DNA from: Saccostrea cucullata
Lineage: Eukaryota
Assembly: GCF_032062105.1 (NCBI RefSeq)
Contig: NW_026931531.1
Coordinates: 372,001-436,000 of the forward strand
Reading direction: 5' to 3'
DNA length: 64,000 nucleotides
The position numbers were made by a program, and so were the translations under genes. Positions 1 through 64,000 of the stretch are shown piece by piece. Positions within the stretch are counted from its first letter, which is position 1, and each line of letters begins with the position of its first letter. The notes under the pieces are model-generated. The model saw only the letters and a list, made by a program, of their open reading frames with translations, had not been told where the DNA came from and did not search any database.

Positions 1-102
1 TTACCTTTTTCTAAACAAAACATTGTGTATTCTATTTTGTGTATGAAATGTATCTAAAATAAGTGATCTAATTTGTATGAAGATATGAAATGGATCATAT
101 AC

Positions 103-3100
103 CTGGCCCTGACTTTCTAGAACATGGGGCACCTGGCTCTTACATCCAAGTGAACAAGCATCCAGCTCCTCACTTTTATTATAGGCCTCTTCACAGGCTG
201 TTAAATAATCACAAGATATCATATATAATCACAGGATATCATAAATACAACTGTTATTATAGGCCTCTTCACAGGCTGTCAAATAATCACAAGATATCAC
301 AGATACCAGGGTTGTCCCAAAAAGTGGTAGACAATGTTTATAATTTATTTAACATGCAACCAATACTAACCAAATTTTGCATAGACATAATATATTCAAT
401 GTTCTTTAAAAGTGTGAATTTTTAAATATGTATCTTTAGTATTAATAATTTTAGGACGATTTATATGAACGCCGATAAAGCCTGACAGCGCACGGACAAA
501 ATTCGGAAGAATTCACCCATATAACTTTTACATTTCCTTTCATTTCTTTAGTACTATGTAATAAATTGAATTCAAATTTAAATCACTGAAACCAGAATCA
601 AAATCCTAATAATATGTCAAAATTTCATATAAATAGCATTAGAAACAGACGATTGGTATAGTGATTTTCATAGTATCATTGGAATTGAGTTTGATAAAAA
701 CGACATCGTCAAATGCGTTACTGCGCACGGAGATGTAAAAAAATTGTGTTGGATATGGTTTATATACATCAGAGTCAAGAAAAAAAGAGTTCAGAAGTGA
801 CATTACACTCCAGATTTTAATAAAGAAGTTATTTTTATATGGCACGATTTTCAGTGAGAGCTTTAACCCTATACCAAATATAGTTACAGAATGTAAGAAG
901 TAAAGTACTGTTTGTTAAACTCAGACATTTGGGAACAAGCTGGACCGCAAATGACATCAAACAATGTGTATTCTCTGCTGCCTACAATGTAAGGCGATCT
1001 TTCGACTAAATTTTGACTGAAATTTGAATCTGCTTAAAAAAAAACAAATAAAAAAAACAAACAAAGACTAGTGAATTTAAATAAGTCTAAAAAAAATTTT
1101 GAGTGTTAGTAGACGCGAGTGAAGCAGACAAAGAGATCATGACGTTAAAAGAAACGTAATTTACACTTGCTTTCGTGTGCCTGTGCACACTTACATTCTT
1201 TCATTATTTTTTACATAATTTTCTTATTAGATGTGATATCATCATGAAACTTGAAATGCATGATCATAAAATGTTACTTTTTGCTATGACAAGGAAAGAA
1301 ATTTAATTAAGCAAAGAGAAACTACTCAGTAAGCTGTTTTCCCTGTCTACGACTTTTTGGATCCACCCTCGTACAATTGTTACATTGACAATTAACTATA
1401 ACATAGTATTGTCACAGTTTTATAATTGTAATTTTTTTTGTAAGACATCATGCTCCCTTTCTTTGACTAAGAAAACAGTGCAAACTGAATTACTTGTACA
1501 TTTATTCTAGGATTACGTACATGCTACACATCCCTGCTTTGTGAGATTCTGACTGTTGTGGTTACAGTAAACAAACTCCATGATGGAATAGAAACGACAT
1601 CCTCTTTTACAGGGATCCATTAAATAACTCTACAAAAATAATTCACATTTAATAGCGAGGGCAGCGAGCCTTGAGAAGGAATGCTTTCGAAGCGAGCTCA
1701 ATAGACTGATGTGTTAGAACAGAGGAAATTGGGAATGAAATCTGTACAAATGTCTGGCAAAATTTTATGTGAAACCTTCCTAGAATTTCTTTGCTACCAG
1801 GATTCCATGCGATAATGGGGAAAAAATAAATAACATAAAAAATAAAAGGCTTTCTGTTTGTAGAAATCTTACAAGCTATAAGAAAATACTTTATACAATC
1901 TAATTAAAATTAGATGTTAGATCCACTCGCATACTCGCTACACTAACATGATATCATCTAACAACATCCCATAGAGGGTCATGTCAGAAGTCAAATTCAG
2001 AACAGCTCTAGACTTTTCCACTTCGATTACGTCAACAAATATACAATGATTTTGCAGGCGACGATTTGATTGGTTGATAGAATTTGACCCCTGACACGAC
2101 CCTCTTTGGGATGGTGTTAGATATTAGTATAGCAAGTATGCGAGCGGATCTAACATCTAATTTTATGTAGATTCATACTCTACAATGTCTTTCGTCAAAA
2201 ATTGCACTTGGTCTATGCCGTAGTTTCAATCAGACAAGTGGCTGTCTCCATAGGCTCCGACAATCTCCTTTATGTCATGTGATGTCAGAGGTAGTCAACA
2301 TGTCTCTTGCGACTTGATGTTTGAAGTAGCCGATCAATGTTTCATTGACAAGTGTCTTTTTGAAAGTGTAACAGCGCTCACCCCAAGCATCACACCATAA
2401 AACATATTATTATTAATATATGTAATATGGCACAGTGGCATAAAGAAAACACACTAACCCATTGCATTTAATGTAAGTCACTTATCAGCTTTGGACAAAA
2501 AATGTAGCTACTGTAATACGTTCTATTTCCATTAGTAAACTCTTCACATAGGCGTCGGAACCGGTAGGCTAGGGGGGGGGGCTTAGCCCCCCCCAATTTT
2601 TTTGCAAAATTAGACATTATATAGGCATTGAAAATTGGGATTTACGTTTTTCTGTTGGTTTAGCCGCCCCCCCCCCCACTTTCGATTAGCCCCCCACCCT
2701 TTCAATTTGCTTCCGACTCCCATGCTTCAGAATTAGAGACGCATTTGGTCATCTGACTTGGACAGCATGGGGTTGAGGATAATACAAAACATGCCAATCT
2801 CAGTTAAAATTTTAAATGTTAAATGTATCTGTCACTCCAGTTGAATAATAGATGAACTAAAAGACATGTAAGTCTAAGAGAGCAAGAACCCTATAAAATT
2901 TATCATCCATTGATAACAATACATTTCAGAGGCATGTTTATTGTTTTTAGATGACGTTTTTTTCTTATGCCATTTCAGAGGCATGTTTATTGTTTTTAGA
3001 TGTTATCATATGATAAATAGATTCAACTACAGATATAAACTGATATCATTTTCATTCGATTTCTACTCTTGATGTATAAAAAATCCACAGCAATAGAATA

Positions 3101-3728
3101 TTTCATGTTGTTAGGATTTGTTTGGTGACATTCAACATGTTCAACATTATATTGTTTACATGTTTATGTAAATACATTTGTCCCAGAAATCCCACAAGAT
3201 TTGTATATTTTCTGATTTTTTCACAAAAGAGCGCACTAGGAAGTTTAAGTCTTCTTCCGTGGAAATAGAACGTATTGTTGCAAGTGACATTTGAAGATTA
3301 TATTCATAATATAATTTATAATATGAATTTAAGATAAAGCTGTGATGAACATTTTTGTCAGAAATGTCATAACACATAATCTGATGATTAATGATATTTA
3401 TCAGCAACTTAATATTACAAAAAATTCCTTTATTTGAGTTTTTTTGGAAGAAATAAGTTTTTAATAAAGATTGAATGGCTAATATAAGCTGCATAACTAC
3501 ATCAATAGCTACCGGATCTACATAGAATGACTGTGCTTGTCTATAAATATAACCAAGACAATATCAAACCTTTACCTTTTCAAACGTATGAGGACTGTAT
3601 GTATTTGCACAAGACTTTGTACATGATGAAATATCGTCGAGAACTCTGCTAAATATACTGTCAGCCGAACAACACGTAAAAAACAACAGGGATATACAAC
3701 AAACAAAGCCTAACTGCAATGTCGCCAT
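103..3728 (-). CDS. TMEM59: TMEM59-family type I membrane protein, 5' part (exons 3576-3728, 1521-1629, 103-197; gene continues beyond the window start)
   Basis: The GT-AG exons join in frame: MATLQLGFVCCISLLFFTCCSADSIFSRVLDDISSCTKSCANTYSPHTFEK|SYLMDPCKRGCRFYSIMEFVYCNHNSQNLTKQGCVA|SCEEAYNKSEELDACSLGCKSQVPHVLESQGQ. The signal peptide and Cys pattern match the TMEM59/BSMAP N-terminus (SCHRAC..YPLHTY..CQRGCRLFSI..ACTEAY..ACHLGC). Confidence 0.9.
306..1371. mobile_element. Non-autonomous TA-flanked DNA transposon (Tc1/mariner-like), copy 1, in TMEM59 intron 2
   Basis: Imperfect TIRs CCAGGGTTGTCCCAAAAAGTGGTAGACA / TGTCTACGACTTTTTGGATCCACCCTCG, with TA on both sides. The body is homologous to 17095-18060. 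Confidence 0.75.
1897..2173. mobile_element. MITE / foldback element with ~100 bp inverted arms
   Basis: AATCTAATTAAAATTAGATGTTAGATCCACTCGCATACT...CATCCCATAGAGGGTCATGTCAGAAGTCAAATTC is mirrored by GAATTTGACCCCTGACACGACCCTCTTTGGGATG...AGTATGCGAGCGGATCTAACATCTAATTTTATGTAGATT. Confidence 0.8.
2547..2724. mobile_element. Short MITE with CA..TG termini and 5-bp TSD (CTTCA)
   Basis: TIRs CATAGGCGTCGGAA / TTCCGACTCCCATG; CTTCA at 2542-2546 and 2725-2729; G/C-run-rich interior. Confidence 0.75.
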
Positions 3729-3763
3729 TTTGGCTGACTGGATTGATGTTATTGTCACGTGAT
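3721..3763 (-). promoter_or_regulatory. TMEM59 proximal elements: YY1-like CGCCATTTT overlapping the ATG, and a CLEAR/E-box-like GTCACGTGAT at 3754-3763
   Basis: Both motifs are read directly from the sequence; the E-box lies about 26 bp upstream of the start codon. Confidence 0.5.
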
Positions 3764-3879
3764 CCTATGATAAAGAGATTAGCTAAATCGTTCTAAAGAA
3801 CAGTCATTTCACAGGAAAATGTCGAACTTTTTGGTCTGTGATTTTGCACATTTTTGACATTTATGTAAAATTCAAATGC

Positions 3880-4980
3880 CATGGACAAAAGGTAAAAATT
3901 GTTTGTATTTATGGAAATAAAGGTCATGTCAAACTTTAAGGTCAAGGTCAAAAGCATTTTATATCCATGAAAAAGTCTTGTAACAATGAATACACATGTT
4001 ACTTTTTTTGTATGTGAAGTTTTAAAAGTACTATATGTTTAAAAGTGACATAACTTATACTGTACTACATTTGAAATCCTAAGTTTATAATATTCGGTAA
4101 ATTTTTGCAAAATGGGTCAAACTTCAAGGTTAAATAGTTTGGTTTCTCTGTGAAAAGACCTCTCTTTCGATTTTTTTTTTTAAATCTTAGAATTAAATTA
4201 ACTTAAACGTGGTCATAAACGTTTATAATTAAAGGGATTTCATGTCATATCACTTAATGTCCTTGCAACAAAACGTATCTTTGCCACCATTTTGACCTCA
4301 TGACTTTGACCTTTGATTCTAACTTACCTTAGTCTGGTTATGACTTCTAAACGGTTGGAGCTAGGGCTTTCATATTTTACATTTATATTTCTTGTGACAT
4401 ACCCTTTGTTTGGACACAAAAAATTGACGTCATACCCTTGATCTAGAAGGTTGACCTACTTGTAGAAAGTTTAACTTTGACCAGAACTTTAAAAAGACAC
4501 ACAAGGGCTTTCATATTTCACGTGTTTATTCTTTGAGACGAGACCTTTTTGAGTTTTCCTAACATTTAACCTTGATGATTGACCTAAAATATTTCATCTT
4601 GGTGGTGATAACTTCTGAGGGGTTGGTTCTAGGGCTTTCACATCTCACATATATATATTTTGTTGTTTTTGTGACATGTCTTTTGTTTGATTTCTTGAGC
4701 ATTTTTTTTTTAATCTTTTGACCTTTCCGTTGATCTACTGAAAAAAAATGAACCTTTGCCATAGCTTTTGAACAGTTTGTGCTCGTCTAATAGCTCTTTC
4801 ATATTAATGTGGCAAGGCCCTTTTTAATTGGTTATTACATTTTTTATCTCATGAATTTGATCTTGGAGTTGACCTTCTTAACATGATAAAGCTGAAACAT
4901 TGTCAATATGAAATTGTCATACATGCAGTGGCATTCACTACAGTCATATATTTCACAAACACATGTACATCTTGTTAAAG
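3880..4980. repeat. Degenerate satellite-like / Helentron-associated repeat remnants (TGACCTT-rich units)
   Basis: Recurrent TTTGACCTT, AGGGCTTTCATATTT and TTGTGACA motifs, as in the unit at 29011-30237. Confidence 0.55.
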
Positions 4981-6920
4981 TTTTAGTCTAAAAGACATGT
5001 TTTAATCCCATGGGAGTAATTTAGCCTCGGTGCTCAAAACCAAATTTGATAATTTTACGATAATATGATGACCGTAATGTTATCAAAAGGGCAGCTGTGA
5101 GTTCAATCTACGCGAATATAAATTGATGCCGATTAAAGCAAACATGCAGATGTCCTGACTGTTACTTTGAAGCATATTACGGCTACTTCGAATATCCAAA
5201 GGTCGGGCATTTTATCATTAATTCTTATAGTAAACGACCTTATTATAAGCTGTTTAGTCAAGGTTCTCGAAGACATCTCACTTTGGGTGTTAACACAATT
5301 ATAAATAATAATGTCCATCTTAACTCCTTTATTTTTAAATTCTCATATTAAGGGGGTTGGGGGTTGGGTTGGACATTTAATTTTTTTTGTAGTTTTTATA
5401 TATTACAAAAATCTCCTATTCCCTTGCTTCTTATCTCTCTAGCTGCACATTTCTTCTTCTTCTTTTTTTCTTTGAAATCATAAATTTGTTGATTGTACAT
5501 CAGTCAAAATATATATGAATACGCTTTTTTCGTCATTTTGTTTGGGTTGTTCAATACAATGTAGTCGGAAAATAGCTCTTCAGAGCTAATGTTCTTTGTT
5601 GATGTACCCGACTTTAAATAAATATTATCTTATCTTAATGTGTTTAAATAAAAAAATCATTCATATGTTGTTTGCCTCTTCTACACACATTAGCACATTT
5701 TTCGTTGCAGTATACATGTATATATAATATTGCAGTGGAACTCTGATAAATTTCAAAAAGCTTTAAAAGAAAAACAACGCAGCGACGGATTATATTGAGC
5801 GCAACAAAGTCACACAATATATGTACGCACACTCACAGCCAAGCCTGGGATTTACTAAGTCAATGTTTGTCAAGGCCGGGGATATCATTTCCAGTCTGGT
5901 GTCAACTAGAGCTACATCCGCCTATAGCACGACAGAAAGAGGATTATTACTTAACTATATATTTCTATTGATTTATGAGCGGTCTCTTTCTTGTTTTATG
6001 ATTCACGTGGAGGTCCTTAGAATTCAGTTCCGGCTGGAGGGAGGAGGGGCTAACGCTATAATATTTTTGATAGATAAGCACCTCTCCATAACCCCACCCC
6101 GAAATGCCAGTATTAATTATAACTTTAATTAATTATGGGAAGGAAAACAAATAATTTACTTTATATGTCCATGGTTTAGCAAACTACTACAATAGACTTC
6201 ATCCTTTCCATTTGTCAAATTATATTTCATTGATTCACACCCCCGGTCACACAAGAAACTTTTAAGTCATTCTAAACCGTCGCCAGCACTTGAAAAAATA
6301 GTAAAGTAAAAATTGGAATCTGAATTGCTTCAGTTCCGGTGTGAAATTATTCAATAAATAATTAGTTTAAAAAAAAAATCAAAAATCATATCCTATTACA
6401 ACAAGTCTTTAGAAGTATAAATATTTTTATACGCTAAGAGAAAGTTTAACCAAACACTATTGAAAACCACACGGAGTGGACGGTGATGGACCTTTCTCTA
6501 AAACTTTTCCATATCTTTTTCCCTCAAATTCTTGAATTTGGAAGTGTTTGTAAAACGTGGGGGAGGGGCAAGGAGCTTGAAAATGAAAACTTTCTTTGTA
6601 ACACGTACTGGAAAAGTGGAGGGCGAACGGGGTCTATATAAAATTTAAAATACGTGTATACATGTACAGTAGTTATGTCTTTGAGCATCTGAAAAAGACA
6701 TTAAAAATTTCAAAACATATAATATGATTACGTAGTTATTGATACATAAGATTTAATTGAGATTTAAACTACGCGAAAGTAATAAAAATATATTTTTAAG
6801 AGAGTGTACTTGTATAGATCTACGATGAATTTTGGCGCCAAACTTCACTTTCGAATCTTCTCGGGATTCTTGCCTCCAATAAACGATACTGAAAGGTTGA
6901 CTTATCACTTCCGGATCAGA

Positions 6921-7020
6921 CCAATCGTGGCTTTCGATCGCCTTGCGCGTGGTGGGATTTGATTGGTTCGACTTTTGCCATGTGGACCAATGATATATTT
7001 CCATCTGTAAAGTCACGTGG
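6921..7020. promoter_or_regulatory. Calreticulin promoter ER-stress elements: perfect ERSE (CCAAT-N9-CCACG, minus strand, 6948-6966), ERSE-II-like TGTGG-A-CCAAT (6981-6991), and CACGTGG box (7014-7020)
   Basis: CGTGG-TGGGATTTG-ATTGG is the reverse complement of the ERSE consensus. Several CCAAT boxes lie 80-155 bp upstream of the ATG. Confidence 0.8.
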
Positions 7021-7073
7021 ATTACGCCGGCATCTTCACTATCAACAGAACAGCTCTGGAGGACACGTCCAAG

Positions 7074-10000
7074 ATGAAAACGTGCGTTTGTTTGCTCCTT
7101 TTTGTGGGAGTTACTCTGTCAAAAGCAACTGAGTATTTCAGGGAAGAGTTTGATTCAGGTTTGTAATACTTCTTTAGGTGCAGTTTTGCATGAAAGTGCT
7201 ATTCACTATTCATTCTATCTACACCAACTCTTAACTTGTCAGTGTCATGAGTGTGAATATAATGTTTTGCAATAATTTACAGGCAGAGTTATGAAAATAT
7301 TGTTAATCTTTCATATATGCTTAAACTTAAGCAAAGGTCGATATAATATGTGAAGTATAGAAAAATCTTGCAGGACATTTTATAACATAAACACTGCAAA
7401 ATGCTTCTAGACTTCAAAATACTTTATATTTTGTCAGAAATATTTTAAAATGAATCTTAATCTTAGAAATTTTTAAAGCTTCAAATAATAAAAAAAAATT
7501 GTAAACAACTGCAGATGACACCTGTAAGATTAAATTTAATGTTTTCAGAAAGTTGGAAAGACAGATGGACGGAGTCTACTTTCAAAGGAGCTGACCAGGG
7601 TAAATTTGTCTGGACTGCAGGCAAATTCTATGGAGACCCTGAGAAAGATAAGGGTATGTTTTCAGATAGAATCAAAACATTGAGTCGTGAAATTTTCTCA
7701 AGGCAACAAAATAACAACTTGTTAATATATATGCTAATTGTGTTTGTTAATTATTCTGTCAGTCTAATGTCAGTTTTACAAGATGCCTGGCAGGTATGAA
7801 ACATGAGTTCCTAAATGGGAAAACTAATCTGAACCATTTCTTTTAAAGGAATCCAAACCTCTCAAGATGCTAAGTTCTATGGAATTTCTTCCAAGTTGGA
7901 GAAACCATTTAGCAATGAGGGAAAGCCTCTGGTCATCCAGTTCACAGTAAAGCATGAGCAGAACATTGACTGTGGTGGTGGATACATTAAACTTTACCCC
8001 AAAGATCTGGACCAGAAAAATCTACATGGAGATTCTCCATATTTCATCATGTTTGGTAAGATTTCAACATATTTTACAAGATAAGCAAAGTTCAGTATTA
8101 TGTAAAAGCAGGTGTTATAATGGATTTTAGGTAAGATTTCAACAACAGTGGTATAATGAATTTTTGTTTTTCAGGACCTGATATTTGTGGACCAGGCACC
8201 AAAAAAGTCCATGTCATTTTCAACTACAAAGGAAAGAACCTGCTATGCAAGAAAGAAATCCGTTGTAAGGATGACGTTTTCACTCACCTGTACACCCTTG
8301 TTGTCAACCCAGATAACAGCTATGTAGTGAAGATTGACAACGAGAAAGTGGAGAGCGGACAGCTGGAAGAGGACTGGGACTTCCTGCCACCAAAGAAGAT
8401 CAAGGTATTACAGATAATAATGCTATTATGGCCTAGAAAATCTCTAAAAGGAGTTTTTCCTTTTTAAAACTGAAAGTTGAAGATCTGACGATTTTGTTTA
8501 GTGTACCAATAGTTGTCTGATAATCAGGGTTCGAAATTAACTTTTTTTAGCACTAGTCCACACGGACTAGTGACTTCTAGCTTCCACTAGTCCGCAACCT
8601 ATTCCACTAGTCCACCCTATAGTATGTAAAAAGAATAATACAAATCTTAAAATTTTATCAATTAATTCAATTGTGTCCACACATCAGTTGGAAGCATGTG
8701 GTAGAGGGTTTTCCACATGGAGTTGTCTATTGATCACAATGTAGAAAACGTCGTGGTTGGATTTATTTTCAAACATAGAAATAAAATTAATAAAATGTGA
8801 ACCGACAAGACTTATATCCGGATTTGCACTTCCGTACGGACTAGACCCCAGACACAATTTTTACTAGGCGGACAAGAAACCCTGATAATAGTTGTGAAAT
8901 CATAGAAAATACACTTCGTTGTAGGATCCAGAGGCCAAGAAACCCGATGACTGGGATGAGAGGGAGAAGATCGATGACCCCGATGATAAGAAACCAGAAG
9001 ACTGGGACAAGCCCGAACACATCCCTGACCCAGACGCCAAGAAACCTGATGACTGGGATGATGAGATGGACGGAGAATGGGAACCCCCACAGATTGATAA
9101 CCCAGACTACAAGGTACACAGTGTTATTATCCAGAAAGAAAACTTGTATTTGATTGATATTTGACTATTGTCATATGACACAAGTCAATAAATTCATACT
9201 TATTATGCAGGGAGAATGGAAACCCAAGCAAATTGATAACCCTGATTACAAAGGCAAATGGGTCCACCCAGAAATTGATAACCCAGAATATACTCCTGAC
9301 AGTAACCTCTACAAGTATGATGATATTGGAGCTGTAGGATTTGACCTCTGGCAGGTAAGGATGTTGTAATGCAAAAAATGTTACATGAATTGAAATTGCC
9401 ACCTTTATTTAACTTTTATTTCTGTTTTTTATGTACATGTCAAGAAGTTTCTGAATTAATTATAGGTGAAATCTGGTACAATTTTTGATAACATCCTGGT
9501 TACTGATGATGAAAAACATGCTGAAGAAGTCGGAAAAGAGACCTGGGGGAAAACCAAAGATCCAGAGAAGAAAATGAAGGATGAACAGGATGAAGAGGAG
9601 AGAAAGCAGAGGGAGGAGGAAGAGAAGAAGAGAAAAGAGGAAGAAGGTAAACAAATAGTTAAAATATCACTCAATTACTTCCTGGTTAAAGTTCAGAAGA
9701 AAAAGGTAGACAAATGCTTAGAAGAAAATGTCACTTATTAACTTCCTGGTTGATGTTCAGTGTTCCTTGGAAAAGAGAGATAACTCTTTCTTGAATAAAC
9801 GAATTACAAAAATTATTCCCTTATAAAATCACCATTTCCATCATAATTTTATGCAAGGAATAGTAAGAAATTGCATCTCATTTTGGAAAATCAGTAGTAT
9901 TAATGCAGAATTCCACACAATTGAATACTGAACAGAGAAATGGTTAACTATGAAGTAGAAATTTTTTGCAACAAAATCTCACCTACTGCTTTTTCTCCTC

Positions 10001-10354
10001 CAGATAAGAACAAGAAAGACGATGATGAGGGTGAAGATGAGGATGAAGAGGAAGAGGACAAGGTAAGAAAAAAGGGAGACCACCCAGGAATAACCCCCCC
10101 CCCCTCCAGAATAATTATTTTACTTTCTTGAGGATAAAAGCTGGGAACATGCAGAAAATATATAATTTTATATTCACCATGCAAAAAGTGTATGCCATTG
10201 TGAAAAAATATTACATGGCTTGAACTTTAATGAAGGACTCTTTGATCATTCATTTAGAAAATATATATCTCGGTATTTGAGAACCATTTATTAATGTATT
10301 TCTTTTCTTTTTATGTAGGAAGAAGAGGATAAGGCCACTAAAGATGAATTATAA
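7074..10354 (+). CDS. CALR: Calreticulin, 9 exons: 7074-7158, 7549-7653, 7849-8055, 8175-8404, 8925-9113, 9211-9354, 9466-9646, 10004-10062, 10319-10354
   Basis: Signal peptide [16 protein letters not shown]; signature motifs [12 protein letters not shown] and IMFGPDICG; P-domain repeats ([26 protein letters not shown]); acidic C-domain; ends [11 protein letters not shown]. All introns are GT-AG and phase-consistent. Confidence 0.98.
8525..8884. mobile_element. MITE in calreticulin intron 4, CAGGGTT..AACCCTG termini, 5-bp TSD (ATAAT)
   Basis: Short TIR, ATAAT on both flanks, and subterminal CACTAGTCC/GGACTAG repeats. Confidence 0.7.
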
Positions 10355-11554
10355 TAAACCAATTTAACTAGATCTTAAAGACATTTTGCAATGTTTAGGA
10401 AGACCATTCGAGCCAATTCATTTTTACCTCTTCATTGCTCACTACACAATTCCATTGATCATGATAAGCCATTCAATCATGAACATGTGATGAGTAACTG
10501 TGGACGTGTAAATGTGTCTAAATGTGTATGTTTACTTAGGGATGAATGCCTGAGAACTGAATGTTGATGTTAGATGGAATATAGTTTTCTATTCTGGGGA
10601 CATTATTTATTGTTTTCACTTTCAGCAGATAGCTTTACTTAAATTGGCGAAAAAATCAAAGGGTCCATTCTTTTTTAACTCTTTATAAAAAAAACTATTG
10701 TCTGTTGTTAAGTATAATTTATTCATGAAATGTGAATAAAAGTGGGGTTTTAATAAATCTGTGTTATTGTTTTTCCTCCTTTATTTTTCTAATCTTGACC
10801 TGTGTTATGAACTTAAATAAGTGACGTGCCAATATAAAAATACTGGTAACGCATAATTTGTCTGTAAATGTCAAAATGGCAAGGTCCAGCTAGTACTCTA
10901 AAAGACTAAACCATTGAAGATGATGATTCTTTGGTTTTGATGAATGGTGGTCTTGTGGTTATATACCAAGAAATGGAAATTTCTTTTGTTCATGTATACA
11001 ATTGCAACATTTAGACTTGACCTGTAGACTCTACAAGCACATTTTTCATTATCAGAAAAACACCAGTAGAACTACAGCCTCATCAAACACTTTGTCTTAG
11101 ACTATAAAATGAAGGTGAAAAAAAGGGAAATAAAGCCTTGAAAATGAGGCCACCTTATCTCTTTATAAGTGCCTAGTACTGATTAAAATTTCAAGTCTTA
11201 CAATGACAACAGATGGTGTTTCAGTTAAGAGTAATTTAAATGCAATTTCAAGAGTAATGTCCCTTAGCGTGAATGGGTATAGGCCAAACTAATTTTACTT
11301 ACACAACTATCAGAACAGGGTTATATAAAACACTTGACATTTTTATCTTGTAGCTGCTTTGTGCAGTACACGTTCATCTTGCATGTTCTTTGTTAATGTG
11401 TTCATTCTTTTCATCTTTTTATTGTGCATTATCCTGCACAATTAATTTCATAATTTATACCGATGTAGCAGAGGCATACAGAAGTCAATTTCATTGAAGT
11501 AGATCACAATGACAATACTGACATCTGCTTAGGTGAATTCTTTGAAGAGAAATA

Positions 11555-11763
11555 CTGTAAATTCACATATTTTCGTGGGGTCAAATTTTCATGGTTTGAG
11601 GGAAAGAAAATATTGGATTGTGGGGATTTAACGTCATGGTTGGAAAAAGTTTTGTAGTAATGCATATGGAATTTAGCATTTCGTGGTGGTCGTAAATTTG
11701 TCGGTCTCTCCATACCTCGAAAACATGAAAATTAACTCCCCACAAAAATAAGTGATTGCACAG
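11555..11763. mobile_element. TA-flanked MITE (CTGT..ACAG termini)
   Basis: TA-CTGTAAATTCACATATTTTCGTGGGG ... CCCCACAAAAATAAGTGATTGCACAG-TA form imperfect inverted ends. Confidence 0.65.
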
Positions 11764-13059
11764 TATACCAAGATGTGAATGTGGCCTGGAGGAGTACAGT
11801 CCAAGAAGAAAGAATATGGCAGACAGCAATAACTCTCTTCCTTTTACTAGCAACTTTAATCATCAGCCAGGCATAAAATGTATAGCTTCAAAATAAAAAC
11901 AACTCCATCTCTCTTACACATTTTATTTTACTAGTGCTTTTGTTATGTAGATATTTCAATATTGCACTGTTTGTATCTGAAATCAATCTCAGAGTTTGAT
12001 AACAAACCCTAGTAACAATCCACACAAATAAAACAGCCATAATAATATATGCATATAATTATAAATATTCAATTAATAACCTACTTCACTACTTTATTGC
12101 ACTTATTCTTGAACAAAAGTGTATTTTTCTCAGCACTAAGGAGTATTTTGTTTACAGTATTATTAGTTGTATTTATCTGGTGGTCACAACAAAGATGTGG
12201 AAGACAAAAATATGATTGTTTTCAAGAAAATGCTGTCTCATGTTGAAAAAAAAATCAAAAGCTATATAAATATAATTCATAATGCATAGTTGATAAAATA
12301 CTGATAATTTGACATCAAAGTTGAATACAACCTAAAATATTTCCATCAAAAGTGCAGATAACACTTATCACAGTTTCAAAACCGGTTTCAAAATTCTGGG
12401 ATTACGTGAGCTCAAAAAATTGTAATGACAATTATATAAGGTTATTATGTGTGTTTCATAAGAGGTGTCGATGGAATGGACAGGGATAAAGCAGATAGTC
12501 TGCCATTATCTCCCTTTGGTGATTATCTGTCCAGGAAGACTTACAAAAAATAAGGAAAGAAAAAAATCACGAACAATATAATCCAGAATACAACGAATCC
12601 ATACCAAGTATAAGAGGTCTGACTATTGTTATAAATACTTACATGTCATAAAATGTTAAAAGTAGTCTTTCCTTTTTTTTTTAATAAATAAGTTAGTGTT
12701 TGAAAAGTGAATTCATTTCCACATGCATAAATACATAACTTTTTTACCATACCATCTTTTCTCCTTAAAACTAATAACTAATATAAATATAAAATTTAAT
12801 TCTCTAACAAAACAAAGCTATTTTGAAAGCAAAACAACATGAAGGAAACTCAAAAATAACTTGGTTTGTGTAACAACATGATAAGACACTTAAAAACTAC
12901 AGTAGAAATTGAATATTCTGTTTCAAAAGTAACAATAAGAAAAAGAATTCCATAAACTCCCATAAAGACATGAATTTAGTGAAGCACAGATAGAGTTAGA
13001 AGGACACAATAACGTAGATAACATCATCACAGCTGATTTGTAGAGTCTTCCTGTCTTTG

Positions 13060-16000
13060 TTACTTTATCTTGTTAACAGTAGCGTACACTGGCTCCTGCA
13101 CAAAATCAAGTTTAAAACCCTTTTACTGCAAAATAAAAGTTCATATTAGCATTTCAAATCTTTCTTCATCTTCACTAGCCAAGGGTTTCTGATGCGCTAC
13201 TCTCCTCATAAGCCCTGGATTATGAGGAGAGTAGTGTATCAGAGACCCGAGATGGTGAAGATTATCTTTCTTAATTTATCTTTCATAAATCTCATGATCC
13301 TATATCCATATGAAATTATTACAGACTTTCAGAGTAAAACAGTATTGATAAGAAATGTGTATATATCAAGTAAATAAGCAGTATATTGATAAAAAATCTC
13401 ATTAGTCATTTTTTGATATTACATTTTTATGTAAGTGCACGTCCAGGAAAATAGTTCTGGATTAAAAGAATGAAACCTTGCTAAATTCCTCAATGATATA
13501 TTGGTACTTTTTAATTATTCCATTAACTGATACAATTTTATTCTATTAACTGATACAATTTTATTCTATTAACTGATACAATTTTCAAAGCAAGAATAGC
13601 CCATATAACTAAAGCAAGGCAAAGCATTGATTTGTTCATTAACAGCAATTTCTATGAACCTATTCACATCTTATAAATCTTATTTATAAAGGGGTTCCAA
13701 AAAAATTAGTAGAAGTATAAAATATATTAATTTGATTTACAGGTCTAATAGATAAAAGTCTGTTTTCTATATTTTTTATACTTATTAAAAGTATAATTGC
13801 TGCATGCGATCAAGCATTTAATCTGTTATATGAGCATTACATAAGCTGTATGCAGTCACACAGTCTATCGGTACATAGCATGTATGCAGTTACGCAGTAT
13901 ATCTGTCTACATGGGAATACATTGTATATACGTCTTGGCAACATATGATCAGTCTAATTTATTAATATATAATCAAAAGTCTACATCAGGTGGAATCCTT
14001 ATCAATCTTCATAATTTTGTAAAAATCAAAAATTGGAAAATTTATGAATATAGACTGTAAACCATAAAGAACTATCAATCACACCTGAAATCAAGAAGAT
14101 CTATAAGAGGACTAAAAAATACTCACAGAACCGTTCTGGACTGGTTTTGATGCGACCAGAAATCCAAAGGGATCATTAGGGTCCGACACAGGCTGCAAAA
14201 GTTAACCAGGTCATCTTAATGTTACCTTGTATGTATGCATTGTATATTAAAAAGATATATGAAGATAAACAGAAGTTATCAAAAAATGTTTCATCTGAAA
14301 ATCTGTTACATGCATTTTTAAAATACAAAATCGATACTTTAGCAATAAAGTGTTTTTATAACAGTATAACTGTTGTGCAATTGTTAATAAAGTGTGCATA
14401 TATCTGATGAAGGAAAACAGAAAATGGATTAAAGGTAGGTAAAGCCAACTAGCAAAGAAAAAAATGTCTTCTGAAAGAAAAATGGGATTCCTGCAGGAGA
14501 CATAATGATTGCACATTAAATTTTAATTTACAGTTATGATACTACCTGGTATAATACTATATTTACTACAATTAAATTTCAGAGGTGTACATGCTTTAAA
14601 ATAAGTATAAACAAATTGGTCAAAAAAATTAAACTTAATTTTATTGTTATTCCATTTGATCATGCAAAGCAGAAAAAAAAAGTTTCATACTCTTGTTGCT
14701 ACATTCATTTGCATCTTGGTCTGATGAGTGATTAAAAAATCCTTAATTGAGCAACATATCAAATTAAAATGTCAGAGATTGAAAATGATATTATAGAGAG
14801 AAAATGACAAGTTAGTAAAAAGAAACCTGCAACACTATAAAATTTGAGTATCAAAAATTTCCCACTCTTTCAAAATGCAACACACCAAACTTGGAAAACA
14901 AAAATTTAGCTTGGTAAAAAAGCATATCTATAAACATAGATTGCACATTTATTTTGTCATTTGATCCTCTAGGGAAATTCTGATTTAACTCAGCTTATAT
15001 CAAAATAAAATCATTACTCAACTAAAACTGAATTTTTTGATACTTTCCAGTCAGTACTGAGATAGCATTAATAAATTAGACACAGCAAACTTTACACCTG
15101 TCTGATTATACTTACCATATTTTTACCACCGCTAGATTTTCGATGACTGTTTTTCTTTAAATTACCACCTTTACAATTAAAGGAGTCTCCAAATGAATTA
15201 TCAAACACAGTGAAGGGATCATTTCTTGAATCACTTACAAAGTCTCCATTTTTAGTGTCTGAATTATTTTTAAATGGACTAGAAAATGGGTCACTAGAAT
15301 TCAAATTGTCAAAAGCAGAAGACCCAAATCCATCTGAATTGAAAGGATCTGTGTCTGCAAATGGGTCATTTGTTGCGAAGGGATCCTCAATTGTAAAGCT
15401 GCTGAAAGAGTCAGAGTGTGAGTCTTTGGTGCTTTGCTCTTTTGGTGGTGCTTCCTGCATGGACACGCTATTTCTAGGGGGTGGAGTTGGCATAGATGAA
15501 GGGGGAGCAGTCGGCATAGATGATGTGACATGTGACCGCGGTCGAGGCCGTGGAACTGGAGTATTACCGTTCGTGATTTGTGAATTGGATGAGAGTGATA
15601 CAGTTTTTGGCACATTTTCTGAGTTTCTTGGAGGAGGAACAGGTAGGGAGGGAAGCTGGTGTCCTGTATGAGAAGAATTAGGTCTGGGTGGGGGAGCAGG
15701 AGGAGGGGGGTCATTTGGTAAGGGAGGGGGAGGGCCTTGCGGAGAGGGTAAATCAAAGTCATCAGAATTATCAAAGTCGTTCTGATTCAGAGTGAGTTCC
15801 TCTGTAGCTTTGCTAAAAGCAGACACATTAGAAGCACTATTGGGCTGCATGTGTAAAGCGGGGGAAGACTTGAGGAAAGATGTATCAAATGGGTCAGACA
15901 ATTTACTGGTGAATGGGGAGAATTCAGCAGCTGGAAGACTCGAGTCCTCAACATTGCCAAATGGATCACTTGCCTGCTGTGGATTTTGTGTGGGCTTTTG

Positions 16001-19000
16001 CATCATTTCATTGATTGATTTTTTGGGAGGAGCATTACGCTCTGCAAATAAGTCTTTTGGAGTCTTATTTGCTTTTGTAGATCCAATGGTACACAGGTCA
16101 GCGAATGCATCCTTTGGTTGAGAGGCACTTGTTACTGGAGTGGCAAATGGATCTTCCACTTTGGTTGGCGCTAGAACAGGCTCATCAAACAAGGAGAAGT
16201 TCTGCTGTTGAGATACTTGTGGCTGTTGTTGACCTCCCCATGGAGTGCCCATTGGTTGTTGCCTTTGTGGAACTGGTGGTGGAGCAAGGCCCCCACCAAA
16301 TCCTCCCTACAAGAAAGAAAAAAATACAATTCATACAATACCTGCAATTACATGGAAGACATTGGTTCATGTAATCATAAGACAAGTAAGTACCCCTTGC
16401 TGAGCAGCAAATGGGTTTGCCTGACTGGTTGGTGGAAATGGTGTAGCTGGCTGTCCAAAGGCTCCAAAACCTTGCTGTTGCTGAGGACCACCAAATCCTG
16501 GTTGAGGGCCACCAAAAGGTTGTTGAGAACCACCAAAGCCTTGCTGTTGTTGAGGGCCACCAAACCCTGGTTGAGGACCACCAAATCCTGGCTGAGGACC
16601 ACCAAAACTCTGACCCCCTGGACCAAACAGACTCATGATATCATCTTTCTTCTTAGCAGGGGCAGGTTCACTGCTGAAGAGATTGAGTTCATCCAGGTCA
16701 GAACTGGCAGACTTGCTCTGATTGGTTTGTTCTGCCGGAGTTGATGAGGCTCCCCAGGGGTCAGAAGATGTGGCGGCAGAAGCAGGGGGTGAGGGAATAT
16801 CATCAAATAATGACTCCATCTTGTCGATCTGTTTTATTCCCTGTAAGAATTTTCAAGGTTCATTTGTCAGTAAGAACAAAAGTAGAGGACAGTGAAGTAC
16901 TGATATGAAAGATTAAATTACTAAAATATTCCTCATGCAATAAAAGTAGAAATTAAAAGTAACAACATTTCTTTTTTTGCCCTTTGTTCAAGTTTAATTT
17001 ATTTTATTTTAGTTTAGCTAAATAACACAAAATAATGATATACAATTCCTGCACACTCAGTAATATGTTATTATATAATCATTATGTACATGTACAAGGG
17101 TTGTCCTTAAAAAACAAAGAGCAAATGTTTATAATTTTTTAACCTTGCAACAAATACTAACCAAATTTTGCACAGACATAATACATTCAATGTTCTTTAA
17201 AATTATGAATTTTTAAATATATATCTTTCATATTAATAACATTAGGACGATTTAGGCCGATAAGGCCTTCGGCGCACAAACAAAATTAAGAATAATTTAC
17301 ACATATAACTATTACATTTGCTTTATTTCTTTCGTACTGTGTAATACATTGAACTCAAATTTAAATCACTGAAATTACACAAAGCAAATACAAAATTTCA
17401 TATAAAGTGCTTTAGAATTCAATGAAACATGATTTTCATTGTGTAGGATATTTTGATGAAAATGATGTATAAACATTTATACCGGCGCACATATTACTAA
17501 ATTGTGTTGGATATGGTCTATATACCAAATTGACTACAAATTTCATTTGCAAACAGAAGTGACATTACACACCAATGTGTAATAAAGATAATGCTTAAAT
17601 GGCACAATATTCAAGGAAAGTTTTTCCTTTATACCGAAAATAGTTACTCATTGCAGTATTCAGTTTACAAGCGCAACAATTAGTAACAAGTTATCTCTCT
17701 TTGCAAACAATGTGTATTCTTATATAAATGTAAGGCGATCTACCCCACCACCTAAATTTCAACTGAAATTTGAATTTGGAAAAAACAAGCATCAAAAAAC
17801 AAACGGACACTAGTGAATTTACCATAAGTCCAAATTTGAACAAGAGTGGTCTATCCATAAAAAAATATATTGAAAAAATGTTAAATTTGTAACGCGAGTG
17901 AAGACAAAGAGATCATGATGATTATAAAAGACGTAACCCGCAAATCCTTGCGGGGCCGGTGTACACTTACATTCTTTTTTATTTTTACCTTTTTTCAAGT
18001 TTAATCATGAAACATGAAATGCTTATAAAATTTACTTTTTAAATAACACAAAATAAATTTAATTCCTGCAGAGAGAAATATGTTATTATATAGTCATTAC
18101 GTACATGTCTATTTTTCCTACTTCTACTTTTTATTACCTGTTCAATGCTGACTAACTCTGTCTGTAGAGCTGACAAATCTGTGGGTTCTTTTTCTACGGG
18201 AGCATTGTTTGGTGGAACCTGACAAATATCAATAAGTCAGTATTAAAAGTATAATATATTATTATACATATAATATCGAAATATTTTTCATTTTTGTTTT
18301 TGGTATCTATCTGAATCAACTGATAATTTTCTTTTGGTAGTTATAAATTAATTTACCCAGTACAGTAAAACAGCCTTGTAGCAATCAAGCTTATAATGAA
18401 ATGACACTTAAAACAAGGTGAGGTTCATTCCCATGACTTTTGAATACATTGTGAAATTAGCAGATACATGTGTTTAACAAAGCAATTGTTTGTCACAGGT
18501 ACTATGTACATGTAAGCCTTTTTTATTACTGTATATATATTTGATTCATTTAAAGTTCATTTTATCATAATTTCCATCAGTATCATTATACAAGTGCAAT
18601 GAAATATTGTGTTTTATAAGTACAGAGGTAGACTTTCAGTCAGAATGTTAGTTTTTAATGAAGTGTCATTTTAGTCTGACAGTTGATGTTATCTGAATCA
18701 TTATGTTAATGGGAGATATTACACACATTATAAATTCATGTGATTATGAATATGGGTAGTTGTTAACAACATCTTGGCATCAACTTTATATAAGTTTTGA
18801 AGAATTTTCAAAATAATATACGTAAAAATTTAAAACAAACTGGTGAACTACTGGTAGATAACAAATACAACGTCAAGAAATGAATTTTTGGTAAATTTTG
18901 CCTTCATGGATCTGTAGAGGTATAAAGAAGAGCTTTTACTTGTTTAACTAAACTAATCTTAACTTGTTAAAATAAACTAAGGATAATATACCTGCAAATA

Positions 19001-22000
19001 AAATTTTGAAGCACAGAGCTTATGTACATGGTAAGCACACTTCCTAGTCCTAATAACTAGCCAGAAGTAAAGTTTGCTACTGTAAGCATTGGCTCCCTAA
19101 GTTATGACCTCCTTCACACTTTTAAAAGGCACTTATATTCATAAGCATCCAATGTTTATCAATTACAATATACTAAGTTATGACCTGAACAAAACTCCAA
19201 GAACAGAAGGATGGAGAGACAGATGGGCAGAGTGATTCCTACCCCTCCCCCCTTTCCAACTCAGTTTGCAGGGGCATAATATAATTTAAACATGCAACTA
19301 AAGAGCTCTCAATATTGATATGTTTTTGGTTTAAAACAAGAAGAATCTTTGGAGACAAGATAGACTATTTTTTTTCATTCAAAGCCTTGATTTCATTTAA
19401 GGATAATTTTTTGTGTTAATTATTAATATCAGAGAAAGAGAAAGATAACTAAGACCAATCACACTCAGATTCAGAAAACTAAGTATCAAGAAATTAATAA
19501 AGCATCTATAGCTACTGGAACAAAACTTACTTCATATATAGGCTCATCTACCTCATGCTCACCGGAGTTGTCCTAGTGATTTTATGTGAACAAGTTTACA
19601 AGGAAGCCACGAAAATCTAATACTAAGAATACTAAGGTCATGTACTATGTACCGGTACATGTACTGGATCAACAAACTACATCATTAATCGATCACAATT
19701 GTCTAAAATTTATAACAGCACTCTAGGTCTATATGTCTAACATTAAATGTACATTATCAATTGATTTCATAAAGGCTTCAGAGCTGTGAGAGTTTTACCT
19801 TTGAGTCTGGTTCATCATCTGTGGATGACTCTGTGGTTAATTCACCACCAAGTTGTACAACTGAATCAAAAAGATTATAGAGATTATATCAATGGTTTAA
19901 TATTTTTTATATTAAAAGAAGGAAGAAAAATAGTAAACATATAGGTATCTACCCAAAAAAGTGACCTTTAAAATGAAGGTAAAATTTTAAATCAATCAAT
20001 CCTTCAACTTCCTCTTTATACAAAATTTACAATAATAGATGAGACAATGAATTCTTCAAAATACCAATAAACATTTATTTTACACATAATCATTTATTCT
20101 TCTAACCAAACTGCACAATATGATTGATTGATAATGTTAAATATTCATGAAACAAAAAATTTGAATTTTACAGAATTCTTTCAAGCTAACAAAGATTTCT
20201 TCTGTAACTTCAATCTCTGACGTTGGTGAATCAAATCACTGTTCCAGAACATGCATTGATGAAATTGTCATTGTACGACAAATACTAAATTCATCTCTTG
20301 AATTTTTTTGAGCTGGCATACTAGTTTGGTTTCAATAAATAATAACAAGCTCAAGGGAAGAACCACCTCCATTAGCTTTAAGATGGCCATTCATCAAAAA
20401 TTCATACAACACCCTATGCAGTCTAAACATATTTGGTGGTTTAAATCCCTAGATGCATCACTGATGCAAGTTTGGCCCAAACATAAATAAATATTATACT
20501 GGTCGCTCTTCTGGAACGTACAGGTCAGACACAGCATAGTCTGTATCTTAAATTGTATCACAAAATTAAGTCTACCCTAAGGCCTACATGTACCTTCTCA
20601 GGAACAGACTAGCTCCTAGCACATTAACATCAAAATTTGGTCAATCACCTGGAAAATGTTGGTCGAATGCAGAAACTCCTACCAGTCTGGTAGTATCCAT
20701 CCCTACATGTGATATCCATGCAAGTTTAGTTATGACAGACCTAATACAATGAACTTAAAGGGAAATGAGAATATTGGACCTGACCAAAAAAACTTTTAAC
20801 CCAGACAGACAGTGATAAAGCTCCTCCCTATGGTGACCGATTGTTAACCAGGGAATGACTATTGTGTTTGGACTGCTTACCATTGTTTGGCATTTCTTAC
20901 CAGGGAATGACTATTGTTTTTGGACTGCTTACCATTGCTTGGCCTTTCTTCTTTCGGTTTGTCATCTGTCTGTTGTTTGGCAGCCTCCATCTCTTTCTTC
21001 TTGTTTTCATACACCACTTGGAAGAGGTCTCTCAGGGTCAACACCACATTTTCTGCCTACAATATTTTTTGAAATTTCATAAAATTCATTTACCGGGGTA
21101 TTTATAGAAAATTGGAGTGACGTCTTCTTCAAACTGTGTTAGAAGTACTCCAAGCAAGCAAGAACTTACAGACAGTGCTTGATATCATGGAAAAGAACAA
21201 AATTGCAACACTTACCGCTTTTTCTGTTTTGATTCCAAAGAATTTATGAGTTCTATCCTCTGTCCCAAATATATAACCAAATGCTCGTCTGTCACTCACA
21301 TCCCGAGAAATGAAAGAGATCTTATGAACAGGATGATGGTGCAATAATGTCTGAAATACAAGGTCTTTGGATGAAGTAATGCAGAGAATTTAAAATGCAC
21401 CATTACTCATAGAAATTTAGGGAGGTAAATAATTTTTGTGGAACACAATTTTTTGCTGTTTTTGAGGGTAGAGAGAGCATGATGATAGTACTCACAGCTG
21501 TTCTTAGGTCAATGAGTTTGATCCCCTCCTCTGAAATGTTAATTATAATTCTCTGCTTGTGTTGACCAGCAGCCTTGACCGCCATTTTCTGAGCCAGAAT
21601 GGTTTCCTGACACATCCTGTCCCCCCTGGCGTCGGCGACATCGCTCACTCCAATCAGCTTGGCATTGAACACCACGCCCTCACCTTTAAATCGGAACGGG
21701 TCATTCCTAGGATCTGCATTAAGAAAATGTAAAATTAATATCTGTGTCAAATACATACAGGAATAACTTTCATACTTCAATTTCACAATCCTCATTGCCG
21801 TATTTATTTACATTCCAGATTTTCATAGTACATAATTGTAGACAACACATTTCCTTTGAACCAAAACAACTTATTGTTTCCTGTCCCACTGGATTTATTT
21901 CAAACACCAGCCTAACAAAATCCTTCTCTTCTATTTCCCTTTTTATGAGTTCAGCTAATATTCATACTCAGGTAACAATTAGAAGCTATCAAGTACAACA

Positions 22001-23753
22001 AACAATTATCATCTTTGGTTATCTTACCTGTACTTATACTTCCAGTATCTGACTGCAAACGAAGAAATGAAGACATATTGATACAAACCACCTCCAACAG
22101 TGATTATTTCACTCTACATTCTCACTGAGCAATACTTACAGTGTATAAGTTTTATATATTAAACAAACAAAGTATGTAAATCACCTGCTTTAAAGGAAGT
22201 TTTTCTTCTTATTCAGAATTATCACAAGATTGTCATTCTATCGTTAATAGTCTAAGGTTCATTTTATATTATACGATGTCTAGTCATCTTTATACTTTAC
22301 GTGTACAAGTAACTGTCCTTGTTGCAAGTCTTAGTGTGTGGTAAGTTTCTGCAATTTCCTAAGTGATATGTAATCAATTTTGTTTGTTTTGCTTTGGTCA
22401 TTTACTTGTCAGGGGCATGGAAAGATTTATTAATTACTGAACAGACATATCTAAATTCCTCTACAGGAGGTTTATGCTATAGTTTAAGTTACCTACCTAG
22501 GGATGGTTTTTCTTATAGTTTAGTTTACCTACCTACAGGAGGTTTTGTAACCTAAGTTATTTACCCATCGAAGGTTCCTGTAATAGTCTAGATAACCTAC
22601 CTACAGGTTTCTGTAATAGTTACCTACCTACAGGAGGTTTCTGTAATAGTTACCTACCTACAGGAGGTTTCTGTAATAGTTACCTACCTACAGGAGGTTT
22701 CTGTAATAGTTACCTACCTACAGGAGGTTGTTGTAATAGTTACCTACCTACAGGAGGTTTCTGTAATAGTTACCTATGTTACATGAGGTTTATGTAATAG
22801 TTTACCTACAGGATGTTTATGTAATAGTTACCTACCTATATGATGTTTTTTGTTATAGTTACCTACCTACAGGAGGTTTCTGTAATAGTTACCTACCTAC
22901 AGGAGGTTTATGTAATAGTTCCCTACCTACAGGAGGTTGTTGTAATGGTTATCTACCTACAGGAGGTTTATGTAATAGTTACCTATCTACATGAGGTTTA
23001 TGTAATAGTTACCTACCTATAGGAGGTTTCTGTAATAGTTACCTATCTACATGAGGTTTTTTGTAATAGTTACCTACCTACAGGAAGTTTATGTAATAGT
23101 TACCTATCTACATGAGGTTTATGTAATAGTTACCTACCTACAGGTGGTTGTTGTAATAATTACCTACCTACAGGAGGTTTATGTAATATTAACCTACCTA
23201 CAGGAGGTTTTTGTAATAGTTATCTACCTACAGGAGGTTTATGTAATAGTCTAGGTTACCTTCCTACAGGGGGTTCCTGTAATAGTTAGGTTACCTACCT
23301 ACAGGAAGTTTCTGTAATAGTTACCTACCTACAGGAGGTTTCTGTCATAGTTACCTACCTACAGGAGGTTTTTGTAACAGTCTATTTTACATGTACCTAC
23401 AGGAGGTTTTTGTATTATTTACCTGTCTACAGGAGATTTTTGACAGTCCTTTTTTGACCTACTAACACGTTGTTGTTTTAATAGTTTTAGTTACTTACCT
23501 ACAGGAGGTTTTTTGACGGCCCGTTTTTGTTGTGGCGTGCTGTCTGTTTTAGTAACCTACCTACAGAAGTTTTTTTTTGACGGCCCTTTTTTGTTGTGGT
23601 GTGCGTCTATTATAGTCTAGGTTACCTACCTACAGGAGGTTTTTTGACGGCCCGTTTTTGTTGTGGTGTGCTGTCTGTGGGAGTGGTGGTGGTTGTGGCA
23701 GCTGCTGGTTCTGATACGGAGGTCTCAGGAGTGGATGTGGTTTCTTCAGACAT
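13060..23753 (-). CDS. DAB: Disabled (DAB1/DAB2-like) PTB-domain endocytic/signalling adaptor. Coding exons: 23630-23753, (22028-22048 micro-exon), 21496-21713, 21216-21350, 20933-21056, 19799-19860, 19531-19572, 18138-18218, 16394-16840, 15116-16306, 14127-14192, 13060-13095
   Basis: PTB domain [29 protein letters not shown]...[24 protein letters not shown]...[27 protein letters not shown], as in DAB1/2. It is followed by many DPF motifs, DPW, NPF and a proline-rich region. Exons join in phase with GT-AG boundaries; the small exons are less certain. Confidence 0.93.
17095..18060. mobile_element. Non-autonomous Tc1/mariner-like element, copy 2 (right TIR missing), in a Dab intron
   Basis: Starts TA-CAAGGGTTGTCC and is colinear with 306-1310 (e.g. 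AATACTAACCAAATTTTGCA, AATGTAAGGCGATCT, GTACACTTACATTCTTTT). Confidence 0.75.
18363..18531. mobile_element. Small TA-flanked MITE (CAGTAA..TTACTG, pogo/Tigger-like ends)
   Basis: TA-CAGTAAAAC ... TTATTACTG-TA. Confidence 0.45.
22460..23640. repeat. 30-bp minisatellite (~35 copies, GTTACCTACCTACAGGAGGTTTCTGTAATA) derived from the Dab first coding exon/intron junction
   Basis: The unit is visible directly. Its reverse complement contains AAACCTCCTGTAG|GTAGGTAAC, identical to the real donor at 23630. Confidence 0.95.
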
Positions 23754-26700
23754 TCTGGTGGTGTATACTGTCTTAATGGAGTAGTCTTACAATGATGTTC
23801 AATCAATGACAGGCAAAAATGTCAGCACTACAAAAGATATAACAACAAGAAATTCAGGTAAAATATTTAGTTTTCTTAAAATCTCTGATCAGAATTCCAG
23901 ACAATGCATGGTTGGGATTGCCTGTCTGTAAACTCAAAAAAATAACCAATTTATCTTCATGCTATCTTGGCTTGCACTTTTATATTAAATCATTTTACAA
24001 CCAATACCAAATGAGGATACAGATCAAAAAATACCTATAACCATACAGATTTATAGACAGTGGGAAACTCCCAATACCTATCTTTCAAAACAAGATAAAA
24101 ATACTGTATTAAGCAGCAATTTTACATACTACACTAAATCATAAAAGCCCATGTTTTGATAATTATATGTTTATGTACATCTTCAGGAGATGTTCATCTT
24201 ATACTTTTTGTAAATATTTCTAAAATGTTAACATACTGCATCTGCTATAATATGGGCAGTGACCCTCATTTTAGTATGTAGAGCATGGCCCTTAATTAAA
24301 TCTACAATACATTCACCTCCATTCAACAAATCTAGGCATGGGTAATAAAGATATATCACTGTGAACTGCACTCCTTCCCAAATTAATTCAAGCTGAAACA
24401 TGACAACATCCCAGCATTATCTTAAATAACCTAAATTACAAAGATAAAACATTTTATGTTGTCCAACCCCTATTGTCCAACATTGCCTCAAATAGCACCT
24501 GCTTTATTTAGTTAAAAAAAACTCTGAAAATCCACCTCTCATCTTTTTCTCCTAATTAAAGAAAAAAACAGACAAACCTCCCACTAAATCCTCCTCCCCA
24601 CGTATCACAATAACGACCTTTACTAGGGTACCATACAGCTCATTATCTGTACTATCTATATAAAATATCCGTCAATAAAATCTCAGATAAAATACCCTAG
24701 TCTTATGATGAGGTATAGCTATAAAGCTAACACTGTTAGTTTCAGTATGTACCTGTATACAAATTACCCCCGCGAGGATCAAAGGTCCAGACTCCCTGTT
24801 AATATTTATCTCTCACTAGATTTCTCCCACTGAAGGCTATTGGGTATAGATACATACACTGCAAGTGCTCACAAATTGTTAAATGATCTTAATGCATAGT
24901 ATTACATAATCTCCACTTCACAAGGTAGTAGCCTTCTCATGGGGGGGAACACTTAGTCACAGAGTATAACAATGTAAGGCTGCAGCTGATTCTACGCAGT
25001 TAATGCTTTTGCTTTGATCAAAGAGGAAATCTTAACAGTAATTCCATGTTAATTAGCAAATGATGAAATGCATGTTCTTAAAATATGTTTTCAATATTTT
25101 GATGCAACCAGTATTTTCATTTAGATATGCATTTGGAATTTTAACTCTTACCTATCGGTGCATAATACCAGCAATCCTAAATAATCTAAGACTCATCTTA
25201 AAATCTTAACATTTCCTTATACATGTTCCTATACCTTAATTCTTTGAAAGCAGTGCATTTAAAAGAAATCTATCGAGCAGTAAATAATCAGGGACAAAAT
25301 ATATGGAAAATCCAAAAATTAAATACAAAATGAATTAATCAGCTTGAGTTAAAATATGCAACTTATGCATCAAAACAGATTTAAAAATAAATATCCACCA
25401 CATTTCCCACTCTTTCCTCTGAAGTGCACTGAAAATTCTCTGAAGCGCATAAAAATTCTGCAGGTTTACAAAAATGTGTCAAGAGCCTCTCTGCTATATA
25501 ACCACATTAATTCAGGATGTCATAAATATGGATATGGACATCAAAATTAAATGGGAATTAAAAAAAGTAATAAATATTAACCATAACAATTGTTGAAATG
25601 GGGATTAATCTGTTAATTATCTTTTCTGTACATTCCTAATGTGATTTAAAATCTTTTTTTCTCTCTTAATGATAAATCGTACATGAGTGATTTCACAGTT
25701 ACACCTCAAAACACAAATACGTCAGCTGATGATTATCCTCCCCGTTTATGTCATGCAATTCTCGTTAACAATTACCCTCTCACCTCAGTTAAATATTACT
25801 GCACATACTACATCAATCACCTTAATATATGTGGCCCTTGACAAAGAAGAATACATGTATCACTATGACAAGTTTTCTAACAAAAAAATATATAAAAAGT
25901 TATTAAAAACATTCTATATCAATATTATGAGAAGTATTTTTTCATTTCATTCGGTAAATGATTCCTGCATATAGTTTTCCTCATAAAAATGTTACAAAAA
26001 GATTTGATAAATTACAAGAATTAATTAGTTTTTTTTTTACTCATCAAACACTTTAAACATTTTATCAAGTTGAAGTACTTTGTCATAATCATCCACCTCC
26101 GGATTAACAGATACAAAACAAAAGAACATGTATGTGCATAAATTATGCAGTAACAGCTACAATTTGAAATCTAAATCAAGCTATGCAAAAACTGAAATAT
26201 TTTTTACCCGGTAAATGGTTTTTTATCCAAAGTTCCATGATAGAGGCCAATAAATATACACATGTATTTCATGACAGCAAACATTCTTTTCTCACTATTA
26301 GCTGTAGTTCATTAACTAGCTGGTGTTTAAAAATCAGAATGGACATCTATATATCCTAATTTTTTGTATTATACTTTTGATAGTGCAAATTCCAATTTCA
26401 ATTTTCAGAAAAGAAGAGAAAGAAAGAGAGTTATGGTGACAAATATCTCATCGTATGCCTAATTTCTTATAAGTAAAATAAAATAACCCATTATTTCAAA
26501 AACTGCTTAATTTTAAAAACATGCCAAACATGTAACATATAATAACAATTAGTTAAAAAACTTGTAGTACATTTTCTGTCCCAAGTCCCAACCTCCTTTC
26601 ACATCCAACTCAAATGGGATGTCATATATAACAAAATGGGGAAAAAAGTCAATCTGTATCAATTCTTTAAAATAATTCTCAAGAAAACATTTGAAAATGG

Positions 26701-27659
26701 CTTGCTTTAACCCTTTCACAATAACGGTGGTACACGTATTACTCTTTTCCGGGGCAAATTAATAACACTAGGCAAAGTTTTTGTTGACATTTACAAACAA
26801 TTATTATTTATGTCATATTCACCAAAATATATCATTTTAGCTCACCTGAGCCAATGGCTCATTAAGACAAGTGAGCTTTCCCGATGTCCCCCATCACATT
26901 TTGTCTGGTGCATTGTCCGTCTGTCTGCGCAACTGTCTGCGGAGTCCCCCTCTCCCCCTTAATTTTAACTTTTCAATACTGAAATGATTTGTGTTTTTTT
27001 TCCCTTATCGAAACTGTCTATTGTAATTCCACATGATTTCCCTTTGATACACGAACTTTCTAAATTTGGTGACAGTGAAATAATGATTTTTCTGTTCAAA
27101 GTATAGATGTAATCTCACAAATATGATTAAATTACAAGGTCTGCTTTTGAAAAAGCTTCTTTTCTTCAAATATTGTAATGTATTACAAATGCGAAACAAA
27201 TCTACATGACTAGTTAAATGATAATAAAGCAAGGGGATATCTAGTGCCAAACTTTTACATGTATTGTAACTTGGCATTTATTAGAAATTCACTTATTAAA
27301 GTATTAGATCTCTATACAGTGTAAGTAAAATATCTTTTTGTCACTGTCAACAAAGAACGAGAGAGTTACTATAAATACCTACTAAATCCAAGTTTTTCGA
27401 CATAAAGAAATAAATCTTAGTTTAATGCTAATTGCTAATAAGCAGGGTTATCAAATCAATTAATTTAATCAATTCAGTTTTATACAGACATTCGGCTTGC
27501 CATTGTCAGATTGTGTAATAACATTAACAATAAATGTCCCTAGCATAATAAACACCTCCCCCTTGTTTACGACTAGCGACTACAAAGTTAGTGTACACCA
27601 ATATACATAGAAGTCGACTTACAACGGAAAATTGTTTAAGAAAATTAAGGCATACTTAC

Positions 27660-27790
27660 CATTATGTATAATTTTTCAATATGTATGCATTTAAAGAGTA
27701 TTAAATCGTCATATCATTGCCTCCTCAGTCAAGCAAAACAAACTACACGCCTCCTATGTACAGCAAGGTGACACACCCTTGACGTAACAG
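27660..27790 (-). promoter_or_regulatory. Probable non-coding first exon and promoter of Dab
   Basis: Consensus donor ATG|GTAAGT at 27660/27659 (minus), an acceptor near 23826 upstream of the ATG exon, and a CRE-like TGACGTAA at ~27780. Confidence 0.45.
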
Positions 27791-28100
27791 ACACGGCGGA
27801 TTAAAGTATGTGAAATGACCCCCCCCTTTTTTTTTTAAATATGTCCTTAAGAACACTAGTGAAAGACTTGAAATAATTCTTTAATTTTTTAACTATATAT
27901 TTTTTATCAAATTTTTATTTGAATGTTTTGAATTGCGTTCCAAAAATAAAGCGCAATTATAATATATATATTTAATGCATTTATTAGCTCATCACTGTTT
28001 ATACTATACTGCTTGCATAGTGATTAATATGTTTAATCTTCAAGTTGTAATACACTGCATAGTTGACTTCACTGATGGTCCGTGTAACACTTAACAATTC

Positions 28101-28966
28101 AAATTTCTAAAACGATTTAGAGTTTTAGAATGTTAATATATTAGTTCAAACATCTAACTTTCAAAAACTCAAACTGATTTCGTATATTGAAATTTAATAT
28201 TTTAGTTCAAAAATCGAAATTTTCAAATTTCCAGATAGGTTTTAGAATTTTTATATCTTAGATTTTTACCTTAATTTTTCAAAATTCAAATTACCAAAAA
28301 CGATTTATGGAATAAACGTTTGAGGGTCTAAGTTTGTCAGAAAGTTTACACAACAATCTAAAGTTTGGTAATATTTTTGTCTGTGATTATTTGAAATTAG
28401 CTTCAAACTTCTAAAATACAACTTTGAAACGTTTAAGATTTTTAGAAATTTTGGTTCAAATGTTCAAATTTTAATAACTTAACACAGTTTTTAGAATTTT
28501 ACTTTAAATATCCAAAATTTAAACCAGGAATGAACATATTTTGGATATTTGAATTAAACCTCTAAAAACTCAAAATGTACACGTGTTTTGGTTATTTTAA
28601 AGTTGCAATCTTAAAATCAAAATTCTAAATTTCTAAAAATCTAAAGCGTTTGAAAGTTGGAAGTTTGAGGTAAATTTTAAATAATTAAAAGACGAAAATG
28701 TTATCGAATTTTAGATTGTTAAGCGTAAACTTTCTAAACAAACGGTAGATTAAAAACTCTAAAGTTTAAAATACAAAATTTGTTTTTGGAAATTTGAATT
28801 TTGAATATTTAAGGTAAAAATCTTAAAACTCAAAAGGTTAAACCTGTTTGGAAAATTGAAAGTTTAGGTTTTTGAACTAAAATATTAAAATTCAATATAC
28901 AAATCAGTTTGAGTTTTTGAAATATATAACAATATATTATAAAACTCTAAATAGTTTTAGACATTT
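28101..28966. repeat. AT-rich foldback (long inverted repeat) element, arms ~350 bp
   Basis: TCAAAAACTCAAACTGATTTCGTATATTGAAATTTAATATTTTAGTTCAAAAA (~28160-28213) is mirrored by TTTTTGAACTAAAATATTAAAATTCAATATACAAATCAGTTTGAGTTTTTGA (~28869-28920). Other blocks are similarly mirrored. Confidence 0.85.
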
Positions 28967-29010
28967 ATATTACACCCCAACCCATACACTTCCATGTATG
29001 TATGTATTTT

Positions 29011-30237
29011 TGTCCCCCGCTTTCGCGAAAGCGAGGGGACATTAAACCTCCTCCGTCACATCTGTCAGTCTGTCAGTCTGTCCGTCACATATGCCCATAA
29101 CTTTTGATTTAAAGCTATGAAATTTCACAAGTGTATTCCTTGTGACAAGACCTTTCTTTAAAACCACCAAATTTGACCTTTTGACCTTGACCTTGCTTTC
29201 ATCACTTTTACACAGAAATTTCAAACTTTTACTTTGGTCATAACTTTTGAATAAAAGGTACTAGGACTTTCATATTTTACAAATGTATTGTTTGTGACAA
29301 GACCTTTCATTGGATACCAACAACCTTGACCTTTTGACCTTGACCTTGGAGATTTGCGTACTTACATAAAAAACGTTAACCTTGACCATAAGTTTTGAAC
29401 GGTGAGGACTAAGGCTTTCGTACTTCACAATGTAATATATTATTGGATACCAAGAACTTTCACCCTTTGACCTTGACCTTGGAGTTTTAACTACTTTTTA
29501 AAAACTTTAATCTTGGTCACAACTTTTAAACAGTAGATACTGAGACTTTTATATTTCACATATGTATTCCTTGTGCAAGACATTTCATTGGATACCAACA
29601 ACCTTGACCTTTTGAACTTGACCTTGGAGATTTTAACTTTTCATAACTTTTGAACGGTGAGGGCTAGGGCTTTCGTACTTCACATATGTAATTTTTTTGA
29701 GAAGACCTTTCATTGGATACCAACAACTTTTATCCTTTGACCTTGACCTTGGAGTTTTAACTACTTTTAAAAAAAAAACCTTTAACTTTGGTCAAACTTT
29801 TGAAACTAGGACTTTTATATTTCACAAATGTATTTCCTTTCATTGGATATCAACAACTTTGACCTTTTGACCTTGACCTTAAAGATTTACGTACTTATGT
29901 AAAAACTTTAACCTTGACAACAACTTTTGAACGGTAAGGGCTAGGGCTTTCATACTTCACATATGTAATCCTTGTGAGAAAACCTTTCATCAACAACTTT
30001 GACCCTTTACTCTTGACCTTAGAGTTCACCTACTTTTAAAAAACGTTAACTTTGGCCATAATTTTTTAACGGTCAGGAGAAGGGTTTTCATCCTTCAAAA
30101 AAATCAACTTCAATGATAATTTCTATGAAATGACATATGACAAATGTTCATATTAGACACAATATGTCATAAAAAAATAACATCTCACCAACAAAGACAC
30201 CGAAAGCGGGGGACCACAATTCTTTGAATTTGCTTGT
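29011..30237 (+). mobile_element. Helentron-associated non-autonomous element (HINE-like) with internal ~160-170 bp satellite array
   Basis: Sub-terminal IR GTCCCCCGCTTT / AAAGCGGGGGAC, 5' hairpin, (GTCT/GTCC)n microsatellite, about 6 tandem TTTGACCTTGACCTT-containing units, and a 3' hairpin AATTCTTTGAATT in T-rich flanks. Confidence 0.8.
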
Positions 30238-32854
30238 ATTATTTGTCTTTTGTATATAACATGGTTGTATGCCAACATGTTTGGTGAATCAATAAAGAAA
30301 TTGAATTGAATTGAATATATGCACTACATGTATTTGGATGCTAAATAAATATCTATTTGTTCAAAATATCGCAATAATCAGAAAGACGAGAGAGCTATCG
30401 CACTTTAAAAATGACATGCAGAGAAGAGATTTTATCTTAAATCTTCGTCATTTTTTTAATCGTTTTTGTCATAAAGGCAACCTGCAAAAGAGAAAGTTGA
30501 AGAATTCGAACAAAAATAAATTGCATTTCAATAAAGAAATAAAATCATTGCTTTAGTTTAATGCTATTTTTCATTTCTTTTATTATAGGAAACAGAAAAC
30601 AAAAGGGATAAAAGTTAATTATCAAATCAATTAATTTAATGGTGTGTCAGTTTCATTAAACAAAATTCGGACCTAAGGTGCTTGCCATTGTAAAACAGCT
30701 ACCTTGTGAAATAACATTAACAATAAATGTGCCTAATAAATAAACACCTCCCCAAGCTTTCCCTTGAAGACGAAAAGATTGAAGCTAACTGAGTACAGAA
30801 GCGAACTTGCAAGGATAACTATACATGTACTTTGCTGGAACCAATATTATTTAGCAAATGGTGATTTTTAGTGAAACATGGCCTTCCAAATTGTTGAGAG
30901 AGAAAATTAACGAAATCAATAAAATTTAAATACCATTATTTTTTTTTTTTAATGCGACAATTTCAGTCTCGTTTTTTGGAGGAAACTTTCGACATATTTG
31001 AGGTTACAGTCGAAGAAAATAGGAGGGGTGCTCAAGCAATGATAATTTATTTCTTTAATATTAATATTTCAGTGTTCTTATTGCAAATTACAGACGAACT
31101 CAAACGATTGTCAGTTGATTGAAGCTCTCTCAGCACCTACTTATCAGATATCAGAGTTGATACCGCTGACTACGGCGATGATTTTTTACTGAATTGAAAC
31201 TGCGACGCAAATATGACGAAACTTTTTTCACCATACGTCATTTGATACTTATAAAGACAAACTAGAACACAAAAAAGAGGATAGAGAGATAAAGAAAAAG
31301 AGGGCTAGTTTAATAAAATCAACAACAACAGATTTTTATTAGGAATGGGAAAATATGATTAAAATCTTATTGGAGGTTTTTTATTATGTCATGCGACTCT
31401 ATATGTAGTATTTGAAAGAAATCAAACACGCACTATCGATTTTGAATTTTTTAACTATATAACGTTTTTTATAACAATTGATAAAACTTTTGAAAAGAAA
31501 ATTTAAAAAATAATCAAGCAAACGAACGACAAAAAAAAAATGGTCCGAACTCGAAGGAGGGTCAAACTTTCTTTCACTTTAAAATTTTATCAAATACCGG
31601 AATGCATTACCAATACCACTGTAACGATGCTACAACAAAAGAATACGTGTTTTATACTGCTTGCCTGTAAATATTGCATATCTGTTATTAAAAAAACAAC
31701 AACATTTGTTTACTGTATATATTATTATGTAACCTACACTGCGAACCATGGTAAAAATCGCTTGATGAATTTAACTTCTAGTTGGAACAGAGTTATTTAT
31801 GTTTTGGTGATATATTGACAATTGATATCCAAAACACTTTATTATTTGTCTAGACCACTGTCATGAACAACAGCTTATTGCTTGTAAGCAAAACAAGTAT
31901 GCCAACATGTTTGGTGATTTTTTATCAAATCAAGAAAAAAAAATGGGGATTGAATCGTTTTTGAAAGTGAGGGTGTGTGTGTTGTGGAGGGGGGGGGGGG
32001 GCAAAGAAAAAAAAACTTGAAAAAAGTTGACAAGAAAAAAAAAACAATAGTAAAAGTTATGTTGAACCCCTCCCCCCCCCTTCTGTTGCTACGTACCTGT
32101 GTCTGGAGAGTGTTATGATTTATGAAGCTGCATGGATAATTTTTTTTTTCAGCATAAAAATAAATGAATATTATATGTTAATGAGAGGAACTAGTAATTA
32201 AACTGAAAGAACTCTATTCCAACAATATTGATTATTCTACAATAAAATATACCCCCCTCCCCTCAAATCAACTAAAATCAATATCGACCACTCCATTTAA
32301 ATCCTGGATCCGCCCCCGATGTCTGTCTAGTGGATAATGAAACCAAGTGTCATCTTCAGCTTGAGGAACAAATTTACTCTGTCAAATATGACGGACAAAA
32401 CTCGATCTGTATATATATGCTGAACAAAGGCGACGTCAATTTCAGAGAGCCATAAAGTGGACAAGGTGTGTTTTACGTCTCACGGAGCCTGTTCTTACAT
32501 GATATAAATATGGAATATATTACAAACAAGAGCTGCAGAACAAAATAAGCTATTTTAAATTTAAACCAAAAATTAGTCAAAATTTAAGATGGAAGTGAAA
32601 GAGTTAAATTACAAATGCTTCTGCAAATTACCAGCAAAGATTGTTTTTTTTTTTAAATGTACAAGTATTATATGATGTAGTTTTCAACTACCATATAACC
32701 CGAATATGGCACGCTTATAGCCGAGGGATTAGTCCATACTTTTCTGTTTATTCCAAACAGTTGATGCACAGACAGGGAGTATTTTGTACATCCAGTCAGG
32801 AGGTTTCACAATTTCTTAAAAACATAAGGATTCATTACGCTATGAATCATAAAT

Positions 32855-33805
32855 CAGGCGCGTAGCCAGCATGGAAATGAAGTGTACGCAGAAAATGGTC
32901 AGGGGTCTGGGGGCCGCTTGAGGCCCCCTGTGGGGCCCGGGCGACGCCCTGGTGGGGGCCCAGGGGACGAAGACCCCCGGAAGCTCCTGGATTTTACGAA
33001 ATTTTTCAGTCATTTTCTTGCAAAAGAAATGACGATAATCACTTTTCTTGAGCAAATACTTAGCTAAGTTATATCGATACTTAGGGAAGAGAACGATAAT
33101 TTATCAAATTAATTTCATATATTGTTATTGGAAAAAAGTTTCCAAGTGTATCAAGAAAAAAAAAGTTCGCAATATCGTTATCACTGGAGTTTAAATTTAT
33201 ATTACAAAATATAAACGGGGGAGTTGTTGTCTTTTGATTACCTTCATATTTGATAGCTGAAACGATTCGAGAATGCTTCAGTTATAATATAATTCTTTAA
33301 ATTGGTAACATCAGTAAAAGAATTTTTAGCTATATTATTATTTACTTTGTTCACCATACTTTAAATTGTTTAACGACATTTATTCATTACCTCTACGGAA
33401 ATGAAAAATCTTGTATAGTCGTCCAAGACCTTTGTAACTTTTTCTTTCGATCATGGTCCCTTAGATCGCTTTCCTTCATCAAATATTTGTCCGGATAATC
33501 AGGATTACGCGGATTAACAGTTGAACATTTTGGTTCAACAATATTTTTCTCCTCAAGAATGTTGAAAGATGTTTTTGGAATTGATTTCATAAAGGACTAA
33601 ATTTGAATGTGCAGACATGCTGAACAAAATTTGAATCGAAAGTCAAACAATAAGACGAAAAATAATTTGAAACACAGGTGGTGTCTCTTTTTCCCCGAAT
33701 AAATTTCTCTCTTTCTTTTTTTCCTTCTTTTTTTATCTCTCTTTCTTTTTTTGGAAAATGATGTGTACGCACTTGCGTACTTGCGTATAGGCAGCTACGC
33801 GCCTG
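32855..33805. mobile_element. Non-autonomous DNA transposon, perfect 12-bp TIR CAGGCGCGTAGC, 5-bp TSD (TAAAT)
   Basis: CAGGCGCGTAGC ... GCTACGCGCCTG, with TAAAT at 32850-32854 and 33806-33810. Confidence 0.85.
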
Positions 33806-34460
33806 TAAATCACAAACACCGATTGTCACAGATAAGAGAAGCAACGTCACTTTCAGTACACATATTCGCAATAAAAATAATAATTAGCTGGTCAGTAACG
33901 ATCCTAATGAAACACCCACGGGCAAACTGCTTACTAATTAGACCGACTGGACATTGGCTAGGACTCCATCTATATTTTTATATGGACAATGTCTTTTTTG
34001 GATACCCTCATATTTGACCTTTTGACCTTCCATGGAGGCTGATCAACTTTTGCAAACATTTTAACCTATCCATAGAAGATAGGTGAACAAGGCGGGTCAA
34101 ATGCCAACAATGCGACTAAATTAAATCTCAGTTTTAAAATTTCATCTAACTTTCAAGATACATACTTCATGTTTCAAGATACATACTTCATGTTAAAATT
34201 TCACAAATTGCAAAAATCTCAAAACATTTAAATTAATTGTTTTGAAATGGTATACACACACATAAATGTGCAAAAATGTAGTTTTCTAAAACAAAATCTC
34301 AATTTTTAAATACGGTTGGGCCCTCGCTCCATTTTTTTGAAGGTTTATCCTCAAAGTTAGCGTAAAAATGCGAGAGGGGGACTGAATCCCTTTTCCAGAC
34401 ATAACTTTTTACTTTAGGAAATTTACAAAGAAAGTCCCATGTACTTTCTGTTGTAGCATA

Positions 34461-35506
34461 CGAGGGTTGTCCCCGAAACTCATGGACAAGTTGTCTAATT
34501 TGAAAAATAACCATCACTGCGTTCTGAAAATTTCACTACTCTTTAGTACATATATTATGAATATACAGAGCAAATTTCAGATAGATACATGCATAAATAA
34601 ACAAATTATTAGATTTTATGTTATGTATTGTATCGCCCTGCCTACGGCGCACGGATGATAACGTCAAAGTGTCTAAAACAAGCGTCACGTTTCATCTTTG
34701 CTTAAATAAAGTTGGATAAGTCCCACTAAAATTTAAAAATTCCTTTGATTCACATACGTGAGTGTCTATAACCAGTTAAGGTACTAATCTGGCACATACA
34801 TGCAATCTTCTAAAGATTTATTATGAAGTTACGGATAGTATTCTCACAATCAGTCAACTAACAATCTCATATCAACGGTCGACAGTGACAGCGTCTTTTG
34901 CTATTACAATAGCAGTTTGTCCGTATATTTTGTACTACCTGGAGACTCAATCAAAAAGACTTTGCTTAGAAAACATATATTAAAGATCTGGTGATATTTG
35001 TCATATTTTCTTTCCTCTGTATTCATTTAAGGTCTCTTAAAGTGTCATTACAACATCCTAATCTGATGGAACTGCTCTCCGGTGCGCCATAACGTCATCA
35101 GTAATCGCTATTTTTCGTGTGTTGTGTTTACCACTTTCCCATTTCGAATGCTCGGGAAACTGCCAAAAATTAACCAAATGCCTTGAAATTTTAATAAAAA
35201 CGACAAAATTGATGAAGGAATCGAATTATGATAATTTTCATCCCAATCTTATGTATTGAAAACTTTTATTATGAATTAATTCTTGTGTATTCTATAATAT
35301 AACCTTGCTATTTTTACCCTGCGCTGTAGTACCGTACCCTGTGCACATTCAAGCATAATAAGATCTTTATTTTTGTCTATATATTATCAAAAACATAATG
35401 ATGCACTTAAATATGATGAATAAACATTTACTGAAAATTTCAGCTTTGTGCGCCCATTACTTTTCAAGAAAAACGCTTTGACCACGATTTTACGGGACAA
35501 CCCTCG
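34461..35506. mobile_element. Non-autonomous TA-flanked Tc1/mariner-like element with termini related to 306-1371
   Basis: TA-CGAGGGTTGTCCC ... GGGACAACCCTCG-TA, a perfect 13-bp TIR. Confidence 0.85.
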
Positions 35507-36089
35507 TAGTCAAATAACAGTATCAATAAAAGAAATGTAGCATGAAAAACATTTAGAACTGAACGAAGTTGACCCCCTCCTCACCCCACCCCCCCCCCTA
35601 CACACAGACAGACGAAATACGGTTTTTGACGAATTTTTTTTTTTGTTTTCTTGCAAAGAAAGTTTCTGAAGTAAGTTTAATTTTTTTTATCTATGGCAGG
35701 CTCCCACTTTCAAAAATTCGAAAGCTCATTTTCGCAGGTAAAAACAATTTGCGTGAAAACGCAAAATTTCCGCGAATTAACGCTTAACTTTCGCGTTATT
35801 GGGAAGATGGTCTGCGATAAGACGATTTCCTTTATCATATTGTTGAATTTGGATCGAGTTAGACTTACTTCTGAAAATTAAATCATAACATTGGCCATAA
35901 CTTTAGAGTGGTTAGAGAAGGGGATTGAGAATTTCACAGATGTATTCCTTGTGATATTTTTCTCTTGGGTACCAACATTTTTTATTACTTGACCTCCACC
36001 TTGGAGTTTGACTTGCATTTGAAAATCTTTAAAATTTGCCATTGGCTGCCATACCGGGGAAGTGAGTATATAACAAAAACATATTGCTT

Positions 36090-38170
36090 TATTCAGTGAA
36101 ATATGTGGAGATAACGAACAGTATTCGAGTTCAATAGTCCATTAAATATTAAAAAATAGGAGGGGTCACTCTTTTGAGTCTCTAAGGGACACAGACTCAA
36201 ATAGTTCATTCGGTGCCTTTCGGATAATCCTCATAGATATTCAATGAAATATATGGAGATAACGAACAGTATTCAAGCTATTTAAAAAGTCTATAAACAA
36301 TACAAAATAGGAGCAGAGCAAAAATGAACCTCCAAAACTTCAGAGGTGGACTCAGGTGCCATGAAGGAGTGAGCATCTCCTGCCAACCGGTCAAATCCGC
36401 CGCGTGTCCCTTTTCATGATCGGGAAATAACGAGAAAAAATTCGTGCACAACTCAGTGTGTAAATATTGTCCTTACAATCAGTATGAGAAAAGTCAGTCA
36501 GCATTTGACTAAAATAAATTGTATTTGCTGACAAGATCATTGTACATTTGTACATCGACCATAGAACTTACGCAATGATGACTTTAAACGCGACAGCTAA
36601 TATTTTTGCTTCACCAACTTGTTTGTCAATAACTTACTTCGTTTTAGAAATCCTTCATACATAAAACATGCTTTTGTGTATCGAATCAACTGAGAGATAT
36701 AAATTCTGTATGCAGGTGACAAAGGTAATATTGCTGCATAAGTAAGGGAAGCTGGCGATTGAAGAGTTAAAGTCAATACGTTTATCATAAAGCTTTGTTG
36801 TTAAATAACCACTAACGTCTTTTTAAGTAAAGGATCCGAATATGAAACAGATGTGTCAGACTCTATGGTATCTTTTTTTTCTAAATCCCATATCGATACT
36901 TACATAGTATCTACATAAGAACGAAAATTACCATTGTTAATTGACACTACGTCGTCGATGTATCTAACTGTGTGGCTGAAGGCCACAGCAAGTGTTTTCT
37001 TCATTTTATGATTTTGAGATATTTTTTTTGTTCATAAATATTGATTTATTTTTAATTTAAGATTTTGAACAAATTCTATTTCACATTAATAGAAAAATAA
37101 GTCTGCTAATAACGGGGCGTAGCACCCATAAGAACTCCAATGGATTGTTAGAAGACCTGGTCTTCGAAACCTCATAAATTGTGTCAATCAGAAACTCGAG
37201 CATCTTTTTAATATCGACTTCAGAGTATACTTATATTTAAAATCAGAATGTTTTTAAAAAAAATCATTTTGCAAATGACCAATGACAAGGTAAGTAAATT
37301 TACGAGTTCCACTTTTATTGAAAAAGCAGCTGTCAATGATGTCAAAAAGCCTGGACTTTAATTTATCGTGTGGAATAGCTGTAAATGAAATTGAAAAGTG
37401 CATGAAAGTTTTTATGTTGTTGATTTTTGTAAAATTTAGTGATTTCAAATGTTCCAAAAGTTCGTTGGAATTTTTTTAGTATCCACATCTGATTCACACC
37501 ACTTCTCGAATATACCGTTGAACAGTACTCTTGAAGTTTCTCCTTCACTACTGTTCAAATATCAGTTTTATCAGTGAAGAGTAAAGAAAGAGGCTTGGTA
37601 GATCACTTACAAAATGTACTGGAACACGGTATGTATCTTCGTTTGTAAGGATTTTTTTTATGAAGTTTTGGTATCCAATATAGATGTGGTAATTCAAATT
37701 CATTTTGGTTGTTTGGAATATCAAAAATATTCAAAACTGACATGATTTTGAAGAATTTCCTCCTTAAAAAGTGATCTATATGTATACGTTGGATTACCAC
37801 TCGTAGAATTAAATCCAAGATCCTCTATAATACAATTTATATAATGAGCCTCACAAACAAATACAATGTTGATACTTGCTTTGTCTGCATGAACATGTAC
37901 GTATTGATAATGTATTTTATCTAATTCTTTTTCCATTTCTGGATTATTGAATACAGAAGGATACATGGTTTCATATTGCCCTTCAATCGCTTAATGCGCG
38001 ATTTCAACATACTTCTGACATATGTTATCCATTCTGACAAAGTGTTAAGGTCTTTTCCTTGTCTGTCCCATCCCCTGGCGTAATCTTCAACAGAATCCAC
38101 GATATCTATTTAATTACGACGTCAGTTGAAAGACTATATTTAGGACCTATTAAAATTAGTGTTCTAAAGT
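36090..38170 (-). mobile_element. Degraded Penelope-like retroelement (reverse transcriptase remnants)
   Basis: Broken ORFs containing ADKASINIVFVC, LPHLYWIPKLHK, SRSGVNQMWILK, TAIPHDKLKSRL and PAYRIYISQLIRY, with many stops and frameshifts. Confidence 0.75.
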
Positions 38171-38174
38171 CCAA

Positions 38175-38382
38175 ATGGTGCCCCGTATCAAGGATATCAA
38201 CCCACCCCCTTGGCACGTGAAAGATCGTTTCTCTGGAGTTCGGAAAAGAGTACGCTCACTGGGGGCCGCCAGAGAAACCCAAAACTTTCAAAACCGTTCA
38301 TACAATATTTAAATTTCTTCGCCGAAATAAGGCTGAAATATTGCCGACTCGGTGTTAAAAAAACAATAATCAATCAGTCATC
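38175..38382 (+). mobile_element. Probable SINE 3' fragment
   Basis: Ends GGCTGAAATATTGCCGA...GTTAAAA..CAATAATCAATCAGTCA, an (AATC)n-like tail typical of mollusc SINEs; no intact tRNA head was seen. Confidence 0.4.
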
Positions 38383-39289
38383 TTCATTATTAACTATATT
38401 TACGTCACTAGTAATAGCATCAAAACGTGTACAGCAGGACAATAGTTATTAGGTAAAGAAGAATAAGAACACGATGGAGGATTATGTTTCAGATATTCAT
38501 TACTGAGTATCTAGGCCCTGTAAAGTTTTCTTGTGATTAAAACATATGGGCGAAATAGTCGATGTACCGGGTATTTGTAGGAAATACATGGTGTGCAGTG
38601 TTTAACTGAAACATGGCGAATACAAGACTGGACCCTTTTGTGATTGCCCATAAAAATACCACGCCAATTCTTTTGTTTAAGAGAAAAACCGGATTGTTTT
38701 AGCTGCATTTTCTTCAGTAAACATGGGGTTTTAAAAGTCTATGATTTGTAATATCCATAATCACAGATCCAAGCCAGTATTCTTGTGTCGAGGAATCAAA
38801 AATGGATTTTCATTGACCTTTCCAAGAAGACTATTCAAAAGTTCAAAGGAACAGAGTAAAGTTTGGTGCGAATATGATGAAGACGTAACTGTCGATTTAC
38901 ATAAGGTAGTAACGAATCAAAAGAGACATCGTGTACAATGTATTAAATCCTTATTGTAAAGCTGATGCCCATGACTACGTTTACGTCTCTGTGTATGATT
39001 AAAAAGTCCCATCACAATGACATTGTTACACTGTGGACTGGAAAGATTTCAAACACTATCGGCATTGTCATTGAATCGAAATGAAGTATCCCACGTTTTT
39101 GGTGTAGAAGTTCTGGTCAGTTAAATTACAACAGTTAAAGAAGTGTCAGTTATCCAAATGTCATAGATTTATCATTTTTACGCAGAACATTTTAAAATAG
39201 AAGACATGTGATCGGAAAAGGAATCTTCAATATGTCACTAACAGAAACTTTACATTCTTTTCTTTACAATTTTTTTGTATAAACCATCG

Positions 39290-40140
39290 GTTTATACCAA
39301 AACTCGGAACCTGAAGACTGCACAAATGACATATGCAGTGGCATTCAACATATCGACGACGCATTGTCAATTATTATTTGGTTATTTCAATTCCTTTGTC
39401 GATACGATACATGCATGTGCCGATGAGCTTGAGATAAAAGATACCTCAGAGTCTGACACATTTGTTTCATATTTGGATATTTTAACTTGAAAAAGACGTT
39501 AATGGTAATCTAACAACCAAGCGTTATGATAAACGTAATGACTTTAACTTTAAATTCTCAGCTTCCCTTACTTATGCAGCAATATGCCTTCATGACCTGT
39601 ATTTGGGGTTAACATCTCTCGGTTGATTCGATACACAAGGGCATGCTCTACGTATGTACACTTTCTAAAACGAGGTAAATTGTTGACAAACATGTTGATA
39701 AAACAAGAATATCAACAGTCTCGTTTAAATTCATCATTTCGTAAGTTCTTCGGTCGATGCAATGACTTTGTCAGCAAATACAATTTAACATTGAGTCAAA
39801 TGCTGACTGACTTTTTTTCATACTAATTGGTAGACCATTATTTAAACACTAAATTGACGACGGATATTCCTGTTATTTCCCGATCATGACAAGGAGAACA
39901 CGGCGGGTGTGACCGGTCGGCAGTGGATGCTCACTCATCCATTGCACCTGATCCACCTATGATGTTTTAGAGGTCCCTTTTTGCTCTGCTCCTATTTTGT
40001 TTTGTTTTATGGGCTTTTGAGCTTGAATACTGTTCGTTATCTTTATTTATTTCATTGAATATCCCTGAGGATTATCTGAAGGGTACTGACTGAACTTTTC
40101 GATTCTGTGTCCCTTATAGACTCAAAAGAGTGACGCCTTT
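39290..40140 (+). mobile_element. Second Penelope-like fragment (RT C-terminus and 3' tail), inverted relative to 36090-36960
   Basis: ELEIKDTSESDTFVSYLDI and IRYTRACS..FLKRGKLLTNMLIKQEY; the 3' tail is the reverse complement of 36100-36480. Confidence 0.75.
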
Positions 40141-41148
40141 TTATACGTGTTTGCCAGTATCATATCATATTATTTGTACTCATAAATAAATAGGTACTGA
40201 ACGACAAGTACCTATGGCGACAGACTGTCAAAAAAAAAAAAAGAAAAAAGAAACCAGAATAAGATTCTTCATCTTTAAAATTGTCGAGGAGAGTGGAGAG
40301 TTCTATTAATCATTGTCCTCTGGGTCTTGAGACATGTATAAAAGCAGGGTATACTTTGAAGGAATAGATAATGATATATAATAAAGGAACTGATTTTTGG
40401 ACCCTCATATGCTGTTGCAAACCAATAAATGTTGTTCTTGAGTCTTTTTAATTATTGTGCCACTTTCAATCAAACAAGAATCTTCTGGATATAATGTACA
40501 CTATTCTTTGTTACTTCCATTGTAGTCAATGAATTTTATTTGATAGAATTTCTTTTTATGAAAAGAAATCTATTCATTCTTCATTTTTCAATCACATGTA
40601 CATCTTAAATGATGCTTTGTCTTCATCAATTTGACTTAATTTACGAAATAAATTTTTTAGCCAAAAAGTTCAGACTGAACTCTAGATTTATTACGTTGTA
40701 GACTGTTCATTTACGGGTTTCAATGAGTAATTTGTAATATCAACGCATTAAATCAGGCTACAAATGGTGAACCGCTTTGGTCCAAAAGAAAAATCACAGA
40801 AACGCAGGAAAAATTTATTCAAGATAACAATTTATGAAAATATCACAAGTTTTCCAAATGAATAATAACTTAAACATAAAAAATAGCCCATAAAAATGTT
40901 GTTTTATAAGTAAAAAAAACAAACAATGATTCAAAATCGAAGTGAATTTTGAAAAACAGTGATCAAAATTTGCAACAAATAGTACAATGCAGGTAATATT
41001 ATGTGTAGTAGCCGTGCTACTCACCTACATAATAACTCTAGACAATATCTATATATCACTAATATCAATAAATTTTCACCGGGATAGAAGAAGGTCTGGA
41101 AACAAACTCTTCACACTAGATGACAATCTACAATGAGACAAATCACCT

Positions 41149-42637
41149 CTACAAAAGCTGAGTTGTGACTGGTCTCCAACCAGATTTTACCTTATTTAGT
41201 TTTACCATTTGTAATGGCGTCAGTTTGAATTCCTGTAACTCTTTTACAGATAGTTCATTAATGAAGGCGCCATCCAGTTTCTCCGCTTGACAAACGTCTG
41301 CCATTTCCCAGAGTCCACATTTTCGAAGACAAGCAACTAATTCGGTTACACCAAGATCACTGAAGTTTGTTTTAGATGAAATTTGTTGGACTTCTGTTTT
41401 AATTTCTTCGAAACTTGGTGCCACTTTCCCTACTGGTCTTAACATCACAGTTCCAACAGGTTTTCCCTTTTCTGAGCTCAAAGAAATATCTCTGAAATTA
41501 CCCATGTCTACATAGTCTGGGGGATTGTTCATGTTAGTGGGTTGTTGTTCTTGTGGTTTCCATGGCCGTGGAGATGGCTTGTTTGCAATCTCGAGTTTTC
41601 GCTGCAAGTTCGTGGAGAGAAAGTCGCGGGCTTTGTTTACATGATTTATGTTGTTCATAGCAGTGACATGAGCTGGTGATTTTTTCAGAAAGGATGGCTT
41701 ATTTGCTAATGGTGGTTTTGAATTTGGTGGAAAGAACTGCTTTTCTGGTTGCTTTGGTGATGGCGTAGGGTACAGATATTCCTCCGATTCGCTCTCTTCA
41801 TCCGGATTCTCAAATAACTTGGCTTTCATCGACACGTTTTTACGTGGATTTGCGTACTTCCTGCTGTTTGTACAGAGATCGCTCAAAGACCTTCCCAGTT
41901 GACTTCCACCACATCGTTCCCCGTTCCGTTTCCTTTTTGCATGGCTTCTTGGTAGTGTGGTGATATCGGGTGGCGGCGGCTGATGTACCTCCTTTTTCAG
42001 CAGGGACAAGTCGGGGTAGTTATATTCGTGTGACAGTTCCGCCGCGCGGATTTCTTGTTCTGATGGAAGTCTTTTGGTTTTGGACCTTTTTGGGCTCCCA
42101 GCGGGGAGGTCGTGTGGGGGACGGGAATCTATATCTGAAGTCACAGGACTTAGTTTCATCAAAATGAGGACTCGTCTCACTGCATGACGAAACACTTGTA
42201 ACTGTCAAGAGGAGGGAAAAATGCATGTAAAAGCTTATTTAAACTTGTATAAAATGATTAACATAAATCAAGTTGTTATTTATATGATTACTAGTATTTG
42301 TATCATTGTTCTTAATTTTCCGAATTGATTGTGACGGTGGACACCCCATTTTATTCGATGGACACAGAGCACCGTCACGTAAGGTATTAACATTTTAAAA
42401 GTTTGTTATTTGTCGTGAACTTTATTTTATTGTGAACAGCATACAGTGAAAAAACCCTTTAGAATTTAAAAAATATATATAAATAGATAAACAAATTAAT
42501 ACATATAATAGAATTTATTTTAAAAAAAGATTTATGTTCACAATGTATACTAATTATGTGAGCTTTCTGAAAAAAATGCTGATTTGTACCTTTGAAGTCA
42601 AGGCATCACTCAGGCGATTTCTGACCGAGTCTCCCAT
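41149..42637 (-). CDS. Pro/Tyr-motif-rich adaptor with C-terminal GAREM-type SAM domain (main exon 41149-42201; N-terminal exon 42590-42637 and/or 42923-43000, uncertain)
   Basis: 348-aa ORF ending FSDLGVTELVACLRKCGLWEMADVCQAEKLDGAFINELSVKELQEFKLTPLQMVKLNKVKSGWRP, a SAM pattern with the GWRP ending seen in GAREM. Acceptor at 42201 and two in-frame phase-0 upstream donors. Confidence 0.75.
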
Positions 42638-43229
42638 ACTCCTTACCGGGACTTTGGTTGATCACAGGATTAATCTGCTCAGTGGCTCTTAAAAGAAATT
42701 ACACATACATCTATATGCATGTAAATTATTTTTTCTTTTGACAAATTAAAATTTTTAAGACCTTATAAACAGAACTGCATGATAGTTCAAATTATTTTTT
42801 TTAATAAATCGAATTAAAAAAAAGAAATTTTCAAAAATATGATTATTGTACAAAATAGCGGACGTTTCTTTAATTTTTTCCCCGTTAATTTTCTGGTTTA
42901 TTTATAGTAATTTTTAACTTACCACCTGTTCCTCCCCCTGTTCTAGTGTGGATAATCCGCCAAAGTTCAAATGGACTTCATTTTCTCCATTATTCATCAT
43001 TGTGATGAAATTGCATAAACCTGCACAGGACTTTGCTTTAAGGAGGATATTAATCCATGAACAATAAATAAAACGGAAATCGGCGCGCGGATGTTATTGT
43101 ACATTTGGACAAATGCAACACCATCTTGTGCTATATTTATATTTAAGACGACCTCAATAATCACCTTAATTAGACACATAAATAAAGGAATTTAGTAACA
43201 CTGAATTAGAAGAGACAAGAACAGCCGCC

Positions 43230-45524
43230 ATGAAGTATCTACAGATTTTCGTTGTCCTGTTAATTGTGGGATTGGGTGCCGCACGGAGAGGTAAGATAAC
43301 CCAGACAGAAATATAAAACTTACTCTCCGCTAGTCTTTCTGATGTATAAGGGTGTTTTAATGATTTTACTGGTTGTATCTTTGTTAGTTTTTCTTATTTT
43401 CTAGTTTTCAGTTTTTATATCCTTTTGATATATTTGTTTGGATTTTGAAAGTCTAAATGTTTTGAAAGTCATTCCTTGTAATACTAAATCTTTCAAATTT
43501 ATATAAATATAACAACCATATGTTAAAATTGGAAAGTTACACAAAACTGAATATTTTTGATAACGCATGTATTATATAGAACAAGCTGTATAGTATTCAA
43601 AGTCAACATTTTGACTTAAGTCTGTTCACAGTTTATGGTCTGCAGGCCTGGCTTAACACCGCTATGAAGACTTAACATGTAAGGCAGATTTTTTTTCTAT
43701 TATAGGCAGAAGGTTTCGAATATTCTGTTCTACAGAAGCAGATTGTCCCCACTTTTCCACATGTGTTAACATGGGTCTTGCGGACAAAAGCGTTTGTTTG
43801 CCAAGTATGATTGCACTCTTTTTATATGAGATAAATTAAAGTTTTATTTTACAAGCAGAATTGGTAATTATTTTGAATAAATACTGCTAGTATTTAATGC
43901 CAATATCTTTCACAATCCTTTAAAGCATTTATGAATTTATCGCTTTGTAGAAAAAATGGTGAATATAAGGATGGAAATGAAATTATCCAGGCTTCCATCT
44001 TTGGCAAGTTGTACTGAGGATAGCGACTGTGAAAATGTCGGGAAATGTGAAGAGGTGCCTAACTTTGGAGTGCGCATGTGTATGCCAGGTGCGTTGTCAG
44101 TTTAAGTTTATATGCTGTTTATACCTTAAAAAATTAATTAATTATTATAAATATAGAATAAAAAACATGGAATAAAAATGGAAAATTATAGAATACAAAT
44201 AAAAATTATACAATAAAAATGAAGAATTATTCAATATTAATGGAAAAAAATCGAATATTGCAACGGGTTAACATAGCATACCGTTCACTTTGATATATTT
44301 AAAGAGAAACAAGCATCGCCAATTCTTGTATTATGTATTGTATGATGTAGAATACAAATTCTCGTAACATGACTTTATGTGTTGTAGGTTTCGTCAGTAA
44401 GATGCTTAACAAAAAAAGTGATCAACTGGCAAAGACCTGCACCTCCGAGAACGACTGTGGCGCTTCCTCTAAATGTATAGAGTTTCCAAAATTCGAAAAA
44501 CAGATCTGTTTATTTGGTAAGTTTCCTTTCCCAGCTATAATTAAAACAAATTGAAAATGAATGAATTGATATGAATTTAAAATTAAATCAAGACGTATTT
44601 GTGAAAAGCCCCCTTTGGCAGCATGTTTTGTAGCTTGTGGCGAAGGTTAAGATTTCTGAAATGGTAGTCAAACTCCAAGGTCAAGAGATAAAAAATGCTG
44701 TTACCTATAAAAAGGATTTGTCTATCTGAACATATAAAAATACATCGAAGATGAAAACATTTATGTGGTCTTCATTTCAGAAAATAAACTTTTACACAAA
44801 ATGATGGTAAGCATCCATAGTAAGTTTGTAAAGGTGGACCAAGAACAACCAGATATCGATACAGAGGAAGACAAAGAGGACGGGAAAGATGACACCAAAG
44901 GACAAGAGGGAGAGAATGATCTGGATGATAATGACGATGATAACGATGATGGTAAGGATGATGATTTGGAGGATGCTTCATTTATCAATGATTCTCAGTT
45001 TCTTACCAAGATAGATGACAACGATGAGATATACAAAAAATTCATCAGTGCGCACAAGGCGTACCGCGGGAAGGGATCCTGGAACATGTTTTTCATGGGT
45101 GCCTTTTCAATGGCGGGAGTCGTGATCCTCATTTTATTTTCTCTATTATGGTTAGTTATTTCAAAATTACATAATTTCCTGCTATATACATATTAATGCT
45201 GTCTCTATAGAATCTGTGTCCGTTGAAATGAACATTATATATGATTTTTTTAAAAATATATAAATTTATGAATATTCATTATCGGAATTGATATTGAAAA
45301 TTTGGAATGTGAATTGCATTCAGTTTTCCAAGGTCAGTGATAATAAATTTGATGATTTTTTTTTATCCAGTTGCTTGACCGTCAAAAAGAGAATGTCAAA
45401 GAAGCACAGAGAGGAATCCGGCGAAACAGGAAAAAAGGGACTTCGCAACGTGTTCCTGACAAAAATCAGCGCTATTCCAAATCCCTACAGTAAACTCGAA
45501 GAAGAGAAGGGCGTTAAGATATGA
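43230..45524 (+). CDS. Uncharacterised type I membrane protein: signal peptide, three 4-Cys modules, Asp-rich stalk, TM helix, YSKL tail. Exons 43230-43290, 43706-43804, 43951-44088, 44388-44516, 44781-45150, 45371-45524
   Basis: MKYLQIFVVLLIVGLGAARR|G..CSTEADCPHFSTCVNMGLADKSVCLP|..CTEDSDCENVGKCEEVPNFGVRMCMP|..CTSENDCGASSKCIEFPKFEKQICLF|..DDNDDDNDDGKDDD..FFMGAFSMAGVVILILFSLL|CCLTVKKR..NPYSKLEEEKGVKI*. All boundaries are GT-AG and in phase. Confidence 0.85.
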
Positions 45525-45869
45525 TCATGTTTAGAGAGGCCATTGGATGACGAGATGAATGTTACCAAATAAATAAACTATTGCCTAGATCGGCAATTGT
45601 TGAATGTGGCGATGAACACCTGACTTGCAGTACTTTAAAAATAACGACTTTTTTTTTTCAAATACAACTGTAAAATATCATTCAATCATGGAAAGATATA
45701 AATTGCTGTGTCAATGAGGTTTTCATTTTATTTTATTTTTTAAACCACCTCATGAAATAAATTTTCAAAAAACGGAATTATTTTTACCTTTAAAAGTACT
45801 ACTTTTTATTTGAAATCATTGACAACTGTGTTTTTAATAAAATGGAAAACACAAATTTACTTACGTTTG

Positions 45870-46480
45870 TCATTTGCAAAATTACTTTCTTATAGCGAAT
45901 CTGATATACAAGTACTCTGAAGTTGATATTAAAAATGTTCGAGTTTCTGATTGACGATATCTTTGTGGTTTTTGGAAACTATATCCTCCGACAATGGGAT
46001 ATTCACAAGGGTACCAATTATTAGACTGGACCTATTTTTATTCATATGAAGAAGAATTTATCTCATACACTGTACGTGAAAAGAAGAAAACACTTTCTTC
46101 AATCTGACATTTAGATATAATTATATACTACTAAATGTCTATTTTTATAAATGTTTACATAAATGATTATCGACGGCGTGTTGTTAATCAATTTGCATAT
46201 ACTTGCGATAAGATATCCTGGTGAGCTTGAAATAACAGACAATCTAACAAACACTAAAAAAATAACTATTAAAGTCACGAAGAAAACTAGTAAATTTACT
46301 GTCCATACAATCACTACCTTAAAAGTCCATAACACAGAACAAAACAGAACAAAATAGGAGCAAAGCAAACACGGACCAAACATCAGAGGTGGGATCAGGT
46401 GCTGTGGGGGAGTGTGATACATATATGATGATAAATGGGATATGACGTTATCTTTCTGAACTTTCCTTACTTTTGCAGCA
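45870..46480. mobile_element. Highly degraded Penelope-like fragments
   Basis: TACTCTGAAGTTGATATTAAAAATG..GAGTTTCTGATTGAC is the reverse complement of 37180-37227. The region also carries the GGTGGGATCAGGTGC tail motif. Confidence 0.55.
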
Positions 46481-46659
46481 GTATATACCTTAATATTTAC
46501 ATTTCCAATGTCTTTGTCCGAGAAAAAATCACAAATTGTAAATGTACTTTATATCAAAAATGTATTAGTCGATTCCAAAAAAACCACGTGCAGGGCGGGA
46601 CAAACAACTAGACAGAAGCATGGCTTGGAGCACGTGGATTGGCGGAATCAAAGCATGTA

Positions 46660-47150
46660 TAAGGAATAACTGTCAGATTTTTCAATTTCATGACGATGAT
46701 CAATCGATTAGCTTGCGTGATAATTTAAACAATAAAATGGATTCTTTGCTTGTTATTACTGGAATTAACGGTAGCAGCTGTTGCAGAAAAAATACATAAC
46801 CCGCGTAATAACAAACAAAGAAAGACATTTTATTGTTCTTATTTATATCTTTTTAAATAATCATTTAAAAAGGATTAAAAAGTTTAATTATTGTATTAAT
46901 AATGCGAACGTCTTTATACGTTTCATTGATGGAGCAGCCACTGATCAAGAAATCTGTACAGGCAACATGCCTAATCACAGTAGTTCATGCAGTGATTAAC
47001 GCAATGGGTTTTCTTAAGAAATAAAGGAGAAAATATTCAGTGGATGTAAATATTTTATGCATAAACGCCTTCGGCGTTAATGCAAATCATCACAACAGCC
47101 AATCGATTGATCACATCATGAAATCGAAAAAAAAAGACAATTACTCCTTA
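46660..47150. mobile_element. MITE with ~65-bp TIRs (TAAGG..CCTTA); an internal fragment recurs at ~49100-49285
   Basis: TAAGGAATAACTGTC..TTTCATGACGATGATCAATCGATT / AATCGATTGATCACATCATGAAA..GACAATTACTCCTTA. Confidence 0.75.
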
Positions 47151-47243
47151 AATATCACTTGCATACCGGGTTTATATCTCTCAGATGATTCCATACATAA
47201 GATCATGCTCTACGTATGAACAATTCTAAAACGAGGTAATTGA

Positions 47244-47559
47244 TTATACCCCCGCTTGAAAAGTGGGAGGGTATACTGTAATCGGTATGTCCGTCCGTCC
47301 GTCTGTACGTCCGTCTGTCTGTTACACTTTGGGGAACCCATCTCTTATCCGCAACTCCTCTTATACCACGGAGTGAAATTTACTGAAACTTTCACAAAAA
47401 TTTTATTACATATTGCCATTGTGCACCTCCTATTTTACTTTTTGATCCGATACATATTTTGGGTTTCCCGGCCACAGCAAAACATGGACTTTTCCATTAT
47501 AATCATATGGGAGGCGGGGGTATCATTTAGTGAGCTCATTGCTCACAGTACCTCTAGTT
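47244..47559 (+). mobile_element. Short HINE-like (Helentron-type) element inserted into a Penelope-like remnant
   Basis: ATACCCCCGC / GCGGGGGTAT sub-terminal IR, (GTCC)n microsatellite, 3' hairpin GTGAGC..GCTCAC, ends CTAGTT. Confidence 0.75.
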
Positions 47560-49440
47560 GACATATAAGTTTATGAAATTAAACTATTACTGGGTACTAA
47601 AGCGCCCTTTATCGCAGACCTATTTATAAAATATTTATATGAGACAGAATTCATTAAAAAAAAAAACTTTGACATTAACACATACGACGAAGTTTTATCA
47701 ATCAACATTGATGATTTTCATTATATGTTGATTTAATATGTCCCCACGAATTCTAAGAAAAAGACATCAGTCAAATAGTCTGACACATCTGTTTCATATG
47801 TAGATATTCAATGTAGATAAAACACGCATTATAGTAAATTAACAAAACTTTATTAAAATAAATGTGCTCATTTGAGCTTTTCTATCGTCAACATCTCTCA
47901 TTTATGTAGCAAAATACCATTATCATTATCACCTCTATATAAAGTTTATGCCTCCTACATTTGTAGTTTATTCAACATTTAAGAGCGTACTCTGCCAACG
48001 AACCATTTCTAAAATGAAGCAAGCTACTGAAAAATAAGTTGGCACACATTACGAATTTTTATAAGAATACTAAATATTACTAATGCATTGTTAAAATGTT
48101 ACTTTCATACACAATTCTATATCCTATATAGCGGTTTCATGACTTTTTTTATATATTTTTTATTAAATTTTAGAAATAGGAAGTGACACGACTTTTGAAA
48201 ACATAGAAAAATGAAATTTTAATGCATGGAATTTTGTGTAAAAAATAATGAACTCTCATATGTCTACTTTTATAATTCTAATATCCTATATTTCTGTAAC
48301 TTTAGTTTCACGAATTTTTATAATATTTTATTAAATTTTAGAAAAAGGAAGAACTTGCGTTCTTTAAAATAAAATGTTTTTTCTCTCAAAAATAAGGAGT
48401 GACCTACGATCCAACAATGTCTGCTAACAAAAAATTGAAAGGTTGAATGTTGAACAAGGAAGCCGTTTCCTATGAGAAATATGTAGATAGAAGGTTTATT
48501 GGATAAATCTCGCACAAAAAGTTAACGGAATATATTTTTTCTGTACTTTCTATGCATTTATTGGAAGAGTCATTAAGAATAATTACGTAACTAAGCAATA
48601 CAGGCATTGAAGTGTGTTTACATACATAACTTCCTGGTTTTAATGAAAGGGTAAATGTACGAGCTTTCTTTACTCAAGGATTTTATTTTTGATATATGTA
48701 TTATAGTTGTTTTTTATATATTTTTTTGTTTGAGCCAGATTCCCGCTTGGCTTGTGAGGGATGGCAACACTTGCTTTCCACCTCTGATGACATTGGTCTT
48801 AAAAGAAAACAAGTTGTAAGATATTATAGATTTATTTTGGAGAAACCGCAACTCATATCAATAAAATAATTAATTTTACAAAACATTCTGAAAAAGAAAC
48901 AAATCATTAATAACATTTCATTTTTTTTCAACATATTACATTTCAAATGCGTTAGCTTTCAAGGTATATAAACATGAATATTATTAACATAAAGATGATT
49001 GAATTTACATGTACATACCTTAAAAGAAAACAAGTTGTAAGATATTATAGATTTATTTTGGAGAAACCGCAACTGAGGTTGTCAGGGCGCGCATGGCCAT
49101 TATAAACCCCAAAAGTTTAATTATTGTATGAATAATGTGAACGTCTTTATACGTTTCCTTGATGGAACAGCCACTGATCAAGAAATCTGTACAGGCGACA
49201 TGCCTAATGTAGTTCATGCAGTGATTAACGCAATGGGTTTTCTTAAGAAATAAAGGAGAAAATATTCAGTGGATGTAAATATTACTCTTTAACTGATTTA
49301 TTTTTTCCTAATTCGAAAAAATGTATTTGTATGATGTCTCCGTAGTCATTTTCGAGGCCCAGCTCCTTTTGACAGCGTAGACAGTCCTGCAACCGTATTC
49401 CCTCAAGGTCTTTTATAAAACTTTTCCTCTGAAATCTTCT

Positions 49441-49586
49441 CTAATGCTTTCGATAACCACCTCTCCAAATTATAAGCCTCTGATATCTTCTCCAATACCT
49501 CCTCCCCTGAAATCTCCTGTTAAACCTTATCCTTTGGAATCTTCTACCATACCAGTTGCTGTTCTGTTGTTGTGCCTCCTCGACTT
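49441..49586 (-). pseudogene. Orphan last exon (copy C) of the cationic-peptide gene family: (E)VEEAQQQNSNWYGRRFQRIRFNRRFQGRRYWRRYQRLIIWRGGYRKH*
   Basis: Intact acceptor, open frame and the same TAG as copies A and B. Intron homology to 55650-56720 stops at ~50670, and no signal-peptide or Cys exon was found between there and copy A. Confidence 0.65.
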
Positions 49587-51764
49587 CTACAATATTGTAA
49601 TCAGTAATAATCGGTTATTTTACAAAATGTGAAATAATAAAATTAATAAGAAAACTGTTTTAACTTTCTAATTAATATATAAAAAATTCTACCCCTCTAC
49701 TTTGCAAATACATGTATATCATTTCTTCTTCGAAACGTTCTGCTTTGATTGTAATCCTTCCTTTCAGGAAGTAATTGTATGTTGCCAAGGCAAAAAAATC
49801 AAAGTCTATGGGAAATTATTATAGACAAATTTTGGCAATTTGATCAGGAAAGTACTGTATGTATACTTTAAAAAGCGGGCCTTATATTTTAAGCGGCCAA
49901 CGATGCGCTAATTCATGATTACTGCAAATACAATTATTAATACAATATACAACGCATTAGGGTATTGCGCTAATTATCCATAAATGCGCTAACAACTCAA
50001 CACCAAGTGATCGCGCTAAATTTGAATTCGCCAATTCATGTACAAGTTTGGTATCTTTGCTAACCACCAACCTGAAAAAAAACCCAATTAAGTACATGAT
50101 CGGAATCATTGCTTAACCTCTGAAAAAATATTTCTTCGCGTGCATTATCACATATGCCGGGAATTACTATATTTTAAAAATACATAGGCAGACTTTGAAC
50201 AATCGTTACATACTTGTTTCTTAAAATTATGTGTGTTTGTCTGCCTAAAGTGATTTTGAAATTATGAAACTAACTGGTTGATGACATTCTTTGAAACAAG
50301 GTTAAAATCAAAAGTTATCTGATATAAAATTAACTGCATTTGGAGCGCAAGTTTTGAAAGTTGCATGGTGATCAAGTTGGAGATGTCCAAAGTTACAATA
50401 GCATCTGCTCACAATTTTGTGCTTATTCATTTTTATTTGAGTTAGATACGTCTACAGACTTAATTTCATGTGTTTTTTTTCAAATAATTTAATCAAATAA
50501 TAATTCAGTAAAAAATAAACTATTAGTTAAAAATATCAGAGGTCAGAACACAAAAGCTAGCAAGAGAAACTGGTAGCGATTAAAGTATGAGAGTTTAAAA
50601 GTTACTTTGGTAAAATAATTTGTAATTTGGTAAAATAAATATTTTTCGTCAAGAAAATATAAAGGTCTTTCATGAGTGTTCACTCCTCCATGGCATCTTA
50701 TCCCACCTCTTCTGTCTCAGAGGTCCGTGTTTGCTCCTGATTTGTATTGTTTAATGAACTTTTTATCTTTAATAGTGTTCGTTAGTAAATATATTACATT
50801 CTGTAAAAAGAAGATTACTATATACCCTCCCGTTTTTAAGCGGGCGTATAATGATGTCAGTAAGTCTTCAATTTACCATATGGTAGAAATGTCTGAAGTG
50901 TTGAAAAGTCGTACGTTTGGATGATATTGATTTTGAAATAAAATGACTTTGATTTTAAAAACGTTGTTCAGGTATTTTACATATTACATCAATGCAATTA
51001 TTCTAGAAATTTAAATTATCTTCAAGAAATGGAAGTATTCTCATCAAATTTTATCGTGACAAAAATGGACTCAAATTTTTGTAAAGAAGTTGACGTATTT
51101 AAATTCAGTAAATGTAGAACACCTTCTGTTGTACAATTTGTATATTCTTCCCAGCATTAACGATTTCATTCTGATGCATAGTTATGACAGTGAATGACTT
51201 TGATGAAGAAAAATCATTTGCCTACATCTTCCCAGATCTGACCAATTTGCGTTCATGGCACACCCTCCACCCGTCAGCGATACACCTCGTTACCAAGCGT
51301 CATTTAAATAGTAAAACTAATATGTAAAATCCAACCAATCTCTGAATAGAATCAAAGGAATGTTAATTGATATGAAGAAATGACAACCGAGAAAGTTTTT
51401 ATTGCAGGCTTTTACAATTTTATTTTATATCAATTTCTATTAAAACATTAAAGAAATCTCTTGCCGTGGACTTAAATTCGGCAAAACGACGATTAAAAGT
51501 TTTCATGATCATTTCTACTTTGAAATGTTGTATCCCTTTAACTCAAATCAAAAATAAAGAGAGAAAAGTAAAAAAGAGTCTATTGCATATAAACATATTT
51601 TGATATTTTAATAAAATAGACTTTGATGACGAAGTAACAAAGTAGACGTTGTTATAAGAAAGTAGTACTCGAGTGTCTGCCTCTAAACCCTCCCCTCTTG
51701 CTGAGTAACATGAAGAATACACACTAGTTGTTCTATATTTAAGCTGTACTGGTCCAAGACCAGA

Positions 51765-52290
51765 AGAGAGCTTATAAATGCGAAAGTAAGTTGTCTGTCG
51801 TCCGTCCGTCTGTCTGTCTGTAATCATTTTATTTTTCAAAATGCTACTCCTCCTACGGTTTTAGTCAGATTTTAATATAACTTGGCACACAAGTAGATTA
51901 CACTGAGATACCTAATTCTAAATATTGGTTTTGATTTCGATGCCATGATTACAGAAATTTCTTTGAAATATTTTCAAAATTCTACTCATCTCAAAGTTTT
52001 GGTCTTATATCAATATGACTTGGAACACAAGTAGACTTTACTAAGATACATAATTCTTCGTATTAATGTTGTTGCCATGGTTACTAAAAATATAAATTAT
52101 TTTGAAATATTTTCAAAATGCTATTCTTCCTATAGTTTTGTTCTGATTCAATATATCAAGAAAACAACTAAAGCAATGATCAATTTTTAATGTATTGCTG
52201 TTGCAAATTTTCAATTTGAAATGGTACTTTATTATCTCCTTAGTTATAAGAATATACCAGTAGAGCTACACCTCGTGAAACTCAGTTATA
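51765..52290 (+). mobile_element. HINE-like element, duplicated at 58107-58626 as part of a segmental duplication
   Basis: (GTCC/GTCT)n head, ~125-bp internal repeats (CTTGGCACACAAGTAGA..CACTAAGATAC), and a shared 3' end ATACCAGTAGAGCTACACCTC..GAAACTC.GTT. Confidence 0.65.
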
Positions 52291-52602
52291 ACATACAGAA
52301 TTCGATAAGGCGGGAATAGATTCTCGTTATCTTAATTAAAATAGCAAGAAACACATTATAGGTGTTTAAAATTGAAAAAAATAATTTCTCATGTAAAACA
52401 TGCTACACTTTGTATCTTTCACTCATGTCGATTCATTCGGACCGCCTTTTGCACAGTACCAAGTCTCATGATATTTTTAAAAAGTTTCCAACATATTAAC
52501 TTATCTTATGCATCCAATAAACGTGGAAGGGCGAAATGTAATGATAATTTTGTTGGGCATGTACTCCAGGGTTATTCCTATCCTAAACTCAACCCAGCGA
52601 CC

Positions 52603-54397
52603 CAAGTTCATTTATTCACTCAAACCATTTAAAGTATATGGTACATGAGGACAATGAAAAATATTTACAGCATATATACATTCTGGTCAGAGGTATAAGT
52701 ATATGATATATATAATAAGACAATGAAGTGGAGAAGAAAATGAAGAGAAAAAAAATGGAAAAAGGGAGGGAAAAAAACACGTAATAATGAAATGTGAGGA
52801 AAACAATTATGGAGGGCAGACTAAATCATATATTTTTAATATAAACGTACAGAGTTTTTTAAGTGTCATATCATCTTGTTTTGTCATCAGTTGAGAAAAT
52901 TTAAGAACATTTGGTCTAGTAAAGTAGTATTCATTAATATACTTTTTCCTTATGTTTGACAGTGCAGTACATTCAAGCATAAAATGAAATTCATCAGCAA
53001 TTTGTTTAGCATTACAAAGTGTACATAATCTTTCACTTAATGGTATTGATGCCCATCTTCCCAGCTCAACTGGTAGATGGTGATTAGTAGTACGAAATTT
53101 GGCAAGTATTTTCCTTAATTTTAATGACAGAGTACTTAAATACTTTTCACACTCAAAATTTGTTTTAAAAATTTTATACAAAGTACCTTTGGAAGAACTG
53201 TTAATATCAGAATGCCATTTTTGTATAAATTGATCTTGTAATCTTTGTTTAACAACAGTAGTAACCCAGTCTTGATTAGGATTATGATAAAACTGTTCAT
53301 TCCAGATATAAGAAAGTCCACATGATTCAAAAATACGATTAACACAGTCAATCCAAGGGTTCTTACCAATTTCAGATTGTGAGTTAGCAATTAAAAATTG
53401 ATACAATATACATGAAATTTTCTTATCTGTGCTATTCAATAATTTACACCAGTATGAGACTATTCTTGAATAAATAAGGACAGATAATGGAAAACGTCCT
53501 GTTTCACCATAAACCATATAATTCGGGGTACTACTTTTCAAATATAGAATATGTTTCAAAAATTTTAAATGAACACGTTCAATAATATCTAAGTTTTCAA
53601 AACCCCAGATTTCACAACCATAAAGTAACACTGGTAAAACCATTTTATCGAACAGATCAAGTTGACATTCTACAGGGAGGTTAAATTGTCTTATTTTTCT
53701 GATAACACCATACATAGCTATTTGGGCTTGGTCACAGAGATGTTTCTTGGCTTTTAGAAAGGAGCCAGATCTTGAAAATATGATACCAAGATATTTAAAT
53801 TCTTTGACAGTTTCTAGAATCTTGTTATTATAGTAAAAAACTCTTTTGTTTAAAGGGCCTTTAGAAAAAATTAATAGTTTGGTCTTCTCTATATTTACTT
53901 GTAATTTCCACTCTGAGCAGTAGCTTTCAAATTCATTCAAAGCATTTTGTAGATCATCAGGAGTTTCTGCTAAAATGACAGTATCATCGGCATATAAAAG
54001 TATAAGAAGTTTCAAATACACACATAAATCATTTTCTATAGAAGTCGTAAGGCTTTGTAAACCAATTATATTTCTATCAACAAGATAATTCTCTAGGTCA
54101 TTAATATACAACAGATAAGTTTTCACCTTGTCGTACTCCGACATTACAAAAGAAAAAATCGGTTGTATTGCCGTTCATCTTTATAAGTGATTTAATACCC
54201 TGATACATATTTGTAATATACGTGAAGCATTTGCCTTTAATTCCATAATTTAAAAGTTTACTCCAGAGACCGTTTCTCCAAACAGTGTCAAACGCTTGCT
54301 TGAAATCTATAAAAGCACTAAAAAGTTTTTTCTTACACTTCATCAGTGTGTTTGATAAAAAATGTAAAGTCAGAATATGGTCTAGAGTAGAATGTTC
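52603..54397 (-). mobile_element. 5'-truncated non-LTR retrotransposon (LINE, RTE-X/CR1-group-like) reverse transcriptase, one frameshift near 54110
   Basis: FIDFKQAFDTV, GVRQGENLS, LLYADD, FKYLGI and C-terminal RLCTLC..DEFHFMLEC; the 445-aa ORF is uninterrupted; AATAAA lies near the 3' end. Confidence 0.92.
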
Positions 54398-55497
54398 TCA
54401 ACTAGATTTGGAACTGAATGTTCAAATAAGCTATTCTGTAAATGTAGTAATTGGGCAGACAAGGTACAAATTAAGGACTGAGCTATTAATAAGATTCTGA
54501 ATCTCGCCAAATAGTGCATACATGTATTGTATGTAATTTATGTCGGTTCAGTGAATTTCTACGATTGTGATTAACTTAATGTCTTATTCTAACTTTATCT
54601 ACATCTCGCACACAGATATGATAAAAAAAAAATTAAGATTAGAAAATTGCAAACGTTTGTAGTTGTTAAAAAATATTTTTCAAAAGAAGAAATCATAAGT
54701 AAATTTTTTAAAGTAATTTTAAGCCCAAATTACTAAATTACTAAAATAAAATTACTATGAAGAGTTTATACTGATATATCGCATCATATAAAAATGAAAG
54801 GAATATTTGTAGTTGATAAAATGTCGTCGAAACACCTAAATATTGAATTATTGACCCGGCAAAGCTGGAGGTATGTATGTACCCGCAAGTACATATCCAA
54901 ATTTAAGTTTAAATATTTGATTGATAAATTGTTTCAACATTTTTTTTCACAAAAGAAACATTTCATTTATCTCTAATAATAAAAAAAAAACATCCATCAG
55001 TTCTTGATGTTTTATTGAGGCGTGTGATGTAAACATTTTCTTTCCTGTACAAAAGATATAATGGCATTATTGAATACATGTATACTTTCCAAACAATGAT
55101 TAGAATAAAATTATTCAACGAAAACAATGAAAAGAAAATCATGCATTTCACATAATTGATAATATTATTTCAAGTTAAAAAAAGGATTTTTCAAGTAATT
55201 GAAAATTACTTGATCCACATAACGCATTAATTTTGCCGGATGGCGTCAAGTTATCAAATGGTATTGCGATCATCGTAGTTTTGGTAAATTCAGTGCAGTA
55301 ATATTCAATGCATTGAAACGTTTAAATGTCGTTAAATACTGTAAAACTGATTTTTGATTCTTCATTCGGAAAAAAAGTTATATTTGAATGATGTCTCTGT
55401 AGTTATTTCCGAGGCCCATTTCCTTTCTACAGCGTAGACAGTGCTGCGACCAAATCCCCTCAAGGTCTTTTATAAACCCTTTCCTCTGAAATCTTCT

Positions 55498-57243
55498 CTA
55501 ATACTTTCCATGATATTTCCTCCAAATTATAAGCCTCTGATATCTTCTCCAATACCTCCTCCTCCTATGAAATCTTCTGTTAAACCGTATCCTTTGGAAT
55601 CTTCTTCCATACCAGTTGCTGTTCTGTTGTTGTGCCTCCTCAACTCCTACAGTAAAGTAATCAGTAATAATCAGTTATTTTACATGTAAAATAATGAAAT
55701 TAATAAGAACAAAACTGTTTTAACTTTTTAATCATTATAAAAAAAAATCTTTCCCTTTATTTCACAAATATATAATTTCTTCTTCGAAACGTTCTACTTT
55801 GATTGAAATCTTTCATTTCAGGAAGTAATTGTATGTTGTCAAGAAAAAAAAAATCAAAGTCTATGAATATTTATCATAGAATTTTTTTTGCATTTATGAT
55901 CATGGAAGTACTATAGGTATACTTTAAAAACTTTCTTTACATTTTAAGGGCTTTGGCGGGGACAACGATGCGCTAATTCATAAATACCGCAAAAAAATAT
56001 TGATACAATATACAGCGCATTAGGGTGTAGTGCTAATTCATGAATGCGCCTACAACTCAAAACCAAGTGTTTGCGCTAAATTTGAATTCGCCGATTTATG
56101 AACAAGTTTAGTATCTTTTCTAACCGTCAACTAAAAAAAAAAAATGTTTTAGTACATGTTCGGAATCTTCGCCTAACCTCTGAAAAAAAAAATTCTTCTC
56201 GTGTATTATCACATAACAATAAATATATAGGCAAATTTTGATCAATCGTTACATACTTGTTTCTTTAAATTGTGTGTATTTTGTCTGGCCAAAGTGATTT
56301 TGAAATTATGAAACTAATTGTTCCATAACATCTTTGAAACAGGGTTAAAGTCAAAAGTAATCTGATATCACATTTAATGTGTTGGGAGCGCCATTGTCGA
56401 ACAGTTTCATGGTGATCAAGTTTGAGATGTCCAAAGTTACATTTACATCTGCTCACAATTTTGCGCTTATTCATTATTAATGCATTGAGATAGACATGTC
56501 TATAGAGTTTCACGTGTTTTTTTTTTCATATAATTTGATTCAAATAAAAAATTCAGTTAAAAAATAAAAAATATTAATTACAACGATCAGAGGCCAGAGC
56601 GCAAAAGCTTGCAAGGGAATCGAAAAACCGGTAGCGATTAAATTATGAGAGTTTAAAAGGTACTTTGGTAAAATAATTTGTAAATTGGTAAAATAAATAT
56701 TTTTCGTCACGAAAATATAACAGCTGTTGTACAAGAGTTCATTCAGAAACGTTATATGTCGAAATTAAAATACAAAACATTGTACTTTCTATCAAAAGGC
56801 TTTGATGGATTTATAATTCAAACATGAAGTCACATGATATGAAGTGTCTAACTTGACCACCTACCCGGAATACACATGCTCTCCCCCAGGTCCGGAATCT
56901 CTTCACATATCTCCAGGTCGTCACAGTCACTGTCGAAAGAGCAGCTTTTGAGAGGCGGAGGTTGGGGTACGTCATTTTCTGCCGAATCTGAATGGTTTGT
57001 GACATATAAGTGTCGCTATTAGGTAAAACATTTGAATGCTATGTTTGAATACTTGTTACTGATAACACTAGCAAGTCCTTAGAGCATCTCTTTGTTCAGT
57101 GTAATCAAACATTATAAAGACACAGATGTAGTTATGTTAACAGATATATAACAAAAGTCTTGTATGAGACTTATTATCTTACCTTTTCCTGCCAGACCCA
57201 ACCCAACAATCACAAGGATAAGGAAAATCTGTAGATACTTCAT
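55498..57243 (-). CDS. Secreted prepropeptide, copy A (110 aa): signal peptide, anionic 4-Cys domain, Arg/aromatic cationic tail. Exons 57183-57243, 56865-56987, 55498-55646
   Basis: MKYLQIFLILVIVGLGLAGK|DSAENDVPQPPPLKSCSFDSDCDDLEICEEIPDLGESMCIP|GVEEAQQQNSNWYGRRFQRIRFNRRFHRRRRYWRRYQRLIIWRKYHGKY*. Phase-1 GT-AG introns; differences from copy B are mostly synonymous. Confidence 0.85.
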
Positions 57244-58813
57244 GGTGGTTACTTTTGTCTCATCTGATGAAAAATTACTGAATTCCTTTTTATATATTTA
57301 GGGACATGGTATTTGAGGTCATACCGACGTAAATATAGCACACAAGTTGTTTATATTATTGTCTATTGTACAACAACATCCGCTCACCAATTCGGATTTA
57401 ATTTATTGTGCATGGAGTAAAATCCTTCTAAACCAATGCCATATGCTCGTTTCTGTAATTTCCTTAACTTTGATAGATTCTAAGGAAAATAAGTTTAACT
57501 GTACTAAAGCGGATTCTGCATTGCAGAACCACGAAAGGTAAAAATGAGATCCTGAAAGTAATATAAGGTTCGTGAGTTCAAGACGTATAAGTAAATAATA
57601 CGTAGAAACTTGCAGCTTCTTATGAAATATCATGAAAAACATTTTTTTAAATATATTTTTTTTTTCTTTCCTTTTTCATTTTAGCATTTAATTTATTTTT
57701 ATAAAAAGATCCATTTATCTTCATTTTTTAAAAAAAAATATACCGGTATGATGCAAAAAGGCTCTGTTATTTAACAGATTCTAGGAGGACAGCAGCAATT
57801 GGCCCCCGAAACCACAGATCATATAGAAACTGGTTTCTAAAACCTACATGAGAGTTTTTCAATACGACAGTCAATTTAATTTTTATATCAACATTCGATT
57901 GATTGTGTTTAGAATCAAAATCTGTGATGACTTTAACTTTCAATCGTACGTTTGACTCAATGACCTTGTCAGCAAATACACATGAACAATCTGAGAATTT
58001 TCATACTAATTGTTTGGTCATTATGTACATACTGAGTTGTCGACGGGTTTTTCCAAAATTAGCAAATTTTCCGAAATTATCAAAATTATTTAAATTATCA
58101 AAAATACTAGTCCGAGACCAGAAGAGCTTATGCAAAAGTAATGGGTCCGTCGTCCGTCCGTCTTTTTGTCTGTACACATTTTTTTTTCAAAATGCTAATC
58201 CGCTTACGGTTTAGGTCTGATTTTAATATTACTTGGCACACAAGTAGACTACACTAAGATACTAATTACTGGGTTTCGATGAACGGTATTGCCACGTTTA
58301 CTAGAAATTTCTTTGAAATTTTTTCAAAATTCTACTCTTACAGTTTTGATCTTATTTCAATATCTTGCAACACAACTAAACTACACTAAGACACATAATT
58401 CTTTGTATCTGTTGCCATGGTTACTAAAAATATAAATTTCTTTGAAATATTTTCAAAATGCTATTCCTCCTACTGCTTTGGTCTGATTTCAATATATCTT
58501 GCCAAGAAAATGACTAAACCAATGATTAATTTATTGCTGTTGCAAAGTTTCAAGTTCAAATGCTACTTCATCTCTCCTTAGTTATAAGAAAATACCAGTA
58601 GAGCTACACCTCTTGAAACTCTGTTATAACATACAAAATTTGATAAGGCGGGAATACATTCTCATTATCTTAATTAAGATAACAAGAAACACATTATAGG
58701 TGTATAAAGTTGAAAAAAAGAACGACTTCATTTCTCATGTAAAACATTTCACATTTTGTATGCTGTTTAACTTTCACCTCGAGTCGATTCAATGCCCCTT
58801 TTTGCACAGTACC

Positions 58814-59395
58814 AAAGAAGAAGGTACAGTTTCAATACAAATAAAGCCCTATATTTTTCTAAAATATGAAAGTGATAGAAGAAATTAAAATTAATTCTTT
58901 TTGAATCATAGGAATCTCTGCAGTAAGAATACACAAATGGTTTTCCTCATATGACCTCCTAAATGCCAATTGTGACGTCATTAACTTGTGCATTTTCCCG
59001 TATTTTCTTAAAAAGTTGCAGAAGACCTCAATTTTCAGGGAATTTTCTTTCAAAAAACATACTCTGCCACCGTCGCCCGGAAAGATTTTGAGATAAGTGA
59101 TTTTTCATAGCAGTTCACATAATATATCCAAAAATTAAAGTGGGCGACGGTGGCAGACACTATTTTCTAAAGGAAAATTAGTAGAAAAACGAGTCATTTT
59201 GAAGCTTTTCTGCATTAAACTTAAAAATGTACCAAAGTAATGACGTCATATTTCAAGAAAGGCTCTTCTTCATGTCATATTCTTTAATGATTTATCATAT
59301 TCATCTACTCAACTATTGTTAAAGCCAATTTCATAACTTTTTAAGAACATTGAATTTTTAGGGCACAATAAAGCTCAAACCGTACCGTCTTCTTT
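58814..59395. mobile_element. MITE with AAAGAAG..CTTCTTT termini and an internal 16-bp inverted repeat, in the spacer between copies A and B
   Basis: AAAGAAGAAGGTACAGTTT / AAACCGTACCGTCTTCTTT; TCTGCCACCGTCGCCC / GGGCGACGGTGGCAGA. The element is absent from the paralogous site at ~52460. Confidence 0.8.
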
Positions 59396-59843
59396 CATGA
59401 TACTTTTAAAAAGTTTCCGACATATTAACTTATTTTATGCATAAAAAAATGATGAAGGGTATTTAATGATATTTTGTTGGGCATGTGCTAGAGGTTTATC
59501 CCTATCCTAAACTCAACCCAACCACCCACCACCCTCAACTAGATTTAAAACTGAATGCTCAAGTAAGCTTTTCTGATAAATATCTCTGCCAGTGTTTTGC
59601 ATTTGTCGTTTAAAGTTTATCTATTTATCAATGTTACGGAAATGAATGGCATTGGTTTGGAAGGATTTTACTCCATGCACAATAATTTAATTCCGAAATT
59701 GTGAGAGGATGTTGTTGTGCATTAGACAATAATATCAACAACTCGTGCTATATTTACAATCTAAATGACCTCAAAAACCTCGTCTCAAAGACATAAAAAG
59801 GGAATTCAGTAATTTTTCATTAGATGTGACAAAAGTAACCACC

Positions 59844-61301
59844 ATGAAGTATCTACAGATTTTCCTTATCCTTGTGATTGTTGGGTTGGGTATGGCAGGA
59901 AAAGGTAAGATAATAAGTCTCATACGACTTTTGTTATATATCTGTTAATATAACTACATCTGTGTCTTTATAATGTTTGAATACACTGAATAAGAGATGA
60001 TTTGCGGACTTGCTAGTATTATCAGTAACAGGTATTAAAACTTACAGCATTCAAATGTTTTAACCTAACAGTGACACTTATATTTCACAAACCATTCAGA
60101 TTCGGCAGAAAATGACGTATCCCAACCTCCGCCTCTCAAAAGCTGCTCTGACGACAGCGACTGTGACGACCTAGAGATATGTGAAGAGATTCCGGACCTG
60201 GGGGAGAGCATGTGTATCCCAGGTAGGTGGTCAAGTTAGACACTTCATATCATGTGACTTCATGTTTGAATTATAAATCCGTCAAAGCCACTTGATAGAA
60301 AGTACAATGTTTTGACATTTTAATTTCGACATAAAACTTTTCTGAATGAAGTCTCATAAAAGATTTTAAAAATTTATTTCTTGAAGAAAATATCAATTTT
60401 TAAAATCAGAGGGAAAAAAGCTCTAAATCTCTAATAATTTAATAGCTACCGGTTTTAAAATCCTCTTGCAAACTTTTGCACGCTGACCTTCTAAAACTAG
60501 TAGTTTAAATGTTAATTGATTTTTTCAATTTTGATTGTATTATTTTAAAAAAACCCACATGAAACTCTATAACACGTGTCTACTCGATCAGTTAAATGAA
60601 TTAGCGCAAAAATGTGAGTAGATATAATTGTAACTTTGGAGAATTCCATATTTGAGCTAAATGTACTTATCACCTTAAAACTGTCCAATATGGGCACTCT
60701 AAACACATTTAAGTGATATTAGATAACTTTACACTTAGTTTCATCTTTTCAAAACCACTTTAGACAGACAATATATACACACAACACGGTCATGCACGCC
60801 AAGAAATATTTTCAAGAGGTTAAGCGATGATTCCGATCATGTACTAAATCAATTTTTTTTAGGTTGACGGCTAGCAATCAAGTGTAAAATAGGTCCCTGA
60901 TCTGTGATTCCCCATCAAAAATGCTCAAATTTTCAAACATACATTTTTCTTTAACAAATCGTCGAATCCTTTGAATTTGAATTTGCTGTCTTTGCAATCT
61001 ATAATCACTTGCTGAAATGAAGGATTACATGTTACAATCAAAGCAGAATATTCGAAAAGAAGTGGAATAACTGTAAAATAGAGGGAGATAATTTTTTATA
61101 ATAATTTTAACAGTTCTATTCTTATTAAGACTGTACATGTAAATATTTACTGTAGGAGTCGAGGAGGCACAACAACAGAACAGCAACTGGTATGGAAGAA
61201 GATTCCAAAGGATAAGGTTTAACAGAAGATTTCAGAGGAGGAGGTATTGGAGAAGATATCAGAGGCTTATAATTTGGAGAAAATATCATGGAAAGTATTA
61301 G
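59844..61301 (+). CDS. Secreted prepropeptide, copy B (109 aa): signal peptide, anionic 4-Cys domain, Arg/aromatic cationic tail. Exons 59844-59904, 60100-60222, 61156-61301
   Basis: MKYLQIFLILVIVGLGMAGK|DSAENDVSQPPPLKSCSDDSDCDDLEICEEIPDLGESMCIP|GVEEAQQQNSNWYGRRFQRIRFNRRFQRRRYWRRYQRLIIWRKYHGKY*. Good Kozak context ACCACCATGA; phase-1 GT-AG introns. Confidence 0.85.

Positions 61302-64000: not shown

What the first reader, a model, noticed from the sequence alone, without database searches (positions are those of the whole stretch)
22460..23640. About 35 tandem copies of the Dab 5' splice site directly downstream of the real one
On the transcribed strand a typical 30-bp unit reads TATTACAG AAACCTCCTGTAG GTAGGTAAC: the last 13 nt of the exon plus the donor, often preceded by an AG. 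Units nearest the exon keep up to ~50 bp of exon sequence, and distal ones decay. Each unit is a decoy donor, an AG|GT recursive-splice-like site and a potential 13-nt micro-exon. Reading through the true donor meets TAA at once (GTA GGT AGG TAA), so mis-selection would give NMD substrates. The array could act as a U1 snRNP sink or a length-polymorphic expression tuner.
Basis: partly seen in the sequence, partly recalled or inferred. Interest (0 to 1): 0.7.

Follow-up and report, generated by a model that had tools for sequence, protein, structure and literature searches.

The report
Splice-donor minisatellite in Dab intron
The end of the first coding exon of a Disabled (Dab) gene, with its splice signal, is repeated 34 more times into the next intron, but assembled transcripts from a close relative are spliced only at the first signal, so this is likely a silent repeat of a kind already known from human and lancelet genes and common in this genome.

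Summary
The array is real: 34 copies of the exon end plus donor follow the true donor (exon ends at 23630, minus strand); 27 keep GT and 20 match the true donor at -3..+6. The gene is Dab (PDB Dab2 PTB, E 6e-18). RNA contigs of 7 of 7 runs laid (5 studies, a close relative) join 23630 to 21713 only; none uses a copy, a recursive site or a 13-nt micro-exon. Contigs drop rare isoforms, so low leakage is not excluded. Donor positions are no better conserved than the rest of the unit (P 0.57), and there is no distal decay. The layout is known: human F7, CBS, 6-16, LMNB2 and lancelet 'mirages'; in F7 only the first donor is used, whatever the copy number. This scan has noted it about 50 times in at least 26 genomes. 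In this genome it is common: 8 donor arrays on this contig; genome-wide, donor 8-mers recur at minisatellite spacing more than control 8-mers (357 and 390 matches versus 3-131). A held-out 1 Mb had none (0 of 38 arrays). Verdict: ordinary, likely neutral; the possible donor bias is the only open point.

The parts
23630..23827 (-). First coding exon of Dab (ATG at 23753-23751); its last 13-49 nt are the exon part of the repeat unit
   Evidence: RNA contigs cover it and join it to the PTB exon; translation
23621..23632 (-). Authentic 5' splice site, GT at 23629-23628; in-frame TAA at 23624-23622 on read-through
   Evidence: Joint 23630 to 21713 in 7 of 7 runs
23427..23629 (-). Three long proximal units (69, 62, 72 bp) keeping 47, 49 and about 31 exon nt; likely the founding duplications
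23490..23501 (-). Copy 2 donor (GT at 23498): best U1 match of all sites, 9 of 11 against 8 plus one wobble for the true donor; the likeliest leak site
   Evidence: no joint from it
22461..23426 (-). 31 short units of 27-38 bp (mostly 30 bp): 9 intron nt, a short spacer and 13 exon nt
21714..23629 (-). 1916-nt GT-AG intron that carries the array and is removed whole
21496..21713 (-). Next exon, start of the Dab PTB domain
   Evidence: PDB Dab2 E 6e-18, Dab1 E 3e-15; Pfam DAB2_SBM E 1.2e-5, below its cut-off

Best explanation
This is a minisatellite whose first unit spans the exon-intron boundary of Dab; the transcripts seen are spliced at the first donor, and the 34 copies are likely silent, neutral pseudo-donors removed with the intron. 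Shown: the array, its unit structure, the normal splice, and the stop on read-through. Inferred history: a 62-72 bp tandem duplication of the exon end and intron start; deletions that shortened the unit to 36-38 and then 30 bp; then expansion and partial homogenisation by slippage or unequal exchange. Inferred splicing: the most upstream donor wins because it closes a normal-sized exon and is transcribed first, as tested for F7. Rare use of a copy would add the TAA after codon 43 and would likely be degraded, so the array costs little and is tolerated.
For: One joint only (23630 to 21713) in 7 of 7 runs from 5 studies, while a common alternative exon of the same gene (19572-19797) is resolved in 2 of 4 runs. 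Departures from the true site: 0.080 per cell at 7 donor positions against 0.096 at 15 others, Fisher P 0.57; GT itself 0.125 (32 of 34 copies, two with indels dropped). Nested 69/62/72, 36-38 and 30 bp units. Same layout in F7, 6-16, CBS, LMNB2, PDGF (PMC1557585) and lancelet Adh3, globins, TnC, PGBD5. Seven more donor arrays in other exons on this contig and at least 15 unit families genome-wide for one 8-mer, so Dab is not singled out.
Against: The RNA data are assembled contigs that drop rare forms, come from a relative with about 94-96% identity in three of the coding exons, and 5 of 7 runs are only guessed to be RNA. NMD would hide mis-spliced products. In 6-16 and CBS the nearest copies are used (PMC1557585 introduction), and copy 2 here matches U1 better than the true site. 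The F7 mechanism was shown in mammalian cells, not in this animal. Units are not independent, so the conservation test has low power. The 30-bp unit also occurs in the relative's runs, so the array has persisted for some time.
Confidence: 0.8

Rival explanations
1. Leaky, length-dependent tuner: the nearest copies (1, 2) take a few per cent of splicing, the products are degraded, and longer alleles lower Dab output, as in ABCA7.
For: ABCA7: the second unit's donor gives an NMD-sensitive product, and VNTR length correlates with exon skipping and lower expression (PMC5954066 abstract and section 21). Copy 2 has the best U1 match. Stops lie 61 nt or more upstream of any copy junction. A neighbouring donor array has 112 units here and 37 on a 95% identical second contig.
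Against: No such joint in 7 of 7 runs. In F7, 1 to 12 units gave the same splicing. In ABCA7 the one-unit retention did not vary with length. No second Dab allele in the assembly.
Confidence: 0.13
2. Selected device: U1 snRNP sink, recursive-splicing ladder or source of 13-nt micro-exons.
For: 26 of 34 copies read AG|GT and 10 of 34 have an AG 13 nt upstream.
Against: Weak acceptor context; intron only 1.9 kb; the micro-exon shifts the frame and stops after residue 47; no selective conservation of donors; no joints; similar arrays sit behind unrelated exons.
Confidence: 0.05
3. Assembly or sequencing artefact.
For: Only one assembly holds the full array; no long read was laid across it.
Against: Units differ from each other in a structured way (83% match), and pieces of the unit occur in 3 independent public runs (X4, X10, X14).
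Confidence: 0.02

Closest known systems
Human F7 intron 7 37-bp VNTR (Borensztajn et al. 2006, PMC1557585; read parts 1, 3 and 4 of 6: abstract, introduction, part of results, start of discussion)
   Same: First unit spans the exon-intron boundary; identical donors repeat downstream; only the first is used.
   Different: 5-9 copies with 4 exon nt each, against 34 copies with 13-49 exon nt; F7 is proven polymorphic and tested in minigenes, this one is not.
Human 6-16 (25 pseudo-sites), CBS intron 13 (15-20), LMNB2 (10-15 x 100 bp), PDGF intron 4 (16-18 x 81 bp), as summarised in the PMC1557585 introduction; original papers not read
   Same: Same layout and similar copy numbers.
   Different: In 6-16 and CBS two nearby copies are also used; no such use was seen here.
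Lancelet 'mirage' minisatellites: Adh3, globins BflGb6 and BflGb9, TnC, PGBD5 (PMC3087553 passages of section 16; PMC3902484 one passage)
   Same: Invertebrate tandem duplications of exon-intron boundaries with AG/GT signals, homogenised inside and worn at the edges, no effect on normal splicing.
   Different: Reported gene by gene in lancelets, on 5' and 3' boundaries; origin stated to be unclear. Here many occur in one genome, with a possible excess of donors.
Human ABCA7 intron 18 VNTR (PMC5954066; abstract and section 21 read)
   Same: A cryptic donor one unit into the VNTR gives an out-of-frame, NMD-sensitive product.
   Different: Length there correlates with exon skipping and expression; nothing of the kind is shown here.

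Membership tests
Exon-boundary minisatellite (F7-type, 'mirage') | Tandem array whose first unit spans a real exon-intron boundary | tested here: met
   boundary confirmed by RNA contigs
Exon-boundary minisatellite (F7-type, 'mirage') | Splice-site sequence reiterated in the intron | tested here: met
   27 of 34 keep GT; 20 of 34 identical at -3..+6
Exon-boundary minisatellite (F7-type, 'mirage') | Normal mRNA made from the authentic site | tested here: met
   7 of 7 runs, contig level, close relative; rare forms not visible
Exon-boundary minisatellite (F7-type, 'mirage') | Copy number varies between alleles (VNTR) | tested here: inconclusive
   Only one Dab copy in the assembly; a neighbouring donor array differs, 112 against 37 units
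Recursive splice site | AG|GT junction | tested here: met
   26 of 34 copies
Recursive splice site | Functional acceptor context (T-rich tract) before the AG | tested here: not met
   Mean T 0.24 (0.12-0.35) against 0.29-0.65 at six confirmed acceptors; small sample
Recursive splice site | Intermediates joining the upstream exon to the intronic AG (feature recalled) | tested here: inconclusive
   None in contigs; needs nascent RNA reads
Micro-exon | Included in mRNA, usually frame-preserving (feature recalled) | tested here: not met
   13 nt shifts the frame, stop after residue 47; no inserted letters at the joint, table 5c empty
Length-dependent splicing or expression VNTR (ABCA7-type) | Array length correlates with isoform ratio or expression | not testable with these tools
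   Needs genotypes and RNA from the same individuals

The most novel reading that the evidence does not exclude
Splice donors are preferred seeds of minisatellites in this genome: arrays that start in an exon end and run into the intron are several times more frequent than chance, cluster in gene-dense regions, and lack a matching excess at acceptors. That would point to a mutational process tied to 5' splice sites, would give hundreds or more natural, length-variable tests of donor choice (Dab among them), and would make the stated open question of how 'mirages' arise testable genome-wide.
Probability: 0.35. Interest if true: 0.55.

Novelty: new member of a known kind. Interest (0 to 1): 0.27.

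Why it matters
As a single locus it matters little: it is one more example of a known repeat type, with no sign of function. It is a fair natural reporter for first-donor choice outside mammals, since a better U1 match 131 nt downstream is not seen in use. The wider observation may matter more: such arrays are frequent in this genome and may favour donors. If a full annotated census confirms that, it bears on how these repeats arise and on proposed intron gain from them. They are also a practical trap for gene prediction and read mapping.

Tried and rejected
Dispersed satellite or transposon origin: rejected, the unit occurs only here. Second Dab copy or allele: none found. RNA structure masking the copies: 23330-23700 folds no better than shuffles, z -0.38. 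Coding potential of the array: longest stop-free stretch 35 codons. Distal decay: rejected. Enrichment on the contig, first automatic test with a strict acceptor rule: 3 of 51 arrays against a null mean of 1.45, not significant. Second test, relaxed after looking at the candidates, periods up to 100, Dab left out: 7 of 41 against 0.96, 0 of 500 nulls; one of the 7 (contig 277351) is probably false, and the rule misses Dab's own donor. The same rule on 1.02 Mb of five other contigs: 0 of 38 against 0.40, and none by eye, so the local excess did not replicate there. One acceptor 8-mer showed no excess over its control (90 against 131 matches). No perfect telomere runs on the contig. Literature searches for a genome-wide survey or a mollusc case gave 0 papers; one search listed only the two lancelet papers as relevant; the library lacks most subscription journals. 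The species was not determined; 'rock oyster' comes from earlier notes only.

Full report
Observation. On the minus strand, an exon ends at 23630 and is followed by an array down to 22461. TRF reports period 30 x 28, period 67 x 3 and period 36 x 2.4. Anchoring on the 22-nt core gave 33 sites; two worn ones were added by hand, for 35 with the true donor. Of the 34 copies, 27 keep GT, 26 read AG|GT, 20 equal the true site at -3..+6, and 10 have an AG before the 13-nt exon piece. Copies 1-3 keep 47, 49 and about 31 exon nt. There is no decay with distance (rho 0.08, P 0.65). The core occurs nowhere else in the window or, as an exact match, in the genome, and the locus is single.

Gene. The next exon (21713-21496) encodes the start of a Dab PTB domain: PDB Dab2 E 6e-18, Dab1 E 3e-15. 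The exon before the array holds the ATG at 23753; read-through stops after 43 codons. The species was not determined. Earlier notes on this genome call it a rock oyster, which I did not test.

RNA. Of 24 listed runs I laid 7, from 5 studies; 2 are on record as RNA and 5 are guessed. All are contigs of a close relative, with shared differences of about 4-6% in three of the coding exons. All 7 join 23630 to 21713 and show no other joint in this intron and no inserted letters. An alternative exon further down the gene is resolved in 2 of the 4 runs that covered it, so common isoforms are visible; rare ones are not. Low-depth pieces of the 30-bp unit in X4, X10 and X14 show that the relative carries the repeat too.

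Tests of the proposed functions. Donor positions depart from the true site at 0.080 per cell against 0.096 for other positions (P 0.57; 32 copies, two with indels dropped). The AGs in the array have T-poor upstream context compared with six confirmed acceptors. A 13-nt micro-exon would stop after residue 47. Any exon extension stops after residue 43, 61 nt or more before the new junction. That NMD would remove such RNA is inferred from general knowledge; a stop this close to the start may partly escape (recalled). Copy 2 is the best U1 match, yet no joint from it was seen. The region has no unusual fold.

Known cases. PMC1557585 (parts 1, 3, 4 of 6 read) describes the F7 intron 7 VNTR with the same layout. 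Only the most upstream donor is used, copy numbers from 1 to 12 made no difference, and only a perfect consensus competed. It lists 6-16, CBS, LMNB2 and PDGF; in the first two, nearby copies are also used. PMC3087553 (passages) and PMC3902484 (one passage) describe lancelet 'mirages' that do not disturb splicing and whose origin is called unclear. PMC5954066 (abstract, section 21) shows ABCA7, where length does affect splicing and expression. Supplements were not consulted. This scan holds 50 notes with the same words in at least 26 genomes, two of them like this one in this genome; these are unchecked leads.

How common here. On 487 kb of this contig TRF found 51 arrays (period 12 or more, 4 or more copies). 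By eye 8 are donor arrays, Dab included, and 2 are acceptor arrays. Of the 9 other flanking exons, 3 pass Pfam cut-offs (GKRP_SIS_N, Eaf7, EGF_laminin), 2 hit weakly (RNB, RTC_insert) and 4 have no hit. Automatic tests were mixed: 3 of 51 against 1.45; after retuning, 7 of 41 against 0.96; held out, 0 of 38 against 0.40 on 1.02 Mb that is poorer in exon-like sites.

Genome-wide pattern counts (an 8-mer three times at 30-38 bp spacing): two donor 8-mers gave 357 and 390 matches against 3 and 17 for their reversed controls. A scrambled 8-mer and its reverse gave 40 and 31, an acceptor 8-mer and its reverse 90 and 131. Single 8-mer rates for donors and their reversed controls were similar, 39 against 30 and 30 against 24 per Mb. 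Matches overlap, and 98 of the first 100 listed rows of the second donor come from one array, so families are the fairer count. Up to contig 10051 I counted 15 families for the first donor 8-mer, 7 for the acceptor 8-mer (2.5 times more frequent) and 2 for the scrambled one (2.7 times rarer): about a three- to five-fold excess, on small numbers. All 6 arrays inspected begin at the end of an exon-like frame; one is a malate dehydrogenase-like exon (Pfam E 0.003, below cut-off). A neighbouring donor array has 112 units here and 37 on a 95% identical second contig, while another pair has 23 and 23.

Mechanism and verdict. Shown: array, gene, normal splice, stop on read-through, no preferential donor conservation, many similar arrays. 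Inferred: origin by tandem duplication, shortening and expansion; first-donor choice as in F7; decay of rare mis-spliced RNA; neutrality (0.8). A leaky length-dependent effect (0.13) and a selected device (0.05) are not excluded but have no support here. It is a new member of a known kind, interest 0.27. The one lead worth following is the possible genome-wide donor bias; two searches found no paper on it, but the library is partial.

Noticed in passing
window 20847-20950 (minus): A second Dab donor is duplicated: a 52-bp unit x2 copies the donor at 20932 to 20880. RNA contigs use the first in 4 of 4 runs.
   Followed up: partly
window 22028-22048 (minus): Candidate 21-nt in-frame micro-exon with good splice signals in the same intron; not included in any of 7 runs, and the relative differs at nearby signal bases.
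   Followed up: partly
window 19572-19797 intron and 23828-24577 intron: Dab has an alternatively spliced short exon ending at 19571 (X1, X18) and at least two alternative upstream exons joined to 23827.
   Followed up: no
G000 C13668:14983-18444 (L045) and C6343 (L196:3802-4958): 31-bp donor array with 112 units on one contig and 37 on a 95% identical second contig, likely two alleles.
   Followed up: partly
L027:4288-4756 and L027:7902-8440: Two nearby exons, the first Eaf7/MRGBP-like and the second likely of the same gene, each carry their own donor array (37 bp and 34 bp units).
   Followed up: partly
L003:8027-8625; L009:8482-9044; L011:248-965; L036:4131-4548: Donor arrays behind exons of a glucokinase-regulator-like gene, an RNB-domain gene and two unnamed genes on the same contig.
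   Followed up: partly
L047:5196-5481; L042:164-1021: Acceptor-type arrays before an EGF-like exon and an RTC-insert-like exon.
   Followed up: partly
G000 C9127:275917-282515 and onward: A 38-bp donor-like array at least 6.6 kb long; flanking exon not checked.
   Followed up: no
G000 C13668 against C14000, C7000, C100, C23000, C18000: Junction arrays cluster on this gene-dense contig (10 of 51 arrays) and were not found in 1.02 Mb elsewhere; unexplained.
   Followed up: partly
window 16464-16608 (minus): Coding tandem repeat (Gly-Phe-Gly-Gly-Pro-Gln type) in the large Dab exon.
   Followed up: no

Follow-up and report, generated by a model that had tools for sequence, protein, structure and literature searches.

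The antifreeze glycoprotein (AFGP) gene of Antarctic notothenioids is said to be derived from trypsinogen, an origin reportedly described by Chen, DeVries and Cheng in 1997. In that system, the gene of a new secreted protein retains the regulatory region, the signal-peptide exon and an intron of its parent, its functional coding part stems from an amplified short repeat unit, and the parent gene persists. Cathelicidin precursors are composed of a signal peptide, a conserved pro-domain with four cysteines in two disulfides, and a strongly cationic peptide, for which the last exon codes. In bivalves, exon shuffling has been put forward as one of several hypotheses for big defensin/beta-defensin (PMC7203481) and for mytilins (PMC7168163), and the authors describe it as ruled out in the case of the big defensins of clam and zebra mussel (PMC7203481, PMC7168163).

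A locus that can be compared with these systems is found in a 64,000-nucleotide stretch ("the window") of the genome of the hooded oyster, Saccostrea cucullata, which harbors a membrane-protein gene (gene A) and, near it, two peptide genes (P1 and P2). Gene A (43230-45524, + strand) is LOC134232909. Its six-exon model matches exactly the annotated isoform X1 (316 aa), and agrees with isoform X2 (283 aa), in which the module 1 exon is skipped. Exon 1 (43230-43290, 61 nt, matching XP_062570887.1) encodes the signal peptide and ends in phase 1 at a GTAAGATAA donor. It is preceded by a proximal promoter and 5' UTR block (43007-43229), which has counterparts in P1 and P2 and is conserved in S. echinata and O. 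edulis (blastn, alignments A1 and A3). Exons 2, 3, and 4 (43706-43804, 99 nt; 43951-44088, 138 nt; 44388-44516, 129 nt) each carry one C-x5/6-C-x5-C-x8-12-C module (modules 1, 2, and 3) and are all of phase 1-1. Exon 5 (44781-45150) encodes an acidic stalk (net charge -17) and a transmembrane helix, and exon 6 (45371-45524) the cytoplasmic tail with a conserved, YxxPhi-like NPYSKL motif and the stop; both are single copy in the genome. With a signal peptide, three small four-Cys modules, a charged stalk, a single transmembrane helix (TM), and a short tail, gene A encodes a conserved type I membrane protein of oysters. RNA-like runs from seven studies contain the words of the gene A stretch in a proportion of 0.20-0.27, close to its estimated exonic share. 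A literature search found no paper naming LOC134232909 or the related LOC111118080, LOC125668883, and LOC133199323, whose proteins are uncharacterised.

The Cys modules recall the mini-domains of WAP, Lustrin Cys-rich, knottin, and Dickkopf-colipase proteins, which are likewise small disulfide-rich β-hairpin modules, but they possess four cysteines only. The WAP family (PF00095) has eight and a cut-off of 20.8 bits, against 13.6 bits for module 2. The only sequence reaching this cut-off is an orthologue from a Logan transcript, at 28.7 bits, as the sum of two partial matches. For Lustrin (PF14625, cut-off 27 bits), the best score is 20.1 bits, with module 3, and no Pfam family scores above its cut-off for any exon of the window. 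An AlphaFold model of the module (pLDDT 77.5) can be superposed on fragments of Dkk and knottin proteins with TM-scores of 0.5-0.64, every Foldseek E-value against the PDB being 0.9 or higher. Membership of the modules in the WAP, Lustrin, knottin, or Dkk families is not claimed.

The two peptide genes lie head to head, P1 on the - strand (57243-55498) and P2 on the + strand (59844-61301). P1 comprises a promoter and 5' UTR block (57244-57462; one RNA contig begins at 57288), a 61-nt signal-peptide exon (57183-57243), an anionic four-Cys exon (56865-56987, 123 nt, phase 1-1, net charge -10), and a terminal exon encoding a cationic Arg/aromatic tail and the stop (55498-55646, net +14). P2 shows the same order: promoter and 5' UTR block (59634-59843), signal-peptide exon (59844-59904, 61 nt), anionic four-Cys exon (60100-60222, 123 nt, phase 1-1, net -11), and cationic exon with stop (61156-61301, net +13), the latter with a 27-bp tandem repeat at 61197-61265. 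The promoter blocks of both were delineated by blastn and alignment A1. The 109-aa precursor thus consists of a signal peptide, an anionic disulfide pro-domain, and a cationic tail. P1 and P2 share the signal exon with LOC134232909-type proteins, and carry one Cys module, related to a module of these proteins, in place of three; modules 1 and 3, the stalk, the TM helix, and the NPYSKL tail, all present in gene A, are absent, and a cationic exon is found instead. The first-pass annotation had described this replacement by an unrelated exon, and the single-copy status of the stalk/TM and tail exons and the lack of similarity bear it out. A third copy, P0 (49327-50660, - strand), is truncated at its 5' side: it lacks exons 1 and 2, and retains part of intron 2 and an intact cationic exon (CDS 49441-49586). 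A search of the 1.17-Gb genome finds the family at this locus and no further copy.

All splice sites and reading frames of P1 and P2 are intact, and RNA contigs show GT..AG junctions between exons 1 and 2 of P1 (57183 joined to 56987) and between exons 2 and 3 of P2 (60222 to 61156), hence spliced transcripts of both genes, although expression is low in the four RNA runs examined. An odd joint links the end of P1 exon 2 to P2 exon 3, although these lie on opposite strands, and is read as P1 exon 2-exon 3 reads mapped onto the near-identical P2. These junctions bear on the idea that all exons are parts of a single long gene with alternative splicing, a reading that the phase compatibility of the exons and the common strand of gene A and P2 might invite. 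It is extremely improbable: P1 and P0 lie on the opposite strand, gene A, P1, and P2 each possess their own promoter block and ATG exon, the P junctions observed connect P-gene exons only, and both annotated isoforms of gene A terminate in its own exon 6.

Three elements are common to gene A and the peptide genes, as the first-pass annotation had proposed, and they lie at the positions it gave. The first is the proximal promoter, about 220 bp long in the three genes. Together with the signal exon, it aligns between gene A and P1 (43007-43299 with 57462-57174, - strand) at 71.5% identity over 298 nt, and between gene A and P2 (43044-43299 with 59662-59913) at 73.2% over 257 nt, both with a blastn E-value of 1.35e-33. 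The motifs singled out in the first-pass annotation stand in invariant columns of alignment A1 (GGATGTT.TTGT, GTGCTATATTTA, GACCTCAA, and GGAATT.AGTAA). The second is the signal exon, which in gene A, P1, and P2 is 61 nt long, encodes MK(Y/H)LQIF, and ends in phase 1, likewise in the orthologues. Its first 21 nt are identical at the three places (chance expectation 0.01), and GGTAAGATAA directly follows it in all three genes, confirming the shared donor. The third is the Cys exon, of phase 1-1 in every case whatever its length (99, 138, 129, or 123 nt). That of P2 (60140-60233) aligns with module 2 (44006-44099) at 73.4% over 94 nt (blastn E 1e-9). At the protein level, module 2 is also the nearest, with 46-49% identity (E 2e-9), modules 1 and 3 reaching 31-36%. 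The introns of gene A and of the P genes do not align.

The direction of derivation, left open in the first-pass annotation, now appears largely settled from sequence comparison, from the membrane gene to the peptide genes. The membrane form, complete with its three modules, stalk, TM, and NPYSKL tail, was identified in one species each of Crassostrea (C. virginica) and Ostrea (O. edulis) and in two of Saccostrea (S. echinata and S. cucullata), and a three-module orthologue is also found in a Logan transcript. Meanwhile, no P exon is detected within 10 kb of the gene A orthologue in S. echinata or O. edulis (two 20-kb loci). This is the distribution expected if the membrane form is ancestral. 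Comparison of the downstream regions of these two species with 53 kb more of the contig matched multi-copy repeats only, with no collinear anchors, so that the syntenic site can be called free of the cluster for up to 10 kb. The protein collection yielded no short secreted relative when queried with the signal peptide and module 2 (proteins of 37-117 aa); these searches were run exon by exon, and 109-aa proteins without shared signal words would escape them. Absence of P genes from other oysters therefore refers to the two 20-kb loci and to protein collections, which often miss small genes.

Distances point the same way. Over promoter and exon 1, the gene A copies of S. cucullata and S. echinata are 85% identical to each other; gene A and P share 70-76%, and O. 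edulis agrees with either of them at 57-60%. Synonymous differences in the module 2 exon follow the same order (0.41, 0.56-0.70, and 0.76-0.82, respectively), and Saccostrea gene A is thus separated by a smaller distance from the P exons than from its O. edulis orthologue. In trees built from 29-45 columns, the Cys exon of the P genes clusters with module 2 of Saccostrea, the core alone giving a support of 95/96 and the entire exon 84/92. The phylogeny of the Cys modules called for in the first-pass annotation hence favors module 2 as parent, although AU tests on the same 29-45 columns do not reject a position beside module 1 (p 0.16-0.44) or module 3 (p 0.07-0.14). The opposite direction would make a short secreted gene the ancestor, from which the membrane gene evolved by module duplication and gain of stalk, TM, and tail; it draws on this open placement of P and on the fact that unrooted trees of such short modules cannot place the root. 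It is nonetheless highly improbable in view of the full three-module membrane architecture common to three oyster genera, of the proximity of P to Saccostrea gene A, and of the P-type exons being found neither near the orthologues (within 10 kb) nor in the protein collection.

By these distances, the split between gene A and P predates that between S. cucullata and S. echinata, yet no P exon occurs within 10 kb in S. echinata. Either the P genes lie further away in this species, or they were lost, or P evolved faster; old gene conversion among neighbouring genes could also skew the dating. Conversion takes a larger part in another scenario, in which P predates the oyster radiation and patches of promoter, exon 1, and Cys exon were homogenised by the adjacent gene A. 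The genes do adjoin, and their similarity is patchy, with two blocks and unalignable introns. An identity of merely 70-76%, however, indicates that no recent conversion took place, and the O. edulis locus is devoid of P exons within 10 kb. By eye, and uncounted, a few P promoter positions in alignment A3 agree with O. edulis and are changed in both Saccostrea gene A copies, which would speak against overwriting of P by gene A. An ancient P thus appears quite unlikely.

In the Saccostrea lineage, the P genes most probably arose by DNA-level partial duplication of gene A, with addition of a novel 3' exon, followed by local duplication. The 5' part of gene A would have been copied beside its parent, taking along some 220 bp of the proximal promoter, the signal exon and its donor, and the exon of module 2. 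Module 1 would have been dropped from the copy, the joining of exon 1 to module 2 being the same as in the exon skipping of isoform X2. Since every Cys exon is of phase 1-1, the reading frame of the copy could continue through splicing into a new terminal exon of phase 1, which contains 27-bp repeats. The copied module may then have turned strongly acidic, from net -1 to -11, against the +13 tail, and local duplications of the new gene would have given rise to the head-to-head pair P1 and P2 and to P0, which is truncated at its 5' side. The partial duplication of a receptor-like gene proposed in the first-pass annotation is hence supported by homology and comparison, while its term "exon shuffling" is loose for a DNA-level duplication in which the intron positions were retained and a 3' exon of no detectable parentage was then recruited.

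As in the AFGP case, P preserves the promoter and signal exon of its parent along with the positions and phases of the introns, and the derivative is younger and of narrower distribution than the parent, as judged from the orthologous loci (up to 10 kb) and the protein collection. The oyster genes differ in also retaining a parental domain exon, module 2, apparently repurposed as an acidic pro-piece, and in keeping nothing of the parent's 3' end. Their repeat is of 27 bp with about 2.6 recognisable copies, and their parent is a membrane protein instead of a protease. With the bivalve defence genes (PMC7203481, PMC7168163), the P genes share the combination of a Cys-rich module with unrelated flanks through phase-compatible introns; here, in contrast, the donor gene lies only about 10-14 kb away, and the homology of promoter, donor site, and exons is still legible.

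The source of the cationic exon was sought separately. Tandem Repeats Finder (TRF) identifies the 27-bp period (2.6 copies, 78% matches), corresponding to 9 codons rich in Arg and aromatic residues, and the other frames read as E/D-rich. Origin from a frameshifted stalk was considered and rejected: local alignments of the exon 3 regions of P0, P1, and P2 with exon 5, exon 6, and the downstream region of gene A from S. cucullata, S. echinata, and O. edulis gave z-scores of -1.8 to +1.3 relative to dinucleotide shuffles. Neither the genome nor the orthologous loci contain a detectable parent of this exon, and a word search of the protein collection gave no candidate relatives.

The P copies might alternatively be decaying partial duplicates, pseudogenes or non-coding transcripts, in which the cationic "exon" is a functionless, repeat-derived ORF. 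P1 and P2 are missing from the protein collection searched and are not annotated, RNA depth is low, P0 is plainly truncated, and the tail is of low complexity and repeat-derived. Against this stand the correctly spliced transcripts with intact splice sites and frames, the shift in charge of the pro-domain opposite to the tail, and the conservation of the sequences. Between P1 and P2, identity is 94-98% in exons, 81-93% in introns, and 88% in flanks, and the exons of P0, P1, and P2 are much better conserved than their introns and flanks. With a dN/dS of 0.17 for exon 2, a pN/pS of 0.07-0.10 for exon 3, and overall values of about 0.07-0.2, the P reading frames are under purifying selection. Decay is consequently unlikely.

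The P precursor layout resembles that of a cathelicidin or defensin precursor, where a negatively charged pro-piece shields a cationic host-defence peptide up to its processing. As in cathelicidins, the signal peptide is followed by a four-Cys pro-domain and a cationic part encoded by the last exon, and charge masking is the likely logic of both. The pro-domain of P, however, is 40 aa long against about 100, and derives from a receptor module; there is no sequence relationship and no Pfam match of the P exons to cathelicidin families, the likeness being architectural only. The +13 tail is rich in Arg, Trp, Tyr, and Phe. It presents Gly-Arg-Arg directly after an NSNWY stretch, among many other RR sites, and any elastase or furin-type cleavage site in P is putative. 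Secretion, processing, and antimicrobial or effector activity are predicted from these sequence features, the anionic pro-piece possibly masking a cationic host-defence peptide until processing. Tentatively, the P genes may encode Saccostrea-specific host-defence peptides born from a conserved receptor, with the receptor's promoter kept, so that both would be co-regulated, a ligand-binding module turned into an acidic pro-piece or targeting domain, and a killing exon arising de novo from a 27-bp minisatellite.

Many invertebrate antimicrobial or effector peptide families have no traceable origin. This locus offers a clean and testable case of new-gene origin, in which the parent, the kept promoter and exons, the phase logic, and the new exon are gathered in one 20-kb stretch, and the parent gene is traceable through three oyster genera. 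It adds at least two expressed genes, both missing from the protein collection searched, which point to a candidate new peptide family, and it provides a first functional handle on a conserved, uncharacterised oyster membrane protein. Should the tail prove antimicrobial, the locus would be a compact model of a receptor gene spawning a secreted effector under the same regulation. If the host-defence reading is true, the birth of an antimicrobial peptide gene could be followed here in full, from the parent through the intermediates (isoform X2 and P0) to the products, all within 20 kb.

The membrane-protein gene LOC134232909 (gene A, 43230-45524, + strand) is composed of six exons. Exon 1 (43230-43290, 61 nt) encodes the signal peptide and is followed by three 4-Cys exons, namely exon 2 (module 1, 43706-43804), exon 3 (module 2, 43951-44088), and exon 4 (module 3, 44388-44516). 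Exon 5 (44781-45150) carries an acidic stalk (net charge -17) and a transmembrane (TM) helix, and exon 6 (45371-45524) the tail. The introns are GT..AG throughout, and all three Cys exons are phase 1-1. Two isoforms are annotated by NCBI: X1 (P0007, 316 aa) reproduces this six-exon model exactly, while X2 (P0006, "LOC134232909 isoform X2 [Saccostrea cucullata]") has the exact sequence of exons 1, 3, 4, 5, and 6, the module 1 exon being skipped in frame. The resulting join of exon 1 to module 2 is the same junction as that found in the peptide genes described below. Across the RNA-like runs of seven studies, 0.20-0.27 of the words sampled from the 2.6-kb gene A stretch are present, a share that roughly equals, by estimate, the exonic share of this stretch.

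No Pfam family exceeds the cut-off for any exon of the window; the weak matches are to WAP, Lustrin_cystein, and Dumpy DPY. The AlphaFold model of the module, built from 16 aligned modules, displays a disulfide-braced β-hairpin (pLDDT 77.5), and Foldseek returned for it only non-significant resemblances, to Dickkopf and knottin mini-domains. Among oysters, the modules, the TM helix, and the tail are conserved and the stalk exon is hypervariable; in the C. virginica protein (P0003), a long K/E-rich, coiled-coil-like repeat (residues about 175-285) takes the place of the acidic stalk. The tail motif FLTKI...NPYSKL(E/H)(N/E)EK (45371-45524; P0003, P0004, P0005) is kept in all oyster orthologues. 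In it, YSKL conforms to a YxxPhi sorting signal, a hint that the protein might be an endocytic or sorting receptor.

Two three-exon genes, P1 (57243-57183, 56987-56865, and 55646-55498, - strand) and P2 (59844-59904, 60100-60222, and 61156-61301, + strand), are arranged head to head. Each product, about 109 aa long, comprises a signal peptide, an acidic 4-Cys piece (40 aa, net charge -10 or -11), and a cationic tail rich in Arg and aromatic residues (47-48 aa, net charge +13 or +14). A third copy, P0 (49327-50660, - strand), is reduced to a portion of intron 2 and the cationic exon, the latter intact. That exon (49441-49586, -) is 97.6% identical to the P2 exon over 41 codons, with a pN/pS of about 0.1, and its flanks are only about 77% identical. 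With P1 about 6 kb upstream and on the same strand, this exon might be used by P1 as an alternative last exon, giving a variant tail ending in ...WRGGYRKH.

The first-pass annotation had proposed that these peptide genes were born from parts of gene A, and each of the shared parts that it named is borne out. When the gene A region was searched against the window by blastn, the block formed by the promoter and exon 1 matched P1 with 71.5% identity over 298 nt and P2 with 73.2% over 257 nt (E 1.35e-33 in both cases). The promoter motifs noticed at first, as well as the GGTAAGATAA donor of the signal exon, are invariant columns of the alignment. Three exact copies of the 21 nt that open the signal exon are present, where chance alone would give 0.01. 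The module 2 exon matches the P2 Cys exon with 73.4% identity over 94 nt (E 1e-9). At the protein level, the P Cys exon is nearest to module 2 (46-49% identity, E 2e-9), modules 1 and 3 reaching only 31-36%, and the homology spans the whole exon, including the SQ.P.LK.C linker. The introns of gene A and of the peptide genes are not alignable. Over the whole 1.17-Gb genome, the promoter/exon 1 block, the Cys exon, and the cationic exon are confined to this locus, and the stalk/TM and tail exons of gene A are single-copy. The proximal promoter parts CCATGCACAA, GAGCGGATGTTGTTG, and a TATTT box (window 43030-43229) are conserved as far as the orthologous locus of O. edulis (9790-10000 of that locus), which points to a strongly constrained regulatory module inherited by the peptide genes.

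The copy preserves the positions and phases of the introns, down to the donor sequence, so the duplication took place at the DNA level and not by retroposition. In the copy, exon 1 is followed by a module-2-type exon, the junction that gene A also forms in isoform X2. The replacement of the stalk, TM, and tail exons by an unrelated cationic exon, also put forward initially, holds: no similarity was detected between the terminal cationic exon and the 3' half of gene A or its downstream sequence in three species, nor with any other sequence of the 1.17-Gb genome. This exon carries a 27-bp tandem repeat.

The RNA evidence for the peptide genes comes from four runs covering 55450-61400, at low depth. 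Exons 1 and 2 of P1 are joined in a contig (57183/56987, GT..AG, minus strand), and exons 2 and 3 of P2 are joined in a contig of a bona fide RNA library (60222/61156, GT..AG); three raw oligo-dT reads also cross an exon 2-exon 3 junction. The shared exons might have belonged to one longer, alternatively spliced gene, the case in which the proposed origin would fall. This possibility fails, since the junctions seen at the peptide genes link only their own exons, P1 lies on the strand opposite to gene A, and both gene A isoforms end in exon 6 of gene A itself. P1 and P2 are 98.4%, 94.3%, and 97.9% identical in their exons, as against 92.7% and 80.9% in their introns and about 88% in their flanks. 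Together with a dN/dS of 0.17 for exon 2 and a pN/pS of 0.07-0.10 for exon 3 (P0, P1, and P2), these values indicate reading frames under purifying selection.

When the stalk/TM exon was used in a full HMMER scan and a word search was then run, the only membrane-form relatives recovered were from oysters: C. virginica LOC111118080 (381 aa), O. edulis LOC125668883 (319 aa), S. echinata LOC133199323, and a transcript from run SRR6058613 (335 aa). All share the MK(Y/H)LQIF signal, three modules, a charged stalk, a TM helix, and the NPYSKL tail; in S. echinata, where the gene model is partial, exon 1 and module 1 are present upstream of it. In module trees, modules 1 and 3 form clades (97/99 and 84/92), and P1 and P2 group with Saccostrea module 2 (95/96 on a 29-column core, 84/92 on the whole exon). 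The trees by themselves are suggestive rather than decisive, because AU tests reject none of the alternative placements (p 0.07 to 0.44).

The distances offer support independent of the tree for peptide genes nested near Saccostrea gene A. Over promoter and exon 1, gene A of S. cucullata is 85% identical to that of S. echinata; gene A and the peptide genes share 70-76%, and O. edulis shares 57-60% with any of these. In the module 2 exon, synonymous differences follow the same order (0.41, 0.56-0.70, and 0.76-0.82). Peptide genes that predated the oyster radiation would show a distance to Saccostrea gene A no smaller than that of Ostrea gene A; the distance observed is clearly smaller. Within 10 kb on either side at the S. 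echinata and O. edulis loci, no signal, Cys, or cationic exons were found in addition to the orthologue's own. In the protein collection, no protein of 37-117 aa shares words with the signal and module 2, and the cationic exon has no relative there; peptide-gene searches and folds were done exon by exon. We conclude that the membrane gene is the probable parent, which largely settles a direction first left unproven. Judging from the two 20-kb orthologous loci, the distances, and the protein collections, its partial duplication would have occurred in the Saccostrea lineage, to which the peptide genes would be restricted, after the split from Ostrea. The distances would place it before the S. 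cucullata/S. echinata split; the absence of peptide exons from the 10-kb flanks in S. echinata would be explained by loss of the peptide genes, a greater distance from gene A, or simply their faster evolution.

Other features surround these genes. An intronless 348-aa ORF without Pfam match (41149-42195, -), just upstream of gene A, is conserved at the equivalent place in S. echinata (86% nt identity) and O. edulis (70%; annotated as a 375-aa gene), so the upstream synteny of gene A is conserved. Between the P1 and P2 promoters, the segment 58037-59429 is covered at very high summed depth by the contigs of the three contig runs, and its read depth in run X19 is elevated. Variant joints and loose ends are numerous there, a pattern typical of a multi-copy transposable element. 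A tandemly repeated element (29060-30100 and 4330-4660) also occurs twice near the S. echinata orthologue (6184-6511 and 13674-14428 of that locus) and looks like a genus-wide satellite or repeat family.

In the copied module, the net charge passed from -1 to -11, opposite the +13 tail. Cathelicidin and defensin precursors possess an anionic pro-piece that masks a cationic peptide. The P layout is similar, and its charges would fit such masking. P1 and P2 are expressed, constrained, and missing from the protein collection searched. They represent a real, well-delimited case of new-gene origin, in which a conserved membrane-protein gene was partly duplicated and combined with a novel, probably repeat-built exon. 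This kind of event is already known; the present instance seems new, as does the peptide family, and, by analogy with such precursors, a host-defence role is proposed for the peptides.

What the first reader, a model, noticed from the sequence alone, without database searches (positions are those of the whole stretch)
49441..61301. Purifying-selection signature fixes the reading frame of the cationic exon across three paralogues
Between copies A and B, the exon-3 substitutions GTC/GTT, AGG/CGG and AGA/AGG are synonymous in the splice-dictated frame, CAG/CAT changes Q to H, and the only indel is one whole Arg codon. Copy C adds synonymous GGA/GGT and AGA/AGG. Exon 2 shows synonymous AGC/AGT, CTA/CTG, ATC/ATT and CCA/CCG with all four Cys kept. 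All three copies share the same TAG, and a frame-breaking indel appears only after it. Most amino-acid variation is at the C-terminus (RKYHGKY vs RGGYRKH).
Basis: seen in the sequence. Interest (0 to 1): 0.7.

Follow-up and report, generated by a model that had tools for sequence, protein, structure and literature searches.

The report
Young oyster cationic-peptide precursor genes
Two spliced rock-oyster genes, plus a stranded last-exon copy, join an acidic cysteine module copied from a neighbouring membrane-protein gene to an arginine-rich tail of no known family; they likely make a secreted defence-type peptide that its acidic half would keep masked until cut, but no activity has been tested.

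Summary
The listed substitutions are real, but the list is selective and only two of the three copies are genes. Copies A (59844-61301, +) and B (57243-55498, -) are three-exon genes of 109 and 110 aa, annotated in RefSeq for Saccostrea cucullata. Spliced RNA contigs from 5 runs fix the frame. A/B differ by 7 synonymous and 4 non-synonymous changes (dN/dS 0.14-0.19, P 0.002-0.011); none of the other five frames of exon 3 shows a signal. Copy C has exon 3 only and dN/dS about 0.95 against A. Gene conversion and allelic variants weaken independence.

The genes are chimeras. The signal exon and one four-cysteine exon come from a neighbouring oyster-wide membrane-protein gene (43230-45524). The module turned acidic (net -11/-12 against -3 to +6 in 14 parent modules) and is spliced to a 27-nt-repeat exon giving a +15 Arg/aromatic tail with no relative found. 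Best reading: a young, likely Saccostrea-restricted precursor of a cationic host-defence peptide, cathelicidin-like in layout but not homologous. Function is untested.

The parts
59844..59904 (+). Copy A exon 1 (coding part): predicted signal peptide, homologous to exon 1 of gene D
   Evidence: 79% nt identity to D exon 1; RNA contig
60100..60222 (+). Copy A exon 2: acidic four-cysteine module (C-x5-C-x5-C-x10-C), homologous to module 2 of gene D
   Evidence: (65% nt identity)
61156..61301 (+). Copy A exon 3 (coding part): linker plus Arg/aromatic tail built of 27-nt repeats, ends at TAG
   Evidence: spliced contig; XP_062570865.1
61302..61617 (+). Copy A 3' UTR; begins with a fifth repeat unit; 1-nt indel near 61328
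57183..57243 (-). Copy B exon 1 (coding part)
56865..56987 (-). Copy B exon 2, four-cysteine module
55498..55646 (-). Copy B exon 3 (coding part), 3 nt longer than A
   Evidence: XP_062570889.1
49441..49586 (-). Copy C: orphan exon 3 with open frame and AG acceptor, no exons 1-2; 8 of its 12 own changes lie in the last 21 coding bases
50662..51747 (.). Sequence that replaces exons 1-2 and the promoter in the C unit; partly repeat-derived
   Evidence: high repeat-type contig depth
43230..45524 (+). Gene D, likely parent: six exons (43230-43290, 43706-43804, 43951-44088, 44388-44516, 44781-45150, 45371-45524); signal, three four-cysteine modules, acidic stalk, predicted membrane helix, basic tail; 316 aa
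   Evidence: RefSeq LOC134232909

Best explanation
Copies A and B are spliced, protein-coding genes that likely arose by partial duplication of the neighbouring membrane-protein gene D and are predicted to make a secreted precursor whose acidic cysteine module would mask an arginine-rich tail until a protease likely frees it as a host-defence peptide. Shown: exon structure, splicing, homology of exons 1 and 2 to gene D, opposite charges of the two halves (-13/-12 and +15/+16), synonymous excess between A and B. Inferred: secretion (hydrophobic N-terminus; no signal-peptide predictor was run), two disulfides in a small beta-hairpin fold, charge masking, a cut in or after the EEAQQQ linker, and binding of the tail to anionic microbial surfaces. 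Copy C is likely a pseudogene fragment left by tandem duplication and loss of its 5' half.
For: Spliced contigs across exons 1-2-3 in run X1 and X2, X4, X20, and across B intron 2 in X3: 5 runs, 3 studies. dN/dS 0.14-0.19; non-synonymous sites differ at 4 of 264 against 51 of 617 neighbouring non-coding sites (Fisher P 5e-5), synonymous sites match the non-coding rate (P 0.47). The module went from -3..+6 in 14 parent modules to -12/-11, on a long branch beside Saccostrea module 2 (support 80/87), so the charge change came with the new tail. The tail has 13 Arg and 9 aromatic residues in 35. Signal, anionic pro-region, cationic C-terminal peptide is the layout of oyster Cg-Prp (PMC3390580, passages) and, with a cathelin pro-domain, of cathelicidins (PMC4571063, PMC7481365, passages). 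Local duplication with a broken copy is also reported for mussel CRP-I defence genes (PMC10138031, passages).
Against: No activity, tissue or induction data. Raw-read depth over the exon bins was at most about 1.3 in the 2 poly-A runs laid, so expression there is low. The tail is not a classical amphipathic helix (moment at 100 degrees 0.16, shuffles 0.23). It holds several RR/RK pairs that convertases could cut into short pieces. Only 3 copies exist in this assembly and A and B have nearly the same tail, unlike hypervariable defence families. The selection test rests on 11 changes between copies that are not independent.
Confidence: 0.47

Rival explanations
1. The protein is secreted whole as a charge-blocked matrix, cement or mucus protein: the acidic module would bind calcium or mineral and the Arg/Tyr/Trp tail would bind polyanions or be cross-linked through tyrosine.
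For: Blocks of opposite charge. Basic domains act on crystal growth in pearl-oyster KRMP-3 (PMC4498902, abstract). Arg/Tyr/Trp-rich mussel foot adhesives are similar in composition (recalled, no call). No clean single processing site.
Against: No Gly/Tyr region and no sequence relative among matrix proteins; low read depth in the 2 raw-read runs (tissue unknown); near charge balance of the halves fits masking.
Confidence: 0.25
2. A prohormone-like precursor: convertases would cut at Gly-Arg-Arg and later dibasic pairs and release a short amidated peptide from the linker and the folded module as signals or ligands.
For: The sequence WYGRR has the Gly-dibasic form of an amidation site and is kept in all three copies; the linker is invariant.
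Against: The 35-residue tail would be waste, yet it is conserved between A and B; no family match.
Confidence: 0.12
3. The copies are young duplicates with little or no function; their likeness comes from recent duplication and gene conversion and the synonymous excess is a small-number effect.
For: Intron 1 differs by 7% and the first 110 nt of intron 2 by 4% between A and B, against 18% for intron 2 overall; intron 2 groups B with C while exon 3 groups A with B. P rises to 0.05 if one synonymous change is dropped. C is broken.
Against: Conversion copies synonymous and non-synonymous sites alike, yet they differ 11% against 1.5%. Intron 2 has about 47 gap blocks between A and B while the exons keep frame, splice sites and all Cys. 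Acidification of the module is directional (10 charge changes, 9 towards acid).
Confidence: 0.12
4. Copy C is not dead but an alternative last exon spliced to exon 2 of B, giving a second tail variant.
For: Same strand, 6 kb downstream of B exon 3, open frame, AG acceptor kept; first 122 nt differ from A at only 4 sites against 14-21% in the intron; some read cover in the bin.
Against: B's 3' UTR and a poly-A signal (55016) lie before it; weaker pyrimidine tract; no joint to C among the joints listed (88 were not shown); conversion can explain the conservation.
Confidence: 0.12

Closest known systems
Cathelicidins (vertebrates; PMC4571063, PMC7481365, passages read)
   Same: Signal peptide, folded pro-domain, cationic C-terminal peptide; here the tail sits on the last exon, as recalled for cathelicidins.
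   Different: No cathelin domain: a 24-residue four-Cys module from an oyster membrane protein; three coding exons, not four; no homology.
Cg-Prp of Crassostrea gigas (PMC3390580, passages read)
   Same: Oyster; signal, anionic pro-region, cationic C-terminal peptide; multi-copy.
   Different: Pro-region here is a disulfide module; the tail is 35 residues or more, Arg/aromatic-rich, with no Pro.
Myticalins of Mytilus (PMC5577615, passages read)
   Same: Lineage-restricted bivalve precursors with cationic and anionic halves; Arg/Tyr-rich.
   Different: Order reversed (myticalins: cationic middle, dibasic site, anionic C-terminus); no disulfide pro-domain.
Knottin / Dickkopf-type disulfide beta-hairpins (Foldseek)
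   Same: The module's model (pLDDT 76-81) aligns weakly with knottins, squash inhibitors and Dkk domains (best E 1.5).
   Different: Four Cys, not six; no match at E 0.001 or better; here likely a pro-domain.
Unnamed oyster type I membrane protein family (LOC134232909, LOC133199323, LOC125668883, LOC111118080)
   Same: Source of the signal exon and the four-Cys module.
   Different: Three modules, acidic stalk, membrane helix and cytoplasmic tail, all absent from A and B; modules near neutral.

Membership tests
Cathelicidins | Cathelin pro-domain | tested here: not met
   0 Pfam families at E up to 1 for P0003; the pro-region is about 45 residues and homologous to gene D module 2
Cathelicidins | Four-exon gene | tested here: not met
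   Three coding exons in spliced contigs
Cathelicidins | Signal, pro-domain, cationic C-terminal peptide | tested here: met
   Charges -13 and +15; signal inferred from hydrophobicity and homology
Cathelicidins | Protease release of an antimicrobial mature peptide | not testable with these tools
   Needs peptidomics and assays
Cg-Prp | Signal, anionic pro-region, cationic mature peptide | tested here: met
Cg-Prp | 16-18-residue mature peptide with Pro-Arg-Pro motifs | tested here: not met
   No Pro in exon 3
Myticalins | Cationic middle, dibasic site, anionic C-terminal extension | tested here: not met
   Anionic part is N-terminal
Molluscidins | No signal peptide and no anionic pro-region | tested here: not met
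   Both are present; definition from PMC5577615 passages
Knottins / CRP-I | Six-cysteine array with three disulfides | tested here: not met
   Four Cys
Knottins / CRP-I | Disulfide-stabilised beta-hairpin core | tested here: inconclusive
   Weak Foldseek matches only, best E 1.5; VIA-align rows covered only the tail helix
KRMP shell proteins | Lys-rich basic domain plus Gly/Tyr domain | tested here: not met
   Tail is Arg-rich, no Gly/Tyr region; definition from PMC4498902 abstract

The most novel reading that the evidence does not exclude
A complete host-defence precursor was built from parts of one membrane-protein gene: the signal and one disulfide exon were kept and acidified, and the gene's own acidic stalk exon was turned by frame shifts and a 27-nt repeat expansion into a poly-arginine peptide (GAA/GAT codons read as AGA/AGG), an independent and recent invention of the cathelicidin layout in oysters.
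Probability: 0.17. Interest if true: 0.78.

Novelty: new variant of a known kind. Interest (0 to 1): 0.46.

Why it matters
Bivalve defence peptides are often lineage-restricted and their origin is rarely visible. Here the parent gene, the borrowed exons, the charge reversal of the borrowed module and the new tail lie within 19 kb, so the birth of a pro-peptide/cationic-peptide pair can be traced and tested with one synthetic peptide. If the tail is active it is a new oyster defence-peptide family. The purifying-selection point alone is ordinary.

Tried and rejected
Antisense Pro-rich frame: open in all three copies (69-83 aa) but no synonymous excess and the spliced contigs use GT-AG on the other strand; rejected. 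Stop read-through: the repeat goes on after TAG, but A and B/C fall out of frame 27 nt later; rejected. Relatives of the tail: none besides P0003 itself in the word-indexed search of longer proteins (weak by the tool's own note), the HMMER search of 1.84 billion representatives (second hit covers residues 1-61 only), the Atlas, Pfam or PDB sequences. Origin of exon 3 from D exon 4 or from a decayed Cys exon: 5 of 36 exon comparisons had P under 0.05, none under 0.016; not supported. Protein-level match of exon 3 frames to parent stalks: best P 0.03 among 18 frames, nothing consistent. The shuffle used out-of-frame triplets and was redone in frame. The model of the parent protein was too poor to search (pLDDT 47). 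VIA-align returned only generic long helices. No prediction of module-tail binding was obtained, so masking is untested. Gene identifiers gave 0 papers; earlier findings nearby or by sequence gave none.
Full report
Setting. The window lies on a 489-kb contig of a 1.17-Gb genome. Copy A's exon peptides match one protein, named by its source as an uncharacterised protein of the rock oyster Saccostrea cucullata; its cluster has 2 members, XP_062570865.1 (109 aa, copy A) and XP_062570889.1 (110 aa, copy B).

Anatomy. A is on the + strand (exons 59844-59904, 60100-60222, 61156-61301), B on the - strand (57243-57183, 56987-56865, 55646-55498), head to head, with GT-AG phase-1 introns. C (49586-49441, -) is exon 3 with intron 2 and UTR. 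B and C are tandem copies of a unit of about 6 kb, but in C the stretch that holds promoter, exon 1 and exon 2 is replaced by 50662-51747. Genome searches gave 3 exon-3 matches and only 2 exon-2 and 2 exon-1 matches of this type; a local search over 164 kb gave the same.

Transcription fixes the frame. A 750-nt contig of run X1 joins A exons 1, 2 and 3. Contigs of X2, X4 and X20 join all three exons with mostly A-type letters; a contig of X3 crosses the exact 1218-nt intron of B with B-type UTR letters. That is 5 of the 7 runs laid, from 3 studies; the contig runs are labelled RNA by guess or not at all, but the joins are introns. The 2 raw-read runs gave depths of at most about 1.3 in the exon bins and no listed joint. 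The X3 B-type contig lacks the CGG codon and the 3-nt insertion of this assembly's B, so these may be alleles and not fixed differences; a chimeric contig is not excluded. Transcription of C was not resolved.

The selection claim. Placing the same 11 base changes at random gives 3.1 synonymous on average, P 0.011 for 7 or more and 0.05 for 6 or more. Non-synonymous sites (4 of 264) are far more conserved than neighbouring non-coding sequence (51 of 617; P 5e-5), synonymous sites are not (P 0.47). In exon 3 alone 3 of 3 changes are synonymous (P 0.008) and no other frame is significant. Against A, C has dN/dS 0.95; 8 of its 12 own changes fall in the last 21 coding bases (P 2e-5). The copies are not independent: A/B divergence is 7% in intron 1, 4% in the first 110 nt of intron 2 and 18% over intron 2, and intron 2 puts B closer to C (14%) while exon 3 puts A with B, as expected from gene conversion. 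So purifying selection is supported, modestly, for A and B only.

Where the genes come from. At 43230-45524 lies gene D: six exons, 316 aa, with signal, three four-Cys modules, an acidic stalk, a predicted membrane helix and a basic tail. Relatives were found in S. echinata, Ostrea edulis, Crassostrea virginica and one unnamed record (5 proteins). A's exon 1 is 79% and exon 2 65% identical to D exons 1 and 3 at the DNA level, and about 200 nt upstream also align. In a tree of 16 modules A and B join the two Saccostrea module-2 sequences (80/87, not starred) on a branch of 0.66, which suggests birth within Saccostrea. With 15 upstream residues the module has net charge -12 and -11, against -3 to +6 in the 14 parent modules; 9 of 10 charge-changing positions against D move towards acid. 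The model of A gives this module pLDDT 76-81 with a two-strand hairpin; Foldseek finds only weak knottin, squash-inhibitor and Dickkopf matches.

The tail. Exon 3 is a 27-nt repeat (autocorrelation peak 0.49 at lag 27) of units starting RRFQR; the TAG stands where two units have TGG, and a fifth unit follows the stop. The tail from GRRF has net +15 with 13 Arg and 9 aromatic residues; the pro-region has -13. No relative was found. A possible source is D's acidic stalk exon, whose shifted frame is Arg-rich. DNA alignment scores are 66.5, 70.5 and 54 for A, B, C against in-frame codon shuffles (P 0.008, 0.003, 0.058), while a calreticulin acidic exon as control gives P 0.11-0.38. Against this: the best match in the D region was within Markov shuffles of the query, the D window ranked 2 of 1762 windows and 2 of 16 purine-rich ones, behind an unrelated calreticulin window, the protein-level test was negative, and the comparison was chosen after looking. 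I give this origin about one chance in three.

Mechanism. Shown: spliced genes, borrowed exons, opposite charges, constraint in A/B. Inferred: secretion, masking of the tail by the acidic module, proteolytic release, attack on anionic microbial surfaces. The layout matches oyster Cg-Prp (PMC3390580, passages) and cathelicidins (PMC4571063, PMC7481365, passages) and is the reverse of myticalins (PMC5577615, passages); it fails the membership features of each. Against a simple lytic peptide: no helical amphipathy at 100 degrees, several dibasic pairs, low expression in 2 runs, little tail diversity. Rivals are a matrix or adhesive protein (KRMP-3, PMC4498902, abstract; mussel foot proteins recalled), a convertase-cut amidated peptide, and neutral duplicates.

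Literature. Six gene identifiers gave 0 papers; searches on oyster or Saccostrea antimicrobial peptides, exon shuffling and shell or adhesive proteins listed no title or abstract on this family; I saw these as listings only, except the six papers named. Supplementary tables were not searched and could hold expression data. The scan's earlier notes had nothing near this place or on this sequence and the 8 shown by words concern other loci.

Verdict. Observation partly confirmed; interpretation right for two genes, not three. The finding worth keeping is the traceable birth of an orphan pro-domain plus cationic-tail precursor. New variant of a known kind; interest 0.46.

Noticed in passing
window 43230-45524 (+): Unnamed oyster-wide membrane protein with three four-Cys modules; the RefSeq isoform returned skips the 99-nt exon 43706-43804.
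   Followed up: partly
window 61299-61345 (+) and equivalents in B, C: The stop sits at the Trp position of the 27-nt repeat and a fifth RRFQR unit follows, so the peptide was probably once longer; the same frame then reads SFIK, like the SFIND motif of gene D's stalk.
   Followed up: partly
window 52807-54174 (-): 455-codon open frame with a reverse-transcriptase match (Pfam RVT_1, E 6e-13), probably a LINE fragment, between copies C and B.
   Followed up: no
window 41149-42204 (-): 351-codon exon, Pro-rich, ending in a stretch that looks like a SAM domain by recall; no Pfam match at E 0.01.
   Followed up: no
window about 7400-10100 (+): Calreticulin gene (Pfam E 2e-12).
   Followed up: no
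window 15092-21807 (-): Disabled-like adaptor gene: weak DAB2 motif match (E 4e-5, below cut-off) and long Pro/Gln-rich exons.
   Followed up: no
window 22460-23700: 30-nt minisatellite, about 30 copies.
   Followed up: no
window 29100-30100, 51750-52460, 58100-58820: Arrays of 125-150-nt repeat units with high repeat-type read depth, probably non-autonomous mobile elements.
   Followed up: no

Follow-up and report, generated by a model that had tools for sequence, protein, structure and literature searches.

Genes and annotation

Copies A and B, two small genes in the 64,000-nt stretch of Saccostrea cucullata DNA analyzed here (the window), are real, young protein-coding genes, known so far from this species alone in the databases searched. 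We consider it very probable that both are real and have the following architecture, that of a secreted pre-pro-type protein: a signal peptide is followed by an acidic four-Cys piece and then by a polycationic tail of Arg and aromatic residues, for which the last exon is reserved. Copy B (+ strand, 59844-61301) is an intact three-exon gene whose spliced translation yields a 109-aa product, and copy A (− strand, 57243-55498), likewise intact and with three exons, yields one of 110 aa; the two form an inverted duplicate in head-to-head arrangement. Both introns of copy B are bounded by GT-AG, with both junctions in phase 1, and copy A has the same splice signals, all of which are intact in both copies.

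59844..59904, + strand: copy B exon 1 with the start codon; it encodes the signal peptide in 20 codons plus 1 nt, is followed by a phase 1 GT donor and matches XP_062570865.1 residues 1-20 exactly
60100..60222, + strand: copy B exon 2 (phase 1-1), encoding the acidic module with its four Cys spaced C-x5-C-x5-C-x10-C, 100% match to XP_062570865.1 residues 22-61
61156..61301, + strand: copy B exon 3, coding part, a short acidic/Gln linker and then the 37-aa Arg/aromatic tail, with the stop codon TAG at 61299-61301
61434..61439, + strand: copy B polyadenylation signal AATAAA (motif scan), 133 nt 3′ of the copy B stop
57183..57243, − strand: copy A exon 1, signal peptide; the copy A model is XP_062570889.1
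56865..56987, − strand: copy A exon 2, encoding the acidic four-Cys module (spliced model)
55498..55646, − strand: copy A exon 3, coding part, with a tail one codon longer than in copy B

Both products are letter-identical to RefSeq Gnomon proteins of S. cucullata, copy B to XP_062570865.1 (LOC134232893) and copy A to XP_062570889.1 (LOC134232910), each of which RefSeq labels "uncharacterized protein." The original prediction had proposed two intact three-exon genes for secreted precursors of 109-110 aa; the models do translate, have GT-AG introns and match the RefSeq proteins, and the proposed copy B junctions (59904/60100 and 60222/61156) are borne out by the GT-AG signals and the RefSeq-identical model. 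The genes had further been described as missed by the open-reading-frame track, which is possible, but they are not unannotated, as both were already in RefSeq as uncharacterized proteins. In NCBI annotation practice, homology-free Gnomon models are normally retained only with transcript alignment support, which suggests that the copy A and B introns have RNA-seq support. Our search of transcript contigs found none carrying the two proteins, and a literature search found no mention of the two loci.

Between the proteins of copies A and B there are 3 substitutions and a single in-frame indel of one codon. Identity between the copies is 94-98% in exons, 74-93% in introns and 81% in flanks, and dN/dS is 0.13, a ratio based on small counts (11 substitutions in total). 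The tail exon has 3 synonymous and 0 nonsynonymous changes plus one in-frame 3-nt indel (dS ~0.12). Because exon identity exceeds that of introns and flanks and dN/dS is 0.13, the pattern goes beyond chance; the annotated frame is evidently under purifying selection, in the module as well as in the tail.

Relationship to a neighboring membrane-protein gene

A spliced model built here for a neighboring gene (gene D) predicts a 316-aa type I membrane protein. The predicted protein has its signal peptide in common with A and B, and phase 1-1 exons encode its three four-Cys modules; an Asp/Glu-rich stalk, a transmembrane segment and a short basic cytoplasmic tail complete it.

43230..45523, + strand: gene D, 6 exons (43230-43290, 43706-43804, 43951-44088, 44388-44516, 44781-45150, 45371-45523), the start of exon 5 being the least certain
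59662..59843, + strand: proximal promoter plus 5′ UTR of copy B, whose sequence is conserved in copy A and gene D; a TATA-like ATAAAA lies at 59793-59798 (blastn, three-way alignment, motif scan)

By blastn, the copy B promoter region is 73% identical over 257 nt to positions 43044-43299 (gene D), and DNA identity to gene D is 73% for both shared blocks, the promoter/signal exon and the module exon. At the protein level, the A/B module shares 45-46% of its residues with the second module of gene D. Four Cys are present in each module (A, B and all three of gene D), and the A/B module is much more acidic than any of those in gene D. A genome search found the module nowhere beyond A, B and gene D. 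Judged by alignment, the promoter, the signal-peptide exon and the one four-Cys exon of A and B are a partial copy of gene D. The acidic piece had been put forward as an anionic pro-domain; it is not a dedicated pro-piece but a single instance of a module of which the gene D ectodomain has three. This borrowing opens readings of the two genes other than that of an antimicrobial peptide (AMP) precursor.

Origin and composition of the cationic tail

The tail-coding part of the last exon lies in a tandem array, and a third copy of this exon is present on the − strand.

61197..61331, + strand: 27-bp (9-codon) tandem array of ~5 units that encodes the copy B tail and runs on past the stop codon (TRF and unit table)
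49441..49585, − strand: copy C, an exon-3-only relic that retains a piece of intron 2 and 3′ flanking sequence, with exons 1 and 2 absent

TRF reported a period of 27 with 2.6 copies and 78% matches for the copy B array. Units 1-3 share 16-19 of 27 bases, the mean pair identity being 12.8 versus 8.3 ± 0.7 in shuffles, and the stop codon TAG of copy B aligns with the TGG (Trp) codon that closes units 2 and 3. The last exon, and with it the cationic tail, is thus a translated 27-bp tandem repeat (minisatellite). In copy C, the frame is still open, the C-terminal end is altered, and pN relative to copy B (0.074) is close to pS (0.096); it is by these signs a decayed third copy. Gene D, the constrained copies A and B and the decaying copy C all lie inside 20 kb.

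The residue counts originally claimed for both copies agree with our recount, and the charges are nearly balanced. In copy B, residues 21-72 (~52 aa, module plus acidic/Gln linker) contain 15 acidic residues (8 Asp and 7 Glu), and the 37-aa tail contains 13 Arg and 2 Lys with no Asp or Glu (net charge +15), 11 aromatics (3 Trp, 5 Tyr and 3 Phe) and no Pro. Copy A has 14 acidic residues versus 16 basic residues in the tail. Tail length is 37-38 aa across copies B and A, and the mature protein is ~90 aa. Between module and tail, the sequence holds no dedicated convertase site; apart from the Arg pairs and triplets within the tail, at which cleavage could fragment it, there are no dibasic sites. 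Trp-Tyr stands immediately N-terminal of the first Arg pair, Gly-Arg-Arg directly follows the linker, dibasic sites recur every 9 residues, Gly-Lys lies near the C-terminus, and the tail ends in basic-Tyr residues. We found no amphipathic-helix signal in the tail (at 100 degrees, its moment of 0.16 falls short of the mean of 0.22 for shuffled sequences). AF2 predicted a beta-hairpin for the four-Cys module (pLDDT of 78) and gave low confidence for the tail (pLDDT of 50-62).

Homology searches and closest known systems

With hmmscan against Pfam-A, the exon 2 and exon 3 translations matched 0 families at E-values up to 10. Exon 2 searched against 1.84 billion representative sequences matched only the protein itself, which was also the only match in a word-based search with the whole copy B protein (covering proteins of 60-190 aa), and the tail alone had no match among proteins of 26-84 aa. 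Within these length and word limits, there was no homologue beyond the two proteins, and neither the Pfam nor the word-based searches linked them by sequence or profile to a known AMP, in line with the earlier view that the precursors are not among the known bivalve AMPs. The oyster peptide precursor Cg-Prp is ~61 aa, near the edge of the 60-190 aa covered by the whole-protein search, which detected no Cg-Prp homology.

In the cathelicidins of vertebrates, a 4-Cys pro-piece holds a highly variable, last-exon cationic peptide inactive until it is cleaved. Copies A and B likewise have 4 Cys in the acidic piece and a cationic tail on the last exon (exon 3 comprises the linker and the whole +15 tail), a likeness that is a functional analogy only. 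The cathelin-like domain PF00666 (~100 aa, cystatin fold) has no counterpart in the 40-aa beta-hairpin module, so the proteins are not cathelicidins. They differ further in the length of the pro-piece (~40 versus ~100 aa) and in the number of exons (three versus four), show no sequence or fold relation, and have a module that comes from a local membrane-protein gene.

Cg-Prp of Crassostrea gigas is encoded by a multigene family and consists of a signal peptide, an anionic domain and a C-terminal cationic domain, with a putative chymotrypsin-type site lying between its anionic and its cationic part and with Arg-Pro indels in the cationic domain that give length variants (PMC2823732). Copies A and B have the same domain order, also in an oyster; their one-basic-codon tail indel parallels the Arg-Pro indels, and the Trp-Tyr at the module/tail junction resembles the putative chymotrypsin site. 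In contrast to the Pro-Arg motifs and high Pro content of Cg-Prp and proline-rich AMPs, to which they therefore do not belong, the A/B tail is Pro-free and rich in Arg, Trp, Tyr and Phe, and the anionic part contains a four-Cys module. Moreover, Cg-Prp genes have two exons or none, and their anionic/cationic boundary does not fall at an exon boundary. The original prediction of a convergent cathelicidin-like system is right about the signal/anionic/cationic layout but overstated the novelty of the design, as this layout was already described in oyster Cg-Prp (PMC2823732), so the layout is no first.

Myticalins of Mytilus are linear, strongly cationic peptides of biased composition, made from a tripartite precursor with an anionic part and encoded by lineage-restricted genes with three exons, a phase 1 intron and frequent pseudogenes (PMC12294457). 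Copies A and B share the bivalve origin, the strongly cationic, biased peptide, the anionic part, the three exons, the phase 1 intron and the lineage restriction. However, myticalins are Cys-free, with an untranslated exon 1, a central cationic peptide, a conserved dibasic site and a C-terminal anionic extension (PMC12294457), whereas in A and B the order is reversed (the anionic part precedes the tail), 4 Cys are present, exon 1 is coding, and no sequence similarity was detected. We therefore do not assign them to the myticalins.

The AF2 model of the module can be superposed over 27-29 residues (rmsd of 0.7-1.3 Å) on knottin/ICK toxins, squash inhibitors, the Dickkopf/colipase Cys-rich subdomain, WAP/crustin and EB/Lustrin-type modules. 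All of these structural matches are weak (Foldseek E > 1, Z at most 2.9), and unlike these modules (6-8 Cys), that of A and B has 4 Cys and two possible disulfides, so the likeness of the model to small disulfide-rich folds would be a generic resemblance, not membership. An inhibitor cystine knot in particular needs six Cys and three disulfides. Copies A and B have no match to the Lustrin cysteine-rich domain PF14625, and the gene D modules score 16.1 and 20.3 bits (best match, E of 0.0007), below the gathering threshold of 27 bits.

Putative function

The most likely function of A and B, proposed tentatively and at somewhat less than an even chance, is that of a host-defense (AMP-type) or other polyanion-binding effector; as a putative function, the AMP reading is plausible. 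Extended Arg/Trp-rich peptides bind anionic surfaces by Arg charge and aromatic insertion. The acidic module would neutralize the polycationic tail during synthesis and storage, and the tail, freed or merely exposed outside the cell, would bind anionic surfaces such as microbial envelopes in the manner of these extended peptides, not in that of an amphipathic helix; the most plausible release site would be the Trp-Tyr before the first Arg pair, by a chymotrypsin-type cut. This function is suggested by the near charge balance, the composition of the tail, its place on its own last exon and the purifying selection, and also by the restricted distribution, local duplication and decayed third copy, which are typical of fast-turnover effector families. 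The Cg-Prp parallels in domain order and basic-codon indel (PMC2823732) point the same way. Against it stand the lack of a dedicated convertase site, of an amphipathic-helix signal, of similarity to known AMPs and of a transcript contig in our search, together with the low tail pLDDT and a pro-piece that came from a membrane protein and could have a role of its own.

A fuller scenario, possible but doubtful, is that of a newborn host-defense peptide family in which a partial duplicate of the receptor-like gene D took in the 27-bp minisatellite for a last exon, the Arg/aromatic effector arose once this repeat was translated, and the borrowed module turned strongly acidic to mask it. Oysters have few known linear AMPs, to which a released antimicrobial tail would add a new effector, Cys-free and of Arg/aromatic type. 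Its origin by exon borrowing from a neighboring membrane-protein gene and minisatellite translation would be unusually legible, a dated, stepwise example of a "cathelicidin-like" pro-piece and effector arising de novo in one oyster lineage. The origin of charge-masked AMP precursors would then become a testable question, with the parent, both constrained daughters and the decaying copy all found within 20 kb.

Because gene D has an Asp-rich stalk of a kind also found in biomineralization proteins and A and B keep its proximal promoter, a mantle or shell role is possible. The proteins could then be uncleaved structural or matrix components of shell, cement or mucus, in which module and tail together make the protein "sticky" through charge patterning and cation-pi contacts, so that it attaches to acidic matrix, chitin or mineral or else forms coacervates; this is somewhat unlikely, and would make them ordinary lineage-specific secreted proteins. 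The length of the Asp/Glu-rich stalk, a tail built as a tandem repeat of low complexity, a trait of many shell and adhesive proteins, its basic-Tyr end and the lack of a clean processing site all fit such a role. Yet the mature protein is very small (~90 aa), has only four repeat units and lacks the Gly/Ser/Asp-rich blocks that typify matrix proteins, and the resemblance of gene D modules to the Lustrin domain of a nacre protein (E of 0.0007, 20.3 versus 27 bits), which would favor it, is sub-threshold and absent for A and B. The common promoter, signal exon and module exon, a module found nowhere else in the genome and purifying selection on module as well as tail would also suit a soluble, uncleaved derivative of gene D, whose polycationic tail replaces the transmembrane anchor and tethers one module to the anionic cell surface or glycocalyx as a decoy, competitor or modulator of D binding. 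We know of no precedent for such an arrangement and consider it unlikely, since the A/B module is far more acidic than those of gene D, a better fit to charge masking than to conserved ligand binding.

The Gly-Arg-Arg after the linker, the dibasic sites at 9-residue spacing and the Gly-Lys near the C-terminus recall a convertase-processed small-peptide (neuropeptide- or hormone-like) precursor, in which cuts at Arg pairs would release, at Gly-Arg-Arg, a C-terminally amidated linker peptide. The products would, however, be heterogeneous and only 2-7 residues long, the repeat units are not one peptide copied between spacers, and neuropeptide precursors are usually conserved, whereas the databases searched held no homologue from other molluscs, which leaves this reading scarcely probable. 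It is quite unlikely that A and B are very young genes with no established function, or annotation models whose transcripts are not translated in any meaningful way. Their occurrence in one species in the databases searched, the minisatellite-born last exon and the one copy already decayed would agree with this; the dN/dS of 0.13, a tail exon with 0 nonsynonymous changes at a dS of ~0.12 and the in-frame indel (albeit with 11 substitutions in all) argue against it, as do the splice signals intact in both copies and the better conservation of exons than introns.

Gene models and coding status of copies A and B

We found that copies A and B are one small gene present twice, in inverted, head-to-head orientation, with the following exons:

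59844-59904, 60100-60222, 61156-61301 (+), copy B: GT-AG introns, phase 1 junctions, 109 aa
57243-57183, 56987-56865, 55646-55498 (−), copy A: GT-AG introns, phase 1 junctions, 110 aa

Splice signals, phase, and the 109- and 110-aa translations all fit the two intact three-exon genes of the original prediction: the four introns are all GT-AG, every junction is in phase 1, and neither translation contains a stop. Its residue counts were likewise right, with 15 Asp/Glu in the stretch of copy B that separates signal peptide from tail, and 13 Arg, 2 Lys, 11 aromatic, and no acidic residues in the 37-aa tail itself (net charge, +15). Exons were joined locally for translation, composition, and dN/dS; searches were run exon by exon, and for the whole protein the queries were the database proteins of copies B and A alone (P0001 and P0002, respectively).

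Comparison of the exon 2 translation with 1.84 billion representative proteins returned one match, a 109-aa protein identical (100%) over residues 22-61, whose full sequence is that of the copy B model (XP_062570865.1, "uncharacterized protein LOC134232893," Saccostrea cucullata). The second member of its cluster (XP_062570889.1/LOC134232910, 110 aa) is the copy A model. Both genes are, i.e., already RefSeq Gnomon models, and we found no paper in the literature mentioning either locus. NCBI Gnomon normally retains models without protein homology only when they have transcript support, so the status of A and B would hint at RNA-seq support for their introns. When assembled contigs were queried for exact copies of P0001 and P0002, no record came up, in a set that possibly leaves out records from the species' own genome.

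Identity between copies A and B
Exon 1: 98.4%
Exon 2: 94.3%
Exon 3: 97.9%
Intron 1: 92.7%
Intron 2: 74.4%, many gaps
Both flanks: about 81%

By the Nei-Gojobori method, the two coding sequences differ by 7 synonymous and 4 nonsynonymous changes (dS, 0.12; dN, 0.016; ratio, 0.13). All three substitutions in the tail exon are synonymous, and the sole further change there is a 3-nt in-frame indel. The 11 substitutions in all, i.e., small numbers, point to purifying selection on the annotated frame.

Family members in the genome and descent from a gene D-like ancestor

A search of the whole 1.17-Gb assembly placed exon 3 at three sites, namely, A, B, and a third copy, and the exon 2 search returned one further, more distant relative at window positions 43977-44087 (+). 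The third copy and the neighboring membrane-protein gene, gene D, are as follows:

49441-49585 (−), copy C: exon 3, part of intron 2, acceptor site, open frame, and 3′ flank
43230-45523 (+), gene D: predicted six-exon spliced model, 316 aa

Exons 1 and 2 were looked for at copy C and are absent. In comparison with copy B, copy C has near-equal pN (0.074) and pS (0.096) and a rewritten C-terminal end; we read it as a decaying relic.

The gene D model, built from the sequence at 43000-47000, starts with a signal peptide near-identical to that of A and B and continues with the A/B four-Cys module in triplicate, one phase 1-1 exon for each. Downstream of the modules are an extended stalk rich in Asp/Glu, a hydrophobic transmembrane segment, and a short basic cytoplasmic tail, and the predicted product is thus laid out as a type I membrane protein. 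Positions C15, D20, C21, C27, and C38 are invariant across the five aligned modules (A, B, and the three of D), the modules of A and B being much more acidic than every D module. A profile built from these five modules found no additional copy in the genome.

At the DNA level, copy B matches gene D in two blocks. The first runs from promoter and 5′ UTR (~180 bp) through exon 1 into the first part of intron 1 (73% over 257 nt), and the second covers the module exon (73% across 94 nt); outside these blocks there is no match between B and D, and exon 3 is without a counterpart in D. From this two-block match and the absence of exon 3 from D, it follows that A and B go back to a partial copy of a D-like gene to which a new last exon was added. 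The proximal promoter can be aligned in A, B, and D and contains conserved blocks; in A and B it also has a TATA-like element. Scans of the 300 bp upstream of each of A, B, and D found no NF-kB-type site (GGGRNWYYCC or a looser form).

The predicted cytoplasmic tail of D carries a Tyr-Ser-Lys-Leu (YxxPhi-type) motif. The predicted mature N-terminus of D (Gly-Arg-Arg-Phe-Arg-Ile-Phe) resembles the repeat unit of the A/B tail over a length too short for a homology call.

The cationic tail as a translated repeat

Tandem Repeats Finder reported a 27-nt period at 61197-61265, i.e., within the tail of copy B. Set in codon register, the array consists of four in-frame units, of which units 1-3 have 16-19 of 27 bases in common, while unit 4, which terminates in the stop, lacks one codon. 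This stop (TAG) is aligned with the TGG (Trp) that closes units 2 and 3, and a fifth unit directly 3′ of it would again read Arg-Arg-Phe-Gln-Arg. Mean identity between pairs of units was 12.8/27, compared with 8.3 ± 0.7 in shuffles. The 27-nt period, the unit alignment, and the contrast with the shuffles indicate that the cationic tail is a translated minisatellite.

An amphipathic helix was considered for the tail and rejected, its helical hydrophobic moment at 100 degrees (0.16) being lower than the shuffle mean (0.22). The periodicity peaks of the tail lie at 80 and 120 degrees because of the 9-residue repeat. If membrane-active, the tail would act in the mode of extended Arg/Trp-rich peptides rather than as an amphipathic helix.

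An orphan family of known design

Pfam matched neither A/B exon, and the modules of D gave only sub-threshold matches, led by Lustrin cysteine-rich (20.3 bits; cut-off, 27) and followed by DX, WAP, and Dumpy. A profile search of PDB sequences was blank (best E, 0.11). AlphaFold2, run on the five-module alignment, predicted a C-terminal beta-hairpin (pLDDT, 78). In fold searches with PDB Foldseek, VIA wide, and Atlas, the structures nearest to it were knottin/ICK toxins, squash inhibitors, the Dickkopf Cys-rich subdomain, and crustin/WAP and EB-like models, with superpositions at rmsd 0.7-1.3 Å over 27-29 residues, Z no higher than 2.9, and Foldseek E values greater than 1. The predicted module is a generic small disulfide-stabilized hairpin, which does not imply a family assignment. 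The full-length AlphaFold2 model was poor (pLDDT, 62; pTM, 0.27), with the tail as a low-confidence helix, and was left out of any reading of module-tail contacts.

A word-based search of P0001 against 5.8 billion proteins (length window, 60-190 aa) returned only P0001 itself, the same type of search with the tail alone (26-84 aa) returned no candidate, and the best value for ESM Atlas features was 0.78, below the useful range. The exhaustive HMMER search of representatives covered exon 2 and the word-based search covered the tail; the restriction of the family to Saccostrea cucullata is a restriction among annotated proteins. The placement of A and B outside the known bivalve antimicrobial-peptide (AMP) families was borne out by the Pfam, exon 2, whole-protein, and tail searches, none of which gave a known relative.

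The order of signal, anionic, and cationic parts in A and B is that of Cg-Prp from Crassostrea gigas (PMC2823732). Cg-Prp variants differ by insertion or deletion of a basic motif within the cationic domain, a domain based on Pro-Arg motifs; the domain junction holds a putative chymotrypsin site, and the domain boundary is not an exon boundary (PMC2823732). Set against that junction, A and B have Trp-Tyr immediately before the first Arg pair, and their tail, unlike that of Cg-Prp, lacks Pro. In myticalins the order is reversed, a dibasic site is conserved, and Cys is absent (PMC12294457). Cathelicidins share with A and B the logic alone, i.e., a four-Cys pro-piece and an effector on the last exon. 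Of the proposed convergent cathelicidin-like system, this precursor logic stands, but Pfam found no cathelin domain and the design already exists in oyster Cg-Prp. Given the blank homology searches and the Cg-Prp precedent, A and B thus form a new, orphan sequence family of known design.

Possible functions of A and B

The present analysis adds a legible gene origin, in which a partial duplicate of a membrane-protein gene is joined to a translated 27-bp repeat. Copies A and B have a secretion-type N-terminus in common with the membrane protein D, an acidic Cys module in near charge balance with a constrained polycationic aromatic tail, and, together with copy C, a history of recent local duplication and loss. 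Tentatively, and at somewhat less than even odds, we regard A and B as charge-masked effectors of host defense or polyanion binding. Their reading as AMPs is weakened by the missing processing site, by the many Arg pairs inside the tail, and by a "pro-domain" that is a borrowed module.

The Asp-rich stalk of the predicted gene D and the promoter common to D and A/B add some weight to the reading as an uncleaved shell, cement, or mucus protein, which we consider rather unlikely. It is more doubtful still that A and B are soluble derivatives of D tethered by their polycation, and there is only a slim chance that they are young genes without a settled function. A source of small, convertase-processed peptides seems very improbable.

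Other features of the window

The remaining features are as follows:

52807-54144 (−), 445-aa ORF that contains a YADD motif; lies between relic C and copy A
58150-58520 (+), in the A-B spacer, and 51800-52200 (−), upstream of relic C: tandem units of about 120-130 nt, "...ttttcaaaatgcta...ggtctgatttcaatat..."
15092-21795 (−), Disabled-like adaptor gene with large exons, from the ORF list by eye
41149-42195 (−), 348-aa ORF with a C-terminal end SAM-domain-like by eye, immediately upstream of gene D, opposite strand

The 445-aa ORF resembles the reverse-transcriptase portion of a non-LTR retroelement. Short segments flanking it (52466-52604 and 54397-54443) are 84-88% matches to the spacer upstream of copy B, which suggests insertion of the retroelement into an older duplicated copy of the A-B spacer. 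The 120-130-nt units are an interspersed or satellite-like genome repeat. Among the ORFs of the Disabled-like gene, one has, by eye, a segment of PTB/PID type, and others have long regions rich in Pro/Ser/Gln and regions rich in DPF motifs.
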